This document shows, one piece after another, positions 1-64,000 of a stretch of 64,000 bases of DNA. This DNA is from an uncultured Gammaproteobacteria bacterium. Its GTDB lineage: Bacteria > Patescibacteriota > Microgenomatia > Levybacterales > UBA12049. The position numbers and the translations under genes are program-made. The stretch is taken from contig CAZNAA010000002.1 in NCBI GenBank assembly GCA_964571255.1, positions 28,746 through 92,745 on the forward strand. Direction: 5' to 3'. The notes beneath the pieces were generated by a model. The model was not told where the DNA came from. It saw only the letters and a program-made list of their open reading frames with translations, and did no database searches. Within the stretch, counting starts at the first letter, position 1. Each line of letters starts with the position of its first letter.

Positions 1-204
1 CAAAAAGCACTCCTCTCAGTTGTAGCAGATAGAAGAAATATTCCATTCATTACTACCTTTGAATATTTAAACCCTCTTTTTGGAATCTCGCTTTTTTATC
101 TCCCAATTTAAGTGATATTTAATATCTATCAATACTACTTAATATCAACTAATAGATCACTACCGAGTGGGAAGATAGCAGGTAAAAGGAGAATATCAAT
201 AAAA

Positions 205-1077
205 CTACTTGCCAGATTTCTTTTGAAAAAGGATACGAAGTTCTGCAAACCAGGTTACGCACACCAACTTGATAAATGACAATAGAGCTACCTGCCTTTT
301 CCATCTCCATGGCTGCTTGATGAGTCGATACAGCCACTCAAACCCAATAAAGCGAATGAGAAAAGGAGCTCTTTTGACCTCTCCACTAAGAAAGTCAAAG
401 CTACCTCCTACTCCCATCGCTACACGAATGGGAAGTATTGGAAGATGGGTATCAATCCACTCTTCCTGCCTTGGAGCTCCAAAGGCAACAAAAAGGATAT
501 CTAGCTCTTTCTTACCTTCTTTATTTCCCGAGGATAATTCGGCAATTGTTTTTTTTACCTCTTCCATATTCCCGAAGTTATCTTCAACTAATCTTTTTGA
601 GAGACTATCAGGAAGCCAGACTCCACTTTCCCACTCCTCACCAAGAAAGGAAACTGTAAGAGATGGGAAGGCAAATTGTAAGCACTGAGCTACTTTGAGT
701 GCTACGTTTTTTCTACCCCCTAAAAAGCCTATTCTAATAGGCTTTATTGCCTTTTGAGTACTGGCTCTCTGAACAAGATTTACCATGAAATCCACCCCAG
801 TTATCCTATACAGGAGTGGTCGTGCGAGAATCCAGCTTGAAATGATTAACCCACTCCCATCAGGAAGAAGGATTGAGCCTCTCTGAAGTATCTCTTGGTA
901 TGCTTTATCCTTTGTTGCTCTGACAATAATCTCAGGGTTTGGGGTATAGATAGAAAGCTTTTTATCAGTATTACCCAATACGTTCAGTATATACTCTAAG
1001 ATATCCTCTTCTGATGAGGAAGTAATGGGTAAATTAAATAATGTATTTTTACTTAATACGTTCATATTACTATACAT
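205..1077 (-). CDS. WecB/TagA/CpsF-family glycosyltransferase (N-acetylmannosaminyltransferase-like)
   Basis: 290 aa ORF. Family motifs are present in the C-terminal half: DILFVAFGAPRQEEWI, MGVGGSFDFLSGEVKRAP and EWLYRL. Confidence 0.8.
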   Translation of the reverse strand: MYSNMNVLSKNTLFNLPITSSSEEDILEYILNVLGNTDKKLSIYTPNPEIIVRATKDKAYQEILQRGSILLPDGSGLIISSWILARPLLYRITGVDFMVNLVQRASTQKAIKPIRIGFLGGRKNVALKVAQCLQFAFPSLTVSFLGEEWESGVWLPDSLSKRLVEDNFGNMEEVKKTIAELSSGNKEGKKELDILFVAFGAPRQEEWIDTHLPILPIRVAMGVGGSFDFLSGEVKRAPFLIRFIGFEWLYRLIKQPWRWKRQVALLSFIKLVCVTWFAELRILFQKKSGK

Positions 1078-1290
1078 CTTTCAGTGGTCTACTTCACTTA
1101 TCTCACTGATCATTCTTGTTCACTTTTACTACTCAAATTACATGCCTATTTTATAAAATCTAGCTCTACGATCCGCTTAGCTCATGTATGTGTTTATATA
1201 TTACTATATAAACACCATCCTTCTCCTCTTTCTGTGAAAATGATGACAACACAGAGAGCACACAAACAGAATAGATTCCTATCGGACTAT

Positions 1291-2349
1291 TTATTTCCTA
1301 TTAATACTTCTCTTATAGAGCTCAATATTTTCAATAGCAACTCCAGTTCCCCTCGCAACACAAAGCAAAGAATCCTCAGCAACGTGACAAGGAACTCCAG
1401 TTATTTGAGTCATTAACTTATCAAAGTTTTTCAGAAGTGAAGTTCCCCCACTCATGACAATCCCTTTATCAATAATGTCACTGGCAAGCTCTGGTGGACA
1501 CTGCTCTAAGACACTTTTTGCTCCCCCAATCATCTCCATCAGAATAGGTTGGATAGCATCACTAATAAGTCCCTCATCAACGACAATAGTTCGAGGAAGA
1601 CCGGTGATATTATCTCGTCCTCGCACTTCAACAGATTTAATCTTTTCACTTTTACGCACTTCTTCGGTTACCAATGCATTTCCTATCTCAATCTTAATCC
1701 ACTCAGAAGTTGTTTCTCCAATGAGAAGATTAAACTTCTTTTTAATAAATGCCGCTATGGCTTCATCAATTTTGGTTCCTGCTACTCGGATTGAGCTGTG
1801 TACCACAACTCCACCAAGGGAGATTACTGCAGACTCTGTGGATCCTCCCCCAATATTGACAATCATATGCCCTGCAGGTTGAGCAATGGGGATTTTGGCT
1901 CCAATAGCTGCAGCAAGCGGTTCATCAATAAGGTAAGCTATTTTGGCTCCAGCTGACATCGTGGCATCCAGAACTGCTCTTCTTTCAACTTGCGTTACTC
2001 CACTGGGGATACATACCATAACTTCTGGTTTAATAAAACGAGAAGACCCACAGGCTTTATCAATAAAGTAAGAAAGCATCGCCTCAGTAATCGTATAATC
2101 AGCAATCACTCCATCTCGAAGAGGACGAAGCGCAATGACGTTTCCTGGAGTTCGCCCTAACATTTCTTTGGCCTCTTTCCCAACCGCCACCACTCGATTC
2201 TCCTCAGCTGTTACCGCAACTACAGTTGGTTCGTTCAGAACAATTCCTTCTCCTGCAACATAGACCAATGTATTAGCCGTTCCTAAGTCAATACCAATTC
2301 GCTTGGGGGTAAAAAGAGAGGAAGGAATAAATGAAGAAAAGTCTAGCAT
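1291..2349 (-). CDS. mreB: rod shape-determining protein MreB
   Basis: 352 aa actin-like ATPase with the GIDLGTANTLVYV phosphate-1 motif and IGGGSTE. Full length and unmistakable. Confidence 0.95.
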   Translation of the reverse strand: MLDFSSFIPSSLFTPKRIGIDLGTANTLVYVAGEGIVLNEPTVVAVTAEENRVVAVGKEAKEMLGRTPGNVIALRPLRDGVIADYTITEAMLSYFIDKACGSSRFIKPEVMVCIPSGVTQVERRAVLDATMSAGAKIAYLIDEPLAAAIGAKIPIAQPAGHMIVNIGGGSTESAVISLGGVVVHSSIRVAGTKIDEAIAAFIKKKFNLLIGETTSEWIKIEIGNALVTEEVRKSEKIKSVEVRGRDNITGLPRTIVVDEGLISDAIQPILMEMIGGAKSVLEQCPPELASDIIDKGIVMSGGTSLLKNFDKLMTQITGVPCHVAEDSLLCVARGTGVAIENIELYKRSINRK

Positions 2350-2467
2350 AGTAATAAAAAAAGAGTACCACCATTTAAGAAATGTTGCAAGAATACTAGG
2401 TCAAACTACTATGTTTGTCTATCAAAAATAGCTGAATGGCAGAAGTCTAGAAAAATCTAAAAACGTG

Positions 2468-2743
2468 TTATTTTGAATAGACCTCATCATGCGTTCCAAT
2501 ATCGGTAAATAAAACTGTCTCCTCGTTTAGAACGGTATATATCATTCGAATACTCATAGTTATTGAAATACTCCAGAGTACGTGTGAACCACCTGAAATT
2601 TTATGAAGTCGTAAAGAAGGATGAGTGGGGTCTATTATAAACAGTTTTAGTTTTTTTTGAATTCTTAAAAGAAGTTTCTGATCTTTTTTAGACGCTTTGT
2701 TGAAATAATCTTCAACACGAGATGAAAAAACAACTTTTTTCAC
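2468..2743 (-). CDS. type II toxin, RelE/ParE superfamily
   Basis: 91 aa. Overlaps the upstream small RHH ORF by 4 nt. The C-terminal pattern LWSISI...RMIYTV...HDEVY is typical of RelE/YoeB-like mRNA interferases. Confidence 0.6.
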   Translation of the reverse strand: MKKVVFSSRVEDYFNKASKKDQKLLLRIQKKLKLFIIDPTHPSLRLHKISGGSHVLWSISITMSIRMIYTVLNEETVLFTDIGTHDEVYSK

Positions 2744-2991
2744 TTTTTTTGGTCAAAATATGTATCTAAATCAGTTACCGTTTTTAAAGAAGGAAGTTCT
2801 TTTAAAGCATCTTTCAAGGCTTTCTTTGTTCTTTCAGAGGCGTCAAAAGTAGGTATCTCATCCACTTCTTTAATAATTAAGTGTTTGACATATTGTGTCA
2901 CTGGCAAACCTACATTTGCTGCCTTTTGCTTTAATAGCTGATTCAGTTGTTCAGATAAACTAAGACGAATTTGTATTTGTGCTGTAGCCAT
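2740..2991 (-). CDS. antitoxin, ribbon-helix-helix (RelB/DinJ/CopG-like)
   Basis: 83 aa. The N-terminus QIQIRLSLSEQLNQLLKQKAANVGLPVTQYVKHLI has an RHH signature. It sits immediately upstream of the toxin and is translationally coupled to it. Confidence 0.55.
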   Translation of the reverse strand: MATAQIQIRLSLSEQLNQLLKQKAANVGLPVTQYVKHLIIKEVDEIPTFDASERTKKALKDALKELPSLKTVTDLDTYFDQKK

Positions 2992-3115
2992 AAATCACTC
3001 CTATTGTACTTATTTTAGCCTTATTCTACCCCTTTGTCAATCTCTCTTGAGGAGTGTGAACCTCATTCATTACATTGACTTGTTTGCAAATAAAAAAACA
3101 GGCTATAATAGAAAG

Positions 3116-4351
3116 ATGAAGAAACAGTTCCTACTCTCTTTCCTTATTCTTCTTATCCTTATTGCAATCACTTCAAGTGTTGTTTTATATGCCAATGGCT
3201 ACCGCTTCAATACCGCTAATGGGAAACCAAGCCTAGATAAAACCGGCATTCTAAACGTTGCCTCCCTTCCCAAAGGTGCCCAAGTCTATATAAATGGCAA
3301 CCTCACCAGTGCCACCAATAATGCTATTAACCTAGCTCCTGGTAAATACACCGTTACCATGAGTAAGGATGGGTATAATAATTGGCAAAAAGACATGCTA
3401 GTTCAGGAACAAATTGTGGCCAATGCAGATGCAACTCTTTTCCCCAGTGCTCCAACTCTTCAGAGTATCTCAACAGTTGGCGTCTTCTCACCTCTTATTG
3501 ATCCTTCAGGAACCAAACTGGCCTTTAAAATCGCTTCCCAATCAGCTAAAAGAAATGGCATTTATGTACTCGATATGACCAATCGAATTTTCCCAGTTCT
3601 TGCTCTCCAGTCCTCCTCAACTCAGTTAGCAGATGATACTGAAGCAGACTTTTCAACAGCTCGGATCAGTTGGTCACCAGATGGACTCCAAATTATGGCG
3701 AGTATCCCCTCTAAAATCTCAACGACAAGTGCCACAACCTACCTTTTGCAAGCTAATACCTTTAACGAAACTCCAAAAAACGTTACTGCTACTCTTCCAA
3801 CAGTCATATCAGAATGGGATCAAAAACTGAGTGAAAAAGAAAAAGCACTCTATGACTCCTATCCCCAAGCAGTGCAGCGTATCATTACAGAACACATGAG
3901 GATTTTGGCCGTATCTCCTGATGATACAAAGCTTCTCTATATGGCCTCCACCTCAGCTGAACTTCCCCTTATCCTTTCTCCTCGCCGGATTGGCAACAAT
4001 TTATTATATGAAAATAGATCCCTTAAAAAAGACAGTATCTATGTCTATGACATTCGAGAAGACGTAAATACCAAAATTCTGGATATTGCACCTCAAGAGC
4101 CGTGCATGAAGGGAGAATTGGATTGTTTATATCCATTAACGTTTATGCCTGATAGCAAGCATCTTCTCTATATGAATGATAGGAAAATTAGTATTGTTGA
4201 AACTGACGGGTCCAATATGACGCTTATCTACGCAGGACCCTTTATTGAACCCTACGTCTATGCCTGGCCAGATGGATCCAAGATTGTTATTATTACTAAC
4301 TTGAATAACCTTACTATCCCACCAACTCTTTATACCATTGGGATCAGATAA
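3116..4351 (+). CDS. PEGA-domain membrane-anchored protein
   Basis: The ORF is open from 3047. The start is placed at the internal ATG at 3116 (MKKQFLLSFLILLI, a signal/TM segment). A PEGA-like beta domain follows (VYINGNLTS...LAPGKYTVTMSKDGY). Confidence 0.6.
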   Translation: MKKQFLLSFLILLILIAITSSVVLYANGYRFNTANGKPSLDKTGILNVASLPKGAQVYINGNLTSATNNAINLAPGKYTVTMSKDGYNNWQKDMLVQEQIVANADATLFPSAPTLQSISTVGVFSPLIDPSGTKLAFKIASQSAKRNGIYVLDMTNRIFPVLALQSSSTQLADDTEADFSTARISWSPDGLQIMASIPSKISTTSATTYLLQANTFNETPKNVTATLPTVISEWDQKLSEKEKALYDSYPQAVQRIITEHMRILAVSPDDTKLLYMASTSAELPLILSPRRIGNNLLYENRSLKKDSIYVYDIREDVNTKILDIAPQEPCMKGELDCLYPLTFMPDSKHLLYMNDRKISIVETDGSNMTLIYAGPFIEPYVYAWPDGSKIVIITNLNNLTIPPTLYTIGIR

Positions 4352-4353
4352 CT

Positions 4354-4929
4354 ATGGAAACTGGCCCTTCTAAGGAGATACCCTCTGTTGCCTCTCTTAT
4401 CACGACAGCCTTAGCAGAATATACTCCCGGTATTCCTTTTGAGAGAACGGTTGATTACCAAGGAGTACCTATTACTATCCGTTTAACAGATTCACAAATT
4501 GACGTTCAAGCGCACTCATCTGAAACGGTCTATCACTACACTGCTAATCGAAAAGAAGACACGATGGATCAATCTTCCCGCTTGGTCATTCTTGATGAGA
4601 AGAGACAAGACAAAAGAGGCCCTCTTCCCCACCTTACAGAGCTCACAGGACTGGCTCTCACCCATTTAGAACGAGATACCCCAGTACAAAAGCTCGCATC
4701 AGACTGGATGGATATGCCAACTCCAAATACACGAAATGTCAATTTCAATACCTATCAAGAAGCTAAAAAATCTCTTCCTCCCGAAGAAGCAGCTTTCCAA
4801 ACTCCTTCAGGAAAGGTAGCCAGACGATATGGCTTTACTCAGGTTGAGGTTACTGAAACAAGCTATGGACAAATTCCTGTTATTAGAACTCTTTTTTCCC
4901 GACCAACTCCCGATCCAAAGACCCCTTGA
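4354..4929 (+). CDS. hypothetical protein (191 aa)
   Basis: Begins 2 nt after the PEGA gene stop on the same strand, which looks operonic. No recognisable motif. Confidence 0.45.
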   Translation: METGPSKEIPSVASLITTALAEYTPGIPFERTVDYQGVPITIRLTDSQIDVQAHSSETVYHYTANRKEDTMDQSSRLVILDEKRQDKRGPLPHLTELTGLALTHLERDTPVQKLASDWMDMPTPNTRNVNFNTYQEAKKSLPPEEAAFQTPSGKVARRYGFTQVEVTETSYGQIPVIRTLFSRPTPDPKTP

Positions 4930-5129
4930 CTTGACAACTATAGGATTTCTTGCTAGATTAGAGGAACATGTTTTTAAGCTTTTCGCTTGAAACTATGTAT
5001 TGCACTTTTACAACACAGACTGATGACTCAGACCAAAAGTTTGAGTAGATACTAGAATGTGTATCAGAATACTGATTAATAGATCACTCAGCCACGATCA
5101 TATTGTGTATGCACCAAAATGCATATAGA

Positions 5130-5665
5130 GTGTGGTCGTGGATATGAAGGGTCCACGACACATCGGCCAATCTGGGCCAAATGAACTCCCTTCAGGAGGT
5201 TACATGGACGAGCAAAACGAACGTCTTATCCCAATGATTGACCCTAGCCTTCGCAGGCCGGGGTTTGGTATGCCGATGGAGCAGGAGGAAAGCCCGGCTT
5301 CCCCACAAGGAAGCCCAACCGATCCGACCCCTGATATGCTGGAGAGCGATCGCCAGCCGGACGGAATCGAGCCGTGGCTCCGCACAAATCATGGTGGCGG
5401 TGGGCCGCGATGAGTGCAAACACAAACAAGGAAGGGCGAAACCCCGAGTGGGACCAGGAATGGCCGCCTGAAGAGACTGCACCTCTAGATGTGCGGTCCG
5501 CAAGGGAATTGGCCATGGGGGATAAATACCCCCGCCTTCCAGAAACGTCTCCCCGACAACGTGCCGAGGAAGATGAAGCGGGAGAATGGATGAATCCACT
5601 CTTCCCGTTGGCACTATCACAATTCCAGCGATAACCTTTCTGGGGAGCCGGGACCGCCGGCTCCC
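5130..5665 (+). ncRNA. candidate GC-rich structured RNA, unit 1 (class unknown; contains an RNase P CR-I-like string)
   Basis: There is an abrupt GC shift. Only overlapping multi-frame ORFs with Pro/Arg/Gly-rich junk translations are present. The string GGAGGAAAGCCCGGCUUCC lies at 5284-5302. The unit ends in a 9-bp GC hairpin (GGGAGCCGG/CCGGCUCCC, 5643-5665). The 5' boundary is uncertain. Confidence 0.3.
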
Positions 5666-5837
5666 TTCTAGTTATCAGATGGGAAATCATTTAGAGTAGT
5701 ATTTCTTTAGTAACGATTGCGTTTTTAAAGAAAAATACACCTGAGTTTTTTCTTGTTTCCATCAGTCTGTTGTTTGTTCTACTCTCTTTCTTATTCTTTT
5801 CTTACCCCTTCATGCCTATAAATATAATTTTTCCCCC

Positions 5838-5865
5838 TTGCATTTTCACTAATTGGTCTTATAAT
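5838..5865 (+). promoter_or_regulatory. sigma70-like promoter (TTGCAT-16 nt-TATAAT) for GC-rich unit 2
   Basis: TTGCAT lies at 5838-5843 and TATAAT at 5860-5865, followed by ACAG. The paralogous promoters at 6812 and 59238 have the same architecture. Confidence 0.5.
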
Positions 5866-5869
5866 ACAG

Positions 5870-6593
5870 AAATACGTGTGGACTAGCACAACTAGTCCAT
5901 GAGTATAGTTCTTTAACAAGGCACAAAGTAAGTAATAGATACGTATTTTCGTATCCACTTCAGAGAATTTATTTTTTTAGGTGTGTATTTTGTTGATACT
6001 TCGTAATCACCGAGCATGGGTATACTTCTTGTACCTATCCTCGGTGGTTACACGTGTGGCGAAAGCCATATACGTATCATTTATTGTTCACGCTAGGCTT
6101 CGCCTTGCGTGTAACCACCTGCTTCCAACGTCGGTGTTTTGTACGTTTAGTACCTGGCCTACGTAGGCAGAAGGAGGAGGATTTCACCTAACATAGCGCA
6201 GTTCAATCTGCCGTCTGCAACAGAAGCCTTCAACTGAAGGCCACCCAGAGACGGGTAAACTGCAGCGGAAGCGACCCCAGATCACCGGCCAGTTGTGTTC
6301 ATAAGCATCCTGACGTCATCGCCCCTGGCGATGACGATCAAGCACCCCCTGTTGGTTCCACGTGTACCTACGAATGGACGACCAAGGAGTGTGAGAGATG
6401 ATGTCATACCCATGCCCAGCATTTCCAGGCGATGATGGCGACAGCGGGCATCCAATGCCCTATCCAGTCGAAGCGAACGGCAGCAACACCGTGCCCATCC
6501 CCGGCTTCCCGATCCCGTAGTCACACGAAGGACACAGGCGGAAGCTGGGATTTGTCTCTCTGAGGTGGGTGGGGCGCGATGCGCCCTACCCAC
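5870..6593 (+). ncRNA. candidate GC-rich structured RNA, unit 2
   Basis: The leader carries the conserved box GTTCTTTAACAAGGCACA (5908-5925) and GTGTGTATTTTG (5981-5992). A long imperfect helix pairs 6046-6067 with 6096-6116. A terminal 13-bp GC hairpin lies at 6566-6593. There is no coherent ORF. Confidence 0.35.
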
Positions 6594-6811
6594 AAACAAT
6601 CTAAGAAAACCATTTTAAGAAATCAAAAATATCCTAACTCGGCAATTGCGTCGCTTTCTGGAGATTTTTTCTCCAAATGGCCCCTTTCTTATTTTGTCTT
6701 TCTTTGTGCCTGTCTAACCCTTAGAAATAAGACTTTGTTTCTAGAGATTAGGCATTTTGTTATCTCCCCTATTTTTGTTTCCAATTTATTTTTTCTCTAG
6801 ATTCTTCCCTC

Positions 6812-6839
6812 TTGAATTTTTTCCAAAAATGATAATAAT
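6812..6839 (+). promoter_or_regulatory. sigma70-like promoter (TTGAAT-16 nt-AATAAT) for GC-rich unit 3
   Basis: TTGAAT lies at 6812-6817 and AATAAT at 6834-6839, followed by ACAG. It is a paralogue of the promoter at 5838. Confidence 0.45.
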
Positions 6840-6844
6840 ACAGG

Positions 6845-7359
6845 AGACGGTTTCTTTACTCTTTTGTGAAAAAATCGATGTTCTTTAACAAGGCACAGAC
6901 TATTTTCTTGAATTTAGGAAGAGGAGGTATCGCGCAGCGTGTGTATTTTAGTACATAGGTTGTGCGGTCATCTCCTCTTCTGTAAACCAGTTGTTCCCCT
7001 GGGGGATTTGCCCATCCCCAGAAGAGGAGTAGACCGCACTCAACACTTTGGAAGTCCCCATGGCCCCATGCCAATCGGATGAGAAGAGTGTGTGGCGGCA
7101 CTCTTCTTTTTCGCAACGCGTGTTTCTGGTTGGAAGGCTGTCCAATCAGAATTCCTTCGCAAGGAGGAGGACGTGGTGATTTCATATGGAGAGCCGGATG
7201 TCTCGATCCAGGGGAGGTGCCTACCCCTTGGTCGAGCACCCGGCACTCCTATCTCTGGTTTTCAGAGGGATAATACTATCGTATTGCAAAGGTTTTGCAA
7301 CGGAAATGGCGGCGTCCCTCCTGGTGGAGTGGAGTCGGAAGGCGAGCCCGACTCCACTC
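6845..7359 (+). ncRNA. candidate GC-rich structured RNA, unit 3 (paralogue of unit 2)
   Basis: Same leader boxes as unit 2: GTTCTTTAACAAGGCACA at 6880-6897 and GTGTGTATTTTA at 6939-6950. The GC-rich body lacks an ORF. A terminal 12-bp hairpin (GAGTGGAGTCGG/CCGACTCCACTC) lies at 7327-7359. Confidence 0.35.
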
Positions 7360-7486
7360 AAAATAATTCAAGAAAGAAAAACAATATCCAAGTAGGAAAG
7401 TGAGTTTTACTCAAGTAAACAATTGCGTTTTTTTGAGGAGAGATCCTTTTTTACTCCGTGGCACGTTTTTTTTCCTAGTCTGTGCC

Positions 7487-8191
7487 TTATCCTTTTTTGG
7501 GAACTGCTGTTACATAAATTCTCTTCCACGTCGTTCCAGGAGGCCAACAGGTCTGCAAGATGAGTTTTTCCTCTGTCGTATGAGCATCAGTTAAAAACTG
7601 AACTTCATTTGCTTCTCCAACCCGCTGCTCAACTACTCTATAGTCATACCGTCTATCTTCAAAAAAGAGAGTGATATCGTCTCCCTTTTTCAAGTCTTTC
7701 AGGAGATAAAAAATGGCATTATATCGTCCTACATTCCAAAAATTATCCGTTGAGTGAGCGAAAAGATACGTATTGCCTTTCATTCCAGGAAAGACTGTCC
7801 CCTTAGCATGCGCTACTCCTTCTGTTAGGACAGGCAGGAACTCGTCCGATTTTTCTGGATCAATATTTGGAAAGATCTTAGCACTTGCCCCTATTTTTGG
7901 GATCAAAATACTAAATTGTGTATCAGATGGGATCAATATTTGCTCTTTGCTTCCAGATAAAATTTGTCCAAAGCCAATCGATGGAGTCGTTGCGGCACTT
8001 CTCGTAGCAACGTCAATATGTTCAATATCAGCAACCGCAAAGGTTACTCCTCTGTATTTAATCACTTGGTATTGAGCTTCGTAATAGAAAGCAGGTCCAA
8101 AGGTTGCCCCTACTCCATAGAGAGCAAAGAGAAGTAAAAAGTTACCAATTGTTCTGAGGATAAGATATTTTGTAATCTCTGACTTATTCAT
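7487..8191 (-). CDS. sortase (transpeptidase)
   Basis: 234 aa with an N-terminal TM segment. The catalytic LILQTCWP (LxTC) motif is followed by the conserved Arg region. Confidence 0.8.
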   Translation of the reverse strand: MNKSEITKYLILRTIGNFLLLFALYGVGATFGPAFYYEAQYQVIKYRGVTFAVADIEHIDVATRSAATTPSIGFGQILSGSKEQILIPSDTQFSILIPKIGASAKIFPNIDPEKSDEFLPVLTEGVAHAKGTVFPGMKGNTYLFAHSTDNFWNVGRYNAIFYLLKDLKKGDDITLFFEDRRYDYRVVEQRVGEANEVQFLTDAHTTEEKLILQTCWPPGTTWKRIYVTAVPKKG

Positions 8192-8271
8192 TCTCTTTTA
8201 TCATACTCAAAATTGGAGTATACTTGAAGAGGAAAAGTGACTAGAACTTACTAGTTCAAAGAAGATCTTTT

Positions 8272-8343
8272 GTCCCTGTAGCTCAATGGATAGAGCAGAC
8301 CCGTCCTAAGGGTAAAATGGAGGTTCGATTCCTCTCGGGGATA
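8272..8343 (+). tRNA. tRNA-Arg (anticodon CCT)
   Basis: Cloverleaf: acceptor GTCCCTG/CGGGGAT, D-arm GCTC/GAGC, anticodon loop GTCCTAA and T-arm GGAGG-TTCGATT-CCTCT. CCA is not encoded. One G27·A43 mismatch lowers confidence slightly. Confidence 0.7.
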
Positions 8344-8351
8344 CGTATATT

Positions 8352-8894
8352 ATGAATGAAATTGAAGTAAAAGCCAAAGTATCAGATCTCCCTTCTCTTC
8401 TAAAAAAGTTAGAAGACTTAGGATGTATTCTTTCTTCTCCTCTTTCTCAACAAGACCGTATTTTTATTCCTATTGGTGCCTCTATCCCAACCAAATCAGG
8501 TGAAGCAGCACTTCGAATCAGAGAACAGAATGGAAAGTATCTCTATACTGTCAAACAAACGAAATCAAATGATTTAGATTGTATTGAAAAAGAAATGGAA
8601 GTTTCCAAAGAGCAATCAGGTATGCTTTTAGAAACATTTCCTCTTATTGGATTTAGAGAGGTAGAATCAGTATCAAAGGTCAGACGAAAAACAACCTATA
8701 AAGAGCTTGAGATTTGTATTGATGAAGTAGAGGAACTGGGGACTTTTATTGAAGTTGAGAAACTAAGTACGGAGGAAAATGGGGAAGAAGTTCAGGAAGA
8801 ACTTTTTGTCTTTTTAGAAAGCTTAGGAGTAAAAAGAGAAGAGCGAGCACTTCACGGATATGACATTCTTCTTCACCAAAAGCATACTGCTTAG
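8352..8894 (+). CDS. CYTH-domain protein (CyaB-like triphosphate tunnel metalloenzyme)
   Basis: 180 aa. The N-terminal EIEVKAKV strand is characteristic of CYTH/class IV adenylate cyclase-like proteins. An acidic C-terminal region is present. Confidence 0.65.
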   Translation: MNEIEVKAKVSDLPSLLKKLEDLGCILSSPLSQQDRIFIPIGASIPTKSGEAALRIREQNGKYLYTVKQTKSNDLDCIEKEMEVSKEQSGMLLETFPLIGFREVESVSKVRRKTTYKELEICIDEVEELGTFIEVEKLSTEENGEEVQEELFVFLESLGVKREERALHGYDILLHQKHTA

Positions 8895-8908
8895 ATTAAG
8901 CAATGAGG

Positions 8909-9166
8909 TTATATTTTTTCGTACACAGTAGATCTATGCCCTGCTGAAATAACCGATATATTTTTATCCTTTTCATCGACAAAATAAATAATTCTAAATA
9001 CCCCAACCCGAAGTGAGTACATATTTGTCAGATTTGCTTTTAAAGGTTTTCCTGAAAATGGATCTTCTTTAAGTTCTTTTAATGCAGATATAATTGCTTG
9101 TCGATGCAATTGTTTAATTACTTTGAGTTCTCTTGCAGCAGGTTTGGTAATAATCAGCTTATACAT
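8909..9166 (-). CDS. type II toxin, RelE/ParE family
   Basis: 85 aa. The pattern LRVGVFRIIYFVDEKDKNISVISAGHR is typical of RelE/ParE. Overlaps the upstream antitoxin ORF by 8 nt. Confidence 0.7.
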   Translation of the reverse strand: MYKLIITKPAARELKVIKQLHRQAIISALKELKEDPFSGKPLKANLTNMYSLRVGVFRIIYFVDEKDKNISVISAGHRSTVYEKI

Positions 9167-9428
9167 GGAGAGATGCTTCGAGTTCTTCTAACGTAATGGT
9201 TTCTCCTTGTGCGAGATCCTTTAATCCCTGTTCAATGCTTGCCATTAAGGAGGAATCTCCCATAATTTCCATTGTTTCTTTCCAGGACTCATACTCTTCA
9301 GACGAAATAAGTACAGCTGAGGGTACTCCGTTTACCGTAATAATATATTCATTTAGTTTAACTTTGGCGTTTTCAACTAACTCTGGTAATTCTTGTCTTA
9401 CTTTACTAATGGGAAGTGTTTGAATCAT
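9159..9428 (-). CDS. antitoxin, Phd/YefM family
   Basis: The ORF is open to 9509, but the likely start is the internal Met at 9428 (MIQTLPISKVRQELPELVE...VLISSEEYESWKETMEI), which is a YefM/Phd fold. An operator palindrome lies immediately upstream. Confidence 0.65.
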   Translation of the reverse strand: MIQTLPISKVRQELPELVENAKVKLNEYIITVNGVPSAVLISSEEYESWKETMEIMGDSSLMASIEQGLKDLAQGETITLEELEASLHV

Positions 9429-9431
9429 GAG

Positions 9432-9459
9432 CTTATTGTACAGAATAATGTACAATAAG
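9432..9459 (-). promoter_or_regulatory. perfect 11-bp inverted repeat (CTTATTGTACA-N6-TGTACAATAAG), putative TA operator
   Basis: Seen directly in the sequence, 4 nt upstream of the antitoxin start codon. Confidence 0.5.
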
Positions 9460-9468
9460 TCAAGAGAC

Positions 9469-9774
9469 TTATTGTAACTTCTCACCCCACTCATTGAGTT
9501 GACTGACAATCTTTTTTAAACCTATGCCTTTTTCAGTTAACGAATACTCTACTTGGAGTGGTTTTTTAGAGACTACTTCACGCACAAGAATATTGTATTT
9601 TTCTAAAGTCCTCAATCTTTGCGTCAATGTCTTCGTACTTACCATTTCTAAGCTCCTGTGGAGCTCACCAAACCGTTTTTTCCCAGAACATAACTGATGG
9701 ATAAGAAGAAGAGTCCATTTGCTTCCTATGACTTTTAGTGCCTTTTCAACCCCACAATTTTTACAACTATCCAT
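9469..9774 (-). CDS. HxlR-family winged-helix transcriptional regulator
   Basis: 101 aa. SKWTLLLIHQL...KKRFGELHRSL...TLTQRLRTLEKYNIL is canonical HxlR/MarR-like. Confidence 0.75.
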   Translation of the reverse strand: MDSCKNCGVEKALKVIGSKWTLLLIHQLCSGKKRFGELHRSLEMVSTKTLTQRLRTLEKYNILVREVVSKKPLQVEYSLTEKGIGLKKIVSQLNEWGEKLQ

Positions 9775-9779
9775 ATACT

Positions 9780-9816
9780 AGTTACTTTAAAGTAACTACT
9801 TTACTTTGTAAAGTAG
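9780..9816. promoter_or_regulatory. twin palindromes in the divergent hxlR-like / FMN-reductase intergenic region
   Basis: AGTTACTTTAAAGTAACT is an 18-bp perfect palindrome at 9780-9797. CTACTTTAC-TTT-GTAAAGTAG lies at 9796-9816. Confidence 0.5.
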
Positions 9817-9834
9817 TCAGAGTATGCTTACTTC

Positions 9835-10413
9835 ATGACAATTCAAATTATTCTAGGGAGTACAAGAGAGGGGAGATTTGGCGAGGCAGTTGCTAAATAT
9901 GTTCTCTCCCAAGCAGAAAAATTCAAAACAGCAGAGATTAAATTTGACTATATCGATTTAAAAGAACATCCTCTTCCCTTTTTTGCTGATGAAAAAGCTC
10001 CTTCTTTTGTTCTAGATGGAAAATACCCAACCAAAGAACATACCCAGTGGGGAAAAAGAATTGCCAAAGGAGACGGATATATTATCCTTACTCCAGAATA
10101 TAATCATGGCTATCCAGCCGTTCTCAAAAATGCACTTGACCATTTGTATCACGAATGGGGAAATAAACCGGTTGCTTTTATTGGCTATGGAGGACTAGCA
10201 GGTGGAGCACGAAGCGTTGAACAGTTAAAACAAGTAGTAACAGAGCTACGTATGATCCCCATTCGTGAAGGATCTCTGATTCAGCACGTTTATGGAGTAT
10301 TTCAAAAAGACGGAACAATTCAACAGGAGTCCGCTCTTCCCCATTTAGATAAAGTCTTTGAGGATCTGATTGACTGGACGAAAAAATTGAAAAAACTTCG
10401 TGAGGAAAAATAG
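9835..10413 (+). CDS. NAD(P)H-dependent FMN reductase-family oxidoreductase
   Basis: 192 aa. The IILGSTREGR flavodoxin-like N-terminus and the YNHGYPAVLKNALD motif are present. The divergent pairing with an HxlR regulator is a classical arrangement. Confidence 0.75.
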   Translation: MTIQIILGSTREGRFGEAVAKYVLSQAEKFKTAEIKFDYIDLKEHPLPFFADEKAPSFVLDGKYPTKEHTQWGKRIAKGDGYIILTPEYNHGYPAVLKNALDHLYHEWGNKPVAFIGYGGLAGGARSVEQLKQVVTELRMIPIREGSLIQHVYGVFQKDGTIQQESALPHLDKVFEDLIDWTKKLKKLREEK

Positions 10414-10707
10414 TTATTTTCTTGCCGTTATTCCATGAGAGGAGGCAAATCCTCTTAATTGTTTTACCGTAATTCCTCCAAATTCTTCCCCAAGACCACT
10501 AGCAATTTGCTCATAGTCTAACCCTTGTGCACGTGCTTGTATAAGAAGAGTTTTTAGCAACACTGCTTTTTCAGGAGTTAATTTGAGACGTCCTCCTGGT
10601 TGGTCTGGAGCTTTATCAGAAGAATTTTCTTGCTCTTCTCTCCTGCGCTCTCTTATTTGAGCAATTCTTCTTTCTTTATAGCTAAGATAGGGACGATTTT
10701 CACTCAT
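10414..10707 (-). CDS. hypothetical small basic/acidic protein (97 aa)
   Basis: ORF only. A possible HTH-like segment is present (DYEQIASGLG). Confidence 0.35.
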   Translation of the reverse strand: MSENRPYLSYKERRIAQIRERRREEQENSSDKAPDQPGGRLKLTPEKAVLLKTLLIQARAQGLDYEQIASGLGEEFGGITVKQLRGFASSHGITARK

Positions 10708-10771
10708 TTGTAGGTATTTTAACGTATTTTTTCATTTTTGCAAGCTATTTTTAGCTTTGGAGTAAGAAATA

Positions 10772-11053
10772 CTATTTTTTATATTGTCTTTTTCCTCCTT
10801 TACGCTTCCACCATCTTACCTGTATATCAGTTGAAGACTTAACCATATGTAGGCAGTGTGACGCAATAAAGATATGCAAGTGATCTACGCTCAGACCTAC
10901 TTCTTTCGCAATTTGACTTCGTGGTTTCTTGTCAAGTATATCTTGCACAACTTGTCTTTTTAGCTCAGCTAACGCTTCAGGTGTCCGGCTAATATTGACT
11001 CTTCCAGTTTCAGGAGGAATAGGTCTATTGCTTCTGAGGTCTCTTTCTGCCAT
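10772..11053 (-). CDS. hypothetical protein (93 aa), possible HTH
   Basis: ORF only. SQIAKEVGLSVDHL is a helix-turn-helix-like segment. Confidence 0.3.
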   Translation of the reverse strand: MAERDLRSNRPIPPETGRVNISRTPEALAELKRQVVQDILDKKPRSQIAKEVGLSVDHLHIFIASHCLHMVKSSTDIQVRWWKRKGGKRQYKK

Positions 11054-11070
11054 AGAGAGGGTAATTACAG

Positions 11071-11577
11071 TTATTTCTTTAACTGAGTATGTTTTTCGTG
11101 AGAGAGATCATAGGAGAAAAGTTCACTTTCTGAAAACCAATGAGCAATCTCTAAGGTTGCTTCGTCAGGATCTCCTGATGCATGTAAAAGGTTTGGAAGG
11201 CCAGTATCTTGCTTATCAGCGTAATCAAAACTAGCATGAGCAAAATCTCCTCTGATAGTTCCAGGCAGAGCAGATTTGGGCTCGGTTGTTCCAACCATTT
11301 TTCGAACAGTTCCAACAGCTTCTACTCCTTCAAGAACAAATGCAAGAACTGGTCCTTGAGTCATCATGGAAAGAGTCACATCAAACGCTTTTTGTCCACG
11401 TCTGGAAATCATTTTGCCAATGTTTTCGTAGTGGTGGAAAAAGTGATCATAATTTGGAGAAAGCATTTTTGCTCCAACAAGTTTGAGTCCAGCTCTCTCA
11501 AATCGAGTGAAGATTTCTCCAACAATCCCTCTTTGGATTGCATCTGGCTTAAAAATAATGAGAGTTCTTTGTAACAT
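11071..11577 (-). CDS. ndk: nucleoside-diphosphate kinase
   Basis: IIFKPDAIQRGIVGEI and the NLLHASGD active-site His region are present. 168 aa, with a short C-terminal extension. Confidence 0.9.
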   Translation of the reverse strand: MLQRTLIIFKPDAIQRGIVGEIFTRFERAGLKLVGAKMLSPNYDHFFHHYENIGKMISRRGQKAFDVTLSMMTQGPVLAFVLEGVEAVGTVRKMVGTTEPKSALPGTIRGDFAHASFDYADKQDTGLPNLLHASGDPDEATLEIAHWFSESELFSYDLSHEKHTQLKK

Positions 11578-11624
11578 CTATGGATAAGTATATCAGCTTT
11601 TTCTTTTTTTGACTAGAGAATCCT

Positions 11625-12899
11625 CTACATCTTAGCAAGAGATTCTAGCTTTTCTGTTGTAAAGGTATTTCCAATCACCGCAATATTCAAAGTATCATTC
11701 TTTACGTACTCTTTTCCAACACGTTCTATATCAGAAACGGTCACATTATCAATTCGTTTGAGGACTTCATCTGGATTTAGCATCTCATTCTCAATCAACT
11801 CTTGATGGGCATAGAAAACAGCAACTGAGCGGCTATCTTCCAGATCCAGTACCAAATGCCCCTTCAGATACTCTTTGGCTTTGGTTAACTCCTCCTCAGT
11901 AAGAAGCATCTTTCCTTCCTTCACCTTGGCTAGCTCTTCAAGAATCACTTTCATTGCGTCCTCTGCTCGTTTTGGATCAACTCCTGCAGTTGCAACTAAA
12001 CTCCCACAATCTTTATATTCATCTGAGTTGGCCCGAACATAATACGCTAGTCCCCTTTTCTCCCGTACTTCGGTAAACAAACGGGAACTCATCCCTCCTC
12101 CAAGAATGGCGGCAAGAACAGAAATGGGATAGTGTCTTGGGTCTTCAATCGAAACCGTTCGAACCCCAATGGCCATATGGACTTGTTCAGTTTTTTTCTC
12201 TTTGATAAAAACGTGTGGAGACGTTTGTTTTTCACTAACTGGTAAGGGCGTAACGGTTTTAAATGTAGGCATTTCTCCAAAGTATGAGAGAACTAATTTT
12301 TCTACCTCTTCAATGCTTGTTCCTCCAGCTACAACAATAGTCATATTATCAGCACTATATAAGGAGTTCATATAGTCAACAAAATCCTCTCTTTTGGTTT
12401 TCATAATGACCTTTTTGTCTCCGGCAATGTCCCACCCCATGGGAGTATCTCCGTACAAAAGTGACTCATACACGTCACCTAGTTTTCTCATCGGCAAATC
12501 TTCATACATGTTAATCTCCTCAATAATGACGCCCTTTTCTTTATCAATCTCCGTTTGTTCTAGCTTTGAATGAAGGAGCATATCAGAGAGGATATCTAGT
12601 GAAAGAGAAAGATTAGCTTTAGCTGATTTTATATAATACGCAGTGGTTTCTTTCCCAGTAAAAGCATTAAACTCTCCTCCCATCCCGTCAATTTGGCTTG
12701 AAATAATCTGTGCGCTAGGACGCTTCTCTGTTCCTTTAAATGCCATGTGTTCAAGAAAATGGGAAATTCCTGAGTTTTTCTTATTTTCGTATCTACTTCC
12801 TGCCCCAACCATGACCATAGCCGTGACACTTTCTAAGCCAGGCATTGGGATAGTGATTAATCGCAGACCATTAGGAAGAAGAGAGCGGTGATATTGCAT
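11625..12899 (-). CDS. M16-family (pitrilysin/insulinase-like) zinc peptidase
   Basis: 424 aa. Carries the inverted zinc-binding motif HFLEHMAFKGT (HxxEH). Confidence 0.85.
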   Translation of the reverse strand: MQYHRSLLPNGLRLITIPMPGLESVTAMVMVGAGSRYENKKNSGISHFLEHMAFKGTEKRPSAQIISSQIDGMGGEFNAFTGKETTAYYIKSAKANLSLSLDILSDMLLHSKLEQTEIDKEKGVIIEEINMYEDLPMRKLGDVYESLLYGDTPMGWDIAGDKKVIMKTKREDFVDYMNSLYSADNMTIVVAGGTSIEEVEKLVLSYFGEMPTFKTVTPLPVSEKQTSPHVFIKEKKTEQVHMAIGVRTVSIEDPRHYPISVLAAILGGGMSSRLFTEVREKRGLAYYVRANSDEYKDCGSLVATAGVDPKRAEDAMKVILEELAKVKEGKMLLTEEELTKAKEYLKGHLVLDLEDSRSVAVFYAHQELIENEMLNPDEVLKRIDNVTVSDIERVGKEYVKNDTLNIAVIGNTFTTEKLESLAKM

Positions 12900-12961
12900 G
12901 AGATTGAGTATAACACACCAAATGTGAAAAATTAGGAAGAAAAGAGAGACTCTTTTGAATA

Positions 12962-13474
12962 CTATTTATTATCAAGCTTGTTTTCAGAAGGAGTGTATCG
13001 TAATCCTTGTCCAGCAACAGCAGTAATGTGTCTTCGAAAGTCAGGATTAAGTAGACCTAGCTGATAGACAACTTTTCTTACTTCGTCTGGCCCTACATCT
13101 TTTCCTCTCCAAACAACTTCTATAATTGTATAATGGGAGACAATTTCTCCAGGATAGGCCTCAAGTAACGACATAAGCCTCCCATACTTTGTTGGAACGT
13201 CCTCCCAGGGTTTTTTCTCTTTCGTTTCTTTACTTCCTATATGAGGATATACATACGGACACACTCGCCGATTACGCTCACGAGTTGGAGCAGTACAGAG
13301 AAGATTCTCTCCTAAATAGGGACAGCTTAGTTGAATAGTCTTATTTGTTAGTACTCCTAAAAATACGGGAACAGGTTTTTTCTTACGAGGAAGAGAACCG
13401 TCTACTGATACTCCTTCACAATCAAAAGGATGTATGTTCTTTATCCGGGGCTCACGCAGTTCTTTTTCAGGCAT
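12962..13474 (-). CDS. Cys-rich protein with OmpR/PhoB-type winged-helix (trans_reg_C-like) C-terminus, no receiver domain
   Basis: 170 aa. LMSLLEAYPGEIVSHYTIIEVVWRG...VRKVVYQLGLL matches the wHTH pattern. Several Cys residues lie in the N-terminal half (CEG...C-PY...C...C). Confidence 0.45.
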   Translation of the reverse strand: MPEKELREPRIKNIHPFDCEGVSVDGSLPRKKKPVPVFLGVLTNKTIQLSCPYLGENLLCTAPTRERNRRVCPYVYPHIGSKETKEKKPWEDVPTKYGRLMSLLEAYPGEIVSHYTIIEVVWRGKDVGPDEVRKVVYQLGLLNPDFRRHITAVAGQGLRYTPSENKLDNK

Positions 13475-13530
13475 AGAGGGAATATAGCGTATTTTCTCTA
13501 GTAATGCAACTTAAGAGTCTTATCTACACG

Positions 13531-15222
13531 CTACATTCGTTCTGGAGCCTGGATACCAAGAAGATATAATCCTTTTTTGAGCACTTCTCCTGTTTTTTCT
13601 GTCAAAAAGAGTCTGGTTTGAGTTACATCCTCTGCTTGGTTAAGAATAGGACATTTTTGATAGAACAGATTAAATTGTTGAGCCAGTTCATAGAGATAGG
13701 TACATAAAAGATTGGGACTATATGTCTTTGCCGCTTGAGAAGTAATCTCATCAAATCGAGACAAAAGGCGAAGGAGAGTACTTTCCTCTTTTGAGAGAGG
13801 AGTATGTTTCATTTCTCCCTTTTTCCCGTCCCCTTTTTTCAAGACACTTTGGGTTCTGACAAAAGTATATTGCAAGTATGGCCCAGAGGAGCCGTCAAAA
13901 GAGATTGAGTCTTCAAAAGAAAACTCTACGTCCTTTCCGACTCCACTTTTCAAAAGTGCATATTTTATTGCAGCTTGTCCTATCTGTTCTGCTGTCTCTT
14001 CCCCTATCCCTTCACTTTTCTGACTTGAGGCAAGAATCTCGCTTGATCTTCTTTTGGCCTCGTCCAGTAGCCACTCCCCCGTTACAACTTTTCCTGTTCG
14101 GCTGGACATTTTCCCTTCAGGAAGTCTCACCATTCCGTGTGTTATGTGTTTAGTTTTTTCCGAGAGATCGGGACGAATTAAAGAGAGCGACTTGAGAAGC
14201 ACTTTAAAATACTCTGCTATCTCATTTCCCGTCACAATAACAGATAACGTATAGGGGAAATAGGTATACTTTAAAGGAGCTAATCCTAGCTCTTTAGCTT
14301 CATAGGTCGGAAGTCCTAAAGAGTTGATAAACACTCTACTATGCAACCCGTACTGCTCACCTGGGAAAATGACTGCTCCTTCACTTTCTTTAAAAATTCC
14401 CTTCTCTTTATACTCTAAAACGAGTTTTTTCCCTGCTTCTCCTACTTCACTCTCAAAAAAGAAGCGGTCAAAGCTACTTCCTAATCTGGCGTATAACTGA
14501 TCAAAATATTCAAGACTCCACTGTCTTCCTATTGTATAGAGCTCCATGATAGAGGACTCTTTCGCATAGACTGCTTTATTGATCTCAATGATCTCTTTTT
14601 TGGCTTCCTCTGATACTTCGTAATCCTTAGAACCAAGTGCATAACACTCTCCTAAGAACTGGGCTTTTTCTGAGACTGTTTTTCTCTCATATGAAGAAAG
14701 TATTACTCCGTCTTTTTCTTTTTGTTTTATTCCCCACAAAGATTTGGCAACGTGTAATCCAACGTCTCCTTGATAGGTAACTCGCTTCACCTGCGCTCCT
14801 GTATATTCAAATAATCTGCTCAAAGATTCTCCAACGATATTCGTATAGACGTGTCCTATATGAAACTCTTTAAAGGGATTTGGATCCGTATACTCAACAA
14901 TAACCTTCTCCCCTGTCATTTCTTTCTCAGGTGTATGCGTAATTTGGGAAACAAGAAATGATTGAGAAAGCGTAATGTTTATAAATCCAGGAGCAACAGA
15001 CTTGACTGACTCAATCCCTAATTCCTGTTTTTGAATCTCAAGTTGGCTAGCTATTTCCTGCGCAATCTCTAATGGGTTTCTTTTGAGTTCTTTGGAAAGA
15101 ACCATGGCAATATTGGTTGTGTAATCTCCATGAGAAAGATCAGAAAGAATGACTGTAGGATGAGTACTACTGCCCATCTGAGAGACAATTTCTTTGAGTA
15201 CTAGTTCAAGCTGTTTTTTCAT
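13531..15222 (-). CDS. argS: arginine--tRNA ligase
   Basis: 563 aa class I aaRS with the HIGH motif (FHIGHVYTNIVGE). The length and anticodon-binding C-terminus are typical of ArgS. Confidence 0.93.
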   Translation of the reverse strand: MKKQLELVLKEIVSQMGSSTHPTVILSDLSHGDYTTNIAMVLSKELKRNPLEIAQEIASQLEIQKQELGIESVKSVAPGFINITLSQSFLVSQITHTPEKEMTGEKVIVEYTDPNPFKEFHIGHVYTNIVGESLSRLFEYTGAQVKRVTYQGDVGLHVAKSLWGIKQKEKDGVILSSYERKTVSEKAQFLGECYALGSKDYEVSEEAKKEIIEINKAVYAKESSIMELYTIGRQWSLEYFDQLYARLGSSFDRFFFESEVGEAGKKLVLEYKEKGIFKESEGAVIFPGEQYGLHSRVFINSLGLPTYEAKELGLAPLKYTYFPYTLSVIVTGNEIAEYFKVLLKSLSLIRPDLSEKTKHITHGMVRLPEGKMSSRTGKVVTGEWLLDEAKRRSSEILASSQKSEGIGEETAEQIGQAAIKYALLKSGVGKDVEFSFEDSISFDGSSGPYLQYTFVRTQSVLKKGDGKKGEMKHTPLSKEESTLLRLLSRFDEITSQAAKTYSPNLLCTYLYELAQQFNLFYQKCPILNQAEDVTQTRLFLTEKTGEVLKKGLYLLGIQAPERM

Positions 15223-15385
15223 ATTGGTAGTATATCACTGAGTCTTTAAAAGCAGAATACAGGGTTTTTAATAGAAAAATAGGATATGCATGTTTATCTA
15301 AAAGCATACAATCGTATGCAAATTACTTTTTCTCCCGTCTTAATCCTACTTAGCAGACTCCTCTCTATTCCGATAGAAATTCTCT

Positions 15386-16111
15386 TTGACAGTAACATCA
15401 CTTCTTCTTATAATACGCTCCATGTCATCTTCACCAGAATATCCTTCTTCAGAAGAGCCTAAAAAAAGTCGAGTAGAACTTTGGACTACTCTTCTAGGAA
15501 AGGTAGAAGAGGATATTTCGGAAAATTGGGGATTTCAATTTCTACCCGAAATGGAGCTACCCCTTTCTACCACATGTCAGGTTATAACCGGAGAAATGAT
15601 TATCCCTGAAGTCTACTACCGCTATCCTCATCCTGGAATTCTATACAACCCAAATGCAAGTAGTATAGAAAGATTTTATGGTTATATGTGTGTTATTGCT
15701 GATGTGGTACAAGGAGTGTATCACCCACAAGCTTTATTTGATGTAGAAGAATATACTGGCAGAATTGGGCTTCTTGAAGAGATTAGATTAACAGAGACAG
15801 TAGAAGATTATACAGATGCGGGAAGAGGAAATTTGGAACTTCTCTCGAGAAGTTTTGTTTTAGAAACCAGTGAGGAAGAGTGGGAAAGACTTATTGAAAT
15901 ATCCCTTAACTCACGCCTGGCTATCACCCTGACCAGAGACACCATTCCTGATGCCGAAGCTATAGAGATACTTGTAAGAGAGGATTTTTCTCGAGCCAGA
16001 CAAATTGGCAAGAGACTAAAAGAGCCTGAGAATCAACCTCTGTTCTCTGAAATGGAAAGGTATCTCACTTTTGAGTTGGGAAGACTTGAACCTGAAGAAC
16101 CTTTCCCTTAG
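15386..16111 (+). CDS. hypothetical acidic protein (241 aa)
   Basis: ORF only. The start is uncertain. Overlaps the convergent neighbour by about 47 nt. Confidence 0.35.
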   Translation: MTVTSLLLIIRSMSSSPEYPSSEEPKKSRVELWTTLLGKVEEDISENWGFQFLPEMELPLSTTCQVITGEMIIPEVYYRYPHPGILYNPNASSIERFYGYMCVIADVVQGVYHPQALFDVEEYTGRIGLLEEIRLTETVEDYTDAGRGNLELLSRSFVLETSEEEWERLIEISLNSRLAITLTRDTIPDAEAIEILVREDFSRARQIGKRLKEPENQPLFSEMERYLTFELGRLEPEEPFP

Positions 16112-16943
16112 TATTAAACGTCACCTCTCCATCTTTATCTGTGCGATACATTTTTATTTTATTCTTCTCAAGTAAAGAAATCATCTCTTTTGATGGATGC
16201 CCATATTTGTTCTTCCCTACAGAAAAAACTGCTATCTCAGGCTTAATAAGATCAAGTATTTCTTGACTTAGACCACTTTTAGATCCATGGTGAGGAACTT
16301 GGAGAACATCAATATCCCCTGTAAACCCCTCAAGTGCATCTGTTAACCCCTCCACTTGACTATCTCCTGTAAAAAGAATCGAGGTGTCCTTATACTCAAG
16401 GAGTAAAACGAGGTTTCCAAAACCTTCACTTTCATTAATTTCCCCCGTTGGCGCAGTTTGCACTAAAAACTCCTTACTTGGGCCCAAAACAGTGAGCGAT
16501 ACTCCCTCACTCGTTTGATATGAGTCACCCTTCCACAAGTAGTTAATCAAGATGCTTTGGTCTGCTAAAGTACTCATCAAACTCAAGAATTCATCGGTCT
16601 GATTTGTCACTTTTTCTGTATCAAAACTCTTAATACTATATCGATAAATAACACTTTCAAGCCCTGCTAAGTGGTCTAAATGGGGATGAGTGAGAAAAAC
16701 AACGTCCAAGGTTCGGTCCCAAAAAGGAAGATGAGAAAGAAGACAAGAATGAATTGATTCGTTTGGCCCTCCATCAATGATAAATTGACTTCCTTTAGGA
16801 GTTCTAATAACAATAGCATCTCCCTGCCCCACGTTACAAAAAGTAACCGTGAGCCCTTCTGATCTGACAATCTGAAGTCCTTGATACAGCCCAAATCCAA
16901 GCATAAATAGGCCACTAAGAATGAGAAGAGGAAGTTTTTTCAT
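16065..16943 (-). CDS. MBL-fold metallo-hydrolase, ComEC C-terminal-domain-like
   Basis: 292 aa with an N-terminal TM segment. Carries the HPHLDHLAG (HxHxDH) motif. Overlaps the comEC-like ORF by 29 nt on the same strand. Confidence 0.75.
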   Translation of the reverse strand: MKKLPLLILSGLFMLGFGLYQGLQIVRSEGLTVTFCNVGQGDAIVIRTPKGSQFIIDGGPNESIHSCLLSHLPFWDRTLDVVFLTHPHLDHLAGLESVIYRYSIKSFDTEKVTNQTDEFLSLMSTLADQSILINYLWKGDSYQTSEGVSLTVLGPSKEFLVQTAPTGEINESEGFGNLVLLLEYKDTSILFTGDSQVEGLTDALEGFTGDIDVLQVPHHGSKSGLSQEILDLIKPEIAVFSVGKNKYGHPSKEMISLLEKNKIKMYRTDKDGEVTFNTKGKVLQVQVFPTQK

Positions 16944-18153
16944 ATGAGTTTCTATACAACACTAAATACAGCCAGACTGCAAGCAGATACCATCCAATAG
17001 AGAAGAATATCGAATCAATCTCAACAGTCAGTGAGAAAGGAGCAAAAAACAGCACTACTTGAGTAAAAAACCAGAGAAAAGGTACGCTAAGTGTTGCAAT
17101 AAGTGAGCCTAGAAGTGGAAAGACCAAACTTACCCCTCCACTTACTCCTCCAACAAGCATGAGAAGTGGCATCATCCAGAGAACTAAGGTATTCGTGAGA
17201 AGAGAAAAGAAATTAAGCTGGCCAAAGGTAAAAAGCAGAACAGGAAGGGTAAGGATTTGGGCACAAAACGTGATTAAGAGATCTGATATTCCCACAATTC
17301 CTTTGATATACCTTTCAAGAAACGGTTGATAGAGCAAAATACCCAGAGTTGAAAGAAAAGACAATTGAAACCCCAGATCAAAAAGTAAAAAAGGCTGAAA
17401 TATCACCATCCCATATCCAGCCAGGCATAATAACCAGACACCTCTAGTCTGCCTGCCCCATACTCCGCCAAGCAGAGTAATGCTTCCCATAATCGTAGCC
17501 CGCAGAATGCTTGCTTGAGCTCCTGCAAAGAAGAAATACAAAATAAGTACGCCTATACTCAAAAGGATTGCTGTTTGCCGCCTTGTTACACGCAGGAAAA
17601 GACTCATTAGCAGTCCTGCAAGAAGAGTAACATTCATGCCTGATGCAACAGTAATATGAGAAACTCCAGTTGATCTAATTGCCTCTTTCAGAGAGGGAGT
17701 AAGCGGCTGATTCACTCCAAAAGTAATCCCCGTTAGAAGCCCCACGTGATCAGAAGAGAGAAAATAAGACATTCTTTGCTTCACTTCTTGTTGAAAAGTA
17801 ATCAAAGAAGAGAGAAAAGGAGAAGAAGATAGGACTCTCACTTCATTTGCAGAGACTGAATACCAGACTCTTCCCCTGTCGTCTTTTCTTTCTTTAAAGA
17901 CTCCTTTTATACCTATTTTGTCTCCATAAGAAAGTCTTATTGTTTTCTTTGCAATGATAAAGACACGAAATTGCCCATTAGCAATCACGCTAAACGATTG
18001 ATACTCTGGTTTCTCCTCAGGGACGGAAAGAAGCGTTGCTTCAAAAAAAACCTCACGTTCTGGAGTGAAAGGAAGAGGAGTTGAGAAAAAAAGAAATAAA
18101 CGAAGAGATAAAAGAGAAAGTCCAACTAAACAGATTCCTAAAAAAAGCTTCAT
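16915..18153 (-). CDS. comEC: ComEC/Rec2-family competence membrane channel (N-terminal and competence domains only)
   Basis: 412 aa polytopic membrane protein with competence-domain-like TM topology. Directly downstream of comEA. Confidence 0.75.
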   Translation of the reverse strand: MKLFLGICLVGLSLLSLRLFLFFSTPLPFTPEREVFFEATLLSVPEEKPEYQSFSVIANGQFRVFIIAKKTIRLSYGDKIGIKGVFKERKDDRGRVWYSVSANEVRVLSSSPFLSSLITFQQEVKQRMSYFLSSDHVGLLTGITFGVNQPLTPSLKEAIRSTGVSHITVASGMNVTLLAGLLMSLFLRVTRRQTAILLSIGVLILYFFFAGAQASILRATIMGSITLLGGVWGRQTRGVWLLCLAGYGMVIFQPFLLFDLGFQLSFLSTLGILLYQPFLERYIKGIVGISDLLITFCAQILTLPVLLFTFGQLNFFSLLTNTLVLWMMPLLMLVGGVSGGVSLVFPLLGSLIATLSVPFLWFFTQVVLFFAPFSLTVEIDSIFFSIGWYLLAVWLYLVLYRNSYEKTSSSHS

Positions 18154-18767
18154 TAGAGTGTAATCATATTCCGTATCTTCTCAAAAACCCCTACTGATAC
18201 CACTTTTTTCTCAGTAAGCTCTTCAAGAGCACTATATGGCCTAGCTGATATGATTTTCTGTGCTGTTTGTACCCCAATTCCAGGCAGCGTATCCAACTGT
18301 GCCGCTGAGGCTGTATTCATAGAGATAAGACCATCTTTGCTTCCTAAAACACTGGTAGTAGAAATTACTACCTCTTCTCCTTCAAAAGGAATATATAACT
18401 TCATTCCATCAGTGAGTTTCTGAGCTAAGTTTATTTCTCTAGCAATGAGAGCTTTATTTGCATTTAGAGCAAATCCTCCAGCCATTTCAACCACTTCCCC
18501 CACTCTGCTCTCCTCAGAAACTGAATATAGTCCAGGAGAGACCACGGCACCAGAGAGATCAATAACAATTGTCTTAGGAGTTGCTGCAGAAGAAGAAACA
18601 GACTGGGACTCTTGCCCTCTGGTAAAGATAACCTCTGAAGACTCACGAGGAATAAAATACTGCATCAAACCGTATAGTAATAGACCAATTCCTATCAAGC
18701 CAATGATTGTTACCAAGCCGTATTTGCGAAGAGTAAGAAGAAATGAAGACTCAAAGTCATCATCCAT
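18153..18767 (-). CDS. comEA: competence protein ComEA (SLBB + helix-hairpin-helix DNA-binding)
   Basis: 204 aa with an N-terminal TM segment. The C-terminal LDTLPGIGVQTAQKIISARPY...VGVFEKIRNMI segment is a tandem HhH. Confidence 0.8.
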   Translation of the reverse strand: MDDDFESSFLLTLRKYGLVTIIGLIGIGLLLYGLMQYFIPRESSEVIFTRGQESQSVSSSAATPKTIVIDLSGAVVSPGLYSVSEESRVGEVVEMAGGFALNANKALIAREINLAQKLTDGMKLYIPFEGEEVVISTTSVLGSKDGLISMNTASAAQLDTLPGIGVQTAQKIISARPYSALEELTEKKVVSVGVFEKIRNMITL

Positions 18768-18816
18768 ATATGACTAGCGTAGCAAAAGGAAGAGAGATTG
18801 CAAGAGAGAAAAGGAG

Positions 18817-21288
18817 TTAGATAACAAAGTTAAGAACTCTTCCAGGAATAAAGATTACGTTTTTAATCTCTTTCCCTTCCAAGTACTTTTGTACTTTCTC
18901 ACTAGCTCTTGCCACTTCTTCTACGTTCTTTTGCTCTTTGCTTTCTTCACTCTCCATCTCAAAAACATCTCGCATCTTGCCATTAATCATAATCGTCATT
19001 GTGACTCTCTCTTCCTGAAGATACACTTCTGAAACATGGGGCCAATGATCACTATGAATACTATCCAGGTGTCCTAATTGATGCCACAATTCCTCTGAAA
19101 TATGAGGAGCAAAAGGAGAGAGAAGCATGAGCAGTGTTTCAATGGCTTTTTGCCAAGAATCTTGGCTTTCAAAGCCTTTCATCTTGAAACGATATAAGTC
19201 ATTAGTAAGTTCCATGAGCGAGGCAATTGCTGTGTTGTAATGCTGCTCTTCTAAATCTTCTGTTACTTTTTTAGCAGTTTTATGAGAAATCTTTAGCACT
19301 TCTCTATCTTCCTTGCTATCTCCCTTTTCCGAAGCTAAATACTCTTGTACCAAGTTCCATACTCGAGTAAGAAAGCGATATGAAGCGGGAACTCCCTGCT
19401 CCTCCCATTTGATCCATACTTCCAAAGGGGCTGCGAACATAAGATAAAGCCTGAGTGAATCTGCTCCATAGCCTTGACTAATAATTTCAAGAGGATCTAC
19501 TCCATTTCCTTTACTCTTACTAAACATTTGTCCGTCCGATCCTGTCACTTTTCCATTAAAAAGAAACTTTTTAAACGGTTCGGGAGTATTAAGAAGTCCC
19601 TTCTTATAGAAAAAGCGAGTGACAAATCGAGCATAAATCATATGAGCTGTGGCATGATCTGCTCCGTTATAGAAGTCAATTGGCATCCATTTGTTGATTA
19701 TGTTACTGTCAAAAATCTTTTTTGTATTTTGAGGATCAAAATACCTGAGCATATACCAACTACTACAAATATAGGTATCAAGCGTATCTGTCTCTCGCTC
19801 TCCTTCTTTTCCACACTGAGGACAAACTGATCTTACCCACTCACCTGCTCTAGCTAACGCACTTCTCCCGTCTCCTGAAGGAGCAAAATCTTTGAGTTCT
19901 GGAAGAAGAATTGGTAACTCACTATCTGGAACAAGAACTGGTCCACAATCAGGACAGTAAACAATTGGAATTGGAGCACCCCAATATCTTTGTCTACTGA
20001 CACTCCAGTCACGCATTTTGTAATTGATCTTTTCCCTTCCTTTTCCCTGCTTACTAAGCTCAGCTACAATCTTTTCTCGAGCTTCACTACTGGAAAGTCC
20101 TGTATAGTCTCCTGAGTTACTAAGAGTCCCTTCTCCCGTAAAGACCACTTTTTCTTCTCTATCTTCCTCAGTTTCACCTTGAATAACAAAGGTGATTGGC
20201 AAATCAAATTTTTTAGCAAACTCCAAATCGCGCTCATCATGAGCAGGAACTGCCATAATTGCTCCTGTTCCATAGTTCATCAGGACATAATCTGCCACCC
20301 AAACAGGCAGTCTTTCTCCACTTAGCGGATTTATGGCATAACTGCCAGTAAAAACGCCTGTTTTTTCTTTATTCGCTTGTCTTTCAACTTCTGATCTTCT
20401 TAAGCTCTCTTTAATATATGTTTCAACTGCCTTTTTGTTCTCCTCAGTGGTAAGAGAAGAAATAGATTCATTTTCTGGGGCCAAAACGAGAATAGTTGCT
20501 CCAAAAAGCGTATCAGGACGAGTTGTAAAGACAGTTATGTCCTTCTCTTTCCCTTCAATAGAAAAAGTAATTTCCGCACCAATTGACTTGCCAATCCAGT
20601 TTTTCTGAGCCAATTTGACACTTTCTGTCCAGTCAAGCTCATCAATTGCCTGCAGCAGCTCATCTGCATACTCAGTAATCCGGAAAAACCATTGTTTTAC
20701 TTCTTTTTGACTGACTTCTAAATCGTCTTGACTATCATGCCTCCAACATTTGTTGTTAATCACCTGTTCATTAGCCAAAACTGTTTGGCACTTATCACAC
20801 CACCACTGCATTCGAGCATCTTGATAGGCTAATCCCGATCGGTGCATCTCGCTAAAAATCCACTGAGTCCATTTGTAATATTCAGGCGTATGAGCGGCAA
20901 TTTCTTTACTCCAATCATTACTCCACCCCATGGCTTTATATTGAATATGATAATTAGGAATGATTTGCTCCATGGAGGCCTGAGGAGAAACTCCAGCCTT
21001 GATGGCATAATTCTCAGCAGGAAGACCAAAACTATCCCAGCCAACGGGATGATAACTTTCAAATCCCTGCTGTCTCTTAAACCGTGCTAAAACGTCACTA
21101 ATCGTATAATTCATCGCGTGTCCAATGTGAATTCCCGCTCCACTAGGATAATTAAACATACTCATGGAGATATATTTGGGTTTCGTACTCGCCAGGTTAG
21201 CTTTATACGTTTGCTTTTCATCCCAGTATGATTGCCATTTGGACTCAATTTCTTTAGGAAGATATTTACTCTTTTTTGTACTTGTCAT
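18817..21288 (-). CDS. leuS: leucine--tRNA ligase
   Basis: 823 aa. HIGH motif (GAGIHIGHAMNYT) and a KMSKS-like motif (MFSKSKGN) are present. An editing-domain insertion is present. Confidence 0.95.
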   Translation of the reverse strand: MTSTKKSKYLPKEIESKWQSYWDEKQTYKANLASTKPKYISMSMFNYPSGAGIHIGHAMNYTISDVLARFKRQQGFESYHPVGWDSFGLPAENYAIKAGVSPQASMEQIIPNYHIQYKAMGWSNDWSKEIAAHTPEYYKWTQWIFSEMHRSGLAYQDARMQWWCDKCQTVLANEQVINNKCWRHDSQDDLEVSQKEVKQWFFRITEYADELLQAIDELDWTESVKLAQKNWIGKSIGAEITFSIEGKEKDITVFTTRPDTLFGATILVLAPENESISSLTTEENKKAVETYIKESLRRSEVERQANKEKTGVFTGSYAINPLSGERLPVWVADYVLMNYGTGAIMAVPAHDERDLEFAKKFDLPITFVIQGETEEDREEKVVFTGEGTLSNSGDYTGLSSSEAREKIVAELSKQGKGREKINYKMRDWSVSRQRYWGAPIPIVYCPDCGPVLVPDSELPILLPELKDFAPSGDGRSALARAGEWVRSVCPQCGKEGERETDTLDTYICSSWYMLRYFDPQNTKKIFDSNIINKWMPIDFYNGADHATAHMIYARFVTRFFYKKGLLNTPEPFKKFLFNGKVTGSDGQMFSKSKGNGVDPLEIISQGYGADSLRLYLMFAAPLEVWIKWEEQGVPASYRFLTRVWNLVQEYLASEKGDSKEDREVLKISHKTAKKVTEDLEEQHYNTAIASLMELTNDLYRFKMKGFESQDSWQKAIETLLMLLSPFAPHISEELWHQLGHLDSIHSDHWPHVSEVYLQEERVTMTIMINGKMRDVFEMESEESKEQKNVEEVARASEKVQKYLEGKEIKNVIFIPGRVLNFVI

Positions 21289-21668
21289 ACCCTGGATTAT
21301 ACAGCAAGAGATACAAATTAAAAAGAATCTTCTTCCTGGAAATAGATCCGAATACCATTCGGTAATTTCACTTCTTTCTTTTTCACTCCTATATCTATAC
21401 CAAATCAGCCCCTTTTTCCTTCTGCTAAAGCCTTAGGAGGAAAGTACCTCTTCTTTTGTGCCTATTAAGGTCTTGATTCGTATTTTCCTGTATATTTTAC
21501 TCCCCTTTGAGCACTACTATAACTGAAACAGTTAAAAATAGGATCATGACTAAATTATGCATTTCGATATACTTAGATGTATTTCTTTTCCTGATTCCCG
21601 ATAGGCACGTCTAAGTTTGATTCGAGATTTTTCTTGAGTTTCCTCTTCCTTTTCACTACTATGAAGAT

Positions 21669-22304
21669 ATGGACTTAAAACGCTTCTCTCTTCAGTCACT
21701 TCTTGTTCTTTGTGGAGTAGGTTTGGGAGGAATCATGCTTCTTCCTGTCGGAAAAGTCTATCAAGTTCCCCTTATTGGCATACTTACTTTTGCCTATTTA
21801 GTATTGACAATTCACAGAAACCCTTTCAAAAAGACTGTTGGCTCCTGGCATGATGCACCTACTCTTGCTATTCTTGCCTCTATTGTTCTTATTCTTGTCA
21901 TCACAACAGGAGGAAGTGAGAGTCCACTTTTTTTTCTTCTTTCCTTTGTTCTTTTTAGTATTGGCTTTGTGCTGTATCCTGAGATCCTTTTTGTCTTTTT
22001 AGCAGGAGTTCTGCTTCTTTTTTCTCCCCAACTGTTCTCCACTCCGTCCATTTTAGAGCTAGTGAATGCAGGCTCTCTCCTGCTTTTCTCACCTCTCTCC
22101 TACTTTTTTGGCAAGATTTTTCAAAAGGAGGGTGAGCAGGAGGAAGAAAAGACTGAGAGAAAAGAGATTCTGTCCGATGCAACAGAAACTATCCAAGAGG
22201 ACGTCAAAGAGATTATAGAAACTACTCCATTATCTGAGGAAAGCAAACAAAAGCTCGAGGAAATCTCAGAAGCTGCTGATGTGGTTAAAGACGCAACGAA
22301 ATAA
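21669..22304 (+). CDS. polytopic membrane protein with acidic C-terminal tail (211 aa)
   Basis: About five hydrophobic helices followed by an E/K-rich tail. Leads the surface-protein cluster. Confidence 0.5.
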   Translation: MDLKRFSLQSLLVLCGVGLGGIMLLPVGKVYQVPLIGILTFAYLVLTIHRNPFKKTVGSWHDAPTLAILASIVLILVITTGGSESPLFFLLSFVLFSIGFVLYPEILFVFLAGVLLLFSPQLFSTPSILELVNAGSLLLFSPLSYFFGKIFQKEGEQEEEKTERKEILSDATETIQEDVKEIIETTPLSEESKQKLEEISEAADVVKDATK

Positions 22305-22309
22305 GTCCT

Positions 22310-23059
22310 ATGAACAAAACACTTTTTTTCCTAGATCTTCAGATCGTTTTTTTATCTCTCTTTCTTGTTTTATGCGTTATTACCCAAACCTATGCGATCA
22401 CTATGACGAGTGATGACTATATTATTACAGAAGGCAACCTTAACTCGGCAGCAGGCAGGCCAACGAACAGTAATTATAAGTTAGGAGTAACCGTTGGAGA
22501 ATTGGGATCTGGAAGATATAGCGGAACAAATTATACAGTCAGAGCTGGATTTCAATACATTCACTCTATTATCCGCTTCAACTTTACTCTCTCAAGTGTC
22601 TTAATTGACTTTGGAACACTCACACCGACCAATCCAGTGACGAGAACTCAAACGCTAACTATATCTAACGGGTCAGCACATGGATATACGGTTACTGCTC
22701 AAGAAAACCATCCGCTACAGGTTGACTCCAGTGGTGCCCAGATTCCTGATACTACCTGTGACGCAGGGACCTGTACCGAGTCAACAAGTGCTGCTTGGAG
22801 TAATACGCTTACTTATGGCTTTGGCTATCGGTGTGATAACGTATCGGGAACTGATTGTGCTACAGGCTTTACTACAGGAACCTTCTATAAGCAGTTTCCC
22901 AATATGAACGCTAGCGAAACTCCAGTAGGAGTGATGACTGGGGTAAATGTGGGAAGAAACAAGCAAACCCAAATTACGTATAAGGCAAACGTTTCAGGAA
23001 CTCAACCAGGAGGACTCTATCGGAATGTGATTACCTATATTGCCACCCCAACTCTATGA
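22310..23059 (+). CDS. secreted beta-rich surface protein, WxL-domain-like (C-terminus ...YRNVITYIATPTL)
   Basis: 249 aa with an N-terminal signal/TM segment and Thr/Gly/Asn-rich sequence. Its C-terminal motif is shared with the 24101 paralogue. Confidence 0.5.
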   Translation: MNKTLFFLDLQIVFLSLFLVLCVITQTYAITMTSDDYIITEGNLNSAAGRPTNSNYKLGVTVGELGSGRYSGTNYTVRAGFQYIHSIIRFNFTLSSVLIDFGTLTPTNPVTRTQTLTISNGSAHGYTVTAQENHPLQVDSSGAQIPDTTCDAGTCTESTSAAWSNTLTYGFGYRCDNVSGTDCATGFTTGTFYKQFPNMNASETPVGVMTGVNVGRNKQTQITYKANVSGTQPGGLYRNVITYIATPTL

Positions 23060-24066
23060 AACACCTACTCCTTCTTATTACCATTCTGACTATCTTTACT
23101 TTTTTCTTTCCAAGTATGTCTAGTGCACAAGAGATTGGACTAGGAATATACCCACCCATTAGCACTATCGATGCAACACCGCCAGCGACTATTTTAGTAC
23201 CTCTGAGTGTTGAAAACAGCAGTAGTGAACCTTTGACTGTTGAGATGGAGCTCAAACCATTTGCTCCCTCATCTTCAGAGGACGGGACAGTTACCTATCT
23301 ATCAGATGATACCGTCTTTCCGAGTGGAGACATCTTGCTTCTTCAGCGGATTCGAATCATTCAAAACAAGAAACAAGTGAGCAAGTTACTTCTTGCCCCC
23401 AAAGAGATTGCCGAAGTTGATGTTTCTATTCCCCTCTCTAAACAAACGGTTCCAGGAGATTATTACTTCTCTGTTATCTTTACAGGACACCCATCTCTTC
23501 CTGGACCAGAGCAAAATACCCAGTCATCAGTCTCGCAAGCTGGGATTGCCAGCCACATCTTACTCTCTGTAGGGCCAAAAGGAAAGGCTCAAGGAGAAAT
23601 AAAAGAGTTTTCCAGTCCTTTTTTCCTGACACAAGGCCCAGTTCCCTTCACGCTTCGTATAACCAATACCTCTGCTCACACGATTGCCCCAACCGGATCA
23701 CTCTATATAACCAATATGTTTGGTCAAACAGTGGGAAAGGTAGATATTCTCCCTGTTCATGTTCTTTCAAACAGCACCAGACTTACTCCTGACAGGAAGC
23801 AAACAAATGATAATGGAGAGGTCAAAGAAGCACTCTATGAGGAATTTCTCTCTCATGGACCACGAGTTTTATGGCAAGAATCTTTTTTACTGGGAGTGTA
23901 TCAGGCAACGGTTAAAGTAAAATTATCAGAAAACGGTCCTCTTGTTTCAAAGTCCACTACCTTTATTGCTTTTCCTCTCCCACTTCTGATTGGATTTGGG
24001 GTCGTTATTCTTCTCGTTATCACCATTATTCAGAGAGTACGCCTGAAGATAAAATATTCGTATTGA
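23056..24066 (+). CDS. DUF916/DUF3324-like cell-surface protein with C-terminal TM anchor
   Basis: 336 aa. Has a signal peptide and a C-terminal TM segment followed by a basic tail (LLIGFGVVILLVITIIQRVRLK). Size and topology match CscA-like partners of WxL proteins. Confidence 0.5.
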   Translation: MKHLLLLITILTIFTFFFPSMSSAQEIGLGIYPPISTIDATPPATILVPLSVENSSSEPLTVEMELKPFAPSSSEDGTVTYLSDDTVFPSGDILLLQRIRIIQNKKQVSKLLLAPKEIAEVDVSIPLSKQTVPGDYYFSVIFTGHPSLPGPEQNTQSSVSQAGIASHILLSVGPKGKAQGEIKEFSSPFFLTQGPVPFTLRITNTSAHTIAPTGSLYITNMFGQTVGKVDILPVHVLSNSTRLTPDRKQTNDNGEVKEALYEEFLSHGPRVLWQESFLLGVYQATVKVKLSENGPLVSKSTTFIAFPLPLLIGFGVVILLVITIIQRVRLKIKYSY

Positions 24067-24100
24067 CAAGACTTTCTCACACAAAGCATACTGTCAGTAT

Positions 24101-25513
24101 ATGGAAAAATATTTCTCTTTCCTTCGTTACGTTGTCATTACCCTTATTCTGATAACAGGAATGAATCTCGCCACAAAAGACGTCCACGCCTTAGGAACTC
24201 TGGCTAATTTAAAAGATACCATTACGACATCTCGTCCATCCGCTTCATCCCCTTTAACGGCTGATGAAGGAACAAGTTCCTCTATTATTGATATTGCAAA
24301 TAATGGCTCCAGATATTTTGCCTCAGATTCTGCCAAAATTGTCAGAACCTCTAGTGGAGCACAAATTGTCGGAGGACTCTTTGTTGCCTCTCAATCTGCT
24401 GACCTTACTGATGTATATTTGACCACTACTACGGGAACTGCAGCACAAGCTGCAACTGATGTTTTAGTGACTAATATTACTGCACTCCACACGATTCAAT
24501 TTACGACAGCTACTGCTATTCCAACTAGTGGAACGATTGTCATTACTTTTCCAGGAGGTGCCTCAAATATAGCCTCTCCGAGTGCTACTACGTTTTCTTT
24601 TAATGGAATGAGTACATCTAATCCTTCTGACGTGTTATTTAATAATGCCACCTGTTCATCAGTCACTGTCTCTGCACCAACGATTACCTGTACCCTTTCT
24701 GGAGGAGTATCTGCAAGTACAACCGTCACTGTTCTTATTGGGTGCACATCTCAATCAAGTGGAGCATGTACCGTTCAAGCTCCCCGCCTTATTAACCCAA
24801 TTAAGACCAATAGTGCTGGAAACAGAGATTTGTGGACGGTCAATGTCAAAACAACAGATGGAGCAGCTGATTTAGATACGGGAAAAGCACTCATTGGCAT
24901 TATTGAATCAGTTGAGGTGAAAGCTGCGGTTGATAATAGCTTAACCTTTACCATTACAGGAGGATTCTCTAGTGGAACAGCTATAAATAATGGAAATAGC
25001 ACCGGCTGTACGAATAGTGAAACGGTTACTTCAAGTGTTGGCGCAACCAGTACCTCTACCCTGGTTGACTTAGGTATTCTAACCACGAGTGCGATAAATA
25101 TCCATGCTCAGCGAATCAATATCACAACCAATGGGCTTGGAGGATATACTCTCACCGCAACGTCATCAGGACATTTGATTAATAACGCCACAGGATACTT
25201 CATTCCTGATAGTACAACCCCAACAGCAATGACTGCAGGGACAGCCTGGTTTGGACTTCATGCCTGTGGGCTAGATGTAGCAAGTGGAACCTGGGGAACA
25301 GGAGCAACAGGAGGAGGAGCAGGAGCCTTATACGGCTGGCCAACCAAAACCACTGCAGTTACCCTTGCTACAGATTCAACAGGCCCAGTTGATACTTCTC
25401 TTGCAACTGGTAATGGAATAACAAGTGTAGAATATGCAGCTACTGTGTCTGCTGCAATCCCAGCTGGAGCCTATCAAGCTTATGTTACATACGTAGCAAC
25501 ACCAACCTTTTAA
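24101..25513 (+). CDS. secreted beta-rich surface protein, WxL-domain-like (C-terminus ...YQAYVTYVATPTF)
   Basis: 470 aa with a signal peptide and Thr/Ser/Gly-rich sequence. Its C-terminal motif is paralogous to the 22310 protein. Confidence 0.5.
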   Translation: MEKYFSFLRYVVITLILITGMNLATKDVHALGTLANLKDTITTSRPSASSPLTADEGTSSSIIDIANNGSRYFASDSAKIVRTSSGAQIVGGLFVASQSADLTDVYLTTTTGTAAQAATDVLVTNITALHTIQFTTATAIPTSGTIVITFPGGASNIASPSATTFSFNGMSTSNPSDVLFNNATCSSVTVSAPTITCTLSGGVSASTTVTVLIGCTSQSSGACTVQAPRLINPIKTNSAGNRDLWTVNVKTTDGAADLDTGKALIGIIESVEVKAAVDNSLTFTITGGFSSGTAINNGNSTGCTNSETVTSSVGATSTSTLVDLGILTTSAINIHAQRINITTNGLGGYTLTATSSGHLINNATGYFIPDSTTPTAMTAGTAWFGLHACGLDVASGTWGTGATGGGAGALYGWPTKTTAVTLATDSTGPVDTSLATGNGITSVEYAATVSAAIPAGAYQAYVTYVATPTF

Positions 25514-25515
25514 CT

Positions 25516-26517
25516 ATGAACTACCTGCCGCACCTATCACTACTCAAAATTGGACTCACCACATTCTCATTTGGCCTTGTTGTTTCTCTCGTTACTGCCC
25601 CTCTCACTCTCGCTCAAGAATCACGATCTTTTACGGTTATTCCTCCAAGTATCTCTCATAGATTGAATCCTGGAGAAACAACTGAGGGAGTATTACGAGT
25701 CATTAATGACAGTGCAGAACCTCTTACTTTCTCACTCAGTATTCAAGACTATATCGTAGAGGATAATAATGGAACACCTACCTTTGTAACAGACGGAAAA
25801 CTAAGTAACAAGTATTCTGCTGCTTCCTGGATTGGCGTTAGTCCAAATCGATTTACCCTTGCTCCAAAACAAAGAGAAGATCTTGCCTACTTGATTAAAA
25901 TCCCAAAAGATGCTCGTCCTGGAGGACATTATGCAGCTGTAACGTATACTCCTGATGCGAAAGGTACTACCACAGGTTCTGGAACAGCCGTATCAACAGT
26001 TGTTGGAACTCTGATGTATATTGATGTGAATGGAGAGATTGTTGAAAAAGCCAGTGTAAAAGAGTTCTCTTCTCCTGGTTTTTCTGAATATGCCCCGATA
26101 TCTCTTCATACAATTATTCGAAATGAAGGAGACTTACACATTGCTCCCTACGGAACTATCGTTGTTAAAAACATGTGGGGAAAAGTCATTTCCACTCAAG
26201 CTATTTTGAGTAAAAATATTTTTCCTCAAGCTGTACGAGAATTTGAAAATATTGTTGATCGAAAATGGATGTTTGGAAGCTATACAGCTGAATTTACTGC
26301 AAAATATGGACGACAAAATGCCCTCTCTCTCACTGCTTCTTCTACGTTTTGGGTTATTCCTTGGAAAATGATTGTCATCATTATTCTCGCTGTTGCTGTA
26401 GGTATCTTGGGAGTTCTTATGATTAATAAGAAAAAAACGAATTCAGAAGAGACAAAAGAAACAGAAGGAAATGAAGCAAAAGTGGAAGAGACTCCTTCTG
26501 AAACCACCTCTCTCTAA
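25516..26517 (+). CDS. DUF916/DUF3324-like cell-surface protein with C-terminal TM anchor (paralogue of 23056)
   Basis: 333 aa. Has a signal peptide, the FTVIPP...EPLTF architecture also seen in 23056, and a C-terminal TM segment followed by a K-rich tail. Confidence 0.5.
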   Translation: MNYLPHLSLLKIGLTTFSFGLVVSLVTAPLTLAQESRSFTVIPPSISHRLNPGETTEGVLRVINDSAEPLTFSLSIQDYIVEDNNGTPTFVTDGKLSNKYSAASWIGVSPNRFTLAPKQREDLAYLIKIPKDARPGGHYAAVTYTPDAKGTTTGSGTAVSTVVGTLMYIDVNGEIVEKASVKEFSSPGFSEYAPISLHTIIRNEGDLHIAPYGTIVVKNMWGKVISTQAILSKNIFPQAVREFENIVDRKWMFGSYTAEFTAKYGRQNALSLTASSTFWVIPWKMIVIIILAVAVGILGVLMINKKKTNSEETKETEGNEAKVEETPSETTSL

Positions 26518-26921
26518 TTTTTCTTGTTTTGCTACACGTACTCCAACTGGAATAGTAATCTAGTAACCCTTTTTTGAAAATCTCTGTATATCTAACGTAT
26601 CTTTTTTTTAGTACGCACTCTATTGAGCTCAAGAAGGAAAAGGAGCTACATTTAGTCACTCAGATCCAAAAGTCTTGTCTCAGCCCTTCCTACGCCCCTA
26701 CAAAGGATATTTTAGACCAGAGAGATCTTCTTTCATGGAAGAGGATATATTTCGTTTTGAAAGAGAGAAAAGCACAAAGAGATGAAGAGGCTTCTTCACC
26801 TACACTTCCTGGATATCCAGAAGGAATATACTAATACAGATAATTAACGGTAATTCTCCTGACGACAGTCATGCCTTTATCCTTTTTTAGCCAAGACTAA
26901 AAAGAAGAAGCTAGATAAAAT

Positions 26922-27812
26922 CTAATACCCGACGAACCAGGCATGATGCAATTTTTTCTTTGACGAACCAAACAAAAAGGAGAAAAGACGACTGGAATAA
27001 ATAAAGGTAAAGTGTTGAGGCCAGAGTTTAACAATGAGGATAATAATGAGGATAATCAAGGGTATTCCTACCCACAATAATCCCAATCCTGAGCCTATAA
27101 AAACTCCAATAAGTATCTCCCACATTTTCTGCAGAAACCGGAGAAATTGCTCCCATAACCCAAGCGCTTTTAAAGTAAGAAAACGTGAAGGGGCAACTGA
27201 TGGTTGCCCATTATAAGTCGCATCTGCATAGAGCTGATATACTCCAGCTGGCAAATCAGCAACCGTCACTTCATAATAGCCTTCTGTATCTGCAGTAACA
27301 GTAATACTTCGTCCTCCAACGTGAACGGTTACTTTTGCACCTGGCATAGAATAACCAAAAGCCAAAACGCTTGATCCCGCCGCAATTTCTGACCGTTGTA
27401 ATGCTATCGTAGGAGGGAGAAAGATATTGTCTTTTCGCATACTTGCAATCAGAGGTGGAAAAGTAAAGCAACTATATGATTCTCCTAAGTTGTGATAATC
27501 CTTTGCTTGAAGACAGAAACTTGTTAGTCCTCTATTGATTCGTACTTGAGAGATAGAAAATCTTCCATCAGCCCCTGCTACCGTCCCTCTGTAATATACC
27601 CCATCTATCAATAATCCAACGGAAGCATAGGGAGAAATAAAACCAGAAACAGATAAGAAAAATTCTCCCACCTCTGCACCCACTTTTATTTCTGCTTTTC
27701 CTTGAGGAACATAGGCATGGGTGACTGTTAACGAAAGAGAAAAGAAAAAGATACTCAAAAGAGTACAAAAAAGAACCAATGTAACTAGGGATACAGGCAG
27801 CTTGTTGAACAT
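26922..27812 (-). CDS. membrane-anchored secreted protein with prealbumin/CarboxypepD_reg-like beta domain
   Basis: 296 aa with a signal peptide and a C-terminal TM segment. VTVHVGGRSITVTADTEGYYEVTV is typical of Ig-like transthyretin-fold domains. Confidence 0.45.
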   Translation of the reverse strand: MFNKLPVSLVTLVLFCTLLSIFFFSLSLTVTHAYVPQGKAEIKVGAEVGEFFLSVSGFISPYASVGLLIDGVYYRGTVAGADGRFSISQVRINRGLTSFCLQAKDYHNLGESYSCFTFPPLIASMRKDNIFLPPTIALQRSEIAAGSSVLAFGYSMPGAKVTVHVGGRSITVTADTEGYYEVTVADLPAGVYQLYADATYNGQPSVAPSRFLTLKALGLWEQFLRFLQKMWEILIGVFIGSGLGLLWVGIPLIILIIILIVKLWPQHFTFIYSSRLFSFLFGSSKKKLHHAWFVGY

Positions 27813-28389
27813 ATAAGATATATTTGTATCTAGTCAAAAGGTGAATCCTTTTAAGATGACTCATTTTATTATACGATATCTTGTTATTTGTCACTATCTC
27901 CTTCTTTGAGAAAAAAGAAAGAGATAGATCGTTTTTTTCAGACACTATTTCTTAGATAGCACTTACTTATTTCTTGTGCTAAAGTTTTATTTTTATGACT
28001 CTCAAGATATTGACTGGTTTTGAGCTATTTTTCTTACAAAAGTGTTTTTTCTCTTTTATCATCTATTCTCTTTTTATCATTCAATACTTTATACGAACGA
28101 TCATGCCTGCGCTCTGTAAAAATCAAATACTATCCTTCTTTTTTCTTGTTTTTTTCAGGAATAATAAATATATCAAAATGGGTCATTTAGCCACGAGTTA
28201 GCCTATTACCAAAGTATTGACAGACCCTCTTTTCTCCCTCAAAATAAAGAGTGAACTTTGAAATTTCTGAAGAAAGTGAATAGCCAAGATAATCGGTATA
28301 ATCCGTATAATCTTGAAGCTAGAAAGGTTTCTCTTGTGAAAATCAGAAGACTGCCTTACTTCCCCCACTTTTCACAGAAAGGAGCAATC

Positions 28390-28527
28390 ATGAAAGGATA
28401 CAAAGTCGGCAAAGACGCCATCATTATTAAACAAGCAGATCAATTTGGATTCTCTAGAACCTTCTGGATTTTAAGTGCTGTTTCTTTTAGCTATTTTCTT
28501 AGCCAGAGTATTCTCCTGTTTATTTAA
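28390..28527 (+). CDS. small membrane protein (45 aa) upstream of the giant genes
   Basis: A strong SD (AAAGGAG, then 5 nt, then ATG at 28390) lies inside the longer ORF 28258-28527. A C-terminal TM helix is present. Confidence 0.35.
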   Translation: MKGYKVGKDAIIIKQADQFGFSRTFWILSAVSFSYFLSQSILLFI

Positions 28528-28637
28528 TTCCCTATGAAACACTTATTTTTCTCAAAGACCAAATTGTGCCTAAAAATAAATACATATATTAATAAACACT
28601 TCCAGGCAGGAAGATAAACAAAAATGCGAGAGATCGC

Positions 28638-31600
28638 ATGGAACACATAGAAAATTTTCAGTTATATTTAATTCAAAAAGGTTCTTCTCGTCCTACCGTA
28701 AAAAACTACATAGCTGATATTCGAAAGTTTATTAAGTTTCTAGAAACCACTAGCTCTTTCTCTCCAAGTGCTATCACCTCTGACTCAATTGCTGCCTATA
28801 AAACCCATCTTTCCTCCCTTCAGACCTCTCCTTCATCAATTGACAGATATCTCTCCAGTCTTCGTAAATTCACCAGTTTTTTGAGTGAAAAAAAACTTTT
28901 AGCCATTAATCCATTTCTGATTACTGAAGAAAAAGAGGTGGATATCTGGGAGTTGGGTGGATTTAAAAACGCGCTCCATACCCAGCACGTTTCTCCACTC
29001 ACCGTCAAAAATTACTTTCTAGACATCAAACAATTCCTCTCTTGGATAGAGAAAGTGGATACAAACATAACAAAAGATAACAATATCTCCCGCATCACAC
29101 CTGAAGTTGTAGAAACATATAAATCTCGCCTTCTTTCTCAAATGGAGCTCTCTCCTCTATCTGTAAATCGAAAACTTTCTTCCCTTCGAAAATACCTTTC
29201 CTATCTCTATGCAGGAGGACATCTAAATACGCTTCCTCAGATTAAAAACCAGCTAGAAGCAGAGCTTATAGATCAAAAAGGCTCAGAAGATATCATTGAA
29301 TTCCCGGTTATTACAGAAACCCCTCACACTCCTGAGGCCACACCGGTAGTTCCCTCTTCTTTTGCACCTATTCGTCTCACTAGGGCAAGTAAGAAGGGAC
29401 TCAATTACCTTTTTGATCTAGCGGTTATTACTCCTTTAGCCTCACTTTACAGTAAAGGACACATTCTTTTTAGAAAATCTCAAGGAAAAAATGGTTTATT
29501 TGAAGCAAAACAAATCAAAAAGTCTTTTGCTCTTTCCTCTTTTCTTCCAAGTAATAAGAAATTTGAAATATTCCATACCTTTATCACCAAAAATCCAAAA
29601 CAGCTGTTTAAAGGACAAATTTCCAATATCTCAAAGTCATTTTACGCTCCCCTGTCTCTCTCAACCACAGAGTTTCCCCTCCATAAAAAGATTTGGCATC
29701 ACCTACGTCATACTCGTCCAGCCTGGTATGACAAATATCACTCCTATCCACTCACTCACTACTTCCACTTTGCCGTACTCATGATTGTCATCACCATTGT
29801 GGGAACAGGCATGTACTCAGTTCTTTTTGACTCTGGAAAGAAAAACCCTGCACTCGCAGCACTGCCTACTGCCCCACCCCGTATTCTGTCCTTCCAAGGA
29901 AGGCTCACTGACTCTTCTGATAACCCCATTACGACGTACAAAAACGTCCGTTTTTCTATTTATGATGACAGCGCAGCAACTGGTTCAGGAAACCTGCTAT
30001 GGCAAGAGCTTCAAGGAGTAACGCCTGATGAAGATGGAGTTTTTTCCGTTCTAATGGGAAATACCGTTACAACGTGTGCCAACCCATTAACTGTGGCCAC
30101 GGGACCTTGTGCTATTCCCTCAACTCTTTTTACCGAGAACGCCACACTTTATTTGGGAGTAACCATTGAGAATGATAGTGAGCTAACACCTCGACAACAA
30201 GTCGCAACCGTTGCCTATGCAACTAATTCAGAAACACTCCAAGGACTTCCTCCATCAACAGCAGCAGGCGCCGCAACCAATAACGTTGTGCTGGCACTAG
30301 ACTCAAGTGGGAACTTGACCATTGGCGGAAGTGCTACCCCTACCTTCCAAGCCTCAGGAGGGCAGTTCACACTGTCAGGAACGGTACTTAAGATAACAAC
30401 AACAGCTGGAAGTAACAGTAATGTTCAAATCACTCCTGATGGACTTGGAAAAGTCGATATTCAAAAATCGATTATAAACTCTGGCGTTAATGGACCTTTG
30501 ACTACAGCTGCAGGCGCAGTCCAGGTTGATGACTTATTTGCTGTTAACGCAACCTCTTCTGGTCAATCTGCCTTCACACTCAATCAAGATGGAGCAGGAT
30601 CTCTTTTCTCTGCATCAGCATCTGGAGTCAATCGATTTGTCATTCGAAACGATGGAAATGTAGGCATTGGCTCAACAACACCAACAGCTACACTTGACGT
30701 CGTAGGAACAACGAAACTATCTAGTACCCTCACCCTTTCCTCACTCACTGCTAACGGTGGAGTTATTTACACTAACGGCTCAGGAGTTGTTGCCCAAACT
30801 GCAGTTGGATCTAGTGGCGAGTGTCTTCAATCAATTGGTGGAGGAACACCTATCTGGGGAAGCTGCACAGGAAGTAATGGGAGTAAATGGACTATTACGG
30901 CTGGTGCAATTCATCCTAATAACGTAACACTTGACGCACTTATTGGTGGAAACAGTACAGCGAGTGCTAAGTTTGGCTTTATTAACGTAGCAGGAGGAAC
31001 ACCTACTGCTACCATTTCTGGAAACCTTGCACTTGCTGTCCCAACAGGAGCAGATCCTGCTACTACCTACTCAGTTCTTAACGGAGGAACAATTAATTTT
31101 CGAACCAGTGTGGGTGGAGACAGCGGATTATCCAGCAGATTATACATTGCCAATGCAGGAAACGTTGGGATTAACTCTACATCTCCAACCAATGGCTATA
31201 TTCTTGATGCTGTAGGACGGGGAAGATTTTCAACAGGTTTATCTGTTGGAACAACAGCAACAACAAACACGGTAGAGATTGTGGGAACAGTAAATCAAGC
31301 TACTGGACAAGTAACGTTTGGAGGAAATGTTGATGCCACCTCAGGGGTTGACGTAACAGGAGCCTCACTAACTGTTGGTGGAGCTAACTTTTCTGTCACT
31401 ACTGCAGGCTTAGTCACCACAGCTGATGACGTGGCTATCAACGGAGGAGACATCACAACCAGTGGTACATCTTTCAATCTCCTTAACACAAATGCAACCT
31501 CTATTAACTTCGCCGGAGCTGCTACTGGTACTTTAGCTATTGGAAATACCTCTGGCACTACTAATCTTCTTGGTGCCAATGTTCGATTAGGAGATACCTC

Positions 31601-34600
31601 AAATGGAGTTAATATAACTAGCGCTGGTATTATTTCTGATTTGAATGGGAACGTTACGGTTCAGGATCATTTGGTTCCTCAAGCAGATGCTACGTACGAT
31701 TTAGGAACCACAGGACTCCAATGGAGAAATGCCTATGTATCTGGAAGTATTTGTTTTGCTGGAGGAACTGACTGTACCTCTTCCTTTTCTAGCTTAGGAG
31801 TTAACTACTGGAATATCACTTCAGGGACCCTGCAACCCAAAAATGCAACACTTGATCTTTTAATCGGAGGAACAGCAACAACGAGTGCTGATTTTGCCTT
31901 CATTAATGTTGATAGCGGAAATCCCACTGCTTCCATTGGTGCTAATTTAGCTATTGCTGTCCCAACTGGTGCTAATCCTGCAACCACGTATTCTGCTTTT
32001 AACGGAGGAACAATTAATTTTCGAACCAGTGTTGGTGGAGACAGCGGGGCTACGAGCAGGCTCTTTATTGCGAATAATGGAAATATTGGAATTGGAACAA
32101 CTACTCCTGGGCAAGAGTTAGATGTAAATGGCGATATTTTAGTGGGCGCTGGAAGTACTATTGATACTCGAGCTGCAGGTACTCTGACTATTGGTGGAAC
32201 TACCCAAACGGGATTAACAGTTGGAAGAACTGGCACTTCAACAGCAATTGCTGGTAACTCTTCTTCCTCAATTGACTTTGGTAACTTTGATGTAACGGCA
32301 GCAGGACTAGTGACAACAGCTGATGATGTGGCTATTAACGGAGGAGACTTAACAACCTCTGGTTCTTCTTTCAACCTTTTAAATGCTACAGCAACGAGTA
32401 TCAACTTCGCTGGTGGAGCAACAGGAACATTGGCTATTGGAAATACCTCTGGCACTACGAATCTTCTTGGTGCCAATGTTCGATTAGGAGATACCTCAAA
32501 TGGAGTTAATATAACTAGTGCTGGAATCATTACTGATTTAAATGGAAATGTGACGGTTCAAGACCATTTGGTTCCCCAAGCAGATAATACGTATGACCTT
32601 GGGACAACAACACTCCAGTGGAGAACTATTTATGCAGGAACGAGTATTTGTTTTGCTGGAGGAACTGATTGTACCTCCTCATTCTCGACTCTTGGGGTGA
32701 ATTACTGGAATCTCGCCTCAGGTACTCTTCAACCGAAGAACAGCACCCTTGATTTACTAGTTGGCGGAACAGCAACAACGAGTGCTAAGTTTGGCTTTAT
32801 TAACGTAAATAGCGGAACTCCAACCGCTACTATTTCTGGAAACCTTGCCCTTGCTGTCCCAACTGGAGCTGATCCTGCCACTACCTACTCTGCTTTTAAT
32901 GGAGGGTCAATTAATTTCAGAACCAGTGTTGGAGGAGATGCTGGGGCAACAAGTAGACTCTTTATTGCCAACCTTGGAAACGTTGGAATTGGCTCAACCA
33001 GTCCCACGCAAGCACTTGACGTTGTGGGAAACATTACTCTAAGCGGGACATCAGGACTTGCTCTTACGGGATCTGATGCTGATTTGACATTCTCAGGAAC
33101 AAGTAATCACGATATTACCGCTAGCAGTGGAACTCTTCGAATAGGAGCTGCCACTCTTACTGGAGCTCTGAATGCAAGTTCTAATACTATCACCAATGCC
33201 ACTTCCTATAACGGACTTGTTATTACTGCCAATACAGGAGTTATCACCACTGGAACATGGAATGGAACTGCAGTTGGTGCTACGTATGGAGGAACTGGAA
33301 TCAATACCAGTGGATCAACAGGAGTTCCCTATATCACAAGTGGAACCTGGAGTGTGGATACCAACGCCCTCACTGCGCCTCACGGAGGAACAGGACAAAC
33401 TATTTATGCAGTAGGAGATACCTTGTATGCCTCAAGTACTACTGCCCTATCAAAACTCACCATTGGCTCAACCGGACAAGCCTTAACTGTTTCTGGAGGC
33501 ATACCTGCCTGGGCAAATACCAATACTTCAGCATTTGGGTTGTGGGACCAAGCGAGTGGAGTGATTAACCCAAAAAACAGTACCCTTGATTTACTAGTTG
33601 GCGGTAGTGCGACAACGAGTGCTAAGTTTGGCCTTATTAATGTCAATAGTGGAACTCCAACGGCTACTATTTCTGGAAATCTTGCCATTGCTGTCCCAAC
33701 TGGATCAAACCCTGCAACCACCTACTCTGCTTTCAATGGAGGGTCAATTAACTTCAGGACTTCCGTTGGTGGAGATACTGGGGCAACGAGCAGACTATAT
33801 ATTGAAAATCTAGGTAACGTAGGAGTTGGAACAACGACACTTGATCGAAAAATGTCAGTAGCTGGAGACTTTATTGCTGGAGGAACCGGTACTGGACTCA
33901 TCATGACAGGAACAACGTTAACATCAGGCTTTTACCCAGGTGCTTCTGTTGTTGATCACGATATGATCATAAAAAACGGGACAATTAATGGAAATATCTT
34001 TTTTCAAACAGGAGCAGCTACTACGAGACTAGCAATTGATAATGTAGGCACTCTTACAGCTTCAGCCTATACAACAAATGGAGGACTTCTATATACCAAT
34101 GGCTCAGGTGTTTTTAGCCAAACTGCAGCAGGAAGCAGTGGTCAGTGTCTCCAATCCAATGGAGGTGGAGCTCCTACCTGGATCACCTGTGCAACTGGCA
34201 GTAAATGGACAATTACAGCAGGAGGAATTCATCCTAATAATGCAACACTTGATCTCTTTATCGGAGGAACTGCAACTGCTTCATCAAAATTTGCTTTTAT
34301 TAATGTCAATAGTGGAACTCCAACTTTTAGAGCCTATAACTCAACCAGTGCTCAATATCTCTCTCTTAATCATGATGGGACAGATGGAAATATTACCGCC
34401 TCAACCGGAACCATTAACATTGGACAAGGTGGAGGAACGCTTTACTTAGAAACAGATATCAAAAACGATACGACCAATTATGCAGGATTTGTTCAGATCA
34501 GTGATAAATTATTGGTTCAAGGACCAACTGAGGCGAGTGCTAATTCTCTGGCTATTTTAGATAACACAACAGCAGGTGCTGATATTTTAACTGCCTCAAG

Positions 34601-37600
34601 TGCGGGAACTACTCGGTTTGTCCTCACTGGTGTTGGAAACGTTGGGATTGGGACTAATCTTCCCCGAGCAAGCTTAGAAGTTGTGGGAGATGCGAGTGCA
34701 TCAGGATCACTCGTTTTGAGAAACGCCTCAAGTAATCAGATTGAATCCATGAATGGCTCTCCCCTTTCTTTTTGGACTTCAGTGGGTGGAGATACAGGAC
34801 TCACTGAGAGAATGAGAATAACGAGTAGTGGAAATATTGGGATTAACTCTACCTCTCCAACCACAGGCTATATTCTTGATGCTGTAGGACGGGGAAGATT
34901 TTCAACTGGTTTATCTGTTGGAACAACAGCGACAACGAATACCTTTGAGCTTGTTGGCACCATGAATCAAGCCAGTGGTCAAGTCACCTTTGGTGGGAAT
35001 GTAGATGCCACGAGTGGATTAGATATAACAGGATCCTCTCTTACTGTTGGAGGATCTAACTTTTCTGTCACTACTTCTGGTGCTGTTACTGCAGAAGACA
35101 TCGCAGTGAATGGTGGAGATATCACAACTGATGAGACTACATTTAATTTAGTGAATGCTACAGCAACGAGTATCAACTTCGCTGGTGGAGCAACAGGAAC
35201 ATTAGCCATTGGAAACACTTCTGGCACTACTAATCTTCTTGGTGCTAACATCCGATTAGGATCCAGTAGTACGGGGATTAATATCACCAGTGCTGGTATC
35301 ATCAATGACATTGATGGAAATGTAGTGGTTCAAGATCATGTAGTTCCTCAAGCCAATAATACGTATGATTTAGGAACAGCCAGCTTGCAATGGAAAGATT
35401 ATTATGGCATTGGTACTGCATATTCAGCTGATTTTAAAGATACCAATAATACTGCCTATTACCTAGATCCTGCAAGTACCACAGATTCACTTGTCATCAA
35501 TGGACAAGTACGAATTGGAGGAAGTTCAACTGGTGCTGGAGGAGTAACTCTTGAAGATAACGAACAAGAAGGAGTCCCAGGAAGTATAAAAAGTGGTGCT
35601 GGAAGAAACAATCTTTTGGCAACTGCAGGATATATCATGTCTCCATTTGGAGGATTTGGAAGATACGAAAACTACGTGAGATATTCTGAACAATTTGACA
35701 ACCAAGGATTTTGGGCTCGAAGCGGATTAAGTGTTGTTCCAGATGCCGTGCAAGGACCAAATAGTCACGATACTGCTCTAGTAACCGCTGATGTGATTAG
35801 TGATGATGGGACACCTAACGGAACACTCACTCAATCATATCCTGGGACCATAACAGGAAGTACTGTTTGGACTTTTTCTGTTTGGCTTCGAAACGTACGA
35901 GCAGCTGAATCAAGTTATCAAGCTGCCACGGGGAATGTCATTTTAAGCTTAGTAAGTAATGGAGCTGGAGCTAGTGCTGCAACGACAACGATTGCTGTCC
36001 CTTCAACTTCCTGGAAAAGATATAGTGTTACCTATACTGTCAATGGAACATCCCCCACTGCACTCATTGCTCAAATTGACTACCAAGGGGGAGCTAGTAC
36101 AGAAGTTGCAGTCTGGGGAGCACAACTTGAAAAACAAGCAGCACCAAGTGTCTATGCACAAACAACTGATAAATTTATTCCAACCGGCCGAGGCTTAGTA
36201 GCAACAGGAGTTGGCCCACATCTTCTCCAAACAGGCAACGGAGGGACAGCTACGCCTTCGGCTAGTGGCGTATTTGTAGCAGCTTCAGGGGGAGTATACC
36301 AAACAAGTCCAAACAAGAATATTTTTGAACTCTATAATAGTGATGCAAGTGCAACTAACAATACCTCAAGTATTGGCTTTTTGGCTAACAGAGCGGGAAA
36401 TACTGCTACTCAAATTGCTTCCGTTTCTGCAATTATGACTGATGCCACTGCTACTGCCTATACTGGAGCACTCTCCTTCTCGACCATGGCGAGTGCAGGA
36501 ACTGGACCAACAGAAAAACTCCGAATTACTGGAGATGGAAATGTGGGGATAGGTACTACATCAATTGGATCTAAACTCACTGTTGTCGATAACTCGACAA
36601 CATACGCTCAAAACATAGCCCAAAATAACACCTCTGGACATGGTTTATATCTTTGGACCAATAACAATTCAACTTTTGATTCAATCCTAGTCCAAAATAG
36701 CGCTTCACAAAACATACTTAACCTAAAATCAAATGGCAATTTAGGAATTGGAACAAATAGTCCGGATGAAAAACTCCATATCTCAGGATCTAGTGCTGGT
36801 GATGGAGCTCATATTGGTAATATTTATACTGGAGTCTGGGATAATAATACCGATTATGGAGTATTTGTCCATAATTCTATAAAAGCAACGTCTGGTAGCT
36901 ATGCCCTACTCCAACAATCCAACGGTGCCACTTTTCTTAACGCAGCCTCAGGCCAAGCTATTAAGTTTAGGATTAACAACTCTGATTATATGGCTCTTGA
37001 CTCTGGTGGCAATGTTGGCATTGGCACTACAGGATCTTCTTACGGAAAATTACAGGTTTCAGGCGGTGATATTGTGCTTGACGGAGCTAATACTAACGGA
37101 GGTGAATTATTTGTATCAGCAAATGGCAACGGTATTATAGGAGCATCAGTTAGAGCAAACTATGGAGATTTACTTCTTGGCTATAATCTCAGAGGTCAAG
37201 CTGGTAATGATAACTACTATACAAACTCAACAGGATCTGCAGGCTATGGAGGTATCGAGGTTGCCTACCAAGGAAGGATTAGTTTTTATGGTGCTAATGT
37301 TTCAACCACTGCAGGATCTACTGTAACACCAACAGAACGTATGCGCATTGATACGGCAGGCAATGTTGGCATAGGGACTACCACAACAAGTTCATATAAA
37401 CTTACTGTTAATGGAGGTATCCAATCACTCGACTATGGTGCTGCAGGCACGGCCAATATTATCATCGGTGATGACTCGTTTTTTACTGATATCGATACGA
37501 GCAATGCCGTGGGACTATATGGTACTAGCGATAATACAAAAGGTTGTCTAAGACTAGGCAATACCTCTGGACAGGAACTTTGTGGTAGTAGCGGAAATAT

Positions 37601-39770
37601 TGGAATAGGGACAACAGCAGCACGAAGAAAACTGTCCCAAGTATATACCTGTGACGGATGTTCTTCAACATCGTTTGTTAACTACCATACCGATGATGAC
37701 TCAAATCAAGGAGTACTTCTTCTAGGTATTGGTACAGCTAGTACAGGAACAGGTACTCGTTTTGTTAAATTTTTTGCAGGAATTGATGATGGAACTGATG
37801 ATTATGGACAAGCGAGTGCTGATGGTGTCGGAAATATTCATATCAATAATAATTCTGTTGTTTTTGACACCGCAGGTACAGCTGATTTTGGAGAATATAT
37901 GGAGATGGGTGAAACTGTCGAAGCAGGCGATATCATATCTGAAACAAGTAATAAAGGGACAAAAGCAAAAGAAGTGGATCATGCAATTGGAGTTATCTCA
38001 CGAACCACAAGCTTTCTGGGAAATAGTCGAATAAGCAATAATCCTAATACAGATATTGTAGGATATGTCGGGCAAATCGAAACGAAAGTTTCAACAGTAA
38101 ATGGGACCATTCACCGTGGAGACAGAATTACGACAAGCAATATCCCGGGAATAGGACAAAAAACTACAAGTGCAGGACAAATTGTCGGAGTAGCTCTGGA
38201 AGATTTTGATTCAAATAATCCTTCTCAAATTATCCCTTGTCCAGATGGTACGGATCCATCCATCAAGTGCGGAAAAATCATGCTCTATGTAAATCCATCT
38301 TGGTATGATCCAGACGTTTATATTACCAGCGCAGGTGATCTTAATGTTTCTTTTGAAAACAATCAATACGTTGCGAGAAACGAAGGTTCATTAGTAACGC
38401 GAATGGGTTCTTTTGCAACAGCTGTTGTTGCCAATCTTACAGCAGGAGCAATCCAAGCTCAATCACTCACTGTTTCTGGCCTTAGCACTCTGACTACTCT
38501 TTCTGCTCAAACTATTACTGTCTCTGGAAATTTCACTACGTCTTCACTCTCTGTTGCAACAAACAGTATTACGATTGCTGGACAGTCTCTTAATGACTAT
38601 ATTGATAGCAGGATTAGTAGCGCCATTGAATCAGGAGAACTTGTTTCTCCACTCGCCTCTGATTCAGCAACAGTAAAAGCAGGGAAAGTAATTATTAAGC
38701 CTCTTATCGCAACGACTGAACCTGTTTTGGAAGTTGAAGGAAATGCCTCAATCACTGGCCAATTAGCTACGAATAGCTTAACGACAACGGATGCTACAGT
38801 TTCAGGAACTCTCCGAGTAGATACGCTCATTGCTGATAACTTGAGTGCTCTTGAGGCACAAGTTGCCTCCCTCTCTGCTGGATCAACTGCTATTACCCTA
38901 CCAAGTGAAGAGTCGATTGCATCACTTATTGCAACAGGGATTCAATCAACGTATGCTGAGATTGCCTCCCTTTCTGCTGGAGTGGCTTTTGTTCCTGATC
39001 TTAAAACAGACTTTCTGCAAGTAAACCAAGGATTGATCGCACTTGCTCCATCTAGTCTTTCAGATACTTCAATTACGGGACAACTCTCTATCAATGGCTC
39101 ACTCATTCTAAGCGAAAATAGTGTAAACGTACTTGGAGCTGACTTTCATATCCAACCCCTCAGACAAGGCGGAGTCTCCTTTGAGGGAGGACTCATCACG
39201 ATGGATACTGATGGAAACTTGTATACAGCAGGAAACGCAACCTTTGCTAAAAATGTAACTGTTGGAGGGAATCTGGCAACAAATTTCCTGTCTCCTATTC
39301 CGGGAAATGACTTAGAGATCACTCTTCCTGCAACCAGTACTCAACTAGCCCAAGGCACCGGCTCAAGTTTCGTAGTCAAAAACGCCTCTGGATCAGGAGT
39401 ATTATCGATAAATCAACTAGGAGACCTCGTTGCTAGTGGAGCTGGACAGTTTAAAGAATTAGCAGCTTCATCTCTTAATATTGTTAGAGGAGCACAGGCT
39501 GATACCTCCTTTAACGAGACAGTTGCCTCTGGATCTGCTGGGACAGGAATTGTCACTGCTTACTATACAGAAAGAACCATTGTGTCACCTTTTGTTACAG
39601 AAGATTCACTGATTTATATTACACCAACATCAGATACAAGTGGCATTACTCCCTATGTTTCTCGCCAAGTAGCACATGATGCTCAGAACGAAGTTCAAGG
39701 CTCATTCACCGTTACTCTTCCCCAAACAAGTGTCAGCGATATCAAGTTTAACTGGTGGATTGTGAACTAG
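28638..39770 (+). CDS. giant (3710 aa) membrane-anchored surface-fibre protein
   Basis: A single uninterrupted ORF. The cytoplasmic N-terminus carries two tandem phage-integrase-N-terminal SAM-like (core-binding) domains at aa 1-95 and 105-200. One TM segment (HYFHFAVLMIVITIVGTGMYSVLF) lies at about aa 385-408. About 3300 aa of Thr/Gly/Asn-rich extracellular repeats follow. NVGIGTTxPxxKL tail-fibre-like motifs recur in the C-terminal third. Confidence 0.85.
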   Translation: MEHIENFQLYLIQKGSSRPTVKNYIADIRKFIKFLETTSSFSPSAITSDSIAAYKTHLSSLQTSPSSIDRYLSSLRKFTSFLSEKKLLAINPFLITEEKEVDIWELGGFKNALHTQHVSPLTVKNYFLDIKQFLSWIEKVDTNITKDNNISRITPEVVETYKSRLLSQMELSPLSVNRKLSSLRKYLSYLYAGGHLNTLPQIKNQLEAELIDQKGSEDIIEFPVITETPHTPEATPVVPSSFAPIRLTRASKKGLNYLFDLAVITPLASLYSKGHILFRKSQGKNGLFEAKQIKKSFALSSFLPSNKKFEIFHTFITKNPKQLFKGQISNISKSFYAPLSLSTTEFPLHKKIWHHLRHTRPAWYDKYHSYPLTHYFHFAVLMIVITIVGTGMYSVLFDSGKKNPALAALPTAPPRILSFQGRLTDSSDNPITTYKNVRFSIYDDSAATGSGNLLWQELQGVTPDEDGVFSVLMGNTVTTCANPLTVATGPCAIPSTLFTENATLYLGVTIENDSELTPRQQVATVAYATNSETLQGLPPSTAAGAATNNVVLALDSSGNLTIGGSATPTFQASGGQFTLSGTVLKITTTAGSNSNVQITPDGLGKVDIQKSIINSGVNGPLTTAAGAVQVDDLFAVNATSSGQSAFTLNQDGAGSLFSASASGVNRFVIRNDGNVGIGSTTPTATLDVVGTTKLSSTLTLSSLTANGGVIYTNGSGVVAQTAVGSSGECLQSIGGGTPIWGSCTGSNGSKWTITAGAIHPNNVTLDALIGGNSTASAKFGFINVAGGTPTATISGNLALAVPTGADPATTYSVLNGGTINFRTSVGGDSGLSSRLYIANAGNVGINSTSPTNGYILDAVGRGRFSTGLSVGTTATTNTVEIVGTVNQATGQVTFGGNVDATSGVDVTGASLTVGGANFSVTTAGLVTTADDVAINGGDITTSGTSFNLLNTNATSINFAGAATGTLAIGNTSGTTNLLGANVRLGDTSNGVNITSAGIISDLNGNVTVQDHLVPQADATYDLGTTGLQWRNAYVSGSICFAGGTDCTSSFSSLGVNYWNITSGTLQPKNATLDLLIGGTATTSADFAFINVDSGNPTASIGANLAIAVPTGANPATTYSAFNGGTINFRTSVGGDSGATSRLFIANNGNIGIGTTTPGQELDVNGDILVGAGSTIDTRAAGTLTIGGTTQTGLTVGRTGTSTAIAGNSSSSIDFGNFDVTAAGLVTTADDVAINGGDLTTSGSSFNLLNATATSINFAGGATGTLAIGNTSGTTNLLGANVRLGDTSNGVNITSAGIITDLNGNVTVQDHLVPQADNTYDLGTTTLQWRTIYAGTSICFAGGTDCTSSFSTLGVNYWNLASGTLQPKNSTLDLLVGGTATTSAKFGFINVNSGTPTATISGNLALAVPTGADPATTYSAFNGGSINFRTSVGGDAGATSRLFIANLGNVGIGSTSPTQALDVVGNITLSGTSGLALTGSDADLTFSGTSNHDITASSGTLRIGAATLTGALNASSNTITNATSYNGLVITANTGVITTGTWNGTAVGATYGGTGINTSGSTGVPYITSGTWSVDTNALTAPHGGTGQTIYAVGDTLYASSTTALSKLTIGSTGQALTVSGGIPAWANTNTSAFGLWDQASGVINPKNSTLDLLVGGSATTSAKFGLINVNSGTPTATISGNLAIAVPTGSNPATTYSAFNGGSINFRTSVGGDTGATSRLYIENLGNVGVGTTTLDRKMSVAGDFIAGGTGTGLIMTGTTLTSGFYPGASVVDHDMIIKNGTINGNIFFQTGAATTRLAIDNVGTLTASAYTTNGGLLYTNGSGVFSQTAAGSSGQCLQSNGGGAPTWITCATGSKWTITAGGIHPNNATLDLFIGGTATASSKFAFINVNSGTPTFRAYNSTSAQYLSLNHDGTDGNITASTGTINIGQGGGTLYLETDIKNDTTNYAGFVQISDKLLVQGPTEASANSLAILDNTTAGADILTASSAGTTRFVLTGVGNVGIGTNLPRASLEVVGDASASGSLVLRNASSNQIESMNGSPLSFWTSVGGDTGLTERMRITSSGNIGINSTSPTTGYILDAVGRGRFSTGLSVGTTATTNTFELVGTMNQASGQVTFGGNVDATSGLDITGSSLTVGGSNFSVTTSGAVTAEDIAVNGGDITTDETTFNLVNATATSINFAGGATGTLAIGNTSGTTNLLGANIRLGSSSTGINITSAGIINDIDGNVVVQDHVVPQANNTYDLGTASLQWKDYYGIGTAYSADFKDTNNTAYYLDPASTTDSLVINGQVRIGGSSTGAGGVTLEDNEQEGVPGSIKSGAGRNNLLATAGYIMSPFGGFGRYENYVRYSEQFDNQGFWARSGLSVVPDAVQGPNSHDTALVTADVISDDGTPNGTLTQSYPGTITGSTVWTFSVWLRNVRAAESSYQAATGNVILSLVSNGAGASAATTTIAVPSTSWKRYSVTYTVNGTSPTALIAQIDYQGGASTEVAVWGAQLEKQAAPSVYAQTTDKFIPTGRGLVATGVGPHLLQTGNGGTATPSASGVFVAASGGVYQTSPNKNIFELYNSDASATNNTSSIGFLANRAGNTATQIASVSAIMTDATATAYTGALSFSTMASAGTGPTEKLRITGDGNVGIGTTSIGSKLTVVDNSTTYAQNIAQNNTSGHGLYLWTNNNSTFDSILVQNSASQNILNLKSNGNLGIGTNSPDEKLHISGSSAGDGAHIGNIYTGVWDNNTDYGVFVHNSIKATSGSYALLQQSNGATFLNAASGQAIKFRINNSDYMALDSGGNVGIGTTGSSYGKLQVSGGDIVLDGANTNGGELFVSANGNGIIGASVRANYGDLLLGYNLRGQAGNDNYYTNSTGSAGYGGIEVAYQGRISFYGANVSTTAGSTVTPTERMRIDTAGNVGIGTTTTSSYKLTVNGGIQSLDYGAAGTANIIIGDDSFFTDIDTSNAVGLYGTSDNTKGCLRLGNTSGQELCGSSGNIGIGTTAARRKLSQVYTCDGCSSTSFVNYHTDDDSNQGVLLLGIGTASTGTGTRFVKFFAGIDDGTDDYGQASADGVGNIHINNNSVVFDTAGTADFGEYMEMGETVEAGDIISETSNKGTKAKEVDHAIGVISRTTSFLGNSRISNNPNTDIVGYVGQIETKVSTVNGTIHRGDRITTSNIPGIGQKTTSAGQIVGVALEDFDSNNPSQIIPCPDGTDPSIKCGKIMLYVNPSWYDPDVYITSAGDLNVSFENNQYVARNEGSLVTRMGSFATAVVANLTAGAIQAQSLTVSGLSTLTTLSAQTITVSGNFTTSSLSVATNSITIAGQSLNDYIDSRISSAIESGELVSPLASDSATVKAGKVIIKPLIATTEPVLEVEGNASITGQLATNSLTTTDATVSGTLRVDTLIADNLSALEAQVASLSAGSTAITLPSEESIASLIATGIQSTYAEIASLSAGVAFVPDLKTDFLQVNQGLIALAPSSLSDTSITGQLSINGSLILSENSVNVLGADFHIQPLRQGGVSFEGGLITMDTDGNLYTAGNATFAKNVTVGGNLATNFLSPIPGNDLEITLPATSTQLAQGTGSSFVVKNASGSGVLSINQLGDLVASGAGQFKELAASSLNIVRGAQADTSFNETVASGSAGTGIVTAYYTERTIVSPFVTEDSLIYITPTSDTSGITPYVSRQVAHDAQNEVQGSFTVTLPQTSVSDIKFNWWIVN
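30880..35400 (+). repeat. five or more tandem coding repeats (~920 nt / ~307 aa) inside giant protein 1
   Basis: Near-identical nucleotide blocks recur at about 31561 and 32461 (CTTCTTGGTGCCAATGTTCGATTAGGAGATACCTCAAATGGAGTTAATATAACTAG). The peptide KWTITAG.IHPNN.TLD...FINV..GTPTA...FRTSVGGD recurs. Confidence 0.8.
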
Positions 39771-39840
39771 AAAAACCCGTATTGAAATCTATGTTTTTAG
39801 CTATAAAAACGATATACTATAGATATACATTTCTGCCCAA

Positions 39841-42800
39841 ATGAAATACCTAAACTATCTTTCACTTTTACGGCACATCTTACGAACAAAAAAAGTCTTG
39901 CTAGCAGGACTCTTGGCTCTTAGCTTACTTCTTGGTCCTCTTATTCCTTTCTTCTCTTTTCATAATTCCTCTAAACAAGAAACACCAAAGTATTTTGCCT
40001 CGGAATTGACGATGCGATCAAAAAAGACTCTCTTTACCCCTGTTGAGAAGCCAACATTTAAGATTGGCATAGGAAAACCTGTCACTCAAGATGGAAAAGT
40101 GCTAGAGAAGATTTCAGGCACGAATGTGTTTATTTCTGAAGTACATGCACAGGAGACTTCCCTTCCAGAACTTCAGATCAAGGCTAGTAGAACAATCAGA
40201 GAGACAGATATAGTCCAAATGGTGGCTAATCGAACAGCCCCTGACGAGATCGAAATCAAAGTAGCAGACGCAGTCTCTTTCCGTCCCGGAAAATATAGGA
40301 TGTCTATTACTTCAGGCAATCGAAATATTGAACAAGATTTTACCTGGGGCGTTTTGGCTGTTAACACAAACAAATCAGTCTATTCTCCAGGAGAAACTGC
40401 AAAAATAGGAATGGCTGTATTAGATGATATAGGTCGTACAAAATGTATGACTGGAGCTTATGCTGAATTTAATAAAGGGAAAGTGTGGCTAACTATTACC
40501 GATCCTTTAGGCAAAAAAACTGAGCATTCTTCAGAAAACGGACTTGTTATAGGAAGTCCTGAGTGTGAAGAACATTCAGTTACTAATGAAGCTGACTTTC
40601 AAACAACGTATAAAACTACGACTCCCGGGATCTATCAGATAGATCTTATTGGGGAAAATCAAAATGGGAAAAAATCAATTGCAGATTACTTTGAAGTAAA
40701 GAGCGACCAATCCGTTATCGTAGAGCGCATATCTCTCCCTACTCGTATTTTCCCTGCATCAGACTATAGCGCTTCTATATCAGTAACCACTAAAGGTCCT
40801 TTTAAAGGACAGATCATAGAAACTACTCCTGCTTCATTTATTATCACCTGTGATGGTTGCCAAGTACTTGGAGAGAACTCACTAAACGATGCGAGTGAAC
40901 CAGCAGATCGAAAAGCCACTCATACCATTGTTTGGGATGTTGATTGGAAAACTGGAGGATCTCATACCCTTTCGTATACTATTAACCCTCCTAATGTCAG
41001 TCCTGAATTTTTCTTACTAGGCCCTCTTACCCTTTCTCAAGGGAAAAATATCCTTTTTAAAGAAGTAAGACAATGGCAGATTGCTTCTGACGCACTCATT
41101 ACGTGGAATGGGAATGGAGCTTCTGTAAACTGGAGTGTCGCTGGAAACTGGTCAACAGGAGCAGCTCCAACAACAGCAGCAAATGTAGTCCTTGACGGAG
41201 TAGCATCACCAAATGGGAATGCAAACTCGACTATTAATAATGCTACGGTAGGAGCCGTAACTGATATCACCATTAATGGATATACAGGAACAGTAACTCA
41301 AGGTGCTGCTATTGCAACAAGTGGAACATCTGGAATTACTGTTACATCTGGAACACTCACGGGCGCAACACAGGCAATCACCCTCACAGATGGATCATTG
41401 ACCGTTAATGGTGGTGTCTTTACGACAACAACAGGTGCTGTAAGTATACAACTAAATCTCACTTTCTCTAGTGGGACACTTACAAATAATGCGAGTGGAA
41501 TCAATTTTACTGATAATACGAGTGCTGATGACTCAACGCTTAGTTGTAGCTCTACACTTTCAGGTACTTGGAGAATTAATAAAACTAGTGGAGGTGATTT
41601 TGCACTAGGATCAGGCTGTACTGTGAGCATGAGTGAGAATGTGACTTCAAGCGTAGGATTATTGACAAATGATGGAACATTGACTATTACTGGAGCTTCA
41701 ACTGTTTTAAACATTGTTGATAACAATATTGATAATAATTCAAGCTTAACCGTTGATAGTTCAGGAGCACGTGTCACTGTTGAGAGAAATTTTGATAATA
41801 CAGGAGGAACATTAACTAACAATGGAACTATTGATTTTCCTGATAGCACAAATGCTGACGATAGCACGCTTACCTGTGGAAACACACCAGGTGGAACTTT
41901 CCGAATTAATAAAGCACAAGGTTCTGACTTTACTCTTTCATCTAGTTGTACTATCACGGCAACTGAAAATGTTACCAGTAGTCTTGGTAGGCTTACCAAC
42001 AATGGCACACTTACTCTTGATAATGGAACATTTGTTTTTGGACAAACGGATACTACCTTATCAGTTGATAATAATTCCTCACTCACTCTTGATACAGACG
42101 CAATTATTACTCTTCAGAGAAACTTTGATAGTACTGGTGGAAGTATCACCAATAATGGAAATATCAACTGGATTTCAGATGAAGCAGGAGCAACTGATAG
42201 TCCAGATCTAACGTGTAATAGTTCACTTGGAGGGTCTGGTAGTTATAATCTTAATTTTGCTGCTGCTGCTGATTTTACCCTTTCTTCCAGTTGCACAGTT
42301 ACTATGTCTGAAAGCCTTGCAGGGGTTGCGCCAATGGGACTACTCACGAACAATGGGGTACTCACGCTAGCCGGGAGTGGAGCAAGCTTTGACTTTAACA
42401 GCACCTCCCCAACCTTGCTCCTTGATAATAATAATACTCTTTCTCTTGGATCTGGAGCAACCATTACTATTCAAAGAAACTTCGACAATACTGGTGGAAG
42501 TTTCTCAAATAGTGGAACAGTTATCTTTGATGCTGATGAAGCAACTGATGACTCTACGTTTACTTGTGGAAACACACCAGGTGGTACTTTCCGAATAGAC
42601 AAGACACTCGCTTCTGATTTTACTCTTTCATCAGGATGTACTATCTCAGCATCAGAAAATGTAACATCTAGCTTAGAAGTTCTTACCAACAATGGCAATC
42701 TTACTCTTACAGGTACTTCAAGCTTTGTCTTCACTACAACCTCTACAAATCTTCAAATTGATAATAACGGGACAATGACTATTGATAGCAGTGTTACTGT

Positions 42801-45800
42801 CTCACTCCACCGAAATTTTGACAACACAGGAGGTACATTAACTAATAGCGGAACAGTTGTCTTTAATTCTGATGAAGCAACTGATGACTCTACGTTTACT
42901 TGTGGAAACACACCAGGTGGTACTTTCCGAATAGACAAGACAACCGGTGGTACTACATTTACCCTTTCTAGTGGCTGTACTGCTTCATTTACTGAATCAG
43001 CTACTGTGGCAATGGAGCAAATAACCAATAACGGAACGATGACTCTAACAGGAGGCAGTAGTTCCTGGCCTCTTACCACTACAAGTGTTACAGATCAGGT
43101 AGTCAATACCGGAACTCTTAATATAACAGGAGGTGCTGCTCTTTCTCTCCATCGAAGTTTTAATGATACAGGAACCGTGAGTAATAGTGGGGGATCAATC
43201 TCATTTCTTTCAGATGAAGCAACTGTTGATGATACTACACTTACTTGTGGAGGCAGTAGTGATTTTGGAGATGTGACAATTAATAAAACAAGTAGTGGGT
43301 CTACATTTACCATCTCCAGCAACTGTGTCTTTAATGATTTTATCTATACCAGTAGTTCAGCTGAATTTTCTAATCCAGGATCTGCCCGTACCCTTAGTGT
43401 TACGGGTAATTTCACGATGGACGATATACAAAATTTGGGTGGAGCAAACTTAACTGTTGAGTTCAGTAGTACTGGGACTCAAACAATCAATAAAAGTAGT
43501 ACAGGCCTTTTTCAGTCTAAATTTTCAGTTAATAAGACAGCAGGAGGCAACTCTGTAGGGCTTGCTACTGCCTTAACAGTCACCACAGAAACGTGCAACA
43601 TTGTTGAAGGAACTTTTGAAACTAACGGCTTTACCTTTACGTGTGCCGGTGGGTTTACCGTTCAAGATGGAGGTAACCTACAAATGCACGGGTCCGAAAC
43701 ACCTACTTCCCCCACTCTCAATTCAGGTTCAACTGTTACCTATGAAGGTAATGGAGATGGAGTTGCAGATACACGAACAATGAAAGCCTATGTTTACCAC
43801 CATTTAACTGTCAATAGTTCAGTAGGTACTGCAGACACCTTTCAACCCCCAAATGCATTCACCGGTGCAAACGATATCAATGGAAATCTTACTATTACAG
43901 ATGGGACATTTGATGTGATTAGCGGAACAAATTATGGAGTTGACGTTGTTGGGAGTTTTAGCATTGCAACAGACGGCATATTTTTAGCTCAAGCGGGAAC
44001 CCTTAAAATCGGTGACGACTTCACAAACAACGGAACCTTTACTGCTGGTACTGGAACAGTGGAGTTAAATACCGCCACTACAGCTACTCTTAATGGTTCA
44101 GGAAGTCCTGCTGTCACGTTTAATAACTTTACCGTAACGACTGCTGCAAAAACAGTTCAATTCACAGCCAGTAAGACGTTTCGTATTAATGGACTGCTTA
44201 CTATTACTGGAACTGCTGGAAATGAGGTTGTTATTAATTCAACAAGTGGCACACAGTGGCTTATTAATCATCAAGGAACAGAAAACGTTACGTATGCAAA
44301 TGTAACCAATTCTGGCTGTGATGGGACTAGTACAACTATCACCATTGATGCTACGAGTATTAATAATGGAAATAACGGAACCTGTTGGGATTTTCCTATC
44401 CTCAATATCACCGTCTCTGGAAATATTTATAGTGATGAAGGAAGTAGCGCCTATGACTGCTCGGCAAACAATATTACGGTGTATACATCAGTCAATGGAG
44501 CTGCAAATGATACACCTGGAACATGTACGCTCAATACTGGCGCTTTCTCTATCACTGCTACTAAACCCACAGCGGCAGCCCAACCTATCGTTATTTTCAT
44601 CGATTCCGGAGAATCAATTAAGGCAACAACTGTCACACTCACTGCCGATGCGACATCTAATATCACTGGTCTTAAGCTCTATGTCGACCACCTCGTTCTT
44701 ACCCACGAAGACTCAGGACCGATGACAAATGCAAAATTAGCAACGGGTGATAACGCTGATGCTGGGATTCGGTATAGCGTCGCAAGTAGCAATTTGACTG
44801 TTGAATCAGGCATAGAACTGTTTGTTTATAACAGTAAAACCTTCACTCCAGGTGGTACGGTTACGACCCAGGGGTCACTTGGTGACTTTCAGCTGGGCAC
44901 ATCAGCTACTGCCACCCTGGGAACAGCAACCAATACCATATCAAATGATATCCTAATAGGGACTTCTGCAACATTAAACGTGAATACAGACACCATAGTA
45001 GCTGGTGGAGACATCACAGCAACAGGTACACTCAACACAACCTCAGGTACACCCACTATCACGATGCGTGGAACAGGGAGTATCTCAGGAGCTGGGTCAA
45101 AAACAGTCTATACCCTACTCATTGGCGATGGAACAACAGCTACCACTACCCTTTCTGGAACACTCACTGCCAATAATGATGTAACTGTTGGAACAGGTTC
45201 TACATTCAATCAAAATGCAAGTTTAAATATTAGTGGTGGAGATTTTACGACAACAACAACTGGAATCGTCAATACGACCAGTGGAACAGGAACAGTCACT
45301 ATAACAGGTACAGGGAATGTCGGAGCAGGGTCTGGTGGATCATTCACTGTTTATAACCTTGCAGCAAACGGTACTCAGACTTTAATCTCAGATATCGTAA
45401 CAACAAACAACATCTCTATCGCCACTGGTGGATCACTCGCACTAGCCAGCAAAAATGTGACAGTTTCTGGTGGAACGGTGAGTACTGCAGGTACGGGAGC
45501 CATCACCTGCTCTGCCTGTTCTGCTGGGACTGTGACTATTTCTGGTACTGGAAATATCGGTGGAGGGGGAACTGTTACTGTGTATAACCTACAAATAAAT
45601 GGAACCCAAACGCTTGCCTCAGCTTTAACAGTTTCTAACGATGCCGTTGTAGGTACTGGAGGGATACTTGATTTAGGAAGTCAGAATATGACCGTAACTG
45701 GTGGAGACTTTACCAATACTACGACAGGGATTATTCGATGCAACAGCTGCTCTGCTGGAACTTTGACCATGCCTGCAACTGGGAATCTTGGGAGTGGCAG

Positions 45801-48800
45801 TGGAGATATTACGCTCTATAACCTAGCAACGAGTGGAACTGGAACTACCACCTTTTCTGGAAGTGGAACAAATACAGTAAGTAACAATGTAACCGTCGGA
45901 GCAGGAACCACTCTTGCCATTAACTCCAGTATTTCTATCACAGGAAGTTTTGCCAATACAACAACTGGGATTATCACAACCACCAGTGGAAATCCAACAG
46001 TAACCGTTTCTGGAGCAACGATTGGCGGAGGAAGTGGAGCTATTACCTTTTATGATCTCACTAAAGCAGGAGGTGGAACCACTACGTTTTCTGGTGCTGG
46101 AACGAACACCGTAAACAACAATTTATCTATATCAAATGGTACCTTTACTCAATCAGATAGCCTTACGGTGACAAACGATATTAGCGTTGCAACAGGAGCA
46201 ACGTATAACAATAATGCAACACTTGCTGTCAATGGAGGAGACTTCACAACAACAAGTACTGGTGTCATCAATACGACCAGCGGTACCCCTACTCTCACCA
46301 TTTCAGGAACAGGGAGTTTGGGTGGAGGAAATGGAAATATTACCCTTTATAATCTGACAACTACTGGATCAGGAACAACTACTTTTTCAGGAGGCGGAAC
46401 TAACACGATAAATAATAATGTCTCAGTTGGGGCAGGAACTACTTTAAATATTAACTCTACAATTGGCATTACAGGAAATCTGACGAACACTTCAACTGGA
46501 ATAATTGGCACAACGAGTGGAACTCCAACGGTAACAGTTTCAGGAACAACGATTGGTGGAGGAAGTGGCGCTATAACTATTTATACGCTTGCCAAAGCTA
46601 CCGCATCAACTACAACTTTTTCAGGAGGCGGAACTAACACTCTTTCACAAAATCTCACAGTTTCTGCAGGGACACTCACTATCTCAAATGATTTGAGTAT
46701 TGGAAATGACGTTTCTGTTGCAACGAGTAGTACGTTAAATCTCAATGGAAACACTTCAATTGGCGGAGGAGATGCAACAACTGCTGGCACTGGGATTATT
46801 AGTACGACAAGTGGTACTCCTACTCTTTCAGTTTCAGGTACAGGAACTGTTGGAGGTGGCGGAGCTGTTAGCGCCTATAACTTAACAATTTCTGGAAGTC
46901 AAACGATCTCTTCAGCCACAACGGTTTCAAATGATTTGAACATTAATGGAACCATGTCTGGTTCTTCAACAGTAACCGTGAATGGCAATTTAGTAGGAAT
47001 TGGAGCCGTTTCTCACGGAGGAACCGTTGAGCATCGAATAGGAAGTGATAAAAACTTTGGAGCAACGAGTGGAAGTGGAACATGGGCATTTACTACGCTC
47101 AAATTTACCAACTCAAGTGGTTCAACCAAAACCATTACCACCCAAACTGGCGGAGCAGGAGGAGTGAGTGCAGCAACTGTTCTTCAAGTTGGAGAAACCG
47201 ATGATTCAGCTGGGATTAACTTAGATGCAGGGAACAAAACATGGACTCTTTCTGGAACAAGTGGAGCTCCATTAAGTATTGAGGATGGAAGTATTGCAGC
47301 AGCGACCTCAACATTTGTGTTTAGCGGAAATAACGGTGGTGGGAATACAACGATTAATGACATTACCTATTACCGGTTAACGGTAAATAACGGCTCAGAA
47401 ACGTTTGTTCTAGCAGCCTCCCCCCTTCTTGTTACCAATACGTTAACAATCAGCGCAGGCACTCTTTCTGTCAGTACAAACTCCGTAACTGTTGGCTCCT
47501 CAAGTGTATCGAATTCTGGGAGTATTTTAAATTCAGGAACCTATTCCCAATCTGCTGGAGGAACAACAACGGTGAAATCCTCTGCCGGGGGAAGCAGCAC
47601 AATTGGAGGAAGCGGAACAACTACTTTTTATAATTTAAGTATTGCTCCAGATGCTGCTTCTGCTCCAACAATTACTCTTGGATCTGCAGGAAGTCAAACA
47701 ATCACTGTTTCCAATAATCTAGGAATTGGAGATGGATCAAACTCAGTAATAGTAACAGCGAACACAAATAACCCTGCGCTTGATGTGAATGGGAATTTTA
47801 CGATTAATACTAGTGCTACTTTTACTGCTCCCCCATCAGCTAGTTTTACTATTGCTGGGAATATGACAAATGATGGAACTTTTACTCATAATAATGGAAC
47901 CGTTACTCTGGATACGACAACAACTGCTACGCTTACAGGAAGTGGCTCTACTGCTATTACGTTTTATAACTTAACTTCAACTACAGCAACCAAAACAATC
48001 CTTTTTACTAGTACAAAAACTTTTAAAACTGATGGCCTCGTTACCTTAACAGGAAGTAGTGGGAATAATATTACAGTTGATGCAACAAGCAACGGGTCCC
48101 AATGGTTAATTAACCATCAAGGAACAGAGAATATTACCTATACCTCTGTCCAAGATTCAGGCTGTGATGGAGCAAGTACTACTATTACGTTGGGAACAAC
48201 GAATACGAATAATGGCAATAATTCCTCCTGTTGGGTCTTTACGATGGATGTAACGGGAAATGTGTATACAGATGAAGGAAGTAGTGCGTATGACTGTTCC
48301 TCAGATAATTTAACCATTCATATCTCAGTCAATGGAGCAGCCAGCACAACAACTACCTGCACCTTAAATACTGGAGCCTTTAGCTTTTCAGGAGTCACTA
48401 AACCGTCAAATGGAACTCCTATTGTTCTGTATATTGATAGTGGAGAAACACCAAAAGCAACAACTGTTACTCTTGCCGATTCCAGTTTAACTGGAGTAAA
48501 AATCTATCAAAACCATGTGAACTTAACTCATGAAAATGCAGGACCTATTACCAATACCAACCTTTCAACAGCTGATAATGGAGATAGCGGAATACGATAC
48601 AACGTCAGTAGCGGAAATGTCACGTTTGATACAGATATGGAGGCTCATGTCCTTGGAAGTAAAACGTATACACCTGGAGGAAATGTGACTACACAAGGAA
48701 GCGCTGGAGATTTTCACCTTGCCTCAAGTAGTACTGCCACTCTTGGAGGAATAACAACACTTTCTGGTGACGTGCAGGTTGATACAGGAGCCACGCTTAC

Positions 48801-50604
48801 TATCAACGCTGATACAGCTGTTTCTGGAGGAGCAGTAGCAACAAGCGGGACAGGAAGTGTTACGACCAGCAGTGGAACACCTACTCTGACCATTAGTGGA
48901 ACAGGAAATATTGGGGGTGGAGGAAGTGTCACCGCTTATAATTTGACAGTATCAGGTACTCAGACACTTCAATCAAATCTGATTGCAAATAATGATATTA
49001 GTGTTTCAAACGGAGCTTCCCTTGCCCTTAACGGAAAAGATACGACAGTGACTGGTGGCGACTTTACTACGACAGGAACTGGTGCTATTACTTGTTCTGG
49101 ATGTAGTGCTGGAACAACTACTATTAACGGAGGAGCAGCAAGTGGACTGGGAGGAGGAGGAGCAGTTACTGTCTATAATCTCACTATTGGCGGAACAGTA
49201 CCTCTTCTTTCTACCCTTACTGCGCTTAATACCTTAACCGTGAATGGAACATTCTCCGGCTCTTCCAATGCAACCGTGAATGGAAGTATTGCAGGAACTG
49301 GGACAATCATTTTTTCTGGAGGAACAGTTGATCAACGAGTGGGAGCTTCTCAAAACTTTGGAACAACGAGTGGGAGTACTAACTGGACTTTTTCGACACT
49401 TATTTTCTCAAACTCCAGCGGAACGAGCAAAACTGTTACTACCCAAACTGGAGGAAGTGGAACAGTCACTGCCTCAACCCTTCTCCAAATTGGCAAAGGA
49501 GGAGACAGTGCAGCCACAGTACTTGACGCTGGAAATAGAAATTGGATTGTTCAAGGAACAAGTGGTACTCCTCTAACTCTCCCTCAAGGAAGTGTTACGG
49601 CCAACACCTCAACAGTTAGTTATACAGGAAATAATACTGGTGGAAATACCACTATTGCAACTATCACCTACTACTCCCTCCTCGTAAATAACAGTTCAGA
49701 AACCTATACCCCGTCCACCACTCTTGCTATTGATAATGGATTAACCGTTACATCAGGAACGCTTGATCTTGGCACGAATGATACAACCATTGGATCAACT
49801 GGCGTATCAAACTCAGGAGGAGTCTCTGTTCTTGGTACCCTTACGCAATCTTCCAGTGCAACCACTACTATTCGAACCTCTGCTAGCGGAGCTAGCACTG
49901 TTGGAGGAAGTGGTAGTATCACCTTTTACAACCTTTCTTTGGCTCCTGCTGCTAATAGTGGAGTAATCACACTAGGATCTGCCACCAGTCAAACGATTAC
50001 TGTTTCAGGTACACTTACTATTGGAAACGGCAGTAACTCTGTGACTGTGACTGCTAATACGAATAACCCCACCATTGATGTCAATGGCAGCCTGACAATC
50101 AATACAAGTGGAACCTTGGTTGCACCACCTTCCTCTATCCTCTCCATTGCTGCAAATATGACAAATGACGGAACCTTTACAGCCAATGGAGGAACTGTTC
50201 GAATTGACGGTTCAGGAACATCAGTTCTCAATGGCTCCTCAAGTCCTGCTATCATCTTTGCCAACTTTCTCTCAAGTACAGCAGGAAAGACTATTCAATT
50301 CACCGCATCCAAAATTTTCCGAATAACAGGCTCACTTACCATTACTGGAGCTACAGGAAATACAATCGCTATTCAATCAACAAGCGGGACACAATGGCTT
50401 ATCGATCACCAAGGGACAGAAAGCGTAACGAACGCAACCATTACCAACTCAGGCTGTGATGGAGCCAGTACAGATATCACCCTTGGGTTTAGTAATTTTA
50501 ATGGAGGAAACAATGGAGTGTGTTGGGTCTTTACTGCTGGAGGAGCGATACAGTCACGCGTGAAAGGAACAACTCGAGTAGGAGGAAATGCTCGGATCCA
50601 ATAA
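39841..50604 (+). CDS. giant (3587 aa) secreted surface protein with beta-helix-like repeats
   Basis: Has a signal/TM N-terminus (LLAGLLALSLLLGPLIPFF). Repeated TNNGTLTLTG...FDNTGG...DEATDDSTFTCGNTPGGTFRIDKT units are present. About seven ~90-aa GTG...VYNL...GTQT repeats follow. A ~130-aa Cys-containing module (QWLI[ND]HQGTE...SGCDG...CW.F) occurs three times. Confidence 0.85.
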   Translation: MKYLNYLSLLRHILRTKKVLLAGLLALSLLLGPLIPFFSFHNSSKQETPKYFASELTMRSKKTLFTPVEKPTFKIGIGKPVTQDGKVLEKISGTNVFISEVHAQETSLPELQIKASRTIRETDIVQMVANRTAPDEIEIKVADAVSFRPGKYRMSITSGNRNIEQDFTWGVLAVNTNKSVYSPGETAKIGMAVLDDIGRTKCMTGAYAEFNKGKVWLTITDPLGKKTEHSSENGLVIGSPECEEHSVTNEADFQTTYKTTTPGIYQIDLIGENQNGKKSIADYFEVKSDQSVIVERISLPTRIFPASDYSASISVTTKGPFKGQIIETTPASFIITCDGCQVLGENSLNDASEPADRKATHTIVWDVDWKTGGSHTLSYTINPPNVSPEFFLLGPLTLSQGKNILFKEVRQWQIASDALITWNGNGASVNWSVAGNWSTGAAPTTAANVVLDGVASPNGNANSTINNATVGAVTDITINGYTGTVTQGAAIATSGTSGITVTSGTLTGATQAITLTDGSLTVNGGVFTTTTGAVSIQLNLTFSSGTLTNNASGINFTDNTSADDSTLSCSSTLSGTWRINKTSGGDFALGSGCTVSMSENVTSSVGLLTNDGTLTITGASTVLNIVDNNIDNNSSLTVDSSGARVTVERNFDNTGGTLTNNGTIDFPDSTNADDSTLTCGNTPGGTFRINKAQGSDFTLSSSCTITATENVTSSLGRLTNNGTLTLDNGTFVFGQTDTTLSVDNNSSLTLDTDAIITLQRNFDSTGGSITNNGNINWISDEAGATDSPDLTCNSSLGGSGSYNLNFAAAADFTLSSSCTVTMSESLAGVAPMGLLTNNGVLTLAGSGASFDFNSTSPTLLLDNNNTLSLGSGATITIQRNFDNTGGSFSNSGTVIFDADEATDDSTFTCGNTPGGTFRIDKTLASDFTLSSGCTISASENVTSSLEVLTNNGNLTLTGTSSFVFTTTSTNLQIDNNGTMTIDSSVTVSLHRNFDNTGGTLTNSGTVVFNSDEATDDSTFTCGNTPGGTFRIDKTTGGTTFTLSSGCTASFTESATVAMEQITNNGTMTLTGGSSSWPLTTTSVTDQVVNTGTLNITGGAALSLHRSFNDTGTVSNSGGSISFLSDEATVDDTTLTCGGSSDFGDVTINKTSSGSTFTISSNCVFNDFIYTSSSAEFSNPGSARTLSVTGNFTMDDIQNLGGANLTVEFSSTGTQTINKSSTGLFQSKFSVNKTAGGNSVGLATALTVTTETCNIVEGTFETNGFTFTCAGGFTVQDGGNLQMHGSETPTSPTLNSGSTVTYEGNGDGVADTRTMKAYVYHHLTVNSSVGTADTFQPPNAFTGANDINGNLTITDGTFDVISGTNYGVDVVGSFSIATDGIFLAQAGTLKIGDDFTNNGTFTAGTGTVELNTATTATLNGSGSPAVTFNNFTVTTAAKTVQFTASKTFRINGLLTITGTAGNEVVINSTSGTQWLINHQGTENVTYANVTNSGCDGTSTTITIDATSINNGNNGTCWDFPILNITVSGNIYSDEGSSAYDCSANNITVYTSVNGAANDTPGTCTLNTGAFSITATKPTAAAQPIVIFIDSGESIKATTVTLTADATSNITGLKLYVDHLVLTHEDSGPMTNAKLATGDNADAGIRYSVASSNLTVESGIELFVYNSKTFTPGGTVTTQGSLGDFQLGTSATATLGTATNTISNDILIGTSATLNVNTDTIVAGGDITATGTLNTTSGTPTITMRGTGSISGAGSKTVYTLLIGDGTTATTTLSGTLTANNDVTVGTGSTFNQNASLNISGGDFTTTTTGIVNTTSGTGTVTITGTGNVGAGSGGSFTVYNLAANGTQTLISDIVTTNNISIATGGSLALASKNVTVSGGTVSTAGTGAITCSACSAGTVTISGTGNIGGGGTVTVYNLQINGTQTLASALTVSNDAVVGTGGILDLGSQNMTVTGGDFTNTTTGIIRCNSCSAGTLTMPATGNLGSGSGDITLYNLATSGTGTTTFSGSGTNTVSNNVTVGAGTTLAINSSISITGSFANTTTGIITTTSGNPTVTVSGATIGGGSGAITFYDLTKAGGGTTTFSGAGTNTVNNNLSISNGTFTQSDSLTVTNDISVATGATYNNNATLAVNGGDFTTTSTGVINTTSGTPTLTISGTGSLGGGNGNITLYNLTTTGSGTTTFSGGGTNTINNNVSVGAGTTLNINSTIGITGNLTNTSTGIIGTTSGTPTVTVSGTTIGGGSGAITIYTLAKATASTTTFSGGGTNTLSQNLTVSAGTLTISNDLSIGNDVSVATSSTLNLNGNTSIGGGDATTAGTGIISTTSGTPTLSVSGTGTVGGGGAVSAYNLTISGSQTISSATTVSNDLNINGTMSGSSTVTVNGNLVGIGAVSHGGTVEHRIGSDKNFGATSGSGTWAFTTLKFTNSSGSTKTITTQTGGAGGVSAATVLQVGETDDSAGINLDAGNKTWTLSGTSGAPLSIEDGSIAAATSTFVFSGNNGGGNTTINDITYYRLTVNNGSETFVLAASPLLVTNTLTISAGTLSVSTNSVTVGSSSVSNSGSILNSGTYSQSAGGTTTVKSSAGGSSTIGGSGTTTFYNLSIAPDAASAPTITLGSAGSQTITVSNNLGIGDGSNSVIVTANTNNPALDVNGNFTINTSATFTAPPSASFTIAGNMTNDGTFTHNNGTVTLDTTTTATLTGSGSTAITFYNLTSTTATKTILFTSTKTFKTDGLVTLTGSSGNNITVDATSNGSQWLINHQGTENITYTSVQDSGCDGASTTITLGTTNTNNGNNSSCWVFTMDVTGNVYTDEGSSAYDCSSDNLTIHISVNGAASTTTTCTLNTGAFSFSGVTKPSNGTPIVLYIDSGETPKATTVTLADSSLTGVKIYQNHVNLTHENAGPITNTNLSTADNGDSGIRYNVSSGNVTFDTDMEAHVLGSKTYTPGGNVTTQGSAGDFHLASSSTATLGGITTLSGDVQVDTGATLTINADTAVSGGAVATSGTGSVTTSSGTPTLTISGTGNIGGGGSVTAYNLTVSGTQTLQSNLIANNDISVSNGASLALNGKDTTVTGGDFTTTGTGAITCSGCSAGTTTINGGAASGLGGGGAVTVYNLTIGGTVPLLSTLTALNTLTVNGTFSGSSNATVNGSIAGTGTIIFSGGTVDQRVGASQNFGTTSGSTNWTFSTLIFSNSSGTSKTVTTQTGGSGTVTASTLLQIGKGGDSAATVLDAGNRNWIVQGTSGTPLTLPQGSVTANTSTVSYTGNNTGGNTTIATITYYSLLVNNSSETYTPSTTLAIDNGLTVTSGTLDLGTNDTTIGSTGVSNSGGVSVLGTLTQSSSATTTIRTSASGASTVGGSGSITFYNLSLAPAANSGVITLGSATSQTITVSGTLTIGNGSNSVTVTANTNNPTIDVNGSLTINTSGTLVAPPSSILSIAANMTNDGTFTANGGTVRIDGSGTSVLNGSSSPAIIFANFLSSTAGKTIQFTASKIFRITGSLTITGATGNTIAIQSTSGTQWLIDHQGTESVTNATITNSGCDGASTDITLGFSNFNGGNNGVCWVFTAGGAIQSRVKGTTRVGGNARIQ
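44900..46900 (+). repeat. tandem ~270-nt coding repeats inside giant protein 2
   Basis: Peptide units of the form ...TSGTPT(V/L)T(V/I)SGTG..GGG....YNL...GT.T.. recur about seven times. Confidence 0.7.
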
Positions 50605-50657
50605 GAGGTTATCCTTGACTTTATACATTTAGCTTTGTTACAGTTTATGGATACTCT

Positions 50658-52775
50658 ATGACTGATTCAAAAAAAGAACTCCTTTCCTATTTAGAAAACA
50701 TGTCTCTTCTTTTCTTAGGAATTCTCTTTCTAGCTTTTCCTTTGATTTTCTCTCAACAAACGACTGAGACCTTTGTCCTTCCAAAACAAATCCTTCTGGG
50801 AAGTACTGTTTTAGTAAGCTTTTTGTTTTTTGGAGTCCGAATGCTTCTCGAAGGACGAGTGAGACTCAAAACAACTCCGTTTGACCTACCTCTTTTTTTC
50901 ATGACCGTAACGTTTGCCCTTTCTTCTTATTTATCACTCAATAAGTTTGATGCACTTATCGCCTATATCCCCTTCCTTTTTGGCATTTTAGTTTACTTTA
51001 TCGTAGTTAACGTTGTAACAGGAAGGAATGCAACACTTTTTCTTCTGGGCTCACTCGTTACAGGGGCAGCACTCAGTAGCGTACTCACTATCCTTGCTTC
51101 TCTCAAAGTCACTTTTTTCCCTTTCACCCAAGTACTTGCCCAAACACAAACTACCATGGGATCTCTATTGGATCAAAGCATGTATCTAGCAGTCGTTGCT
51201 ACAATTGCCGGATATGTTGCGTATCCTCTGTTTGAAGGGAGAAAAGCAACTCAGGAGCAAAAGCCTCTTTTTGCTGCGTTTGCAGCCATGGGAGTTTTGA
51301 TTGTAATTGGCCTTTTGGTAACTCTATTTCTCCTCTTCAAGCAAAAACCAGCTCTTCTTCCTTTCTCAACAGGATTTCAAACTGCCTTTGCTGCTATCTC
51401 ACAAGATGGTGGACGTCAACTTATGAGTTTTCTATTTGGCAGTGGATTTGGAACTTTTGTGACCGTCTTTACTAAATTCAAACAAGCGACGTATAATGCG
51501 TTTCCCACTCTTTGGTCAATAACCTTTTTTAGATCAAGTAGTTTTATACTAGAACTTTTAGCTACAACAGGATTTCTTGGCTTCTTAAGCTTTATGCTCC
51601 TTCTCTATCGATTCATTCGCACTCGAGTTTTTTATCTGCCACTTATCTTAGTTTTTGCAGCAGCGTTTCTTCTTCCCTTCTCCTATAACTCCCAAATGCT
51701 TCTTTTCTTTGTCCTTGCAGTATTTGCCATCCTTCATAGTAGAGATAACGAAAGACTCTATCAGAACTTGGAATTCTATTTTGTGGCTCTTAAAAGAGGC
51801 TTAGTCACCACAGAAGATGCTCCAATAAGACAATATGAAGAAAAAGGAGCGAAGATTCTTCCTATTATCCTCTTTGTTATCCTTGCTGGACTTTTTGGAG
51901 GACTTGCATATATCTCCACTCGATTTGTGATCTCAGACGTGTTATTTAAAAAGTCCTTTGTAGCAGCTTCGAAAAATGACGGACTTACTACCTACAGACT
52001 CCAAGAAAGTGCTCTCAAAACCTTTTTGTACAAAGATACATATCACTCCATCTTTGCTCAAACAAATCTAGCACTTGCTAACTCAGTTGCAAATTCTCAA
52101 CCAAAAAACTCCTCTCCTAGCGCGCAGACAAGTCAACAGATATTAGGATTTATTCAGCAATCAATTAATGCAGGAAAGTCAGCAACAGCAATTTCTCCTC
52201 TTACTGCATCCAACTGGAATAACCTATCAAGCATTTATAGATCTCTTATAGGTTTTGGACAAAATGCAGAAGTCTTTGCCAGAGATGCGAATCTGCAAGC
52301 CATTCAACTTGACTCAACTAACCCACAACAATATATCAATCTAGGTGGTATCTACTACCAACTGCAACAATGGGATTTGGCTGAGCAAGCATTTATTCGA
52401 GCAATTGATTTAAAATCTGACTATGCTAATGCATACTATAACCTTGGTCATACCATGGAAAACAAAGGGGATTTAAGTGGCGCTTTGAGACAATACCAAG
52501 TAGTTGAGCAACTCGTTAAAGCCCAAAAGGAGGATATAACAAAGATTCAAGAAGAGATAAAAGTCCTTCAAGCAAAAATAGCCAAACAAACTCCCCCTCA
52601 GTCACAAGCTGAAGACCAAACAGGAACGGATGATCTTTCCATCAATCAACCAGAAACCACTCTTCCTGAGCAAAAAGAGAAAGCACCAATTGACGGACCT
52701 GAAGTAAAATTAACCCCTACCCCAACACCAAGTACTCCTCCTTCAAAAACCCCATCACCTTCTCTAAGTAACTAA
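50658..52775 (+). CDS. polytopic membrane protein (O-antigen-ligase/Wzy_C-like) with C-terminal TPR repeats and Pro/Thr tail
   Basis: 705 aa. About 12 TM helices in the first ~430 aa. TPR-like repeats follow (YINLGGIYYQLQQWDLAEQAFIRAIDLKSDYANAYYNLGHTMENKGDLSGA). The protein ends TPTPTPSTPPSKTPSPSLSN. Confidence 0.5.
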   Translation: MTDSKKELLSYLENMSLLFLGILFLAFPLIFSQQTTETFVLPKQILLGSTVLVSFLFFGVRMLLEGRVRLKTTPFDLPLFFMTVTFALSSYLSLNKFDALIAYIPFLFGILVYFIVVNVVTGRNATLFLLGSLVTGAALSSVLTILASLKVTFFPFTQVLAQTQTTMGSLLDQSMYLAVVATIAGYVAYPLFEGRKATQEQKPLFAAFAAMGVLIVIGLLVTLFLLFKQKPALLPFSTGFQTAFAAISQDGGRQLMSFLFGSGFGTFVTVFTKFKQATYNAFPTLWSITFFRSSSFILELLATTGFLGFLSFMLLLYRFIRTRVFYLPLILVFAAAFLLPFSYNSQMLLFFVLAVFAILHSRDNERLYQNLEFYFVALKRGLVTTEDAPIRQYEEKGAKILPIILFVILAGLFGGLAYISTRFVISDVLFKKSFVAASKNDGLTTYRLQESALKTFLYKDTYHSIFAQTNLALANSVANSQPKNSSPSAQTSQQILGFIQQSINAGKSATAISPLTASNWNNLSSIYRSLIGFGQNAEVFARDANLQAIQLDSTNPQQYINLGGIYYQLQQWDLAEQAFIRAIDLKSDYANAYYNLGHTMENKGDLSGALRQYQVVEQLVKAQKEDITKIQEEIKVLQAKIAKQTPPQSQAEDQTGTDDLSINQPETTLPEQKEKAPIDGPEVKLTPTPTPSTPPSKTPSPSLSN

Positions 52776-53033
52776 TACTATATCCATATAGATCATTTTT
52801 TCGTTTATACTGCCTCTATGGGAAATAAAGAAGCACTTAGGCTTGCAAAAAAAGATCGTATTGACAAGTTTCTCAGACACAATGCAGAGGTATATCAAGG
52901 AGAAGAAAGAAGATGGAGGATTAATTTTATTACTGAAAACACAAGGGAAATGTTAGAACTATTTCCAGAACAACAAAAAAAGATATCCTCTCTCAAAGAC
53001 TGCGTTACTAGCAGTATTCATTTTTATGATGTT

Positions 53034-53306
53034 CTATCGATACAATTGGCTATGAGTTCCTAGTAATTCAAAATAGTACTCTTGTTTTGATCCTTGAGTT
53101 GTCCGGATAGAATAAATAGCTCTCCAATATCCTGTAATATTTATACTTCGTAAACCGTGAAACTTTCCAGTAAGAGCATGGTTATTCAGAGTTTTATCCA
53201 TCGGGCTTTGAATAAAGAGATCGAGTCTTATTTTTACTTTCTTTTGTACTTGTAGAGGAGTTTTTTTATATTGCTTCTGAAATGTAGTTGAATACTTAAT
53301 ATTCAT
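53034..53306 (-). CDS. type II toxin, RelE/ParE family
   Basis: 90 aa. LTGKFHGLRSINITGYWRAIYSI is the RelE/ParE core. Confidence 0.7.
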   Translation of the reverse strand: MNIKYSTTFQKQYKKTPLQVQKKVKIRLDLFIQSPMDKTLNNHALTGKFHGLRSINITGYWRAIYSIRTTQGSKQEYYFELLGTHSQLYR

Positions 53307-53314
53307 GATCTATT

Positions 53315-53596
53315 TCAACTATCTAACCATTTAAAAGAATCTCTCGTATTTGTAAAAGAAGGTGAAGCCTTCCCTTCTTTATATTCATAGTCAGAAGATT
53401 TTAATGCCTGTATCATATACTCTGAGGGTTCTTCTTCATCAAGACTTACTGATAAGCGTTTTGTTCGAATAAACTGCTTGAGAAGTACCTTCATTACAGC
53501 ACTTAAAGAAAGCCCTAGCTCCTCAGCTGTTTGTTGAGCTTGTTTTTTGATATTTGCTTCCAATTTTATATGCACAGATGTAATATTCATATACAC
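53315..53596 (-). CDS. antitoxin, RelB/DinJ family (RHH)
   Basis: 93 aa. VHIKLEANIKKQAQQTAEELGLSLSAVMKVLLKQFI is DinJ-like. Sits immediately upstream of the toxin. Confidence 0.65.
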   Translation of the reverse strand: MYMNITSVHIKLEANIKKQAQQTAEELGLSLSAVMKVLLKQFIRTKRLSVSLDEEEPSEYMIQALKSSDYEYKEGKASPSFTNTRDSFKWLDS

Positions 53597-53660
53597 GTAA
53601 CATACACAACGTGGTCTATTTTGTCAATAGCTCTACGTCTGTTCGTTTAAAATACATAAG

Positions 53661-53731
53661 TGGACCCGAAGGGAATCGAACCCTCTATTTCGCTATGCCA
53701 TAGCGATGTGTTACCGGTATACCACGGGCCC
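53661..53731 (-). tRNA. tRNA-Ala (anticodon GGC)
   Basis: The reverse complement folds as a cloverleaf: acceptor GGGCCCG/CGGGTCC with the G3:U70 Ala identity pair, anticodon loop ATGGCAT, and T-arm GAGGG-TTCGATT-CCCTT. 71 nt. CCA is not encoded. Confidence 0.75.
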
Positions 53732-54859
53732 TTATGGTAAATATACCATAGGATTAACTAATGCTCCGTTTTTCTGTAATTCAAAATGTAAGTGAGCCCC
53801 CGTTGTTCTTCCCGTTAACCCCACCCAACCAACCACTGTTTTTCCAGCATACACGCTTTGTCCGGCTGAGACATTAAGCCCTGACATATGAGCATAATGG
53901 GTTGCTGACCCACTACCATTATCCACCCAGACATTCGTTCCGTATCCATAATCCCACGTTCCACTCGAAACCCTTGTTACTGTTCCATCTTGTGCTGCAT
54001 AGATAGGAGTCCCAACAGAACTGGTGATATCAAGTGCCATATGATACCAAGAAGCAAATTGAGAAATTCCTCCTCGAAGTGGCCAGGAGAATCCTCCTCC
54101 AGATACTTTTCCAACAGGAGCTGAGGCGATATACGTTTGTCGAGCAATTCGAGGAGTGGCTGGTTTAATAATCTCTCCATCAGGAACTACTAACATTTGT
54201 CCTTCAACGAGTGAGAAAGTCTCAGGATTGGCAAAATCATTAAAAGGAAAATCTACTATTTTTTGGGCTTCCGTATTATACTTTTTGGCAATCGTCAAAA
54301 CTGTTTCTCCTTTAGCAACTTTGTGCCGTACTCCTGTAACAGGGAGAATTTTCAACTCTTCTCCAACAGTTACGTTATCTGAAGTTAAATTATTTGACCA
54401 TTTAATCGTATCAACTGATACGTCAAACTTTTTAGCAATCGTTGATAGCGTATCTCCTTTTTCTATGGTATACACGACTACTTGGTCTCTCACTTTTTGT
54501 GAAATTTGGGTAGCAAAGATATCCTCTCCTACTTCAATTGATTGTTGCTCAGACGCCACTAAGACTTGTTGGGAAGAAGTGTCTGAGGAGAAAACCGGGT
54601 AGGTGTCTGCAAGAAAGGGAGCAATGAGTACGCCAAAACCTAGTACTCCCATAGTGGCAAAATGTAAAAAAGGACGATTGTATCTCCCCCGTTTCATGAG
54701 AAGAAAGCGAACGAGTACATTCTTATACTCTTCAAACCTTTTACTTGCTTTTAAAATGTTTTTTTTGAAATAAGAGAGGAAGAAAAGAAGGAAAAGGACA
54801 AATTCTTTTTTCAAGAAGGAAGACGTTTCTGACAAGGTCGTTTTTATCCGATTGATCAT
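53732..54859 (-). CDS. LysM-domain M23-family peptidoglycan endopeptidase
   Basis: 375 aa. Two LysM repeats (YTIEKGDTLSTIAKKF..., HKVAKGETVLTIAKKY...) and an M23 C-terminus (HYAHMS...GLTGRTTGAHLHFEL). The true start may be the downstream Met (MKRGRYNRPF...). Confidence 0.85.
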   Translation of the reverse strand: MINRIKTTLSETSSFLKKEFVLFLLFFLSYFKKNILKASKRFEEYKNVLVRFLLMKRGRYNRPFLHFATMGVLGFGVLIAPFLADTYPVFSSDTSSQQVLVASEQQSIEVGEDIFATQISQKVRDQVVVYTIEKGDTLSTIAKKFDVSVDTIKWSNNLTSDNVTVGEELKILPVTGVRHKVAKGETVLTIAKKYNTEAQKIVDFPFNDFANPETFSLVEGQMLVVPDGEIIKPATPRIARQTYIASAPVGKVSGGGFSWPLRGGISQFASWYHMALDITSSVGTPIYAAQDGTVTRVSSGTWDYGYGTNVWVDNGSGSATHYAHMSGLNVSAGQSVYAGKTVVGWVGLTGRTTGAHLHFELQKNGALVNPMVYLP

Positions 54860-54920
54860 AAAGGAGGGTGTGTGGATCTCTCAAGTGTAGCAAATATTGG
54901 TGTTTTGAGTCAATTCTTCT

Positions 54921-56228
54921 CTATTTTCCAAGAGTCTCGAGAAACTCATCATTTGATTCCGTTTGGCTCAATCTCTCAATTAAAATACTCGTTCTTTCAT
55001 CAGGTCCAAGCATATCAATCATTCGTCTCATGGTAACCATTTTCTTATACGTTGGGTCATCAAGCAGCAACTCTTCTTGTCTAGTTCCTGATCTTTCGAC
55101 ATTAATCGCAGGATAAATTCGGCGCTCTGCCAGTCTGCGATCTAAATGCAACTCCATATTTCCCGTTCCCTTAAACTCTTCATAGACCAAGTCATCAAGT
55201 CGGGATCCCGTATCAATCAGAGCTGTTCCAATAATGGTGAGAGAACCTCCGTCTTTGCAGTTTCGAGCTGCTCCAAAAATTCTTTTAGCTGGCCAGAGAG
55301 CAGCTGGATCAAATCCTCCGGAAAGGGTTCGTCCACTAGGCGCAACGGAAAGATTATAGGCACGAGCAAGTCTCGTGATTGAATCTAAAAGAACAATCAC
55401 GTCTTTGCCTGTTTCAACAAGTCGTTTCGCTCGCTCCAGAGCAATTTCAGCAATTCGGGTTTGATCCTCTGGTGGTTCATCAAAGTTTGAGGCAACTACT
55501 TCTCCGTGAACTGATGAGGAAATATCTGTTACTTCCTCAGGACGCTCTCCAACTAAAACGGCCATTAAGAAAGAATCAGGAAAGTTTTTGGCAATTCCTG
55601 CGGCCAAGTCTTTGAGAATGGTTGTCTTTCCTGCTTTTGGAGGAGAAACGATCATTCCACGCTGTCCAAATCCAATAGGAGCTACTAAATCAATAATCCG
55701 AGTTGAAAGAGGCAGTTTGCCTGTTGAAAGAGTAATTTGTTTATTAGGATAAATTGGCGTCAGATCCTCAAACCAAGGTCTATTATATGACTCCTCCCCT
55801 GTTTGTCCATTTACTTTCTCGACCTTTAATAAGCCGTAATATCTTTCATTGTCTTTGGGAGGACGAGCAACTCCTTCAACCAAATCTCCTCCACGCAGCG
55901 CAAACCTTCTAATTTGAGATTGAGAGATATAAATATCACGATTGGAGGGAACAAATTTAGGACGCAAAAACCCATGTCCTTCAGGCTGTAAGTCTAAATA
56001 TCCTTTTACTTCCTCAGTTGGACCTTGTTGAACTGCAGGATATGAGGAAGAATAACCTCCACCATTACCATTTTGACCTCCTTGATCATCATAGGATTGG
56101 TTTGAAGAAGATTGGCTAGATGAGTTTTCCTGAAAATCATCATTTGGAGACACACGACGAGGACGGAGTGTTTTACCCACAAAATCAGCTGCAGAACTTG
56201 AGGAAACTGGTTTTCTTGTATATGGCAT
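54921..56228 (-). CDS. rho: transcription termination factor Rho
   Basis: 435 aa. Has an RNA-binding OB fold and RecA-type ATPase motifs (GQRGMIVSPPKAGKTT; LLDSITRLARAYN). A Q/S/G/N-rich low-complexity insertion lies near the N-terminus. Confidence 0.9.
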   Translation of the reverse strand: MPYTRKPVSSSSAADFVGKTLRPRRVSPNDDFQENSSSQSSSNQSYDDQGGQNGNGGGYSSSYPAVQQGPTEEVKGYLDLQPEGHGFLRPKFVPSNRDIYISQSQIRRFALRGGDLVEGVARPPKDNERYYGLLKVEKVNGQTGEESYNRPWFEDLTPIYPNKQITLSTGKLPLSTRIIDLVAPIGFGQRGMIVSPPKAGKTTILKDLAAGIAKNFPDSFLMAVLVGERPEEVTDISSSVHGEVVASNFDEPPEDQTRIAEIALERAKRLVETGKDVIVLLDSITRLARAYNLSVAPSGRTLSGGFDPAALWPAKRIFGAARNCKDGGSLTIIGTALIDTGSRLDDLVYEEFKGTGNMELHLDRRLAERRIYPAINVERSGTRQEELLLDDPTYKKMVTMRRMIDMLGPDERTSILIERLSQTESNDEFLETLGK

Positions 56229-56366
56229 AGGAAATTTAACTTAGAAGGGAATTTAGTACCATTTTATCTGTAAACAGAAGCGGTAATATGTGTATTATAT
56301 CGTATATGTAAGACTTGTCAAGATCCTTCCCTTGACAAACCAGGTGTCTCGATCAATAATCCATGC

Positions 56367-57050
56367 ATGAGAAAATGGATTATTCTAGCACTTCTTTTTG
56401 TTTTAGCTGCACTCATTCCCTCTTTCGCTTTTGCTGATACCGCCTGTCAACCTAGATACGGGGGAGGCGTAACGTGTGATAAGAATACAACAGTTGTGGA
56501 TAAAAAGGTAAAAAATCCCCAAACCAACCTCTATGTAAATACCCTTGATACCAAAGGCCCACTCTTTACACCTACTGACACGGTCATGTTTCGAATAAGT
56601 GTTACCAATATCGGAACGACTGCTCTAACCAATATCCCCTTGGTAGATAACTTTCCTAAGTATCTAACTCACGTAAAGGGCGGAACATGGGATGCTAGTA
56701 AGCGACAAGTGAAGTTTATGATCACCAGACTCGCAGCCAATGAAACTAAGACGTTTGAAATAGAAGCACTTTTATCAGATAAAGAAACTATTTCAGAAAC
56801 AGCCAGTCTGTTTTGTCTCTCCAATACTGCCTCCACGACTCTTTTGGAACAAACCTTTCAAGACAGTGCTCAGTTTTGTATAGAAAAAGAAGGAGAGGAA
56901 ACAATTCCTTCTCAATCTAAAGGTGGACTTCCCGTCTTTACTCCTCAAAAGGGAACTCCTTCTCACACTCCAAAAACCGGAGCAGAAGTAACACTGCTTC
57001 TTCCCATTCTTGGAGGACTAGGGTATTTTCTGAAAAGAAGAACTAACTAA
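56367..57050 (+). CDS. DUF11-like surface protein with C-terminal sorting signal (TPKTGAE + TM + KRRTN)
   Basis: 227 aa with a signal peptide. The DUF11-type repeat domain is (SVTNIGTTALTNIPLVDNFPKYL...W...ANETKTFEIEA). It ends HTPKTGAEVTLLLPILGGLGYFLKRRTN. Confidence 0.6.
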   Translation: MRKWIILALLFVLAALIPSFAFADTACQPRYGGGVTCDKNTTVVDKKVKNPQTNLYVNTLDTKGPLFTPTDTVMFRISVTNIGTTALTNIPLVDNFPKYLTHVKGGTWDASKRQVKFMITRLAANETKTFEIEALLSDKETISETASLFCLSNTASTTLLEQTFQDSAQFCIEKEGEETIPSQSKGGLPVFTPQKGTPSHTPKTGAEVTLLLPILGGLGYFLKRRTN

Positions 57051-59199
57051 CCTTTTTTCCAAATCGCTCACGAGAAACTCTCATGACTTTTTCCTTATTT
57101 TGAGATCTGGAATTAGGAAGTGGCAAAGTGTAGCAGAAGAACGGACTACTCGTTGTTCCATCAATACAAAGTTTTAACATTGCTTGATAGTTTCCTAGAG
57201 CCAAGATATCCTCTTCTTTAAATCTCTCCTTAAACTCTTTGGCCAAATACGTGGCATCATTTGCTCCAACCAGAAAAGTCATCAGAGTCCCTGCATTTCC
57301 AAAAATAGCTGATCTGATATCCTCTTGGACTTGATCAATGTATTGATTTGCTAAAATCAAGCTTAAACGAAACTTTCGAGCTTCAGAGAGAATTTTGATA
57401 AAAGAGGTTGTGGCAAAGTTTTGGAACTCATCAACGTACAAGTAAAAGTCCCGTCTCTCCTCCTCCGGAATAGAAACTCGATTCATTGCGGCCAGTTGAA
57501 TTTTGGTAATAATCATAGCACCAAGTAGTGCTGCATTATCTTCTCCCAAATGACCTTGGGACAAGTTTAAAATAAGAATTTTTCCTTCATTCATGATTTT
57601 TTCTAAATCAATGGTCGATTTGGGATGTCCTATGATATTTCTAATTGTTTTACTTGAGGTAAATTGGCCTACTTTATTAAGAATAGGCGCAACAGCCTCA
57701 GTCATCATCTTTGGATCCATGGCATTAAACTCTTTTTCCCAAAAGTTAATAAGCACTGGATCTGTTAAGTTATCAATCACTTTTTTTCGAAAAGCTGCAT
57801 TGGTCAAAACGTCAGGAACCATAAGAAGAGTTGCATCAGGCATTTCAATAATCGAAACAATCGTGTTTCTTAAAATATACTCAAGCCGAGGCCCCCAGCT
57901 TGTTCCATAGAGTTTTTTGAAAATAGCTACAATTCCTGAAGCAACGAGTTCTTTTTGCGCATCATTCGTTACTTCAAGTGGATTAATCGCAAATTGATAC
58001 TCCGTATCGGCTGGATTCATATAGGCAATATCATTCACCCTATATGAAGGGACAAATTCTAAAATATGCTCACATAAGTCACCGTGTGGATCAATGACAC
58101 AAAACCCACGTCTTTTTCTCAAATCATCAATCGCCATATTGGCAATAAAAGTTGATTTACCCGTACCTGACTTTCCAATGACATACAAGTGACGCCTTCT
58201 ATCCACTTTCTTAATGCCAAAGTTTGTTAACTTATTCTTATATTCAGTCTTTGCAAAAAAGTTAATGTCTTGTAACTCCTCTTCTGTTTTTCCTTCAGAA
58301 ACTGGAAGTGTTTCTGGTGCATCGGAAAGAATTACTCTATGCCAGGCCAAGTTATGAATAGTAGATAGTTTGATATTGGGAAAATGGAAGATACTCGCTA
58401 TTTCCCAGACGTTTAAGATTTGTCCTAAGGGAATAAACTTTCTAGAGCGAGTCACAATAGATTGAATAAGTTGGTCTTTTTGCCAAAATAGAGGTTTTTT
58501 TGTTATCAAGCTATTTGCTGAAGGATGAGCAAAGGTGGCAAAACTTTGCGTGATTTCTGAGAGGTATTTTGAGCCTCTATGACTATCATCACTACTCACG
58601 AGAACTCTAATCCCTGTATTAAACCCAACAACAGATACCTTTTCGGTAATGAGAGCTGCGTAAGGGTTAGGAGAAGTTGTGCCATCACTACTCGTTACCT
58701 TTCCATTAGCAACACCTCTCCCCTTTGACTGCCAGGATGAAGAAACAGGCACCAAAAGATACTGCACCACTGCACTATCCCCCGGCTGACACTTTGAGAG
58801 AATACTCAATACACTGGAGAGTGGATCAACATCTTTGAATTCCCTGACTGTTTTTAATGGATAAATAGAAGGATGAGACAACGTCAAACTCGAAGCAAGC
58901 TTATGAGAAGCTTGTAACATTTCCGGCATATAGTCCTTAACTGCTGAAATGAGTGCTTTGGGGTATTGAGAAAGAAGCTGACTCTCAACAAAAATACGAG
59001 AGGATTCAGGAATGGTGAGATAGAAATGAACGATCTGGTCAATTACGGCAATTTCTAAAGTAATAGGAATTCCCTTTTTCCAAAAATACCTTACTCGAGT
59101 TTTAAGCGTTGTTAAGGTGGTTAAAAACTGCACCATAGCCTCAACTGTTTCTTCTCCAGTCCGGCTTGTTTTGATTTCTAGAACAACTTTCTCACTCAT
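57043..59199 (-). CDS. P-loop ATPase of the FtsK/HerA/TraG-VirD4 (DUF87-like) clade
   Basis: 718 aa. Walker A (VIGKSGTGKSTFIANM) and Walker B (FYLYVDEFQNF) motifs, plus a downstream ARKFRLSLILANQ segment typical of T4SS coupling-protein-like ATPases. Confidence 0.6.
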   Translation of the reverse strand: MSEKVVLEIKTSRTGEETVEAMVQFLTTLTTLKTRVRYFWKKGIPITLEIAVIDQIVHFYLTIPESSRIFVESQLLSQYPKALISAVKDYMPEMLQASHKLASSLTLSHPSIYPLKTVREFKDVDPLSSVLSILSKCQPGDSAVVQYLLVPVSSSWQSKGRGVANGKVTSSDGTTSPNPYAALITEKVSVVGFNTGIRVLVSSDDSHRGSKYLSEITQSFATFAHPSANSLITKKPLFWQKDQLIQSIVTRSRKFIPLGQILNVWEIASIFHFPNIKLSTIHNLAWHRVILSDAPETLPVSEGKTEEELQDINFFAKTEYKNKLTNFGIKKVDRRRHLYVIGKSGTGKSTFIANMAIDDLRKRRGFCVIDPHGDLCEHILEFVPSYRVNDIAYMNPADTEYQFAINPLEVTNDAQKELVASGIVAIFKKLYGTSWGPRLEYILRNTIVSIIEMPDATLLMVPDVLTNAAFRKKVIDNLTDPVLINFWEKEFNAMDPKMMTEAVAPILNKVGQFTSSKTIRNIIGHPKSTIDLEKIMNEGKILILNLSQGHLGEDNAALLGAMIITKIQLAAMNRVSIPEEERRDFYLYVDEFQNFATTSFIKILSEARKFRLSLILANQYIDQVQEDIRSAIFGNAGTLMTFLVGANDATYLAKEFKERFKEEDILALGNYQAMLKLCIDGTTSSPFFCYTLPLPNSRSQNKEKVMRVSRERFGKKVS

Positions 59200-59237
59200 A
59201 TCATTATTTTACCTCTTTTTTCTCTCCCACACAAACT

Positions 59238-59265
59238 TGCACATTCACAAATAGTAGCCTATAAT
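59238..59265 (+). promoter_or_regulatory. sigma70-like promoter (TTGCAC-16 nt-TATAAT-ACA), third copy of the cassette seen at 5838 and 6812
   Basis: TTGCAC lies at 59238-59243 and TATAAT at 59260-59265. A leader box CTTAACAAGG (59323-59332) matches CTTTAACAAGG of the other two copies. Confidence 0.5.
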
Positions 59266-59453
59266 ACAACTAGCTTTTCTCCCATTGTATGCAATGGAGG
59301 AGAAAAAGCACTCTTTTAGCACCTTAACAAGGTATCCACAACATCATCCAGCCTCACATTCTGTACCCTATTCCTTTTAGTATATAGAATGTGTGGCGCA
59401 TGGATGATGCCACAAAGTAACGATTTTACCAATACGCACAGAAGGAGTATCCC

Positions 59454-60506
59454 ATGTCAAAACGGCGACGGATCACAATCGGCCTCATTGGGTTGTTAGT
59501 TTTTAGCCTGCTCTTCCCTCTTAGGGTTGGAGCAGATGACATCCCTCCACGAGAGCTAGCACCCACTATGCATAAAACGCGGTGCGTGCCAAATCAAACA
59601 GTTGGAGATGGAATTCCTACCATTCTTGACGGAGGGGATGGGCACTACGTAGTCCACCCTGAGCTGGCCCCCATCCTGAAACGCGAAGGGGGATTTTGCG
59701 AGATCAAGGCTCTAACCAGCGAATACTCGGAGATCCGCATCACCAGTGCCTCTCCCATCATGGCCATGACTGAGAAAGTACGCCATGAGAAAGTGAAAGA
59801 TATCACTCTGACCGGTAGGACAATAGCGATCTGGATTGACAAGGGCGCAGATGCGTCCAAGATCCTGATCACCGTTCAGTCTGTATTCCTGGACCTGGAT
59901 CCACGAATCGGGGGCGAAAAGTATAATACCCCCGGCTCAACCTACTTCCCGCAAACTGGCCAGAGGATTTCAGAAAAGTTCCTCAAGGCCTGGGAAACTA
60001 ACGGGGGGCTTACCCAGTTCGGCTTCCCTACCTCTCCGGAGGGATTGGAGAGGCTCGAAGACGGCAAGCTCTACAAAATACAGTACTTCGAGCGCGCCCG
60101 ATTCGAGCACCATCCCGAAAACGCGGGGACACGATACGAAGTGATGCTCGGTCAATTCGGCCGACGAATTCATGGGAAGATAGATCCTAACGCCGAGCGG
60201 GCGAAGGATCATACCTGCAGCTATTTCCAGCTTACGTTGGATATAGGCCACAATCTCTGTGGCTCCTTCAACGAGTACTGGGTAACCCATGGCGGGCTTG
60301 CCCAATTCGGGTTCCCGATCACCGAGGAATTCGAAGAAACGCTGGAGGATGGTAAAACCTATCGGGTTCAGTACTTCGAGCGCGCCCGATTCGAGCACCA
60401 TCCAGAGAACCCAGCTCCCTATAACATTCTCCTCGGCCAATTCGGCCGAAGGATTCTAGCTGACTTAGCAAACCAACGCCTAACAAGCGCTGGTAACAAT
60501 AAGTAG
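59454..60506 (+). CDS. GC-rich secreted tandem-repeat protein (350 aa), probably horizontally acquired
   Basis: Strong SD (AGAAGGAG, then 7 nt, then ATG). Has a signal peptide. Two ~100-aa repeats of the form ...GGL.QFGFP...EDGK.Y..QYFERARFEHHPEN...LGQFGRRI. GC is far above the genome background. Confidence 0.65.
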   Translation: MSKRRRITIGLIGLLVFSLLFPLRVGADDIPPRELAPTMHKTRCVPNQTVGDGIPTILDGGDGHYVVHPELAPILKREGGFCEIKALTSEYSEIRITSASPIMAMTEKVRHEKVKDITLTGRTIAIWIDKGADASKILITVQSVFLDLDPRIGGEKYNTPGSTYFPQTGQRISEKFLKAWETNGGLTQFGFPTSPEGLERLEDGKLYKIQYFERARFEHHPENAGTRYEVMLGQFGRRIHGKIDPNAERAKDHTCSYFQLTLDIGHNLCGSFNEYWVTHGGLAQFGFPITEEFEETLEDGKTYRVQYFERARFEHHPENPAPYNILLGQFGRRILADLANQRLTSAGNNK

Positions 60507-60555
60507 ATTCACTCTGCGCAGTATTGGGATCAGCTCAAAAGAATGGAGCTGGACC

Positions 60556-60573
60556 GGAGAGGAAAACCTCTCC
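60556..60573 (+). terminator. stem-loop GGAGAGG-AAAA-CCTCTCC downstream of the GC-rich gene
   Basis: Perfect 7-bp stem seen in the sequence. The following sequence is only weakly T-rich. Confidence 0.3.
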
Positions 60574-61686
60574 TGCGCATCCCTTTGTGGGAAAAGATCA
60601 ATCAATTCTTCTTCTTCTCAAAGTAGCAATAGCGCTTATCTGAGAAAATGCAGACAGGATTGACCTTTAGGATACCTTGTAAACATCCGTTTTCTTCCTC
60701 AGAACTTGACAATCCCAACAAAAATAGTACAATACTATAAGTCTTGATGTTTTTATGCTCTTTTGGGCGTAAAATCTATTAGACACGCACATTTACAATA
60801 TACAGGGTCTAATAAAACCCACGTACTGGAGATAAGCTTCTTAGTATCATAAGAGTCTTTTCTCCGGTATGTGGACAGCTGATTGACAGCTTTTCCACTC
60901 TGGATACTGAGGCCACAAGCCTCAAGGAGCCATCAGTGGCACGAAAACCCAAGACACCGGTCCCAGTAATACGACGGGAGACCTTTCCAGTATGGAAGGA
61001 AAACTTAGTAAAAATAGGAGTAATAATCCTACTTCTCTCAATTCCAACCCTAATCTTCCTCTCCTACTTGGCAAGGTAGAACTTCCTCTTCCCCTTCGGG
61101 GACCTGGTCCAGGTGCACAACGAAGTGCAGCTGGGAGGGTTCAAATCCCTCAAGAGGAACCGCTGCAAAGCGCATGTGCGCATGGCAGAAAACTGGGAGG
61201 GACAAATGACGCCATACGGTCGGTTCGAGGAGCTGATAAAACGTCTTTTTGGGCCACTCTTGGCCCGAATGAACCACGCAACAGAGTGGTTCGTCAACCA
61301 CTTTGGCTTCTTCAGCGAAAGGAGGGATGTCGACAATGAGTAGGATGCCAGGAGGGTGTGTTGTCCTCCTTATTAGTGCCTTACTCCTTCTAGGAGCGAT
61401 CCTGGAGGGAGTGGGAATCATTGTCCCGTGAGAAACAGATCGGGTGAGCTCCGGTAAAGCAAGCTCAATCAGCCTTTAGAGGAAAGAAATGAACAAAAAA
61501 AAACGGTATCAATTGCGATACCTTAGAGTTTTCCGTTTTCTTCTCTTCCTGGCACACATTTGTGCCCCCTGTATATTCAACCAACAACAATACAATAAAG
61601 ATTCACCTCTAAATGGCTCATAGTCCTTATTTCCCTAACTCCTTGACATATCCTATAATCTTTTGCTATACTCTGTTTGAGGTTAT

Positions 61687-62373
61687 ATGACAACTACATT
61701 TCTCTCTGCATCTACTCTCGTAATTGGAGCTTTCCTGCTCTCTTCTTCTGTGGTTTCAGCAGCAGGATCTGTTTATGGTGGAGGCTATGGATACGGAAAT
61801 AATCCTCAACAAACAGGTAAAAAAATCTCCATTGATAAAAAAGTAAAAAATCCAACGAACGAAAAGTATGTTGACCATTTGAGTGTCAACGATCCAAAAC
61901 ACAGTGCAGATCAAGAAATTTTCTTCCAGATTACCGTCAAAAACACTGGAGGAGTTGAGTTAAAAGATGTGATTGTGAAAGATGTTGTACCTCAATACCT
62001 CACTATTACGAGTGAAGCAACGTATGATAAGAATACGAAAACATACTTCTTCAAAATCCCCTCTTTAGGAATAAATGAAACCAAAGTACTTGATATTAAA
62101 GGAAAAATTGCTAGTGCGAATCAACTCCCCGTTGATGATGGAATCTTTTGTTTAATTAATCAAGCAGTTGTCACAGTTGATGACATGAAAGTCCAAGATA
62201 ACTCTCAATTCTGTGTCCAGCGCCAAGTTGTTGGAAAAACAAAAGGCGGACTTCCTGTCTTTGCTGCAGCAACTGTGAAGAAAACACCTGATACTGGAGC
62301 TGAATCTCTTGTCCTTCTTACTCTTCCTGCACTCAGTGCAGCTGGAGTATTCCTCAGACGAAAAAGTGCGTAA
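61687..62373 (+). CDS. DUF11-like surface protein with C-terminal sorting signal (TPDTGAE + TM + RRKSA); paralogue of 56367
   Basis: 228 aa with a signal peptide. The QITVKNTGGVELKDVIVKDVVPQYL...NETKVLDIKG DUF11-type domain is present. It ends KTPDTGAESLVLLTLPALSAAGVFLRRKSA. Confidence 0.6.
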   Translation: MTTTFLSASTLVIGAFLLSSSVVSAAGSVYGGGYGYGNNPQQTGKKISIDKKVKNPTNEKYVDHLSVNDPKHSADQEIFFQITVKNTGGVELKDVIVKDVVPQYLTITSEATYDKNTKTYFFKIPSLGINETKVLDIKGKIASANQLPVDDGIFCLINQAVVTVDDMKVQDNSQFCVQRQVVGKTKGGLPVFAAATVKKTPDTGAESLVLLTLPALSAAGVFLRRKSA

Positions 62374-62376
62374 GTG

Positions 62377-63498
62377 TTACTTCTCTTTTTGTAAATAGGT
62401 ATACATCTGTTTACTGATTTCTTTCCAACTAAAATTCTTTTGAATATGCATATAGAAGTTTTTGGAGAGTCTTTCTCTCTCTTTTTTATCCTTCCCTAAG
62501 CTCACCAGAGCCTTTTCAAGCCCCACTTTGTCCTTCATTGGTAAAAGGATCCCTGTTTCTCCATTGATAATCATTTCCCTTGTTCCTCCGGTATCTGTTG
62601 CAATCACAGCAAGCTTCATGGCTCCGGCTTCAAGAATAATATTAGGAAACCCTTCATGGTGATATGAAGGGTGAACAAAGATGTCAGTGTTTTTTAAAAG
62701 GCTAATCACGTCCTCTTTGCTTTGTCCCCCTTTAATCAAGATATGGGTACGCTTTTCTTTTTGAACTCTTTCCTTTAAAGGCTCTACTAACTCTCCAGGA
62801 CCGGCAAAGACAAAATCAAATTCAGGATGCAATGTGGCAATATCAAAAAGAAACTCAACTCCTTTTGAAGGAATCATTCGCCCAATATAGGTAACAGTGA
62901 CTTTTTTCCCTTTCTTTTTCTCTTGGGGAATAAACTTACTTGTATCTACTCCTCCATACATAACAATACTATTAATACCTAAGGAATCCTTTAAAAAGGC
63001 CTGAGTTGCTTTATTGGTGGCAAAAACAGTGGTATACCACTTCATACAGAACCGAACGAGAGTAAGATCAAGAAGTTTTGAAATCGTACTCACAAACGCA
63101 CTGGCATGGACTGGGTGAAAGGCACAGTGATCTGTTAGGACAATCGGAGTTTTGGTAAGACGGGCAAAAAGAGGCATATACCAGGCTGTGTCAAAAAAAC
63201 GAGTAGAAACATGAATAAGATCATACGCATTTCTTTTCTTCCAAAGGAATAAGAAAAGTTCAATGGGATGCGGGAGGGCAAATTGTCCAGGAAGAAGAGA
63301 AAGACAAGGGATCCGATACACACTCATTCCCCGATATACTTCTCTTTGTACAGTCTTATCCGTGTTATAGCACAACACGTCAACAGAAAGCTCTGGATGA
63401 TCCATTAAAAGAGATGCATACAGATCTTCCATATACTGCTGACTCCCCCCAATGTGAGGAGCAAAAAAAGGAGTAACGATTAAAATACGCTGTTTCAT
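62377..63498 (-). CDS. GT4-family (GT-B) glycosyltransferase
   Basis: 373 aa. The C-terminal EGFPNIILEAGAMKLAVIATDTGGTREMI (E-x7-E region) and overall layout are typical of group-1 glycosyltransferases. Confidence 0.8.
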   Translation of the reverse strand: MKQRILIVTPFFAPHIGGSQQYMEDLYASLLMDHPELSVDVLCYNTDKTVQREVYRGMSVYRIPCLSLLPGQFALPHPIELFLFLWKKRNAYDLIHVSTRFFDTAWYMPLFARLTKTPIVLTDHCAFHPVHASAFVSTISKLLDLTLVRFCMKWYTTVFATNKATQAFLKDSLGINSIVMYGGVDTSKFIPQEKKKGKKVTVTYIGRMIPSKGVEFLFDIATLHPEFDFVFAGPGELVEPLKERVQKEKRTHILIKGGQSKEDVISLLKNTDIFVHPSYHHEGFPNIILEAGAMKLAVIATDTGGTREMIINGETGILLPMKDKVGLEKALVSLGKDKKERERLSKNFYMHIQKNFSWKEISKQMYTYLQKEK

Positions 63499-63914
63499 AA
63501 TTCAAATAGTACCATTTCTGAGTTGGCATAGACTGGAATAAGTCCTGCATCTAAGTATTTTTGAATCACTAGATTGTCCTCAACACTCAACTCTCGTGGC
63601 TTCCAAATGTTAAAGTAAAAACTCTCTCGTTGCCACTGCGGAAGTCTGAGCCAAGCAAAATATCTTCCACTCAAGACCAAGTAGCGAGTCGTAAACTTCT
63701 TGTCTTGCAACTCATCCGTTACTGATAAAAGTAACTCTTTCGTATCTGCTTCATCAATTTCTGATAAATGAGAAAGTGTTTTTCTCGATGCTTCACTCAT
63801 ATAGACCCCTCCTTGAGAATCTGCATTTCCCACGGCTTCCAATACTCCTTGAGTAGCTGGATCACTAATAAGAAAGACTCCTTTTTTACTTTGTAAAAAC
63901 TTTCCTGCATCCAT
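63495..63914 (-). CDS. hypothetical protein (139 aa)
   Basis: ORF only. Overlaps the glycosyltransferase start by 4 nt, so possibly co-transcribed. Confidence 0.35.
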   Translation of the reverse strand: MDAGKFLQSKKGVFLISDPATQGVLEAVGNADSQGGVYMSEASRKTLSHLSEIDEADTKELLLSVTDELQDKKFTTRYLVLSGRYFAWLRLPQWQRESFYFNIWKPRELSVEDNLVIQKYLDAGLIPVYANSEMVLFEL

Positions 63915-64000
63915 CTCTAGAGGAGAAACGTGTGATTCTACCCCAGAGTGATAGAGAAATTGTTTGTAGGTTACTTGATTGGCATAAAAGATACTTGTCA

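Follow-up and report, generated by a model that had tools for sequence, protein, structure and literature searches.

The giant gene of the window (the whole 64-kb stretch of DNA that was analysed) encodes a 3,710-residue protein in which two tandem Xer-type core-binding (CB) domains are followed by a basic linker, a single predicted transmembrane (TM) helix and a tail-fibre-like ectodomain of about 3,300 residues. As judged from sequence matches, this architecture is no one-off and represents a large conserved family whose members carry between one and three CB domains. The gene is preceded by a short leader element, newly reported here, that is specific to the CB-fibre gene. The reading that we tentatively favour, at a little less than an even chance, is that the protein is a type-II membrane-anchored, tail-fibre-like surface fibre with a CB tail that would act as a membrane-tethered DNA-binding module, following a logic like that of ToxR. 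The features are collected in Table 1.

Table 1. Features of the CB-fibre gene, its leader and its conserved neighbourhood (positions in the window)
Feature	Position	Strand	Basis
Pam-pilus-like operon: two secreted proteins and two with signal peptide and C-terminal TM helix	22310..26517	+	termini; sub-threshold profile matches
Divergent Ig-like/CarboxypepD_reg membrane protein, conserved neighbour	26922..27812	-	Pfam
Candidate sigma70-like promoter, TTGACA-17-CAAAAT	28217..28245	+	consensus scan only
Leader element, three tandem 9-bp repeats and conserved tail, GATAATCGG-TATAATCCG-TATAAT-CTTGAAGCTAG	28288..28322	+	PWM; locus comparison
Second leader motif, inverted pair TGTGAAAA (28335-28342) / TTTTCACA (28369-28376)	28335..28376	+	8-mer enrichment
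Small ORF, 45 aa, strong RBS AAAGGAG, C-terminal hydrophobic helix	28390..28527	+	conserved in six loci
Giant gene, CB-CB-linker-TM-fibre, 3,710 aa	28638..39770	+	ORF list, one uninterrupted frame
CB1, Xer-type four-helix bundle, aa 2-95	28641..28922	+	PF02899/PF13495/PF13102; AF2; Foldseek
CB2, duplicate of CB1, aa 106-192	28953..29213	+	second Pfam stretch; AF2
Basic linker, predicted cytoplasmic, aa 196-374	29223..29759	+	family alignments A1/A2; charge; AF2
Single TM helix, predicted signal-anchor (N-in), aa 375-397	29760..29828	+	hydropathy; AF2
Conserved membrane-proximal ectodomain, starts LAALPTAPPRILSFQGRLTD	29850..30737	+	family alignment
About five tandem ~300-aa repeats, fibre shaft	30735..35507	+	protein self-comparison; DNA direct repeats
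Phage tail-fibre-like region, aa 2549-2880	36282..37277	+	PHROG phrog_9942 'tail fiber protein', E 2.5e-15
Peptidase_G2 / intramolecular-chaperone autoproteolytic-type motif, aa 3078-3130, ADFGEY...	37869..38027	+	Pfam PF11962
Conserved C-terminal module ending ...KFNWWIVN	38385..39770	+	locus comparison; alignment
~10-TM protein with C-terminal TPR repeats, possibly glycosyltransferase-like	50658..52775	+	TPR matches; ~10 hydrophobic segments

The gene is one unbroken reading frame, and all seven peptides quoted in an earlier, sequence-only reading of this DNA are found in the product, at residues 25, 46, 68, 89, 123, 153 and 176. That reading had itself raised the prospect that the N-terminal 200 residues are a separate gene. 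In its fuller form, this explanation makes the first 200–400 residues a separate gene or pseudogene, derived from a degraded integrase and joined to a fibre gene by mis-assembly or frameshift. Several short database entries (400–700 aa) are indeed annotated as 'site-specific integrase, partial' and the gene is split in two long-read assemblies. However, the short entries stop at contig ends, and the breaks in the split copies are frameshifts inside a conserved motif. The few 'stand-alone' calls of 415 and 677 residues are frameshifted; at locus L001, for instance, the next ORF begins within the conserved motif NLSFQGRLTD. Homologous fusions, which the same reading had proposed to seek in related genomes, are abundant. 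In about 70 independent loci of different species, the N-terminus with its CB domains and TM helix runs without a break into a long ectodomain, and 673 clusters (50% identity) match at E<=1e-30, all from residue 1, in proteins of 1,300–6,048 residues. Both CB domains and the linker are, moreover, under purifying selection. The fusion is far beyond chance and is no assembly artefact; given the continuous ORFs, the frameshift positions and the residue-1 matches, the separate-gene explanation is refuted, with only a vanishing probability left to it.

The CB-TM-fibre N-terminus is encoded in at least 268 species genomes, mostly of Levybacteria, and the modal length of the family is about 1,350–1,600 residues. 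The bacterium that carries the present gene is likewise a CPR organism of the Levybacteria type. No description of a CB-fibre fusion was found in the literature searched, which included papers on Pam, on giant genes and on CPR protein families. Some relatives have an adjacent Avd-like gene, and their targeting by a DGR was considered; the available DNA showed no pair of template and variable repeats.

The identity of the N-terminal domains is supported by sequence and by fold. Two tandem integrase-type SAM-like domains had been proposed from the letters alone, with a profile search as the check, and Phage_int_SAM_1 (PF02899) matches strongly in two stretches (E 6.2e-22, 78 bits against a cutoff of 22.3), as do the SAM_4 and SAM_5 families. 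Between them the two domains share 42% identity (E 1e-14). AF2 models both at a pLDDT above 93 (96–98 for CB1, 93–97 for CB2), with helices at residues 2–13, 18–35, 48–60 and 65–84 and the same pattern repeated in CB2. The best solved-structure matches in Foldseek are the CB domains of XerA, IntI, lambda Int and Cre, with CB1 superimposing on XerA (5hxy) at an rmsd of 1.4 Å over 85 columns. By sequence, a PDB search with the 200-residue tail alone gave no match and one with the whole protein only two marginal matches. The top PDB match in a profile search was a P. gingivalis chain annotated RaiA, aligned over the first ~100 residues; we assume this chain to be a recombinase–RaiA fusion, and it is of no use here as a precedent for the CB-fibre architecture.

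No recombinase catalytic domain comes after them, in line with the earlier claim. The catalytic domain (PF00589) is absent from the whole protein in Pfam even at E<=1, and the XerC, XerD and XerA models of NCBIfam match only at positions ~1–100 of ~295, with 56–81 bits against cutoffs of 220–335. Hence, the protein is not a recombinase. The residues that are conserved are nonetheless those of the Xer family. In CB1 the invariant or near-invariant positions are T20, K22, N23, Y24 and D27 of helix B and R70, S73, R76, K77 and F78 of helix D, and in CB2 they are K124, N125, Y126, D129, F133, W136, Y161, R178, K179, L180, S182 and R184. In both domains these invariant residues sit on helices B and D and are polar or basic (T/K/N/Y/D and N/R/K/S/S/R), and the alignments show strong purifying selection on the DNA-contact helices. 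The family signature, T[VI]KNYxxD and NR[KR]LSSLR[KR]F, agrees with the Xer consensus and is retained in relatives with one or three CB domains. In the XerH–difH complex it is the N-terminal four-helix bundle that enters the major groove and provides most of the base-specific contacts. Across 68 sequences the mean net charge is +4.3 for each CB domain and +12.6 for the linker. The conservation of helices B and D in part reflects fold demands that are common to all Xer CB domains.

The linker of about 180 residues contains the conserved motifs YSxFPPxRLxQK, GKPVF, NIxKxFYAPLxIST and RxTRPxWYKxYHSY, together with a modelled helix at residues 243–281 (pLDDT ~80). It leads into the sole Kyte–Doolittle peak above 1.4 within the 3,710 residues, which coincides with an AF2 helix at residues 371–396. 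The earlier expectation of one TM helix is thereby borne out, with its position corrected from residues ~385–408 to about ten residues further towards the N-terminus. No signal peptide was found at the N-terminus, and the flank preceding the helix is basic and His-rich. From hydropathy and the positive-inside rule the protein is predicted to have a cytoplasmic N-terminus and a type-II (N-in) topology.

The ectodomain begins with the most conserved extracellular motif of the family, which is kept even in distant one-CB and three-CB relatives, and the segment of residues 400–700 is present in 76 of 83 loci. Beyond it lies the shaft, in which the direct repeats have start-to-start spacings of 921, 897 and 837 nt (307, 299 and 279 aa) with a fifth, more distant copy, in keeping with the five or so ~307-aa units first described. 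At the protein level the units are 50–84% identical to one another. Tandem Repeats Finder reported no repeats, a period of ~900 nt being above its limit, and plain self-BLAST returned the identity match only, so that the repeats are shown by the direct-repeat search and the self-comparison. These ~300-aa repeats are a lineage-specific expansion of the fibre shaft. The ectodomain repeats are rich in Gly, Thr, Ser and Asn, and the NVGIGTT-like motifs previously noticed occur as 12 copies of GN[VIL]G[IV][GN][TS]; with the PHROG match, they bear out the idea of a long, repetitive, tail-fibre-like ectodomain. The Peptidase_G2 match (E 7e-6, 26.0 bits against a cutoff of 25) covers only profile positions 45–99 of 228; the domain is also recorded for relatives and the motif is conserved in alignment A3. 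The C-terminal module is present in 48 of 83 loci and aligns with short complete relatives that end in FNWLIVN. An AF2 monomer model of the last 721 residues has a mean pLDDT of 45, with only two small beta islands modelled confidently, and the last ~80 residues are modelled as a beta-sandwich at a pLDDT of ~80. Since this model is poor, the proposal that the protein is probably a trimeric fibre rests on the profile matches.

The family form of the leader element is gATAATcnG-TATAATCcG-TATAAT-CTCGAGGCTAA. It is present as a single copy in the window and precedes the CB-fibre gene in 75 of 86 loci. Every PWM match in 1.37 Mb of related loci lies upstream of a CB-fibre gene (77/77), and a motif-only scan of metagenomes found such a gene downstream in all 28 evaluable cases. 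A promoter of the form TTGACA-16..18-TA(T/C)xCT is found in 56 of 63 related loci at a median of 27 nt upstream of the repeats, which would therefore be transcribed. The TATAAT repeats were themselves considered as a -10 box and ruled out, as a canonical TTGACA-17-TATTCT promoter lies upstream of them in these 56 loci. The leader was also considered as a structured RNA, a reading that was dropped when RNAalifold on 40 leaders gave no consensus structure and zero base pairs; nor did the leader match an Rfam family at gathering or E-value thresholds. The 8-mers of the second motif occur in the upstream region of 50 of 67 loci, against at most 28 in shuffles.

The small ORF that follows the leader element and precedes the fibre gene (MK.YKVG.D...FWI..I.LSFF.SQ..LLF) is conserved in loci L074, L029, L059, L057, L044 and L037 and has no Pfam match. 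Loci with this ORF mostly have a long element-to-ATG distance, and the idea that the ORF is a cassette between two copies of the element was rejected because long-leader loci have no second copy. At L044 the entire promoter-plus-repeat segment faces the opposite way to the gene, and a degenerate forward copy occupies the position that is normal in other loci; as a single locus, this is weak evidence that the element need not be read as RNA in one orientation. The triple repeat is absent from distant relatives with one or three CB domains. The repeat unit TATAA resembles the inner dif-arm pentamer CATAA of E. coli dif, a weak lead in AT-rich sequence of low information.

Upstream of the fibre gene lies an operon, orthologues of whose genes occupy the same place in 58–67 of 83 loci. 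Two of its ORFs (22310-23059 and 24101-25513) encode secreted proteins with a common C-terminal TY(I/V)ATPT(L/F) motif, and two (23056-24066 and 25516-26517) encode proteins with sub-threshold matches to WxLIP_PGBD (E 0.007 and 0.003). The 470-aa pilin-like ORF had no match in a PDB sequence search. The CPR Pam pilus locus has been described as encoding the pilins PamA/B/E/T, the chaperones PamC/D and PamR (Troman et al., bioRxiv 10.64898/2026.03.03.709456); the operon is called Pam-like because its features match the description of the PamA/B pilins and PamC/D chaperones, a likeness by description only. The divergent Ig-like/CarboxypepD_reg gene is present in L001 and L003 and in 30 of 83 loci, and the ~10-TM/TPR protein, no family being found for its TM part, is encoded downstream of the fibre gene in L001, L002, L085 and 32 of 83 loci. 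All of the conserved neighbours are secreted or membrane proteins.

In the favoured reading, a Xer CB module would have been domesticated and duplicated to become the cytoplasmic end of the fibre, with loss of the catalytic domain. We propose that the tail has kept its ability to bind nucleic acid, most likely double-stranded DNA, and may operate as a membrane-tethered DNA-binding protein with the bitopic logic of ToxR and CadC, while carrying out no recombination. On the outside the fibre would touch the host or a substrate, and on the inside the tail would hold or regulate specific DNA. Among possible targets, the three 9-bp repeats of the leader of this same gene are the best candidate, and binding there would lead the gene to be autoregulated or its locus to be recruited to the membrane; the repeats are direct and about one helical turn apart, the geometry that would be expected for tandem domains on one polypeptide. 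The sequence-only suggestion that the domain may have been recruited to anchor or regulate, and not to recombine, is consistent with the absence of the catalytic domain and with the selection on the DNA-contact helices. On the other hand, relatives without the triple repeat keep the CB signature, so the conserved function of the CB domains cannot depend on this element, and a copy number that varies from one to three is easier to reconcile with avidity or generic binding than with an operator of fixed geometry. Isolated CB domains also lack the clamp that is formed together with the catalytic domain, and the affinity for DNA could thus be low. The leader element may also be a site for a different regulator or work as single-stranded RNA.

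The same relatives and the same variable copy number would also suit a protein–protein docking module, in which the CB domains bind no DNA and either fasten the fibre's base to a partner in the cytoplasm (the cytoskeleton, FtsK/Xer, or a secretion or assembly factor) or oligomerise the tails. RodZ provides a precedent, as it has the same bitopic, N-in layout with a DNA-binding-type fold and its cytoplasmic helix-turn-helix binds MreB, not DNA. MreB is encoded in the window, the N-terminal domains of recombinases also make protein–protein contacts within synapses, and a long fibre held by one TM helix would profit from an internal anchor. Yet the positions conserved on helices B and D are polar or basic and are those that canonically face DNA in Xer proteins, the entire tail is strongly basic, and the exported or membrane-bound neighbours include no conserved cytoplasmic partner. 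Docking without DNA is hence considered unlikely, if not markedly so.

Two further explanations centre on the leader. The tail may bind the 5' leader of its own mRNA, thereby tethering the message to the membrane or repressing its translation in a form of autogenous control over a giant protein that is very costly to make. The repeats sit just beyond a canonical -10 box in a predicted transcribed leader, their primary sequence is conserved without secondary structure, like single-stranded RNA sites for proteins, the element is specific to this gene, and the N-terminal domains would be the first to leave the ribosome. Such binding is nevertheless improbable: CB domains are readers of the major groove of double-stranded DNA for which we know of no RNA-binding precedent, the element is inverted at one locus and the transcription start sites are predictions. 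That inversion, with its degenerate forward copy, would instead be accommodated if the tail were the targeting subunit of a recombinase whose gene lies elsewhere and the repeats were recombination or inversion sites that make the fibre phase-variable. Phase-variable surface structures under tyrosine recombinases are well known, for example fimS, and the CB domains are recombinase-derived. However, only one of about 100 loci is inverted, and the repeats are direct whereas tyrosine recombinases need inverted arms around a spacer. There are no flanking inverted repeats in the window or the other loci, long-leader loci lack a second element copy and the conserved neighbourhood contains no recombinase catalytic gene, all of which makes phase variation highly improbable.

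CPR bacteria, or Patescibacteria, rely on physical attachment to host cells. The large family described here would join a host-facing fibre, through one TM helix, to a Xer-derived DNA-reading domain, and together with the dedicated leader repeats this fusion offers a concrete, biochemically testable hypothesis of surface-to-genome coupling; if true, it would be a fresh example of recombinase-domain domestication. A bolder version, rather unlikely at present, is that the protein represents a new class of membrane-tethered transcription factor, in which the fibre is a host-contact or mechanical sensor and the CB tail binds the repeats of its own leader and perhaps further sites as well. The state of attachment would in that case pass directly across the membrane to DNA, a very costly gene could be autoregulated or its locus tethered at the base of the fibre, and a tyrosine-recombinase core-binding domain would for the first time have been domesticated as a stand-alone regulatory DNA-binding module. 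The CB tail and the 35-bp element are small enough for EMSA without culturing the organism. More immediately, the annotation of CB-fibre genes as 'site-specific integrase, partial' inflates the counts of mobile elements in CPR genomes.

The CB-fibre protein shares its CB sequence signature, four-helix fold and conserved helix B and D residues with the Xer-type recombinases (XerC/XerD/XerA; PF02899). Unlike these, it has no catalytic domain and no RHRHY active site and cannot recombine, and its tandem CB copies, one to three across the family, lead into a basic linker, then a TM helix and a fibre that runs to thousands of residues. With ToxR, CadC and TcpP it has in common a predicted layout of a cytoplasmic N-terminal DNA-binding domain (putative here), one TM helix and an extracytoplasmic part. 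In place of their OmpR-type winged helix it has a recombinase CB fold, with only Phage_int_SAM families matching the N-terminus, and in place of a small sensor domain an outside part of 1,000–6,000 residues; it therefore resembles the ToxR class in working at most and is no member of it. RodZ is likewise bitopic with a DNA-binding-type fold on its cytoplasmic side, although its MreB-binding HTH and small external part bear no sequence or fold relationship to the CB-fibre protein.

The outside part finds its counterparts among phage tail fibres and tailspikes with a chaperone (phi29 gp12-type Peptidase_G2; endosialidase-type), which share the PHROG match, the partial Peptidase_G2 match, the Gly/Thr/Ser/Asn-rich repeats and the NVGIGT motifs. 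The CB-fibre gene, in contrast, resides in a cellular chromosome with conserved synteny, and its product would be held in the cell membrane by a TM helix, where a phage fibre is attached to a baseplate. Episymbiotic or predatory bacteria such as Omnitrophota also have giant genes for very large, repetitive, predicted extracellular proteins implicated in cell–cell contact, but these have signal peptides and C39/S8 peptidase N-termini, with no recombinase-type domain reported (bioRxiv 10.1101/2023.11.21.568195). A further likeness is to a 'tail fibre-like protein' beside the Pam operon, mentioned once, as a node in a neighbourhood network, in a paper that gives no integrase-type N-terminus, topology or leader element for it (bioRxiv 10.64898/2026.03.03.709456). 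The taxa match (Microgenomatia, Saccharimonadia) and a pam-like operon lies immediately upstream of the CB-fibre gene in 58–67 of 83 loci; by description and synteny, the CB-fibre gene and this gene probably belong to the same family.

The N-terminus of the giant fibre protein (3,710 aa) is built from recombinase-type domains. The Pfam family Phage_int_SAM_1 matches it in two stretches, aa 4–93 and ~113–192 (E 6.2e-22; 78 bits, where the gathering score is 22.3), bearing out the two tandem integrase-type SAM-like domains proposed in an earlier sequence-only reading; SAM_4 and SAM_5 also match there, and all seven of the peptides quoted in that reading are found within aa 25–190. The two core-binding (CB) domains, CB1 and CB2, are bona fide members of the Phage_int_SAM_1 family and are 42% identical to each other (E 1e-14), and have therefore arisen by internal duplication. 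The NCBIfam models of XerC, XerD, XerA and XerS match over their first ~100 positions only, with scores far under the whole-protein cut-offs. As had also been claimed, the catalytic Phage_integrase domain is not found by Pfam even at E≤1, and because this domain was tested for and is absent the giant protein is not a tyrosine recombinase. An AlphaFold2 model of the N-terminal part, with 46 homologues as input, contains four-helix bundles at aa 2–95 and 106–192 (pLDDT 93–98) and further helices at 243–281 and 371–396. The top Foldseek matches in the PDB are all CB domains (XerA, IntI4, lambda Int, Cre and 3nrw), with XerA superposing over 85 columns at an rmsd of 1.4 Å.

By hydropathy the protein has, over its full length, one transmembrane (TM)-like segment, at aa ~375–397, such that the single helix of the sequence-only reading stands whereas its position moves ten residues towards the N-terminus. 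The segment is preceded by a basic, His-rich flank and the protein has no N-terminal signal peptide, so that an N-in signal-anchor topology is predicted from hydropathy and charge alone. At the start codon, which a small perfect palindrome, ATGCGA-GAGA-TCGCAT, overlaps, a Shine-Dalgarno sequence is not obvious; many relatives have CTGCC(C/T)(T)ATG ahead of the start instead. The sequence CTGCCTTAC is kept in the window and may mark the ancestral position of the start.

After the TM helix the protein is rich in Thr, Gly, Ser, Ala and Asn and contains about five tandem units of ~300 aa (DNA spacing 921, 897 and 837 nt) together with 12 GNVGIGT-type motifs. Residues 2549–2880 match a PHROG tail fibre (E 2.5e-15) and residues 3078–3130 match Peptidase_G2, of the intramolecular-chaperone type, barely over threshold. 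The units, the motifs and the PHROG match agree with the repetitive, tail-fibre-like ectodomain noted previously, which belongs with the phage tail-fibre-like proteins. The structural model of the C-terminus is poor; the fibre is probably trimeric, with a putative chaperone module at its C-terminal end.

When the first 420 aa are used as a query only Patescibacteria proteins are returned, most commonly under the name ‘site-specific integrase, partial’. Scanning a single genome for each GTDB species confirmed at least 268 relatives, the best 80 of which are mainly from Levybacteria with some from Saccharimonadales, Shapirobacteria and Paceibacterota, although the taxon labels on many of the MAGs are unreliable and the ‘uncultured Gammaproteobacteria’ titles on some loci look like placeholder names. 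At E≤1e-30 an exhaustive profile search gave 673 clusters (50% identity), the longest member having 6,048 aa, and nearly all of the best 150 of these are matched from their first few residues. In the related loci the CB and TM N-terminus continues in a single frame into a long ectodomain. Frameshifts account for the few short ‘complete’ calls, as in locus L001, where the next ORF begins inside the invariant NLSFQGRLTD. Together these observations exclude an assembly error and an N-terminus encoded by a separate gene, and with them an artefactual fusion, upholding the view of one continuous ORF. Family members have a modal length of ~1,350–1,600 aa, with others of 2,231–3,603 aa and seven of >3,760 aa that extend past the end of the fetched locus. 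Given the continuous frames and the shorter modal length of its relatives, the window protein is therefore a member expanded by shaft repeats.

The more distant relatives P0059–P0061 (896–1,099 aa, complete) have a single CB domain and P0063 has three CB-like units; all four keep the TM helix, the LSFQGRLTD ectodomain start and a FNWLIVN C-terminus. In two single-CB loci a bAvd/23S_rRNA_IVP gene directly adjoins the fibre gene (L084 8166–8522 and L086 6681–7064). Avd is an accessory protein of diversity-generating retroelements, and no template/variable repeat pair was found in the DNA searched. Among solved structures, the family profile has its best sequence match in chain 14 of the Porphyromonas gingivalis ribosome structure 9i5v, a 401-aa protein annotated as RaiA with only 34 residues modelled on the ribosome; the alignment with the CB domain covers about the first 100 residues of this chain (E 1e-9), which is suspected to be a recombinase-RaiA fusion.

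Features of the fibre locus and its surroundings, in window coordinates
Feature	Position	Strand	Remarks
Stretch without convincing ORF	4930-7486		~2.5 kb, between a 191-aa ORF and the sortase gene
ComEC, two adjoining/overlapping ORFs	16065-18153	-	Competence domain in one, Lactamase_B in the other
Leader element	28288-28322		sole copy in the 64-kb window
CTGCCTTAC	28351-28359
45-aa membrane peptide gene, conserved	28390-28527		between leader element and fibre gene; strong RBS; C-terminal hydrophobic helix
Palindrome	28624-28639
Giant fibre gene	28638-39770	+	open for 3,710 codons
Second giant ORF, 3,587 aa	39841-50604		directly downstream of fibre gene; N-terminal signal-anchor; long Thr/Gly/Ser/Asn-rich repeats
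Possible transfer region	56367-62373		contains the coupling-protein gene
VirD4/TrwB-like coupling-protein ATPase	57043-59199	-	between two DUF11 surface-repeat proteins

The window comes from a CPR chromosome and encodes LeuRS, ArgRS, Rho, MreB, ComEA/ComEC, a sortase and tRNAs. In the conserved gene order comEA-comEC, (LeuRS), a five-gene cluster and a divergent Ig-like membrane protein precede the fibre gene, which is followed by a ~10-TM/TPR protein, an M23/LysM peptidase and Rho. Across lineages comEA-comEC keep their synteny with the fibre gene, and the split ComEC is also seen in the distant relatives L085 and L086. The second giant ORF matches no Pfam or PHROG family and has a counterpart in only three of 83 related loci, and is therefore a lineage-specific addition outside the conserved locus. 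Further downstream, the region around the coupling-protein gene might be what is left of a DNA/protein transfer module, or a minimal version of one. The stretch next to the sortase gene has GC-rich patches (0.44–0.46 against ~0.39 in the flanks) at ~5100–5700, ~6280–6600 and ~6850–7400; Rfam returns nothing there beyond a chance miRNA match, and the stretch could hold large structured non-coding RNA(s) or gene remnants.

The five-gene cluster encodes two secreted proteins with a common C-terminal TY(I/V)ATPT(L/F), as well as two others that have a signal peptide and a C-terminal TM helix and match WxLIP_PGBD below threshold. It fits the description of the CPR Pam pilus operon, in which pilins are encoded together with membrane-anchored PapD-like chaperones. 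As the comparison is by description of features only, the assignment of the cluster to Pam is probable rather than firm. In the Pam study (Troman et al., bioRxiv 10.64898/2026.03.03.709456) ‘a tail fibre-like protein’ is found consistently together with the operon; no integrase-type N-terminus is mentioned there, and the fibre gene family has probably already been glimpsed as this neighbour.

Upstream of the fibre gene, k-mer enrichment in 500 nt from 67 loci yielded a leader element with the consensus ATAATcnG-TATAATCcG-TATAAT-CTCGAgGCTAa, comprising three 9-bp direct repeats and a conserved tail. A position-weight matrix at >18 bits gives 77 matches in 1.37 Mb on both strands, every one upstream of a fibre gene, and the element lies ≤900 nt from the gene in 75 of 86 loci. 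In an independent test the DNA pattern alone was scanned over the whole metagenome collection. Of the 35 stretches recovered, 28 have a CB-fibre N-terminus 38–726 nt downstream on the same strand, six stop within 313 nt of the element and one, on a contig that looks chimeric, has a GC-rich FtsX-like ORF downstream. A canonical TTGACA-16..18-TATTCT promoter is located a median of 27 nt upstream of the repeats in 56 of 63 loci, which rules out the repeats as a -10 box and therefore puts the element in the initially transcribed region, the transcription starts being predicted. No consensus RNA structure was found across forty aligned leaders, and the leader matches no Rfam family. A further short motif that recurs among the leaders is TTTTCACA, and homologues of the 45-aa ORF occur in six other loci (L074, L029, L059, L057, L044 and L037), most of which have an unusually long leader. 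The repeat unit, which is of low-information sequence, may resemble a dif arm.

The conservation of the tail, the part before the TM helix, was measured across 46–68 sequences. Its invariant or near-invariant residues are concentrated on helices B and D of CB1 (T20, K22, N23, Y24, D27; R70, S73, R76, K77, F78) and CB2 (T122, K124, N125, Y126, D129; N177, R178, K179, S181, S182, R184), at Xer consensus positions such as TIKEY of XerA. The N-terminal helix bundle of XerH, in complex with difH, enters the major groove and gives most of the base-specific contacts. The mean net charge is +4.3 for each CB domain and +12.6 for the linker, which has conserved motifs of its own (YSxFPPxRLxQK, GKPVF, NIxKxFYAPLxIST and RxTRPxWYKxYHSY). 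Both the charge and the purifying selection on polar and basic residues that putatively face DNA would be expected if the tail still binds nucleic acid and are not proof of it; we infer such binding. The main rival, that the fold has been re-used for protein docking or anchoring in the manner of RodZ, appears rather unlikely.

The reading that we tentatively prefer, with somewhat less than even confidence, is that the protein serves as an attachment fibre and that its cytoplasmic tail is a DNA-binding module tethered to the membrane, with ToxR/CadC-like logic. Outside the cell the fibre would serve for attachment, whilst inside the tandem-CB tail, held at the membrane, would bind DNA. Its most attractive target would be the triple repeat in the gene's own leader, since direct repeats spaced by about one helical turn suit tandem domains on a single chain. 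Against this target, distant relatives have the CB signature without the repeats (which are absent from single-CB and triple-CB relatives of other lineages), the number of CB copies varies, and the element could be explained by another factor or by recognition at the RNA level. In place of the triple-repeat leader, two single-CB loci have a divergent PaaX-like regulator upstream (L085 4755–5504 and L086 2467–3207), which suggests a different regulatory solution in these lineages. Binding of the tail to its own mRNA is improbable, and less likely than docking. Participation of the tail in promoter inversion is more improbable still. In one species (L044) the promoter-repeat segment, which has GATTATACA as three perfect units, runs in the opposite orientation to the fibre gene, and this segment and a degenerate forward copy at the usual position (9517–9560 and 9910–9932) flank the small ORF; the arrangement, a single case, may indicate that the DNA has been inverted.

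No description of the recombinase-derived cytoplasmic tail, the breadth of the family or the leader element was found in the literature searched, and the leader element is newly reported here. It is unlikely that the fibre protein is a signalling device of a new type, coupling the surface to DNA. The known kinds nearest to it are the giant CPR surface fibres and the bitopic DNA-binding membrane proteins, and its layout is like that of the ToxR-like regulators whereas its fold is different.

Follow-up and report, generated by a model that had tools for sequence, protein, structure and literature searches.

The two DUF11-type genes described here probably encode small proteins displayed on the wall of a Microgenomates (Levybacteria-like, CPR) bacterium. 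Both proteins end with a sorting signal, TPxTG, in which Thr occupies the position (P4) of the canonical Leu of LPxTG. Judging from the sequences, this variant is a property of the whole family and not of these two genes alone, and there is strong support for the view that the DUF11 family natively has Thr at P4 and that selection keeps it there. The genes lie in a window of 64,000 nucleotides (the whole stretch of DNA that was analysed), which also encodes a candidate cognate sortase.

Two secreted DUF11 proteins possess a tripartite sorting tail

DUF11a (56367-57050, + strand) encodes a secreted CLIPPER/DUF11 protein of 227 aa and DUF11b (61687-62373, + strand) encodes a secreted paralogue of 228 aa. 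Both exceeded the PF01345 (DUF11/CLIPPER) threshold of 24.6 bits, with 39.6 bits for DUF11a and 43.8 bits for DUF11b, and the two share 36% identity across 185 aa. The first-pass annotation had called them DUF11-like paralogues, each with a tripartite sorting tail and Thr in place of Leu, and these calls were correct. The ORF translation of DUF11a ends with ...HTPKTGAE, VTLLLPILGGLGYFL and KRRTN, and the sorting signal occupies 56967-57047 (+ strand; TPKTGAE at 56967-56987, VTLLLPILGGLGYFL at 56988-57032 and KRRTN at 57033-57047). That of DUF11b ends with ...KTPDTGAE, SLVLLTLPALSAAGVFL and RRKSA, and the signal occupies 62284-62370 (+ strand; TPDTGAE at 62284-62304, the hydrophobic segment at 62305-62355 and RRKSA at 62356-62370).

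Both proteins start with a Sec-type signal peptide (residues 1-23 of DUF11a, 56367-56435, + strand; residues 1 to about 25 of DUF11b, + strand). The N-terminal region of DUF11a contains a Cys loop, C27-QPRYGGGVT-C37, whereas DUF11b has GYGYG without the loop. Upstream of the signal, a linker motif is present as SKGGLPV in DUF11a (residues 184-190, 56916-56936, + strand) and as TKGGLPV in DUF11b (residues 185-191, 62239-62259, + strand). The AF2 model of DUF11b has pLDDT above 90 at residues 50-180, and invariant alignment columns mark a candidate isopeptide triad (K51/D99/N158) and a candidate disulfide (C155-C176). A sequence search recovered no CLIPPER entry from the PDB. The promoter scan found promoter-like elements ahead of DUF11a (TTGACA-17-AATAAT, 56332-56360) and DUF11b (TTGACA-18-TATACT, 61643-61672).

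When the window was scanned in six frames for xPx[TSA][GANS] followed by an uncharged stretch and a basic tail, DUF11a and DUF11b were the only real genes matched; two short antisense ORFs within giant genes were also matched. A motif-free scan of the window for a signal peptide, C-terminal TM segment and basic tail gave no additional sortase-like candidate. MreB, M23/LysM and PEGA give the window a cell-wall context.

The TPxTG signal is conserved across one superfamily

Among 150 representatives (50% identity), P4 was Thr in 127, Ala in 8, Ser in 6, Ile in 3, Asn in 2 and Val in 2, and Leu in none; these counts carry a mild bias because the search profile was built from Thr-rich tails. In the same 150 sequences, the rest of the motif was Pro (150), any residue, Thr (149), Gly (150), Pro (138) or Ala (10), and Glu (147). 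Fifty-six distinct genome-derived tails gave a similar picture at P4 (Thr 48, Ser 4, Ala 2, Ile 2). The information content of the motif is 3.4-4.3 bits, as against about 1.2-2.0 bits at the linker positions just upstream. In a 28-sequence alignment, P201, T203 and G204 are invariant, and T200 and E206 (two residues after Gly) are conserved in at least 90%. Because the TPxTG motif is conserved family-wide, it exceeds what chance would give.

A single superfamily (Cys-loop/TKGG; CLIPPER present in some members) accounts for all of the best 150 matches to the signal profile. Only two architectures were found among these 150 relatives, namely Cys loop plus CLIPPER or Cys loop plus Pro/Thr linker; "mini" members consist of the Cys loop, Pro/Thr linker, TKGG and signal, and nothing else. 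Most relatives carry the upstream TKGGLPV motif. The 28-sequence alignment shows no variation in K-G-G-L-P, and K186 and K51 are its sole invariant Lys residues, but among the 150 representatives KGG was found in 102 and not found in 48, some of which lack it outright.

In about 0.5 Mb of related DNA, sortase-like tails of any other kind read LPPTGG or FPPTGG, and the Levybacteria genes that carry them are GC-rich and probably acquired or foreign. Of the earlier proposal that TPxTG may be the native recognition sequence of the lineage's sortase, the analysis strongly supports that TPxTG is native and selected in the family; this support does not extend to lineage-wide use. The curated model nearest to the tails is LPXTG_anchor, which gave 12-14.6 bits (cutoff 15.9). 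PEP-CTERM models did not match the tails. The MYXO-CTERM score of one relative's tail (17.4 bits, cutoff 20) is higher than the LPXTG_anchor score of any tail.

A sortase that fits no known class model is encoded in the window

The candidate cognate sortase (7487-8191, - strand) has 234 aa, an N-terminal TM helix, H146, C215 (in LILQTC) and R224. Its assignment as a sortase, already made in the first-pass annotation, is confirmed by PF04203 (67 bits) and TIGR01076 (41.3 bits, cutoff 39.35). On classification, it fitted no class A-F model, and the scores for the class models were all far below their cutoffs. The His-Cys-Arg triad is invariant in 24 orthologues. The sortases of Levy- and Roizmanbacteria are about 60% identical, a search yielded 2,710 homologues, and the sortase likely belongs to a Microgenomates-wide clade outside classes A-F. 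Sortases have been reported to be near-ubiquitous in Microgenomates (PMC6744442). Foldseek comparison of the AF2 model with solved sortases gave E-values from 1e-11 to 1e-9; the best neighbours were pilus-specific class C sortases by a narrow margin, and class differences are small in both Foldseek and HMM scores. Affinity to class B was seen neither in the models of the NCBIfam list nor in the structures of the top 50 Foldseek hits.

In the window, the sortase gene is about 48-49 kb from the substrate genes. A similar spacing occurs in another genome, where a single contig carries a sortase orthologue and, at a distance of about 51 kb, a TPPTGPE family member. No substrate gene was present in the three neighbourhoods of sortase orthologues that we examined. 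In locus L034, DsbA and VKOR are encoded near the sortase, which fits the conserved Cys pairs.

The ATPase between the DUF11 genes is a conserved neighbour

As the first-pass annotation had described, DUF11a and DUF11b bracket a VirD4/HerA-like ATPase and a GC-rich gene. The ATPase (57043-59199, - strand, 718 aa) is a soluble TrwB/VirD4/HerA-like P-loop protein with Walker A GKSGTGKS at residue 342 and without a TM segment, and matched TrwB_AAD_bind (37.9 bits) and DUF87 (29.2 bits); its L001 counterpart is annotated as DUF8128. The gene converges on DUF11a, with an overlap of 8 bp. On the other side of DUF11a, the divergent Rho gene (54921-56228, - strand) anchors the synteny M23/LysM - Rho | DUF11, and Rho and DUF11 are adjacent in 23 of the 23 other loci in which a Rho gene was found. 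The order Rho–DUF11–ATPase was found in 13 Levybacteria loci.

Downstream of the ATPase, p350 (59454-60506, + strand; GC 0.53, GC3 0.60) encodes a GC-rich secreted protein of 350 aa with two copies of an internal repeat (...GGLxQFGFP...LEDGKxYxVQYFERARFEHHPEN...LGQFGRR) and no match to protein family models. Its homologues, all GC-rich, precede the DUF11b-type genes of L001, L036 and L037. An ORF-poor spacer (60507-61686, + strand) separates p350 from DUF11b and contains a promoter-like element (60706-60733), a GC-rich part (60840-61460) and a conserved hairpin (61430-61467), the fold z-score of which is -6.0 on the + strand and -1.8 on the - strand. The spacer shares 74-80% nucleotide identity with that of L001; tblastx shows no frame preference, and an Rfam search of the spacer gave no match. 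Convergent with DUF11b is a GT4 glycosyltransferase gene (62377-63498, - strand; Glycos_transf_1, 113 bits), a recurrent partner of DUF11b-type genes that is adjacent to DUF11 in L001, L007, L029, L036 and L037.

It had been suggested that one duplicated surface-protein gene was recently split by foreign DNA including the ATPase. The paralogues do flank the segment, GC is high in p350 and in part of the spacer, and GC-rich genes occupy the slot downstream of the ATPase in other genomes as well. However, the ATPase has native composition (GC 0.38, GC3 0.33, similar to its neighbours), is 58-65% identical to its orthologues and keeps its position in the 13 loci. The DUF11b context (p350-like gene, spacer, DUF11b, GT4) is kept in relatives at only 51-55% identity, and L001 has the same gene order. 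A rough tree does not place DUF11a and DUF11b as sisters, and from their 36% identity the duplication is old. We regard a recent split as highly improbable. The ATPase is better explained as a native, ancestral and conserved neighbour, an orphan T4CP-like protein and no insertion. Of the segment at 57.0-61.6 kb, only 59.35-61.45 kb is compositionally odd; foreign-looking composition is limited to p350 and part of the spacer.

Discussion

The DUF11 proteins share several features with the Staphylococcus aureus SrtA paradigm (TIGR01167, TIGR01076): an N-terminal signal peptide, invariant Pro, Thr and Gly in the pentapeptide, an acidic residue soon after Gly, a hydrophobic segment with a basic tail, and a genome-encoded Cys transpeptidase that is anchored in the membrane and has the His-Cys-Arg triad. 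Unlike in the paradigm, the residue at P4 is Thr (or S, A, I, V, N, Q) but never Leu, Pro is nearly constant at P2' and Glu follows at P3', the tails do not reach the TIGR01167 cutoff, no class A-F model fits the sortase, and the host belongs to the CPR. The closest precedent is Clostridium difficile SrtB, for which (S/P)PxTG substrates and cleavage between T and G have been demonstrated (PMC4155245). There too, a natural signal has a small polar or non-Leu P4 and one sortase serves few substrates; SPxTG is a minority form in the DUF11 family (6/150). However, SrtB is a class B enzyme, an affinity that the window sortase does not show, and its context is TGD rather than TGPE.

CLIPPER/DUF11 isopeptide domains are known from fibrillar adhesins (10.1101/2025.04.25.650565; PDB 9IFR). 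The proteins here resemble them in PF01345 membership, in an Ig-like beta-sandwich predicted with high confidence and in the invariant Lys (first strand), Asp (D-x-x-P), Asn (late strand) and late-strand Cys pair. In contrast to the tandem repeats of a giant adhesin, they have a single domain in about 230 aa, in which a long insertion follows the first strand and the isopeptide bond is predicted; CLIPPER is missing altogether from some family members. As in PrgB-type conjugation systems (PMC12857230), a sortase-type surface protein gene lies beside a VirD4/TrwB-like ATPase gene. However, PrgB has no sequence relation to the DUF11 proteins, DUF11a and the ATPase are convergent and therefore not co-transcribed, VirB4 and other T4SS core genes were not seen, and the ATPase has no coupling-protein TM anchor. 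L024 and L038 additionally have a neighbouring VirB2-like T4SS pilin gene.

Since one superfamily accounts for every occurrence of the signal seen, the signal could be a juxtamembrane feature peculiar to this family: the C-terminal helix would be a permanent membrane anchor, and TPxTGPE with the TKGGLPV[FY]PxP linker an uncleaved stalk. The sub-threshold LPXTG_anchor scores and the distant sortase gene are consistent with this, but the invariant P, T and G are exactly the residues that sortases require, the flanking linker is less conserved, and the segment is short (15-17 residues), Gly/Pro-rich and followed by an RRK tail as in a typical sorting signal. We consider a permanent anchor unlikely. 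Reading of the tail by an exosortase/PEP-CTERM, rhombosortase or MYXO-CTERM (CPBP protease) type system is very unlikely, although ...GPE followed by [AM]LxLxGLxPxGxxGxxLRRK, a Gly/Leu-rich helix with an RRK tail, resembles PEP-CTERM and MYXO-CTERM tails and one relative's tail gave a sub-threshold MYXO-CTERM score above any LPXTG_anchor score. The tails match no PEP-CTERM model and the PEP triplet lacks its third Pro (M, A, S or T is there instead), no exosortase-like protein is present among the Pfam-scanned ORFs of the window, and the invariant P-x-T-G is a feature of sortase signals that such systems do not require. These systems are not known to occur in CPR.

The sortase might also polymerise DUF11 proteins head-to-tail into a fibre like Gram-positive pili, with the TKGG Lys as nucleophile, instead of or before anchoring. 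The invariant K186, the composition of the "mini" members, the class C structural neighbours of the sortase and the CnaA-like isopeptide fold of CLIPPER, which pilins and adhesin stalks typically have (10.1101/2025.04.25.650565), point this way. However, the 48 representatives in which KGG was not found, the lack of a YPKN pilin motif and of a dedicated adjacent sortase, the single sortase seen and the small differences between classes in its scores make a fibre quite unlikely.

Because the signal is conserved and a genuine sortase outside the class models is encoded, sortase cleavage between Thr and Gly is the best reading and a reasonably probable one; that this sortase acts on these substrates is what we infer. 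Each DUF11 protein would be exported by Sec through its signal peptide. From the invariant residues and Pfam membership, it would fold into a single CLIPPER/DUF11 Ig-like domain, probably locked by a Lys51-Asn158 isopeptide (Asp99 catalysis) and disulfides. Its retention in the membrane would be due to the hydrophobic segment and basic tail seen at the C-terminus of both sequences. The membrane-anchored sortase (H146/C215/R224) may then cut the Thr-Gly bond in T-P-x-T-G-[P/A]-E and transfer the protein onto a peptidoglycan precursor. Since TPxTG is kept across the family, it is probably what the unusual sortase of this lineage recognises.

Paralogous tails and the TPxTG family

DUF11a (56367-57050, + strand, 227 aa) and its paralogue DUF11b (61687-62373, + strand, 228 aa) match the Pfam model PF01345, formerly DUF11 and since given the new name CLIPPER, at 39.6 and 43.8 bits, respectively (threshold 24.6). 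Both are also above the cutoff of 24 for TIGR01451 (24.4 and 28.1 bits). Sec-type N-terminal signal peptides can be read from both sequences: MRKWIILALLFVLAALIPSFAFA followed by D in DUF11a, and MTTTFLSASTLVIGAFLLSSSVVSA followed by A in DUF11b. The C-terminus of DUF11a is HTPKTGAE-VTLLLPILGGLGYFL-KRRTN and that of DUF11b is KTPDTGAE-SLVLLTLPALSAAGVFL-RRKSA; in each, 15-17 uncharged residues are followed by the basic tail (KRRTN or RRKSA) at the extreme C-terminus. These tails, as quoted in the first-pass annotation, match the ORF translations exactly. When all six frames of the window were scanned for xPx[TSA][GANS] followed by an uncharged stretch and a basic tail, only DUF11a, DUF11b and two short antisense artefacts were found. 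A motif-free scan of the window (signal peptide, C-terminal TM segment and basic tail) gave no further sortase-like candidate.

Both paralogues carry Thr where canonical LPxTG has Leu (TPKTG and TPDTG), as had been noted at first pass, and this feature extends through the family. Positions around the proposed cleavage site between T and G are numbered P4 to P3'. In an alignment of 28 sequences, P201, T203 and G204 (DUF11b numbering) were invariant and T200 and E206 were at least 90% conserved. In a set of 56 distinct tails taken from both proteins and genome loci, P4 was T in 48, S in 4, A in 2 and I in 2. We then scored a signal-only profile of 31 columns against 1.84 billion representative proteins and obtained 326 matches at E<=0.001, of which the best 150 were used for a family logo. 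In these best 150 of 326, P4 was T in 127, A in 8, S in 6, I in 3, N in 2 and V in 2, with no Leu; P3 was P in all 150, P2 was variable, P1 was T in 149 and S in one, P1' was G in all 150, P2' was P in 138 and A in 10, and P3' was E in 147 and Q in 3. DUF11a and DUF11b thus carry the minority residue, Ala, at P2'. The information content of the motif was 3.4-4.3 bits, as compared with about 1.2-2.0 bits at the positions immediately upstream. Thr-rich tails were the source of the search profile, and the resulting bias at P4 amounts to no more than a few bits. An LPxTGPE tail joined to the same helix would nevertheless score well, and none was found. The sequences therefore indicate that the Thr-P4 motif is a property of the whole family and not of DUF11a and DUF11b alone.

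All of the best 150 of 326 matches were 297 aa or shorter and showed two architectures. The long form (about 104 of 150) consists of a signal peptide, a C-x-P-[IV]-[YF]-G-G-G-x-C loop, the CLIPPER domain, a linker and the signal. In the "mini" form (about 26 of 150; 95-160 aa), the CLIPPER domain gives way to a linker rich in Pro and Thr. The other 20 or so were gene fragments. DUF11a possesses the Cys loop (C27...C37), and DUF11b belongs to a subclade whose N-terminus has GYGYG in its place. In most members, T-K-G-G-[LQF]-x-[VI]-[FY]-P precedes the signal by about 12 residues; K-G-G-L-P was invariant in the 28-sequence alignment, and KGG, with its conserved lysine, was found in 102 of the 150 representatives. 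A search with a profile of the C-terminal module against a word-indexed database recovered 11 short fragments only and no additional architectures.

The AF2 model of DUF11b has an N-terminal helix, a disordered linker and an all-beta sandwich with pLDDT >90 across approximately residues 50-180. K51 in the first strand, D99 in V-K-D-x-x-P and N158 in a late strand are invariant, and the strands are confidently predicted. These residues match the Lys/Asp/Asn triad reported for CLIPPER domains (10.1101/2025.04.25.650565); on this basis, an intramolecular isopeptide bond may form in DUF11b. The solved CLIPPER structure 9IFR was out of reach of the family profile even at E<=10, and Foldseek with the DUF11b model gave only generic Ig-like matches such as CARDB and TRAP-beta.

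We considered kinship with the Pam pili of CPR bacteria and rejected it, because Pam pilins are two-domain proteins assembled by donor-strand exchange and lack a sortase signal. The YPKN pilin motif is absent from the family, and the marks of Gram-positive sortase-assembled pilins (the YPKN lysine and a dedicated class C sortase in the cluster) were not found. This small surface-protein family is previously undescribed.

The sortase

The ORF at 7487-8191 (- strand, 234 aa), named as the cognate sortase at first pass, is indeed a sortase: PF04203 (67 bits, cutoff 26.6) and TIGR01076 (41.3 bits, cutoff 39.35) both match above cutoff. H146 (in LFAHS), C215 (in LQTCWPPGT) and R224 were invariant among 24 orthologues, and the N-terminus is predicted to form a TM helix. 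The enzyme scored well under every class-specific NCBIfam cutoff across classes A-F. The best class score was that of the SrtD model (45.6 bits versus a cutoff of 140), followed by the models of class D (43 versus 165), class C (37.2 versus 160), class E (25.3 versus 160), class GN (25.3 versus 158) and class F (20.9 versus 166). A sortase profile gave only 20-27 bits against PDB sortases of classes A, C, D and E. Foldseek with the sortase model returned sortases at E 1e-11 to 1e-9, with pilus-type class C marginally at the top and no class B enzyme among the top 50 matches. We regard this sortase as a Microgenomates clade of its own.

Méheust et al. (PMC6744442) report near-ubiquitous occurrence of sortases in Microgenomates, and our search recovered 2,710 homologues at E<=1e-5. 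The enzyme is about 60% identical between Levy- and Roizmanbacteria, a conservation far above that of the putative substrates. Its neighbourhood is of a housekeeping kind (NDK, PEGA, MreB and WecG). The sortase and the TPxTG proteins are encoded together in the window, about 48-49 kb apart, and no adjacent substrate was seen at any of the three sortase-orthologue loci scanned (L033-L035; L numbers denote related genomic loci). Contig CAZCYO010000004.1 likewise encodes both a sortase orthologue and a TPPTGPE family member, with about 51 kb between them, as compared with about 49 kb in the window.

Proposed sorting and competing systems

A signal peptide, an Ig-like domain, a P-x-T-G core, a hydrophobic segment, a basic tail and a catalytically intact membrane sortase can all be read in the sequence. 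In the proposed pathway, DUF11a and DUF11b would be exported by Sec and would fold oxidatively, the sortase would cleave the signal between T and G, and the cleaved protein would be passed to a peptidoglycan precursor. DsbA and VKOR genes lie near the sortase in L034, which fits oxidative folding.

Several other readings of the tails were weighed. The canonical LPXTG_anchor model TIGR01167 scored the DUF11a and DUF11b tails at 12.1 and 12.6 bits, below its cutoff of 15.9. When seven isolated tails were searched against NCBIfam, LPXTG_anchor gave 12-14.6 bits, NPXTG gave 13.6 bits and MYXO-CTERM gave up to 17.4 bits (cutoff 20). A PEP-CTERM reading was rejected, as TIGR02595 did not match these seven tails at E<=10; no exosortase-like gene was present among the scanned window ORFs. 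For a residue other than Leu at P4, the closest experimental parallel is C. difficile SrtB: it cuts SPKTG, PPKTG, SPSTG and SPQTG between T and G (PMC4155245). In the family described here, SPxTG is a minority form. On balance, we favor the view that the TPxTG tails are sortase sorting signals cleaved between T and G, with a fair margin left for doubt.

The first-pass annotation had proposed TPxTG as the native recognition sequence of the lineage. Thr at P4 is family-wide, but use throughout the lineage did not follow, because the profile recovered one superfamily only (best 150 of 326). Related DNA of about 0.5 Mb contained just two further sortase-like tails, LPPTGG (L014 9275-10222) and FPPTGG (L018 14922-15842). 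The two proteins are secreted, measure about 310 aa and have long Pro/Thr linkers; in both, the motif is followed by a TM segment and a basic tail. Their genes sit downstream of the ATPase gene, and a GC-rich gene of 448-449 aa lies downstream of each, adjoining in L014 and with one ORF between in L018. Because their GC content is 0.58 within loci of 0.43-0.44, these genes look acquired; probably they were acquired and retain a canonical-type sortase signal, which may be that of the donor. Canonical LPxTG on other substrates of the genome, with TPxTG limited to the two paralogues, had been named in advance as evidence against a native TPxTG signal. Such genes do exist, yet they occur in other genomes and look non-native, and they weaken the proposal only slightly.

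Other kinds of tail were also seen. Proteins of 927-1,303 aa encoded a few kb downstream of the DUF11 gene (L020 16037-19948, L022 13568-17296 and L030 12802-15585) share a C-terminal [LW]PQYL[EQ] followed by a hydrophobic segment and a basic tail, which may be a further sorting or anchoring signal in Levybacteria. In L002, which belongs to the same genome as the window, a 251-aa SLH (S-layer homology) protein is encoded at 10175-10930, about 10 kb past the DUF11b gene. Therefore, this organism appears also to use non-covalent wall anchoring.

Gene order and the origin of the two paralogues

A scan with the family alignment, using one genome per species, gave 28 loci. Almost all named lineages among them were Candidatus Levybacteria/Levyibacteriota; one was Roizmanbacteria, and several loci bore the label "Patescibacteria group". 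The window and related genomes share the gene order LeuRS, ComEA, ComEC, ArgRS, M16 peptidase, NDK, sortase, PEGA, MreB and WecG. By these comparisons, the window comes from a bacterium of the Microgenomates (CPR).

The first-pass annotation had read the pair as if a duplicated gene had been split by inserted foreign DNA, and this idea does not hold. Rho and the DUF11 gene were divergent neighbours at all 23 further loci with an identified Rho gene, and the ATPase gene (57043-59199, - strand, 718 aa) follows the DUF11 gene tail-to-tail at 13 loci. Because these orders are conserved, DUF11a occupies the ancestral slot. The ATPase gene has a GC content of 0.38 and a GC3 of 0.33, like its neighbours, and its product shares 97% identity with the L001 orthologue and 58-65% with those of other Levybacteria: the ATPase is a native gene. 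DUF11a and DUF11b are only 36% identical across 185 residues, and DUF11b groups with the homologues P0002-P0007 in a rough NJ tree. DUF11b also has a conserved context of its own. In L036 and L037 (51-55% identity), a gene like that of p350, the GC-rich secreted protein of the window, is followed by an ORF-poor spacer, DUF11b and a convergent GT4 gene, and in L001 (88% identity) the entire window arrangement is present. Judging from these comparisons, DUF11b is not a recent copy of DUF11a. The compositionally odd part of the segment is confined to 59.35-61.45 kb. The p350 family is GC-rich in each relative (0.53-0.58 versus 0.41-0.45), and the spot downstream of the ATPase gene holds differing GC-rich genes in other genomes. 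This spot behaves as a variable spot, not as a gene-splitting insertion.

p350 (59454-60506, + strand) is a secreted protein of 350 aa whose gene has a GC3 of 0.60, versus about 0.30 in its neighbours. A GGLxQFGFP...QYFERARFEHHPEN...LGQFGRR repeat occurs twice in the protein, which matched no Pfam or NCBIfam family. Homologues in L036 and L037 are 40% identical and equally GC-rich. The protein evolves fast: its identity to the L001 homologue is 73%, versus 97% for the ATPase.

Between p350 and DUF11b lies an ORF-poor spacer (60507-61686, especially 60706-61545, + strand). It contains a near-consensus promoter-like site, TTGACA-16-TACAAT, at 60706-60733. Folding of 60840-61460 gave z = -6.0 for the + strand versus -1.8 for the - strand. 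A 38-nt hairpin element, TGAGCT...AGCTCA (61430-61467), is common to L001 and L037 with one compensatory change, and tblastx of the spacer showed no frame preference. Rfam scans of 59.2-61.7 kb and 4.9-7.5 kb gave nothing credible. An exact 30-mer of the hairpin had zero matches in metagenome contigs, and a looser 22-mer matched two unrelated ones (one phage-like and one in an unrelated GC-rich coding region). The spacer may be a novel structured RNA of about 800 nt.

Possible ties of the ATPase to T4SSs

The ATPase matches TrwB_AAD_bind (37.9 bits, cutoff 20.5) and DUF87 and contains a Walker A motif. It has no TM segment and scores far under the cutoff of each equivalog model; no VirB4 was seen within the window. 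Annotation of the L001 orthologue additionally includes an N-terminal DUF8128. Orphan T4CP homologues are common in Patescibacteria: Quiñonero-Coronel et al. (PMC12102498) counted 5,713 VirD4-type homologues, most of them far from virB4, and raised possible exaptation on account of this distance. The same authors did not find PrgB-like adhesins in Patescibacteria. LPXTG-anchored adhesins are typical of Gram-positive T4SSs (PMC12857230).

In L038 (9262-14594), a "mini" family member occupies the same Rho-adjacent slot, directly beside a VirB2-like PF18895 T4SS_pilin gene, and a homologous pilin gene lies between Rho and the DUF11 gene at L024 2147-2536. A GC-rich island fills the downstream variable spot of L038 and encodes a different, complete VirD4-type coupling protein (T4SS-DNA_transf, TrwB and TraG-D_C), which is unrelated to the window ATPase at the phmmer level. 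Because DUF11a and the ATPase gene converge, and because synteny extends over the entire M23-Rho-DUF11-ATPase block, their adjacency by itself is weak evidence of functional coupling. A T4SS link of the DUF11 family, as read from gene content, is suggestive only.

Other features of the window

A promoter-like TTGACA-17-AATAAT (within 56332-56369) stops 6 nt 5' of the DUF11a ATG; therefore, the DUF11a mRNA may be leaderless. Back-to-back with this element, Rho has a perfect 12/12 promoter-like site (56321-56294, - strand). A second GC-rich (0.46-0.47), ORF-poor stretch of 2.5 kb, at 4930-7486, separates the sortase from the PEGA-side genes. L034 has nothing at the orthologous position, and L033 has a differing ORF-poor stretch of about 3 kb there.

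No family could be assigned with confidence to five consecutive + strand genes at 21669-26517 (211, 249, 336, 470 and 333 aa). The 336-aa product, which has a C-terminal TM helix, and the 333-aa product show weak WxLIP_PGBD similarity (E 0.007 and 0.003, respectively). This pattern is reminiscent of the membrane-anchored chaperones encoded by the Pam pilus operon in CPR bacteria (bioRxiv 10.64898/2026.03.03.709456). Two giant ORFs (28638-39770, 3,710 aa; 39841-50604, 3,587 aa) contain diverged internal repeats, and both lack a sorting signal. The 3,710-aa ORF has phage-integrase SAM-like domains at its start (74.7 bits) and a Peptidase_G2 autoproteolytic motif near its C-terminus.

Meaning of the candidate TPxTG signal

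Our literature search found no publication on TPxTG or on sortase sorting signals in Patescibacteria. NCBIfam holds models for the NPXTG, LPxTATN and GVDTG variants and none for TPxTG. We regard TPxTG as a probable natural sorting signal with Thr at P4, which goes with an unclassified sortase clade of CPR bacteria.

A bolder, joint reading can be proposed, to which we assign a low probability. A new Microgenomates sortase class would have the native signal TPxTGPE and one or two dedicated substrates per genome. These substrates, tiny Cys-loop and stalk proteins with or without CLIPPER, would be fixed beside Rho and an orphan VirD4-like ATPase, sometimes with VirB2-like pilins. They would be either a wall-anchored adhesin missed by T4SS surveys of Patescibacteria or subunits of sortase-polymerised fibres joined via the TKGG lysine. 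Such an enzyme would, in addition, be orthogonal by nature and of use in sortase-mediated ligation.

Microgenomates is a very large uncultivated clade in which sortases are near-ubiquitous, and we found no description of their substrates or recognition motif in the literature. The present result gives a candidate signal, T-P-x-T-G-P-E, a substrate family and an enzyme clade, each defined, so that a simple peptide-cleavage experiment is possible. If the assignment is true, one more natural sortase specificity would be added, and with it an orthogonal enzyme/tag pair for protein ligation. A conserved CPR surface protein would also be identified, a possible handle for labelling or capturing these organisms, and its fixed place beside an orphan T4SS-type ATPase would be a lead on cell-cell contact functions in episymbionts.

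Follow-up and report, generated by a model that had tools for sequence, protein, structure and literature searches.

The gene at position 59454 of the window (the whole 64-kb stretch of DNA that was analysed) raises the question of why a GC-rich reading frame for a secreted-type protein stands behind an AT-rich promoter and leader that recur elsewhere in the same stretch. The initial annotation had counted three copies of this cassette and offered two accounts, that the organism places a regulatory module of its own in front of DNA acquired from GC-rich donors, or that several loci share a riboregulatory leader. The second came close. The cassette is probably a leader of the rRNA-operon type, in which a Nus-factor antitermination signal (BoxA) and the 5' arm of an end-to-end leader-trailer helix are reused on other transcripts; this reading rests on the match to BoxA and on covarying end-to-end arms like the leader-trailer helices of rRNA in relatives. 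Nor is the module specific to this organism. The candidate-phyla-radiation (CPR) bacterium uses the rRNA-type leader on five GC-rich, highly structured units, including a secreted-protein gene and a non-coding RNA of ~600 nt.

Layout of the five units

Five copies of the cassette were found in the 64-kb window, all on the + strand: u0 (4931-5770), u1 (5838-6711), u2 (6812-7488), u3 (59237-60683) and u4 (60706-61577). The same module is indeed present at the three sites recorded earlier, and u0 and u4 had been overlooked. All five follow the order of sigma-70-type promoter, 5' hairpin, BoxA, leader arm, payload and trailer arm, the promoters and transcript ends being predictions only. BoxA lies 40-53 nt downstream of the predicted -10 in 5/5 units, and the leader arm of 11-14 nt stands immediately 3' of it, in some units overlapping its last bases. 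This arm is complementary to the far end of its own unit, with a paired sequence that varies from unit to unit and covaries, and orientation relative to the unit's own promoter is identical in every copy seen.

In u3, the promoter, box, Shine-Dalgarno sequence (SD) and signal-like helix of the initial annotation are all present. The promoter-like site (59237-59265), conserved in the relative loci L001 and L004, consists of TTGCAC (59237-59242), a 17-nt spacer and TATAAT (59260-59265), then ACA; the spacer of 16 nt given previously holds only if the hexamer is taken as TGCACA at 59238. A 5' leader hairpin follows (59273-59309, from the minimum free energy fold), upstream of BoxA in a boxB-like position, and in L004 it carries the compensatory change CAUUG/CAAUG to CCUUG/CAAGG. 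The BoxA-like element GCACCTTAACAA (59319-59330), assigned from the consensus and the rRNA-leader pattern, overlaps the box CTTAACAAGG noted before at 59323-59332, and the leader arm (59324-59346) has a perfect core at 59327-59337, ACAAGGTATCC. Beyond it lies a long leader hairpin of 29 bp (59342-59409; z = -5.9) that contains a boxC-like GUGUGG and in which pairing is preserved through one double and two single changes. The hairpin TGTGGCGC..GCCACA flagged at 59392-59414 is able to form, but it is only part of this longer helix: in the alignment fold its 5' and central bases (59392-59409) belong to the 3' strand of the 29-bp hairpin. The leader is ~185 nt in length, with the SD AAGGAG at 59442-59447 and the ATG at 59454; a pairing of 59310-59318 with the SD in the minimum free energy fold was not conserved in L001 and was dropped. 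After the payload (59454-60506) come a conserved structured element, with GCGCAG...CUGCGC around two hairpins (60515-60579), and the trailer arm (60661-60683), whose perfect core GGATACCTTGT (60670-60680) is followed by GTTTTCTT.

The adjacent unit u4 has TTGACA, a 16-nt spacer, TACAAT, a BoxA-like GCACATTTACAA (60787-60798) and a leader arm (60797-60807), a promoter and leader (60706-60807) conserved in L001, ahead of small membrane-peptide ORFs at 60936-61079 (47 aa, also conserved in L001) and 61337-61431 (31 aa) and the trailer arm CCCTGTATATT (61567-61577). At the other end of the window, the u0 promoter and leader (4931-5025) comprise TTGACA, a 17-nt spacer, TAGATT, a BoxA-like GCACTTTTACAA (5002-5013) and a leader arm (5015-5025); two small ORFs with an ATGA overlap (5204-5413 and 5411-5634; GC3 0.60-0.66) precede its trailer arm CATCAGTCTGT (5760-5770). 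In u1 the promoter and leader (5838-5932) contain TTGCAT, a 16-nt spacer, TATAAT, a hairpin (5872-5906), BoxA GTTCTTTAACAA (5908-5919) and a leader arm (5919-5932), the payload (5933-6697) is a GC-rich, predicted highly structured RNA (z = -7.1), and the trailer arm occupies 6698-6711. The u2 promoter and leader (6812-6902) have TTGAAT, a 16-nt spacer, AATAAT, the same BoxA (6880-6891) and a leader arm (6890-6902), and the payload (6903-7475; z = -15.3) is followed by the trailer arm TAGTCTGTGCCTT (7476-7488) and then ATCCTTTTTTGG, overlapping the stop codon of a convergent sortase gene. At the sortase-side locus the payloads are completely different in relatives and the box and arms are retained; when u0-u2 were compared with the syntenic regions of L086, L087 and L089 by tblastx and blastn, conservation was limited to BoxA plus arm.

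BoxA and its arms in the window and in rRNA leaders

The conserved box, GTTCTTTAACAA or GCACCTTAACAA, agrees with the published BoxA consensus, GYTCTTTAANA (PMC5725501), to which the box shared by u1 and u2 (GTTCTTTAACA) is a perfect match. That consensus is gamma-proteobacterial, derived from E. coli, and BoxA drifts between phyla. The u3 element departs from it twice (A3 and C5), and both departures are present in rRNA BoxAs of relatives (L028, L047, L031; L053, L018). Exact TTAACAAGG occurs only three times in 128 kb (both strands), always on the + strand and 51-64 nt past a -10; with one mismatch it is not enriched (17 found, 23 expected), so that it is the context, rather than the number of 9-mers, that carries the signal. 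The pattern GYWCYTTRAMAA, drawn from the relatives' rRNA leaders alone, matches the three sites of the initial annotation and nothing else in the window (three found against 0.75 expected, with at least three in 4/100 shuffles). The boxes of u0 and u4, with 2-3 mismatches to the E. coli-derived consensus, are the weakest members and fall outside this rRNA-only pattern. A widened BoxA pattern gave five sites against 0.57 expected, a number reached in none of 100 shuffles.

A plain strong consensus promoter with a chance motif downstream, its link to GC-rich DNA being coincidental, would accord with the lack of enrichment of one-mismatch TTAACAAGG and with the generic -35/-10 elements found also upstream of native genes, as at 61643, where the box is absent. 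The promoter part of the cassette is indeed generic. The box itself is not so explained: five co-oriented boxes keep a constant spacing to a -10 and are each matched by a covarying distal partner, the leader core is 97% identical to that of L001, whose payload is 71% identical, and rRNA leaders carry the same box. Contradicted already by the arm, column-pairing and rRNA-pattern tests, this explanation retains almost no probability.

The window holds no rRNA operon of this genome, and the comparison therefore rests on relatives, gathered via the neighbouring TrwB-like gene (TrwB-like protein 47-67% identical); scans of genome contigs with the PEGA protein and with the TrwB-like alignment yielded no confirmed relative. 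The BoxA motif was found upstream of 16S and 23S rRNA genes of the lineage in L016, L018, L028, L031, L047 and L053, and BoxA with its arms brackets Rfam-confirmed rRNA genes in L016 (16S and 23S), L028 (23S), and L018, L047 and L053 (16S). The 16S leader of L053 has a hairpin with a AGCTTTGGCG loop, then GCTCCTTGACAA, and non-rRNA leaders of L002 and L003 are arranged in the same way, with hairpin loops AGCTTTAGCGAAG (L002b, L003b) and the box GCTCCTTGACAAGG in L002 and GCACTTTGACAAGG in L003. The motif and its arrangement are identical with those of the relatives' rRNA leaders. The arms of the latter are longer (18-20 bp against 11-14 bp for non-rRNA arms), and their helices include G.U pairs, which suggests that the rRNA arms act at the RNA level.

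Long-range complementarity was tabulated for 19 BoxA-plus-arm units from the window and the fetched relative loci. Leaders match their own trailers over 10-20 nt, against a mean of ~8.4 nt for the downstream regions of other units, and columns 13-23 from the start of BoxA are Watson-Crick paired in 16-19 of 19 units, with 3-5 pair types per column. In orthologues both arms change together, in one series as TATCC, TATCCT, TATACAGGA and TATGCAGAT and in a second as CACAGACTA, CACAGAG and AAGCACAGACTG. Flanking complementarity with covariation, as is characteristic of a leader-trailer (processing) helix, was thus found, although the non-rRNA arms are short for a classical RNase III substrate.

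Inverted repeats of 11-14 bp around every unit, and the persistence of box and arms where sortase-side payloads differ completely in relatives, have a cassette-like appearance, and could be read at the DNA level as the ends of an invertible or mobile element with the box as recombinase site. In such a site the common box would be expected in both repeats; here it is the unit-specific part that is repeated, and the box is often missing at the right arm. Neither cluster is adjoined by a recombinase or transposase, orientation relative to the promoter is constant, synteny is preserved across relatives, and 16S and 23S rRNA are bracketed alike by an RNA helix with G.U pairs. A mobile or invertible cassette is accordingly considered very improbable. 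Integron attC, retron and riboswitch readings were also dropped, the repeats being unit-specific and 0.6-1.3 kb apart, with no reverse transcriptase or integrase and no Rfam match.

Composition and structure of the payloads

The association of the module with GC-rich DNA, as first proposed, was borne out in 5/5 window units, and the sequence between the arms is richer in GC than its own locus in the 19 tabulated units. The u3 payload has a GC content of 0.53 and a GC3 of 0.60; GC3 of the unit ORFs ranges from 0.46 to 0.69, against 0.27-0.37 in 16 native genes. In sliding windows, folding z-scores run from -3 to -7 over the greater part of the units, and native genes score close to 0. The payloads, GC-rich and structured, behave in this like rRNA-type cargo.

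The payload at 59454 is, as had been stated, a real, conserved gene. It encodes a secreted-type protein of 350 aa with an N-terminal signal-like helix, a beta-sandwich and two Chloroflexota-type repeats, and from sequence comparison the product is predicted to be secreted and evolves rapidly, and its C-terminal half resembles a Chloroflexota module (~60% identity to such modules). The protein gave no Pfam match, no PDB sequence match and no significant PDB fold match. In some of its homologues LGFP repeats adjoin the module they have in common with it; in the u3 protein itself the LGFP repeat (PF08310) gave no Pfam match even at E <= 10.

By comparison with L090 and L091, the u2 payload shows frame-breaking indels, and its stem substitutions are pair-preserving in 12/12 cases. 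Since indels break the frame and only pair-preserving changes occur in the stems of a close relative, the payload is a structured non-coding RNA (~570-600 nt) and not foreign coding DNA. Acquisition from a GC-rich donor could at most apply to the Chloroflexota-like half of the u3 protein. High GC3 is retained in orthologues whose proteins are only 40-75% identical and is therefore a stable property, not simply a signal of recent transfer; as a general account of the units, acquisition is not supported by these comparisons.

The stable, conserved 29-bp hairpin of u3 and the length of the leaders might suggest a ligand- or protein-sensing regulatory RNA of the riboswitch kind, defining a regulon, with only an incidental likeness to BoxA. 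The hairpins between box and payload differ from unit to unit, and what is shared is only the logic of BoxA and arm. At the gathering threshold, Rfam searches identified two tRNAs only, and at a permissive E <= 10 in both regions nothing credible was returned for any leader or payload. The chance that a sensing RNA underlies the units is consequently judged to be slim.

Proposed mechanism and relation to known systems

For the rRNA-type leader, a mechanism was proposed by analogy with rrn operons, in which the order boxB-boxA-boxC is followed by the leader-trailer helix and a tethering model has been described (PMC10250234). NusB and NusE (ribosomal protein S10) would bind BoxA on the nascent RNA and render RNA polymerase resistant to termination, and a long untranslated or poorly translated GC-rich RNA would thereby escape Rho. 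Still tethered where the RNA leaves the polymerase, at the exit channel, BoxA would keep the adjacent leader arm ready to pair when the trailer arm emerges, and the helix so formed would unite the transcript ends, serving processing (RNase III type), end protection or 3'-end definition. The binding of Nus factors, antitermination and cleavage are inferred, as are the transcript ends. The rho gene, for the termination factor that BoxA complexes counter, is present in the window (54921-56228, - strand; Pfam Rho_RNA_bind and ATP-synt_ab). No nusB, nusG, suhB or rnc was seen in ~0.9 Mb around one marker gene, and E. coli NusB and RNase III, used as tblastn queries, gave no match in these marker-centred loci, a result that says little given that the sequence covers only ~0.9 Mb around one marker. 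A simple argument from C-rich Rho-loading (rut) sites is unsupported, since an excess of C over G is not seen consistently across the payloads.

The rrn leader, bound by a complex of NusA, NusB, NusE, NusG, SuhB and S4, shares with the units the order of hairpin, BoxA and 5' helix strand pairing with the trailer; the BoxA seen here lies within its known consensus, and the rRNA of relatives has the identical design. The cargo here, in contrast, is not rRNA and includes a secreted-protein mRNA, operons for small peptides and at least one structured RNA of no known family, and the arms are shorter (11-14 bp) and start right where BoxA ends. BoxC, too, is matched only in part. In rrn operons boxC is UCUGUGUGGG-like, forms the 5' strand of the leader-trailer helix and lies 18-19 nt after boxA (PMC10250234), whereas GUGUGG in the u0-u3 leaders (e.g., 59391-59396) is 60-200 nt past BoxA, outside the paired arm.

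Outside rRNA, BoxA upstream of CRISPR arrays lets polymerase complete a long untranslated transcript in spite of Rho (Stringer et al. 2020, PMC7665894), a situation that fits u2 directly, but CRISPR leaders have no leader-trailer helix, and the payloads here are non-CRISPR and include translated genes. In RfaH/ops and lambda N/nut (reviewed in PMC12360218) a leader antitermination signal likewise serves Rho-prone operons of atypical composition; ops, a DNA element, is recognised by a NusG paralogue, and nut has boxA before boxB and requires the phage N protein, neither of which was found here. As in the units, the suhB-type BoxA (2017, PMC5725501) stands upstream of protein-coding genes. In E. 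coli suhB, Nus factors block translation and promote Rho termination, and the units could similarly be repressed or attenuated, negatively tied to Nus-factor or ribosome levels. That in some contexts BoxA can favour termination by Rho (PMC5725501; PMC12360218), and that ORFs lie downstream in u3, u0 and u4, would be compatible with this. The suhB BoxA, however, is near the SD, within ~50 nt of the start codon, whereas in these units it precedes the first start codon by 124-191 nt and has a distal pairing partner, u2 lacks any ORF, and the co-occurring leader-trailer arms are those of the rRNA design, in which BoxA antiterminates. Repression of the suhB kind is therefore rated rather unlikely.

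BoxA and Nus antitermination are generally regarded as specific to rRNA, suhB and CRISPR arrays being among the few exceptions. Pairing between the two ends of a transcript also occurs, as 5'-3' UTR pairing, in single bacterial mRNAs such as S. aureus icaR. Those cases are isolated and target the SD, whereas here a BoxA-linked module is repeated and the SD is not involved. From the sequences compared, a CPR bacterium with a reduced genome applies the full rRNA leader logic, including the end-to-end helix, to cargo other than rRNA several times per 64 kb. Should this be confirmed, the rule of BoxA plus a matching distal arm would serve to locate whole transcription units, and structured RNAs not yet described, among uncultivated bacteria. 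The finding would also offer an explanation of GC-rich structured islands in AT-rich genomes that does not call for recent gene transfer, and would point to fast-evolving secreted or surface products, one with a Chloroflexota-type module, possibly engaged in host contact.

It is tentatively suggested, as a possibility at some remove from the rRNA-type reading itself, that in this CPR lineage the rRNA leader has become a multi-purpose platform for expression, made up of promoter, BoxA and unit-specific arm pair and carrying fast-changing payloads. As BoxA would tether the leader arm at the RNA exit channel, the trailer arm would serve as the address that closes the transcript. Payloads of such a platform may comprise large structured RNAs outside known families (u2, the unit of L086 and probably u1) and surface or secreted proteins. 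In u2 and u3 the trailer arm is directly followed by a U-run, and the arms of these units could accordingly form a split terminator or a processing helix that the cognate unit alone can complete.

The leader cassette and its box

The predicted promoter reported upstream of u3, the GC-rich unit beside the TrwB-like gene, is present as TTGCAC (59237-59242), a 17-nt spacer, TATAAT (59260-59265) and ACA; the 16-nt spacer of the initial annotation holds if the hexamer is taken as TGCACA from 59238, but not with TTGCAC. The box CTTAACAAGG at 59323-59332 was likewise found, as were a Shine-Dalgarno AAGGAG at 59442-59447 and a real gene, a 350-codon ORF (59454-60506) whose start encodes a signal-like hydrophobic helix. 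A leader hairpin between TGTGGCGC and GCCACA, as first drawn, is formable, but an alignment fold of three sequences assigns bases 59392-59409 to the 3' strand of a longer, 29-bp hairpin (59342-59409) having one compensatory and two wobble changes; the entire leader folds with z = -5.9. Alignment and BLAST showed that the three regions originally described (units u1, u2 and u3) are collinear in promoter, box, GU-rich block and purine-rich, SD-like blocks. The window has three exact copies of the 9-mer TTAACAAGG, each on the + strand and 51-64 nt downstream of a -10 element. With one mismatch permitted it showed no enrichment in the window, and the signal thus resides in context.

Syntenic contigs (L001-L004) were reached via homologues of the u3 protein and its TrwB-like neighbor, and another 80 loci came from scanning metagenomes with the TrwB-like protein. 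In the related locus L016 a 16S rRNA gene is enclosed by the same box together with a perfectly matching arm pair of 18-20 nt (the leader stretch beside the box and its complement at the far end), and in L028 box and arm pair enclose a 23S rRNA gene; both genes were confirmed by Rfam, with more in L018, L047 and L053. Box variants preceding rRNA in relatives are GTTCTTTGACAA, GTACTTTGACAA, GTACTTTGAAAA, GCTCCTTGACAA and GTTCCTTGACAA. The gammaproteobacterial BoxA consensus is GYTCTTTAANA (PMC5725501), which the u1 and u2 boxes match perfectly; the u3 box departs from this E. coli-type consensus at two positions (A3, C5), both departures being found in relatives' rRNA boxes. A pattern built from those rRNA boxes only, GYWCYTTRAMAA, matches in the window precisely the three sites first described. 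The 16S leader of L053 has a hairpin with a AGCTTTGGCG loop followed by GCTCCTTGACAA, and non-rRNA leaders of L002 and L003 are likewise arranged. Together, the enclosed rRNA genes, the consensus match, the rRNA-only pattern and the common hairpin indicate that the cassette is, from its sequence, best read as an rRNA-type leader. BoxA outside rRNA is already known and has precedents; a literature search turned up no publication dealing with BoxA in CPR bacteria. Occurrences of CTTAACAAGGT at L038 3462, L044 1786, L077 3066 and L079 8594 are a coding coincidence and not leaders, lying inside TrwB-like genes where they encode LNKVG. In L014, two BoxA-like sites in direct orientation (9817 and 12570, + strand) are 2.7 kb apart and share the next 14 nt (TTAGGCTGTGTAAA).

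Pairing of leader and trailer arms

The three cassette copies initially counted are present, but two more (u0 and u4) had been overlooked, for a total of five. An inverted-repeat search revealed that the 11-14 nt immediately 3' of the box have their complement at the opposite end of the GC-rich segment. The units are arranged in tandem in two clusters, u0-u1-u2 and u3-u4. In the first, u0 (+ strand) has its predicted promoter at 4931, box GCACTTTTACAA at 5002 and arms at 5015-5025 and 5760-5770; the arms of u1 are at 5919-5932 and 6698-6711 (14 nt, 93% match), and those of u2 at 6890-6902 and 7476-7488 (13 nt, 100%). In the second, u3 pairs 59327-59337 with 60670-60680 (11 nt, 100%; 23 nt at 78%), and u4 (+ strand) has its predicted promoter at 60706, box GCACATTTACAA at 60787 and arms at 60797-60807 and 61567-61577. 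A degenerate box pattern, GYWCHTTDACAA, matches only these five sites in the whole window (0.57 expected; five reached in 0 of 100 shuffles). U-runs lie immediately 3' of the u2 and u3 trailer arms. At 7476-7489 the u2 trailer arm runs into the stop codon of the sortase gene (7487-8191, - strand), which is convergent.

At every box site followed by a sufficient length of sequence, the arm's longest complement in its own unit is 10-20 nt, against a mean of about 8.4 nt for the same arm in other units' downstream regions; the few cross-matches of at least 11 nt are orthologous units with common arms. When 19 units (6 rRNA and 13 other) are aligned on the box, columns 13-23 form Watson-Crick pairs in 16-19 of them; the leader strand of these columns includes all four bases, and each column has 3-5 kinds of pair. 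Chance, or a plain strong promoter, is excluded, being contradicted by the own and cross complements, the column pairing, the box-pattern shuffles and the rRNA-only pattern. In L001-L004 the leader is retained and the paired sequence is altered on both sides jointly (TATCC, TATCCT, TATACAGGA), and the syntenic sortase-side loci L086 and L087 retain GTTCTTTAACAA with arms altered yet matching (AAGGCACAGAG, AAGCACAGACTG). The rRNA helices of relatives reach over the box and include G.U pairs, consistent with pairing at the RNA level. That the arms are instead DNA-level inverted repeats is disfavored, since repetition is limited to the unit-specific part, rRNA has the same design, orientation and synteny are constant, and no recombinase is found near the units. 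The literature search found no paper on leader-trailer helices enclosing mRNAs or other non-rRNA units.

Coding and structured RNA payloads

That the payloads are acquired GC-rich DNA had been suggested as one option. Their composition is indeed atypical (GC3 is 0.46-0.69 for ORFs of the units, against 0.27-0.37 for native genes), but GC3 is still 0.63-0.72 in u3 orthologues at 40-75% identity, and GC-richness is therefore maintained in these units and is not the waning trace of a transfer. At the sortase-side locus (the u0-u1-u2 cluster), relatives retain box and arms around unrelated payloads. The u3 protein and its L001 orthologue share 75% identity, against 97% for the adjoining TrwB-like ATPase (57043-59199); DNA identity to L001 is 97% in the leader core, 82-87% in neighboring genes and 71% in the u3 payload, which diversifies much faster than its neighbors. 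The protein has no match in Pfam or PDB, and its confident model (pLDDT 86.8) combines a signal helix with a beta-sandwich and two alpha/beta repeats. The repeats, about half of the protein, are about 60% identical to a module joined to many secreted enzymes, with source-named hits in Chloroflexia, Thermomicrobiales or Chloroflexota; the N-terminal half is confined to relatives found in this analysis. Just 3' of the stop codon, a conserved structured element at 60515-60579 has an outer stem (GCGCAG/CUGCGC) around two hairpins and a UGGGAUCA motif, without a U-run; counterparts in L001 (9850-9914) and L002 (3724-3788 and 5314-5376) show compensatory changes. The u0 payload (5204-5634) encodes two small products, acidic and rich in proline, neither with a signal peptide, whose ORFs overlap stop-to-start at ATGA; that of u4 encodes small membrane peptides.

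Unit u2 is non-coding. In L090, whose sortase is 96% identical, the u2 promoter, box and arms are all identical to those of the window, and inside the candidate ORFs there are indels (1 and 11 nt) and a hairpin tip has been exchanged; the corresponding region of L091 lacks 10 nt. Substitutions inside the 186 predicted pairs number 12, and every one of them leaves the pair intact. The RNA (6880-7488, about 600 nt) matches no Rfam family and may represent a new class of RNA. Unit u1 (5908-6711) and the syntenic L086 unit (8570-9440, - strand), the latter having several GNRA-capped hairpins and no convincing ORF, may be further structured RNAs, sharing with u2 only box and arm. Folding z is -15.3 for u2, -7.1 for u1 and -11.1 for the L086 unit, and in a sliding 200-nt scan z is -3 to -7 over the greater part of the units and near 0 in native genes, changing sharply at the borders. 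A riboswitch finds no support, there being no credible Rfam match in either cluster region.

Proposed function and genomic setting

The roles suggested for the units are all read from sequence. By analogy with rrn operons and with CRISPR arrays, which are protected by BoxA (PMC7665894), NusB/S10 bound to the box would render polymerase Rho-resistant; a rho gene lies at 54921-56228. Such resistance would be needed by a 600-nt untranslated RNA, and also by mRNAs whose leaders span 120-190 nt and whose codon usage, rich in GC3, is atypical of the genome. A repressive BoxA, as in suhB, is possible but less likely, as the box is far from start codons and u2 is non-coding. Under the tethering model for rrn, the leader arm would be kept at the exit channel until the trailer comes out, which would account for the arm directly abutting the box. 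The leader-trailer helix could then bring the transcript ends together, whether to allow processing, to protect them or to define the 3' end.

The set of genes is consistent with a CPR/Patescibacteria bacterium, with DUF11 proteins, a sortase, the TrwB-like ATPase, ComEA/ComEC, toxin-antitoxin pairs and two ORFs that each exceed 3,500 aa. The nearest named homologues are from Saccharibacteria for LeuRS (65-67% identity) and Levybacteria/Roizmanbacteria for the sortase (about 60%). The giant ORFs are adjacent (28638-39770, 3,710 aa; 39841-50604, 3,587 aa) and combine a high GC2 (0.52-0.56) with a low GC3 (0.28). A ParE-like toxin and Phd/YefM antitoxin pair (8909-9509) sits beside an HxlR regulator and an FMN reductase. 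The competence cluster (16065-18767) comprises a ComEA-like protein (HHH/SLBB), a ComEC Competence domain and a separate metallo-beta-lactamase ORF; ComEC appears split. In related CPR loci (L031 8214-8542, L022 2434-2646, L053 2899-2989), group I introns were found at or near rRNA genes, and part of a group II intron was found 3' of a 16S gene.
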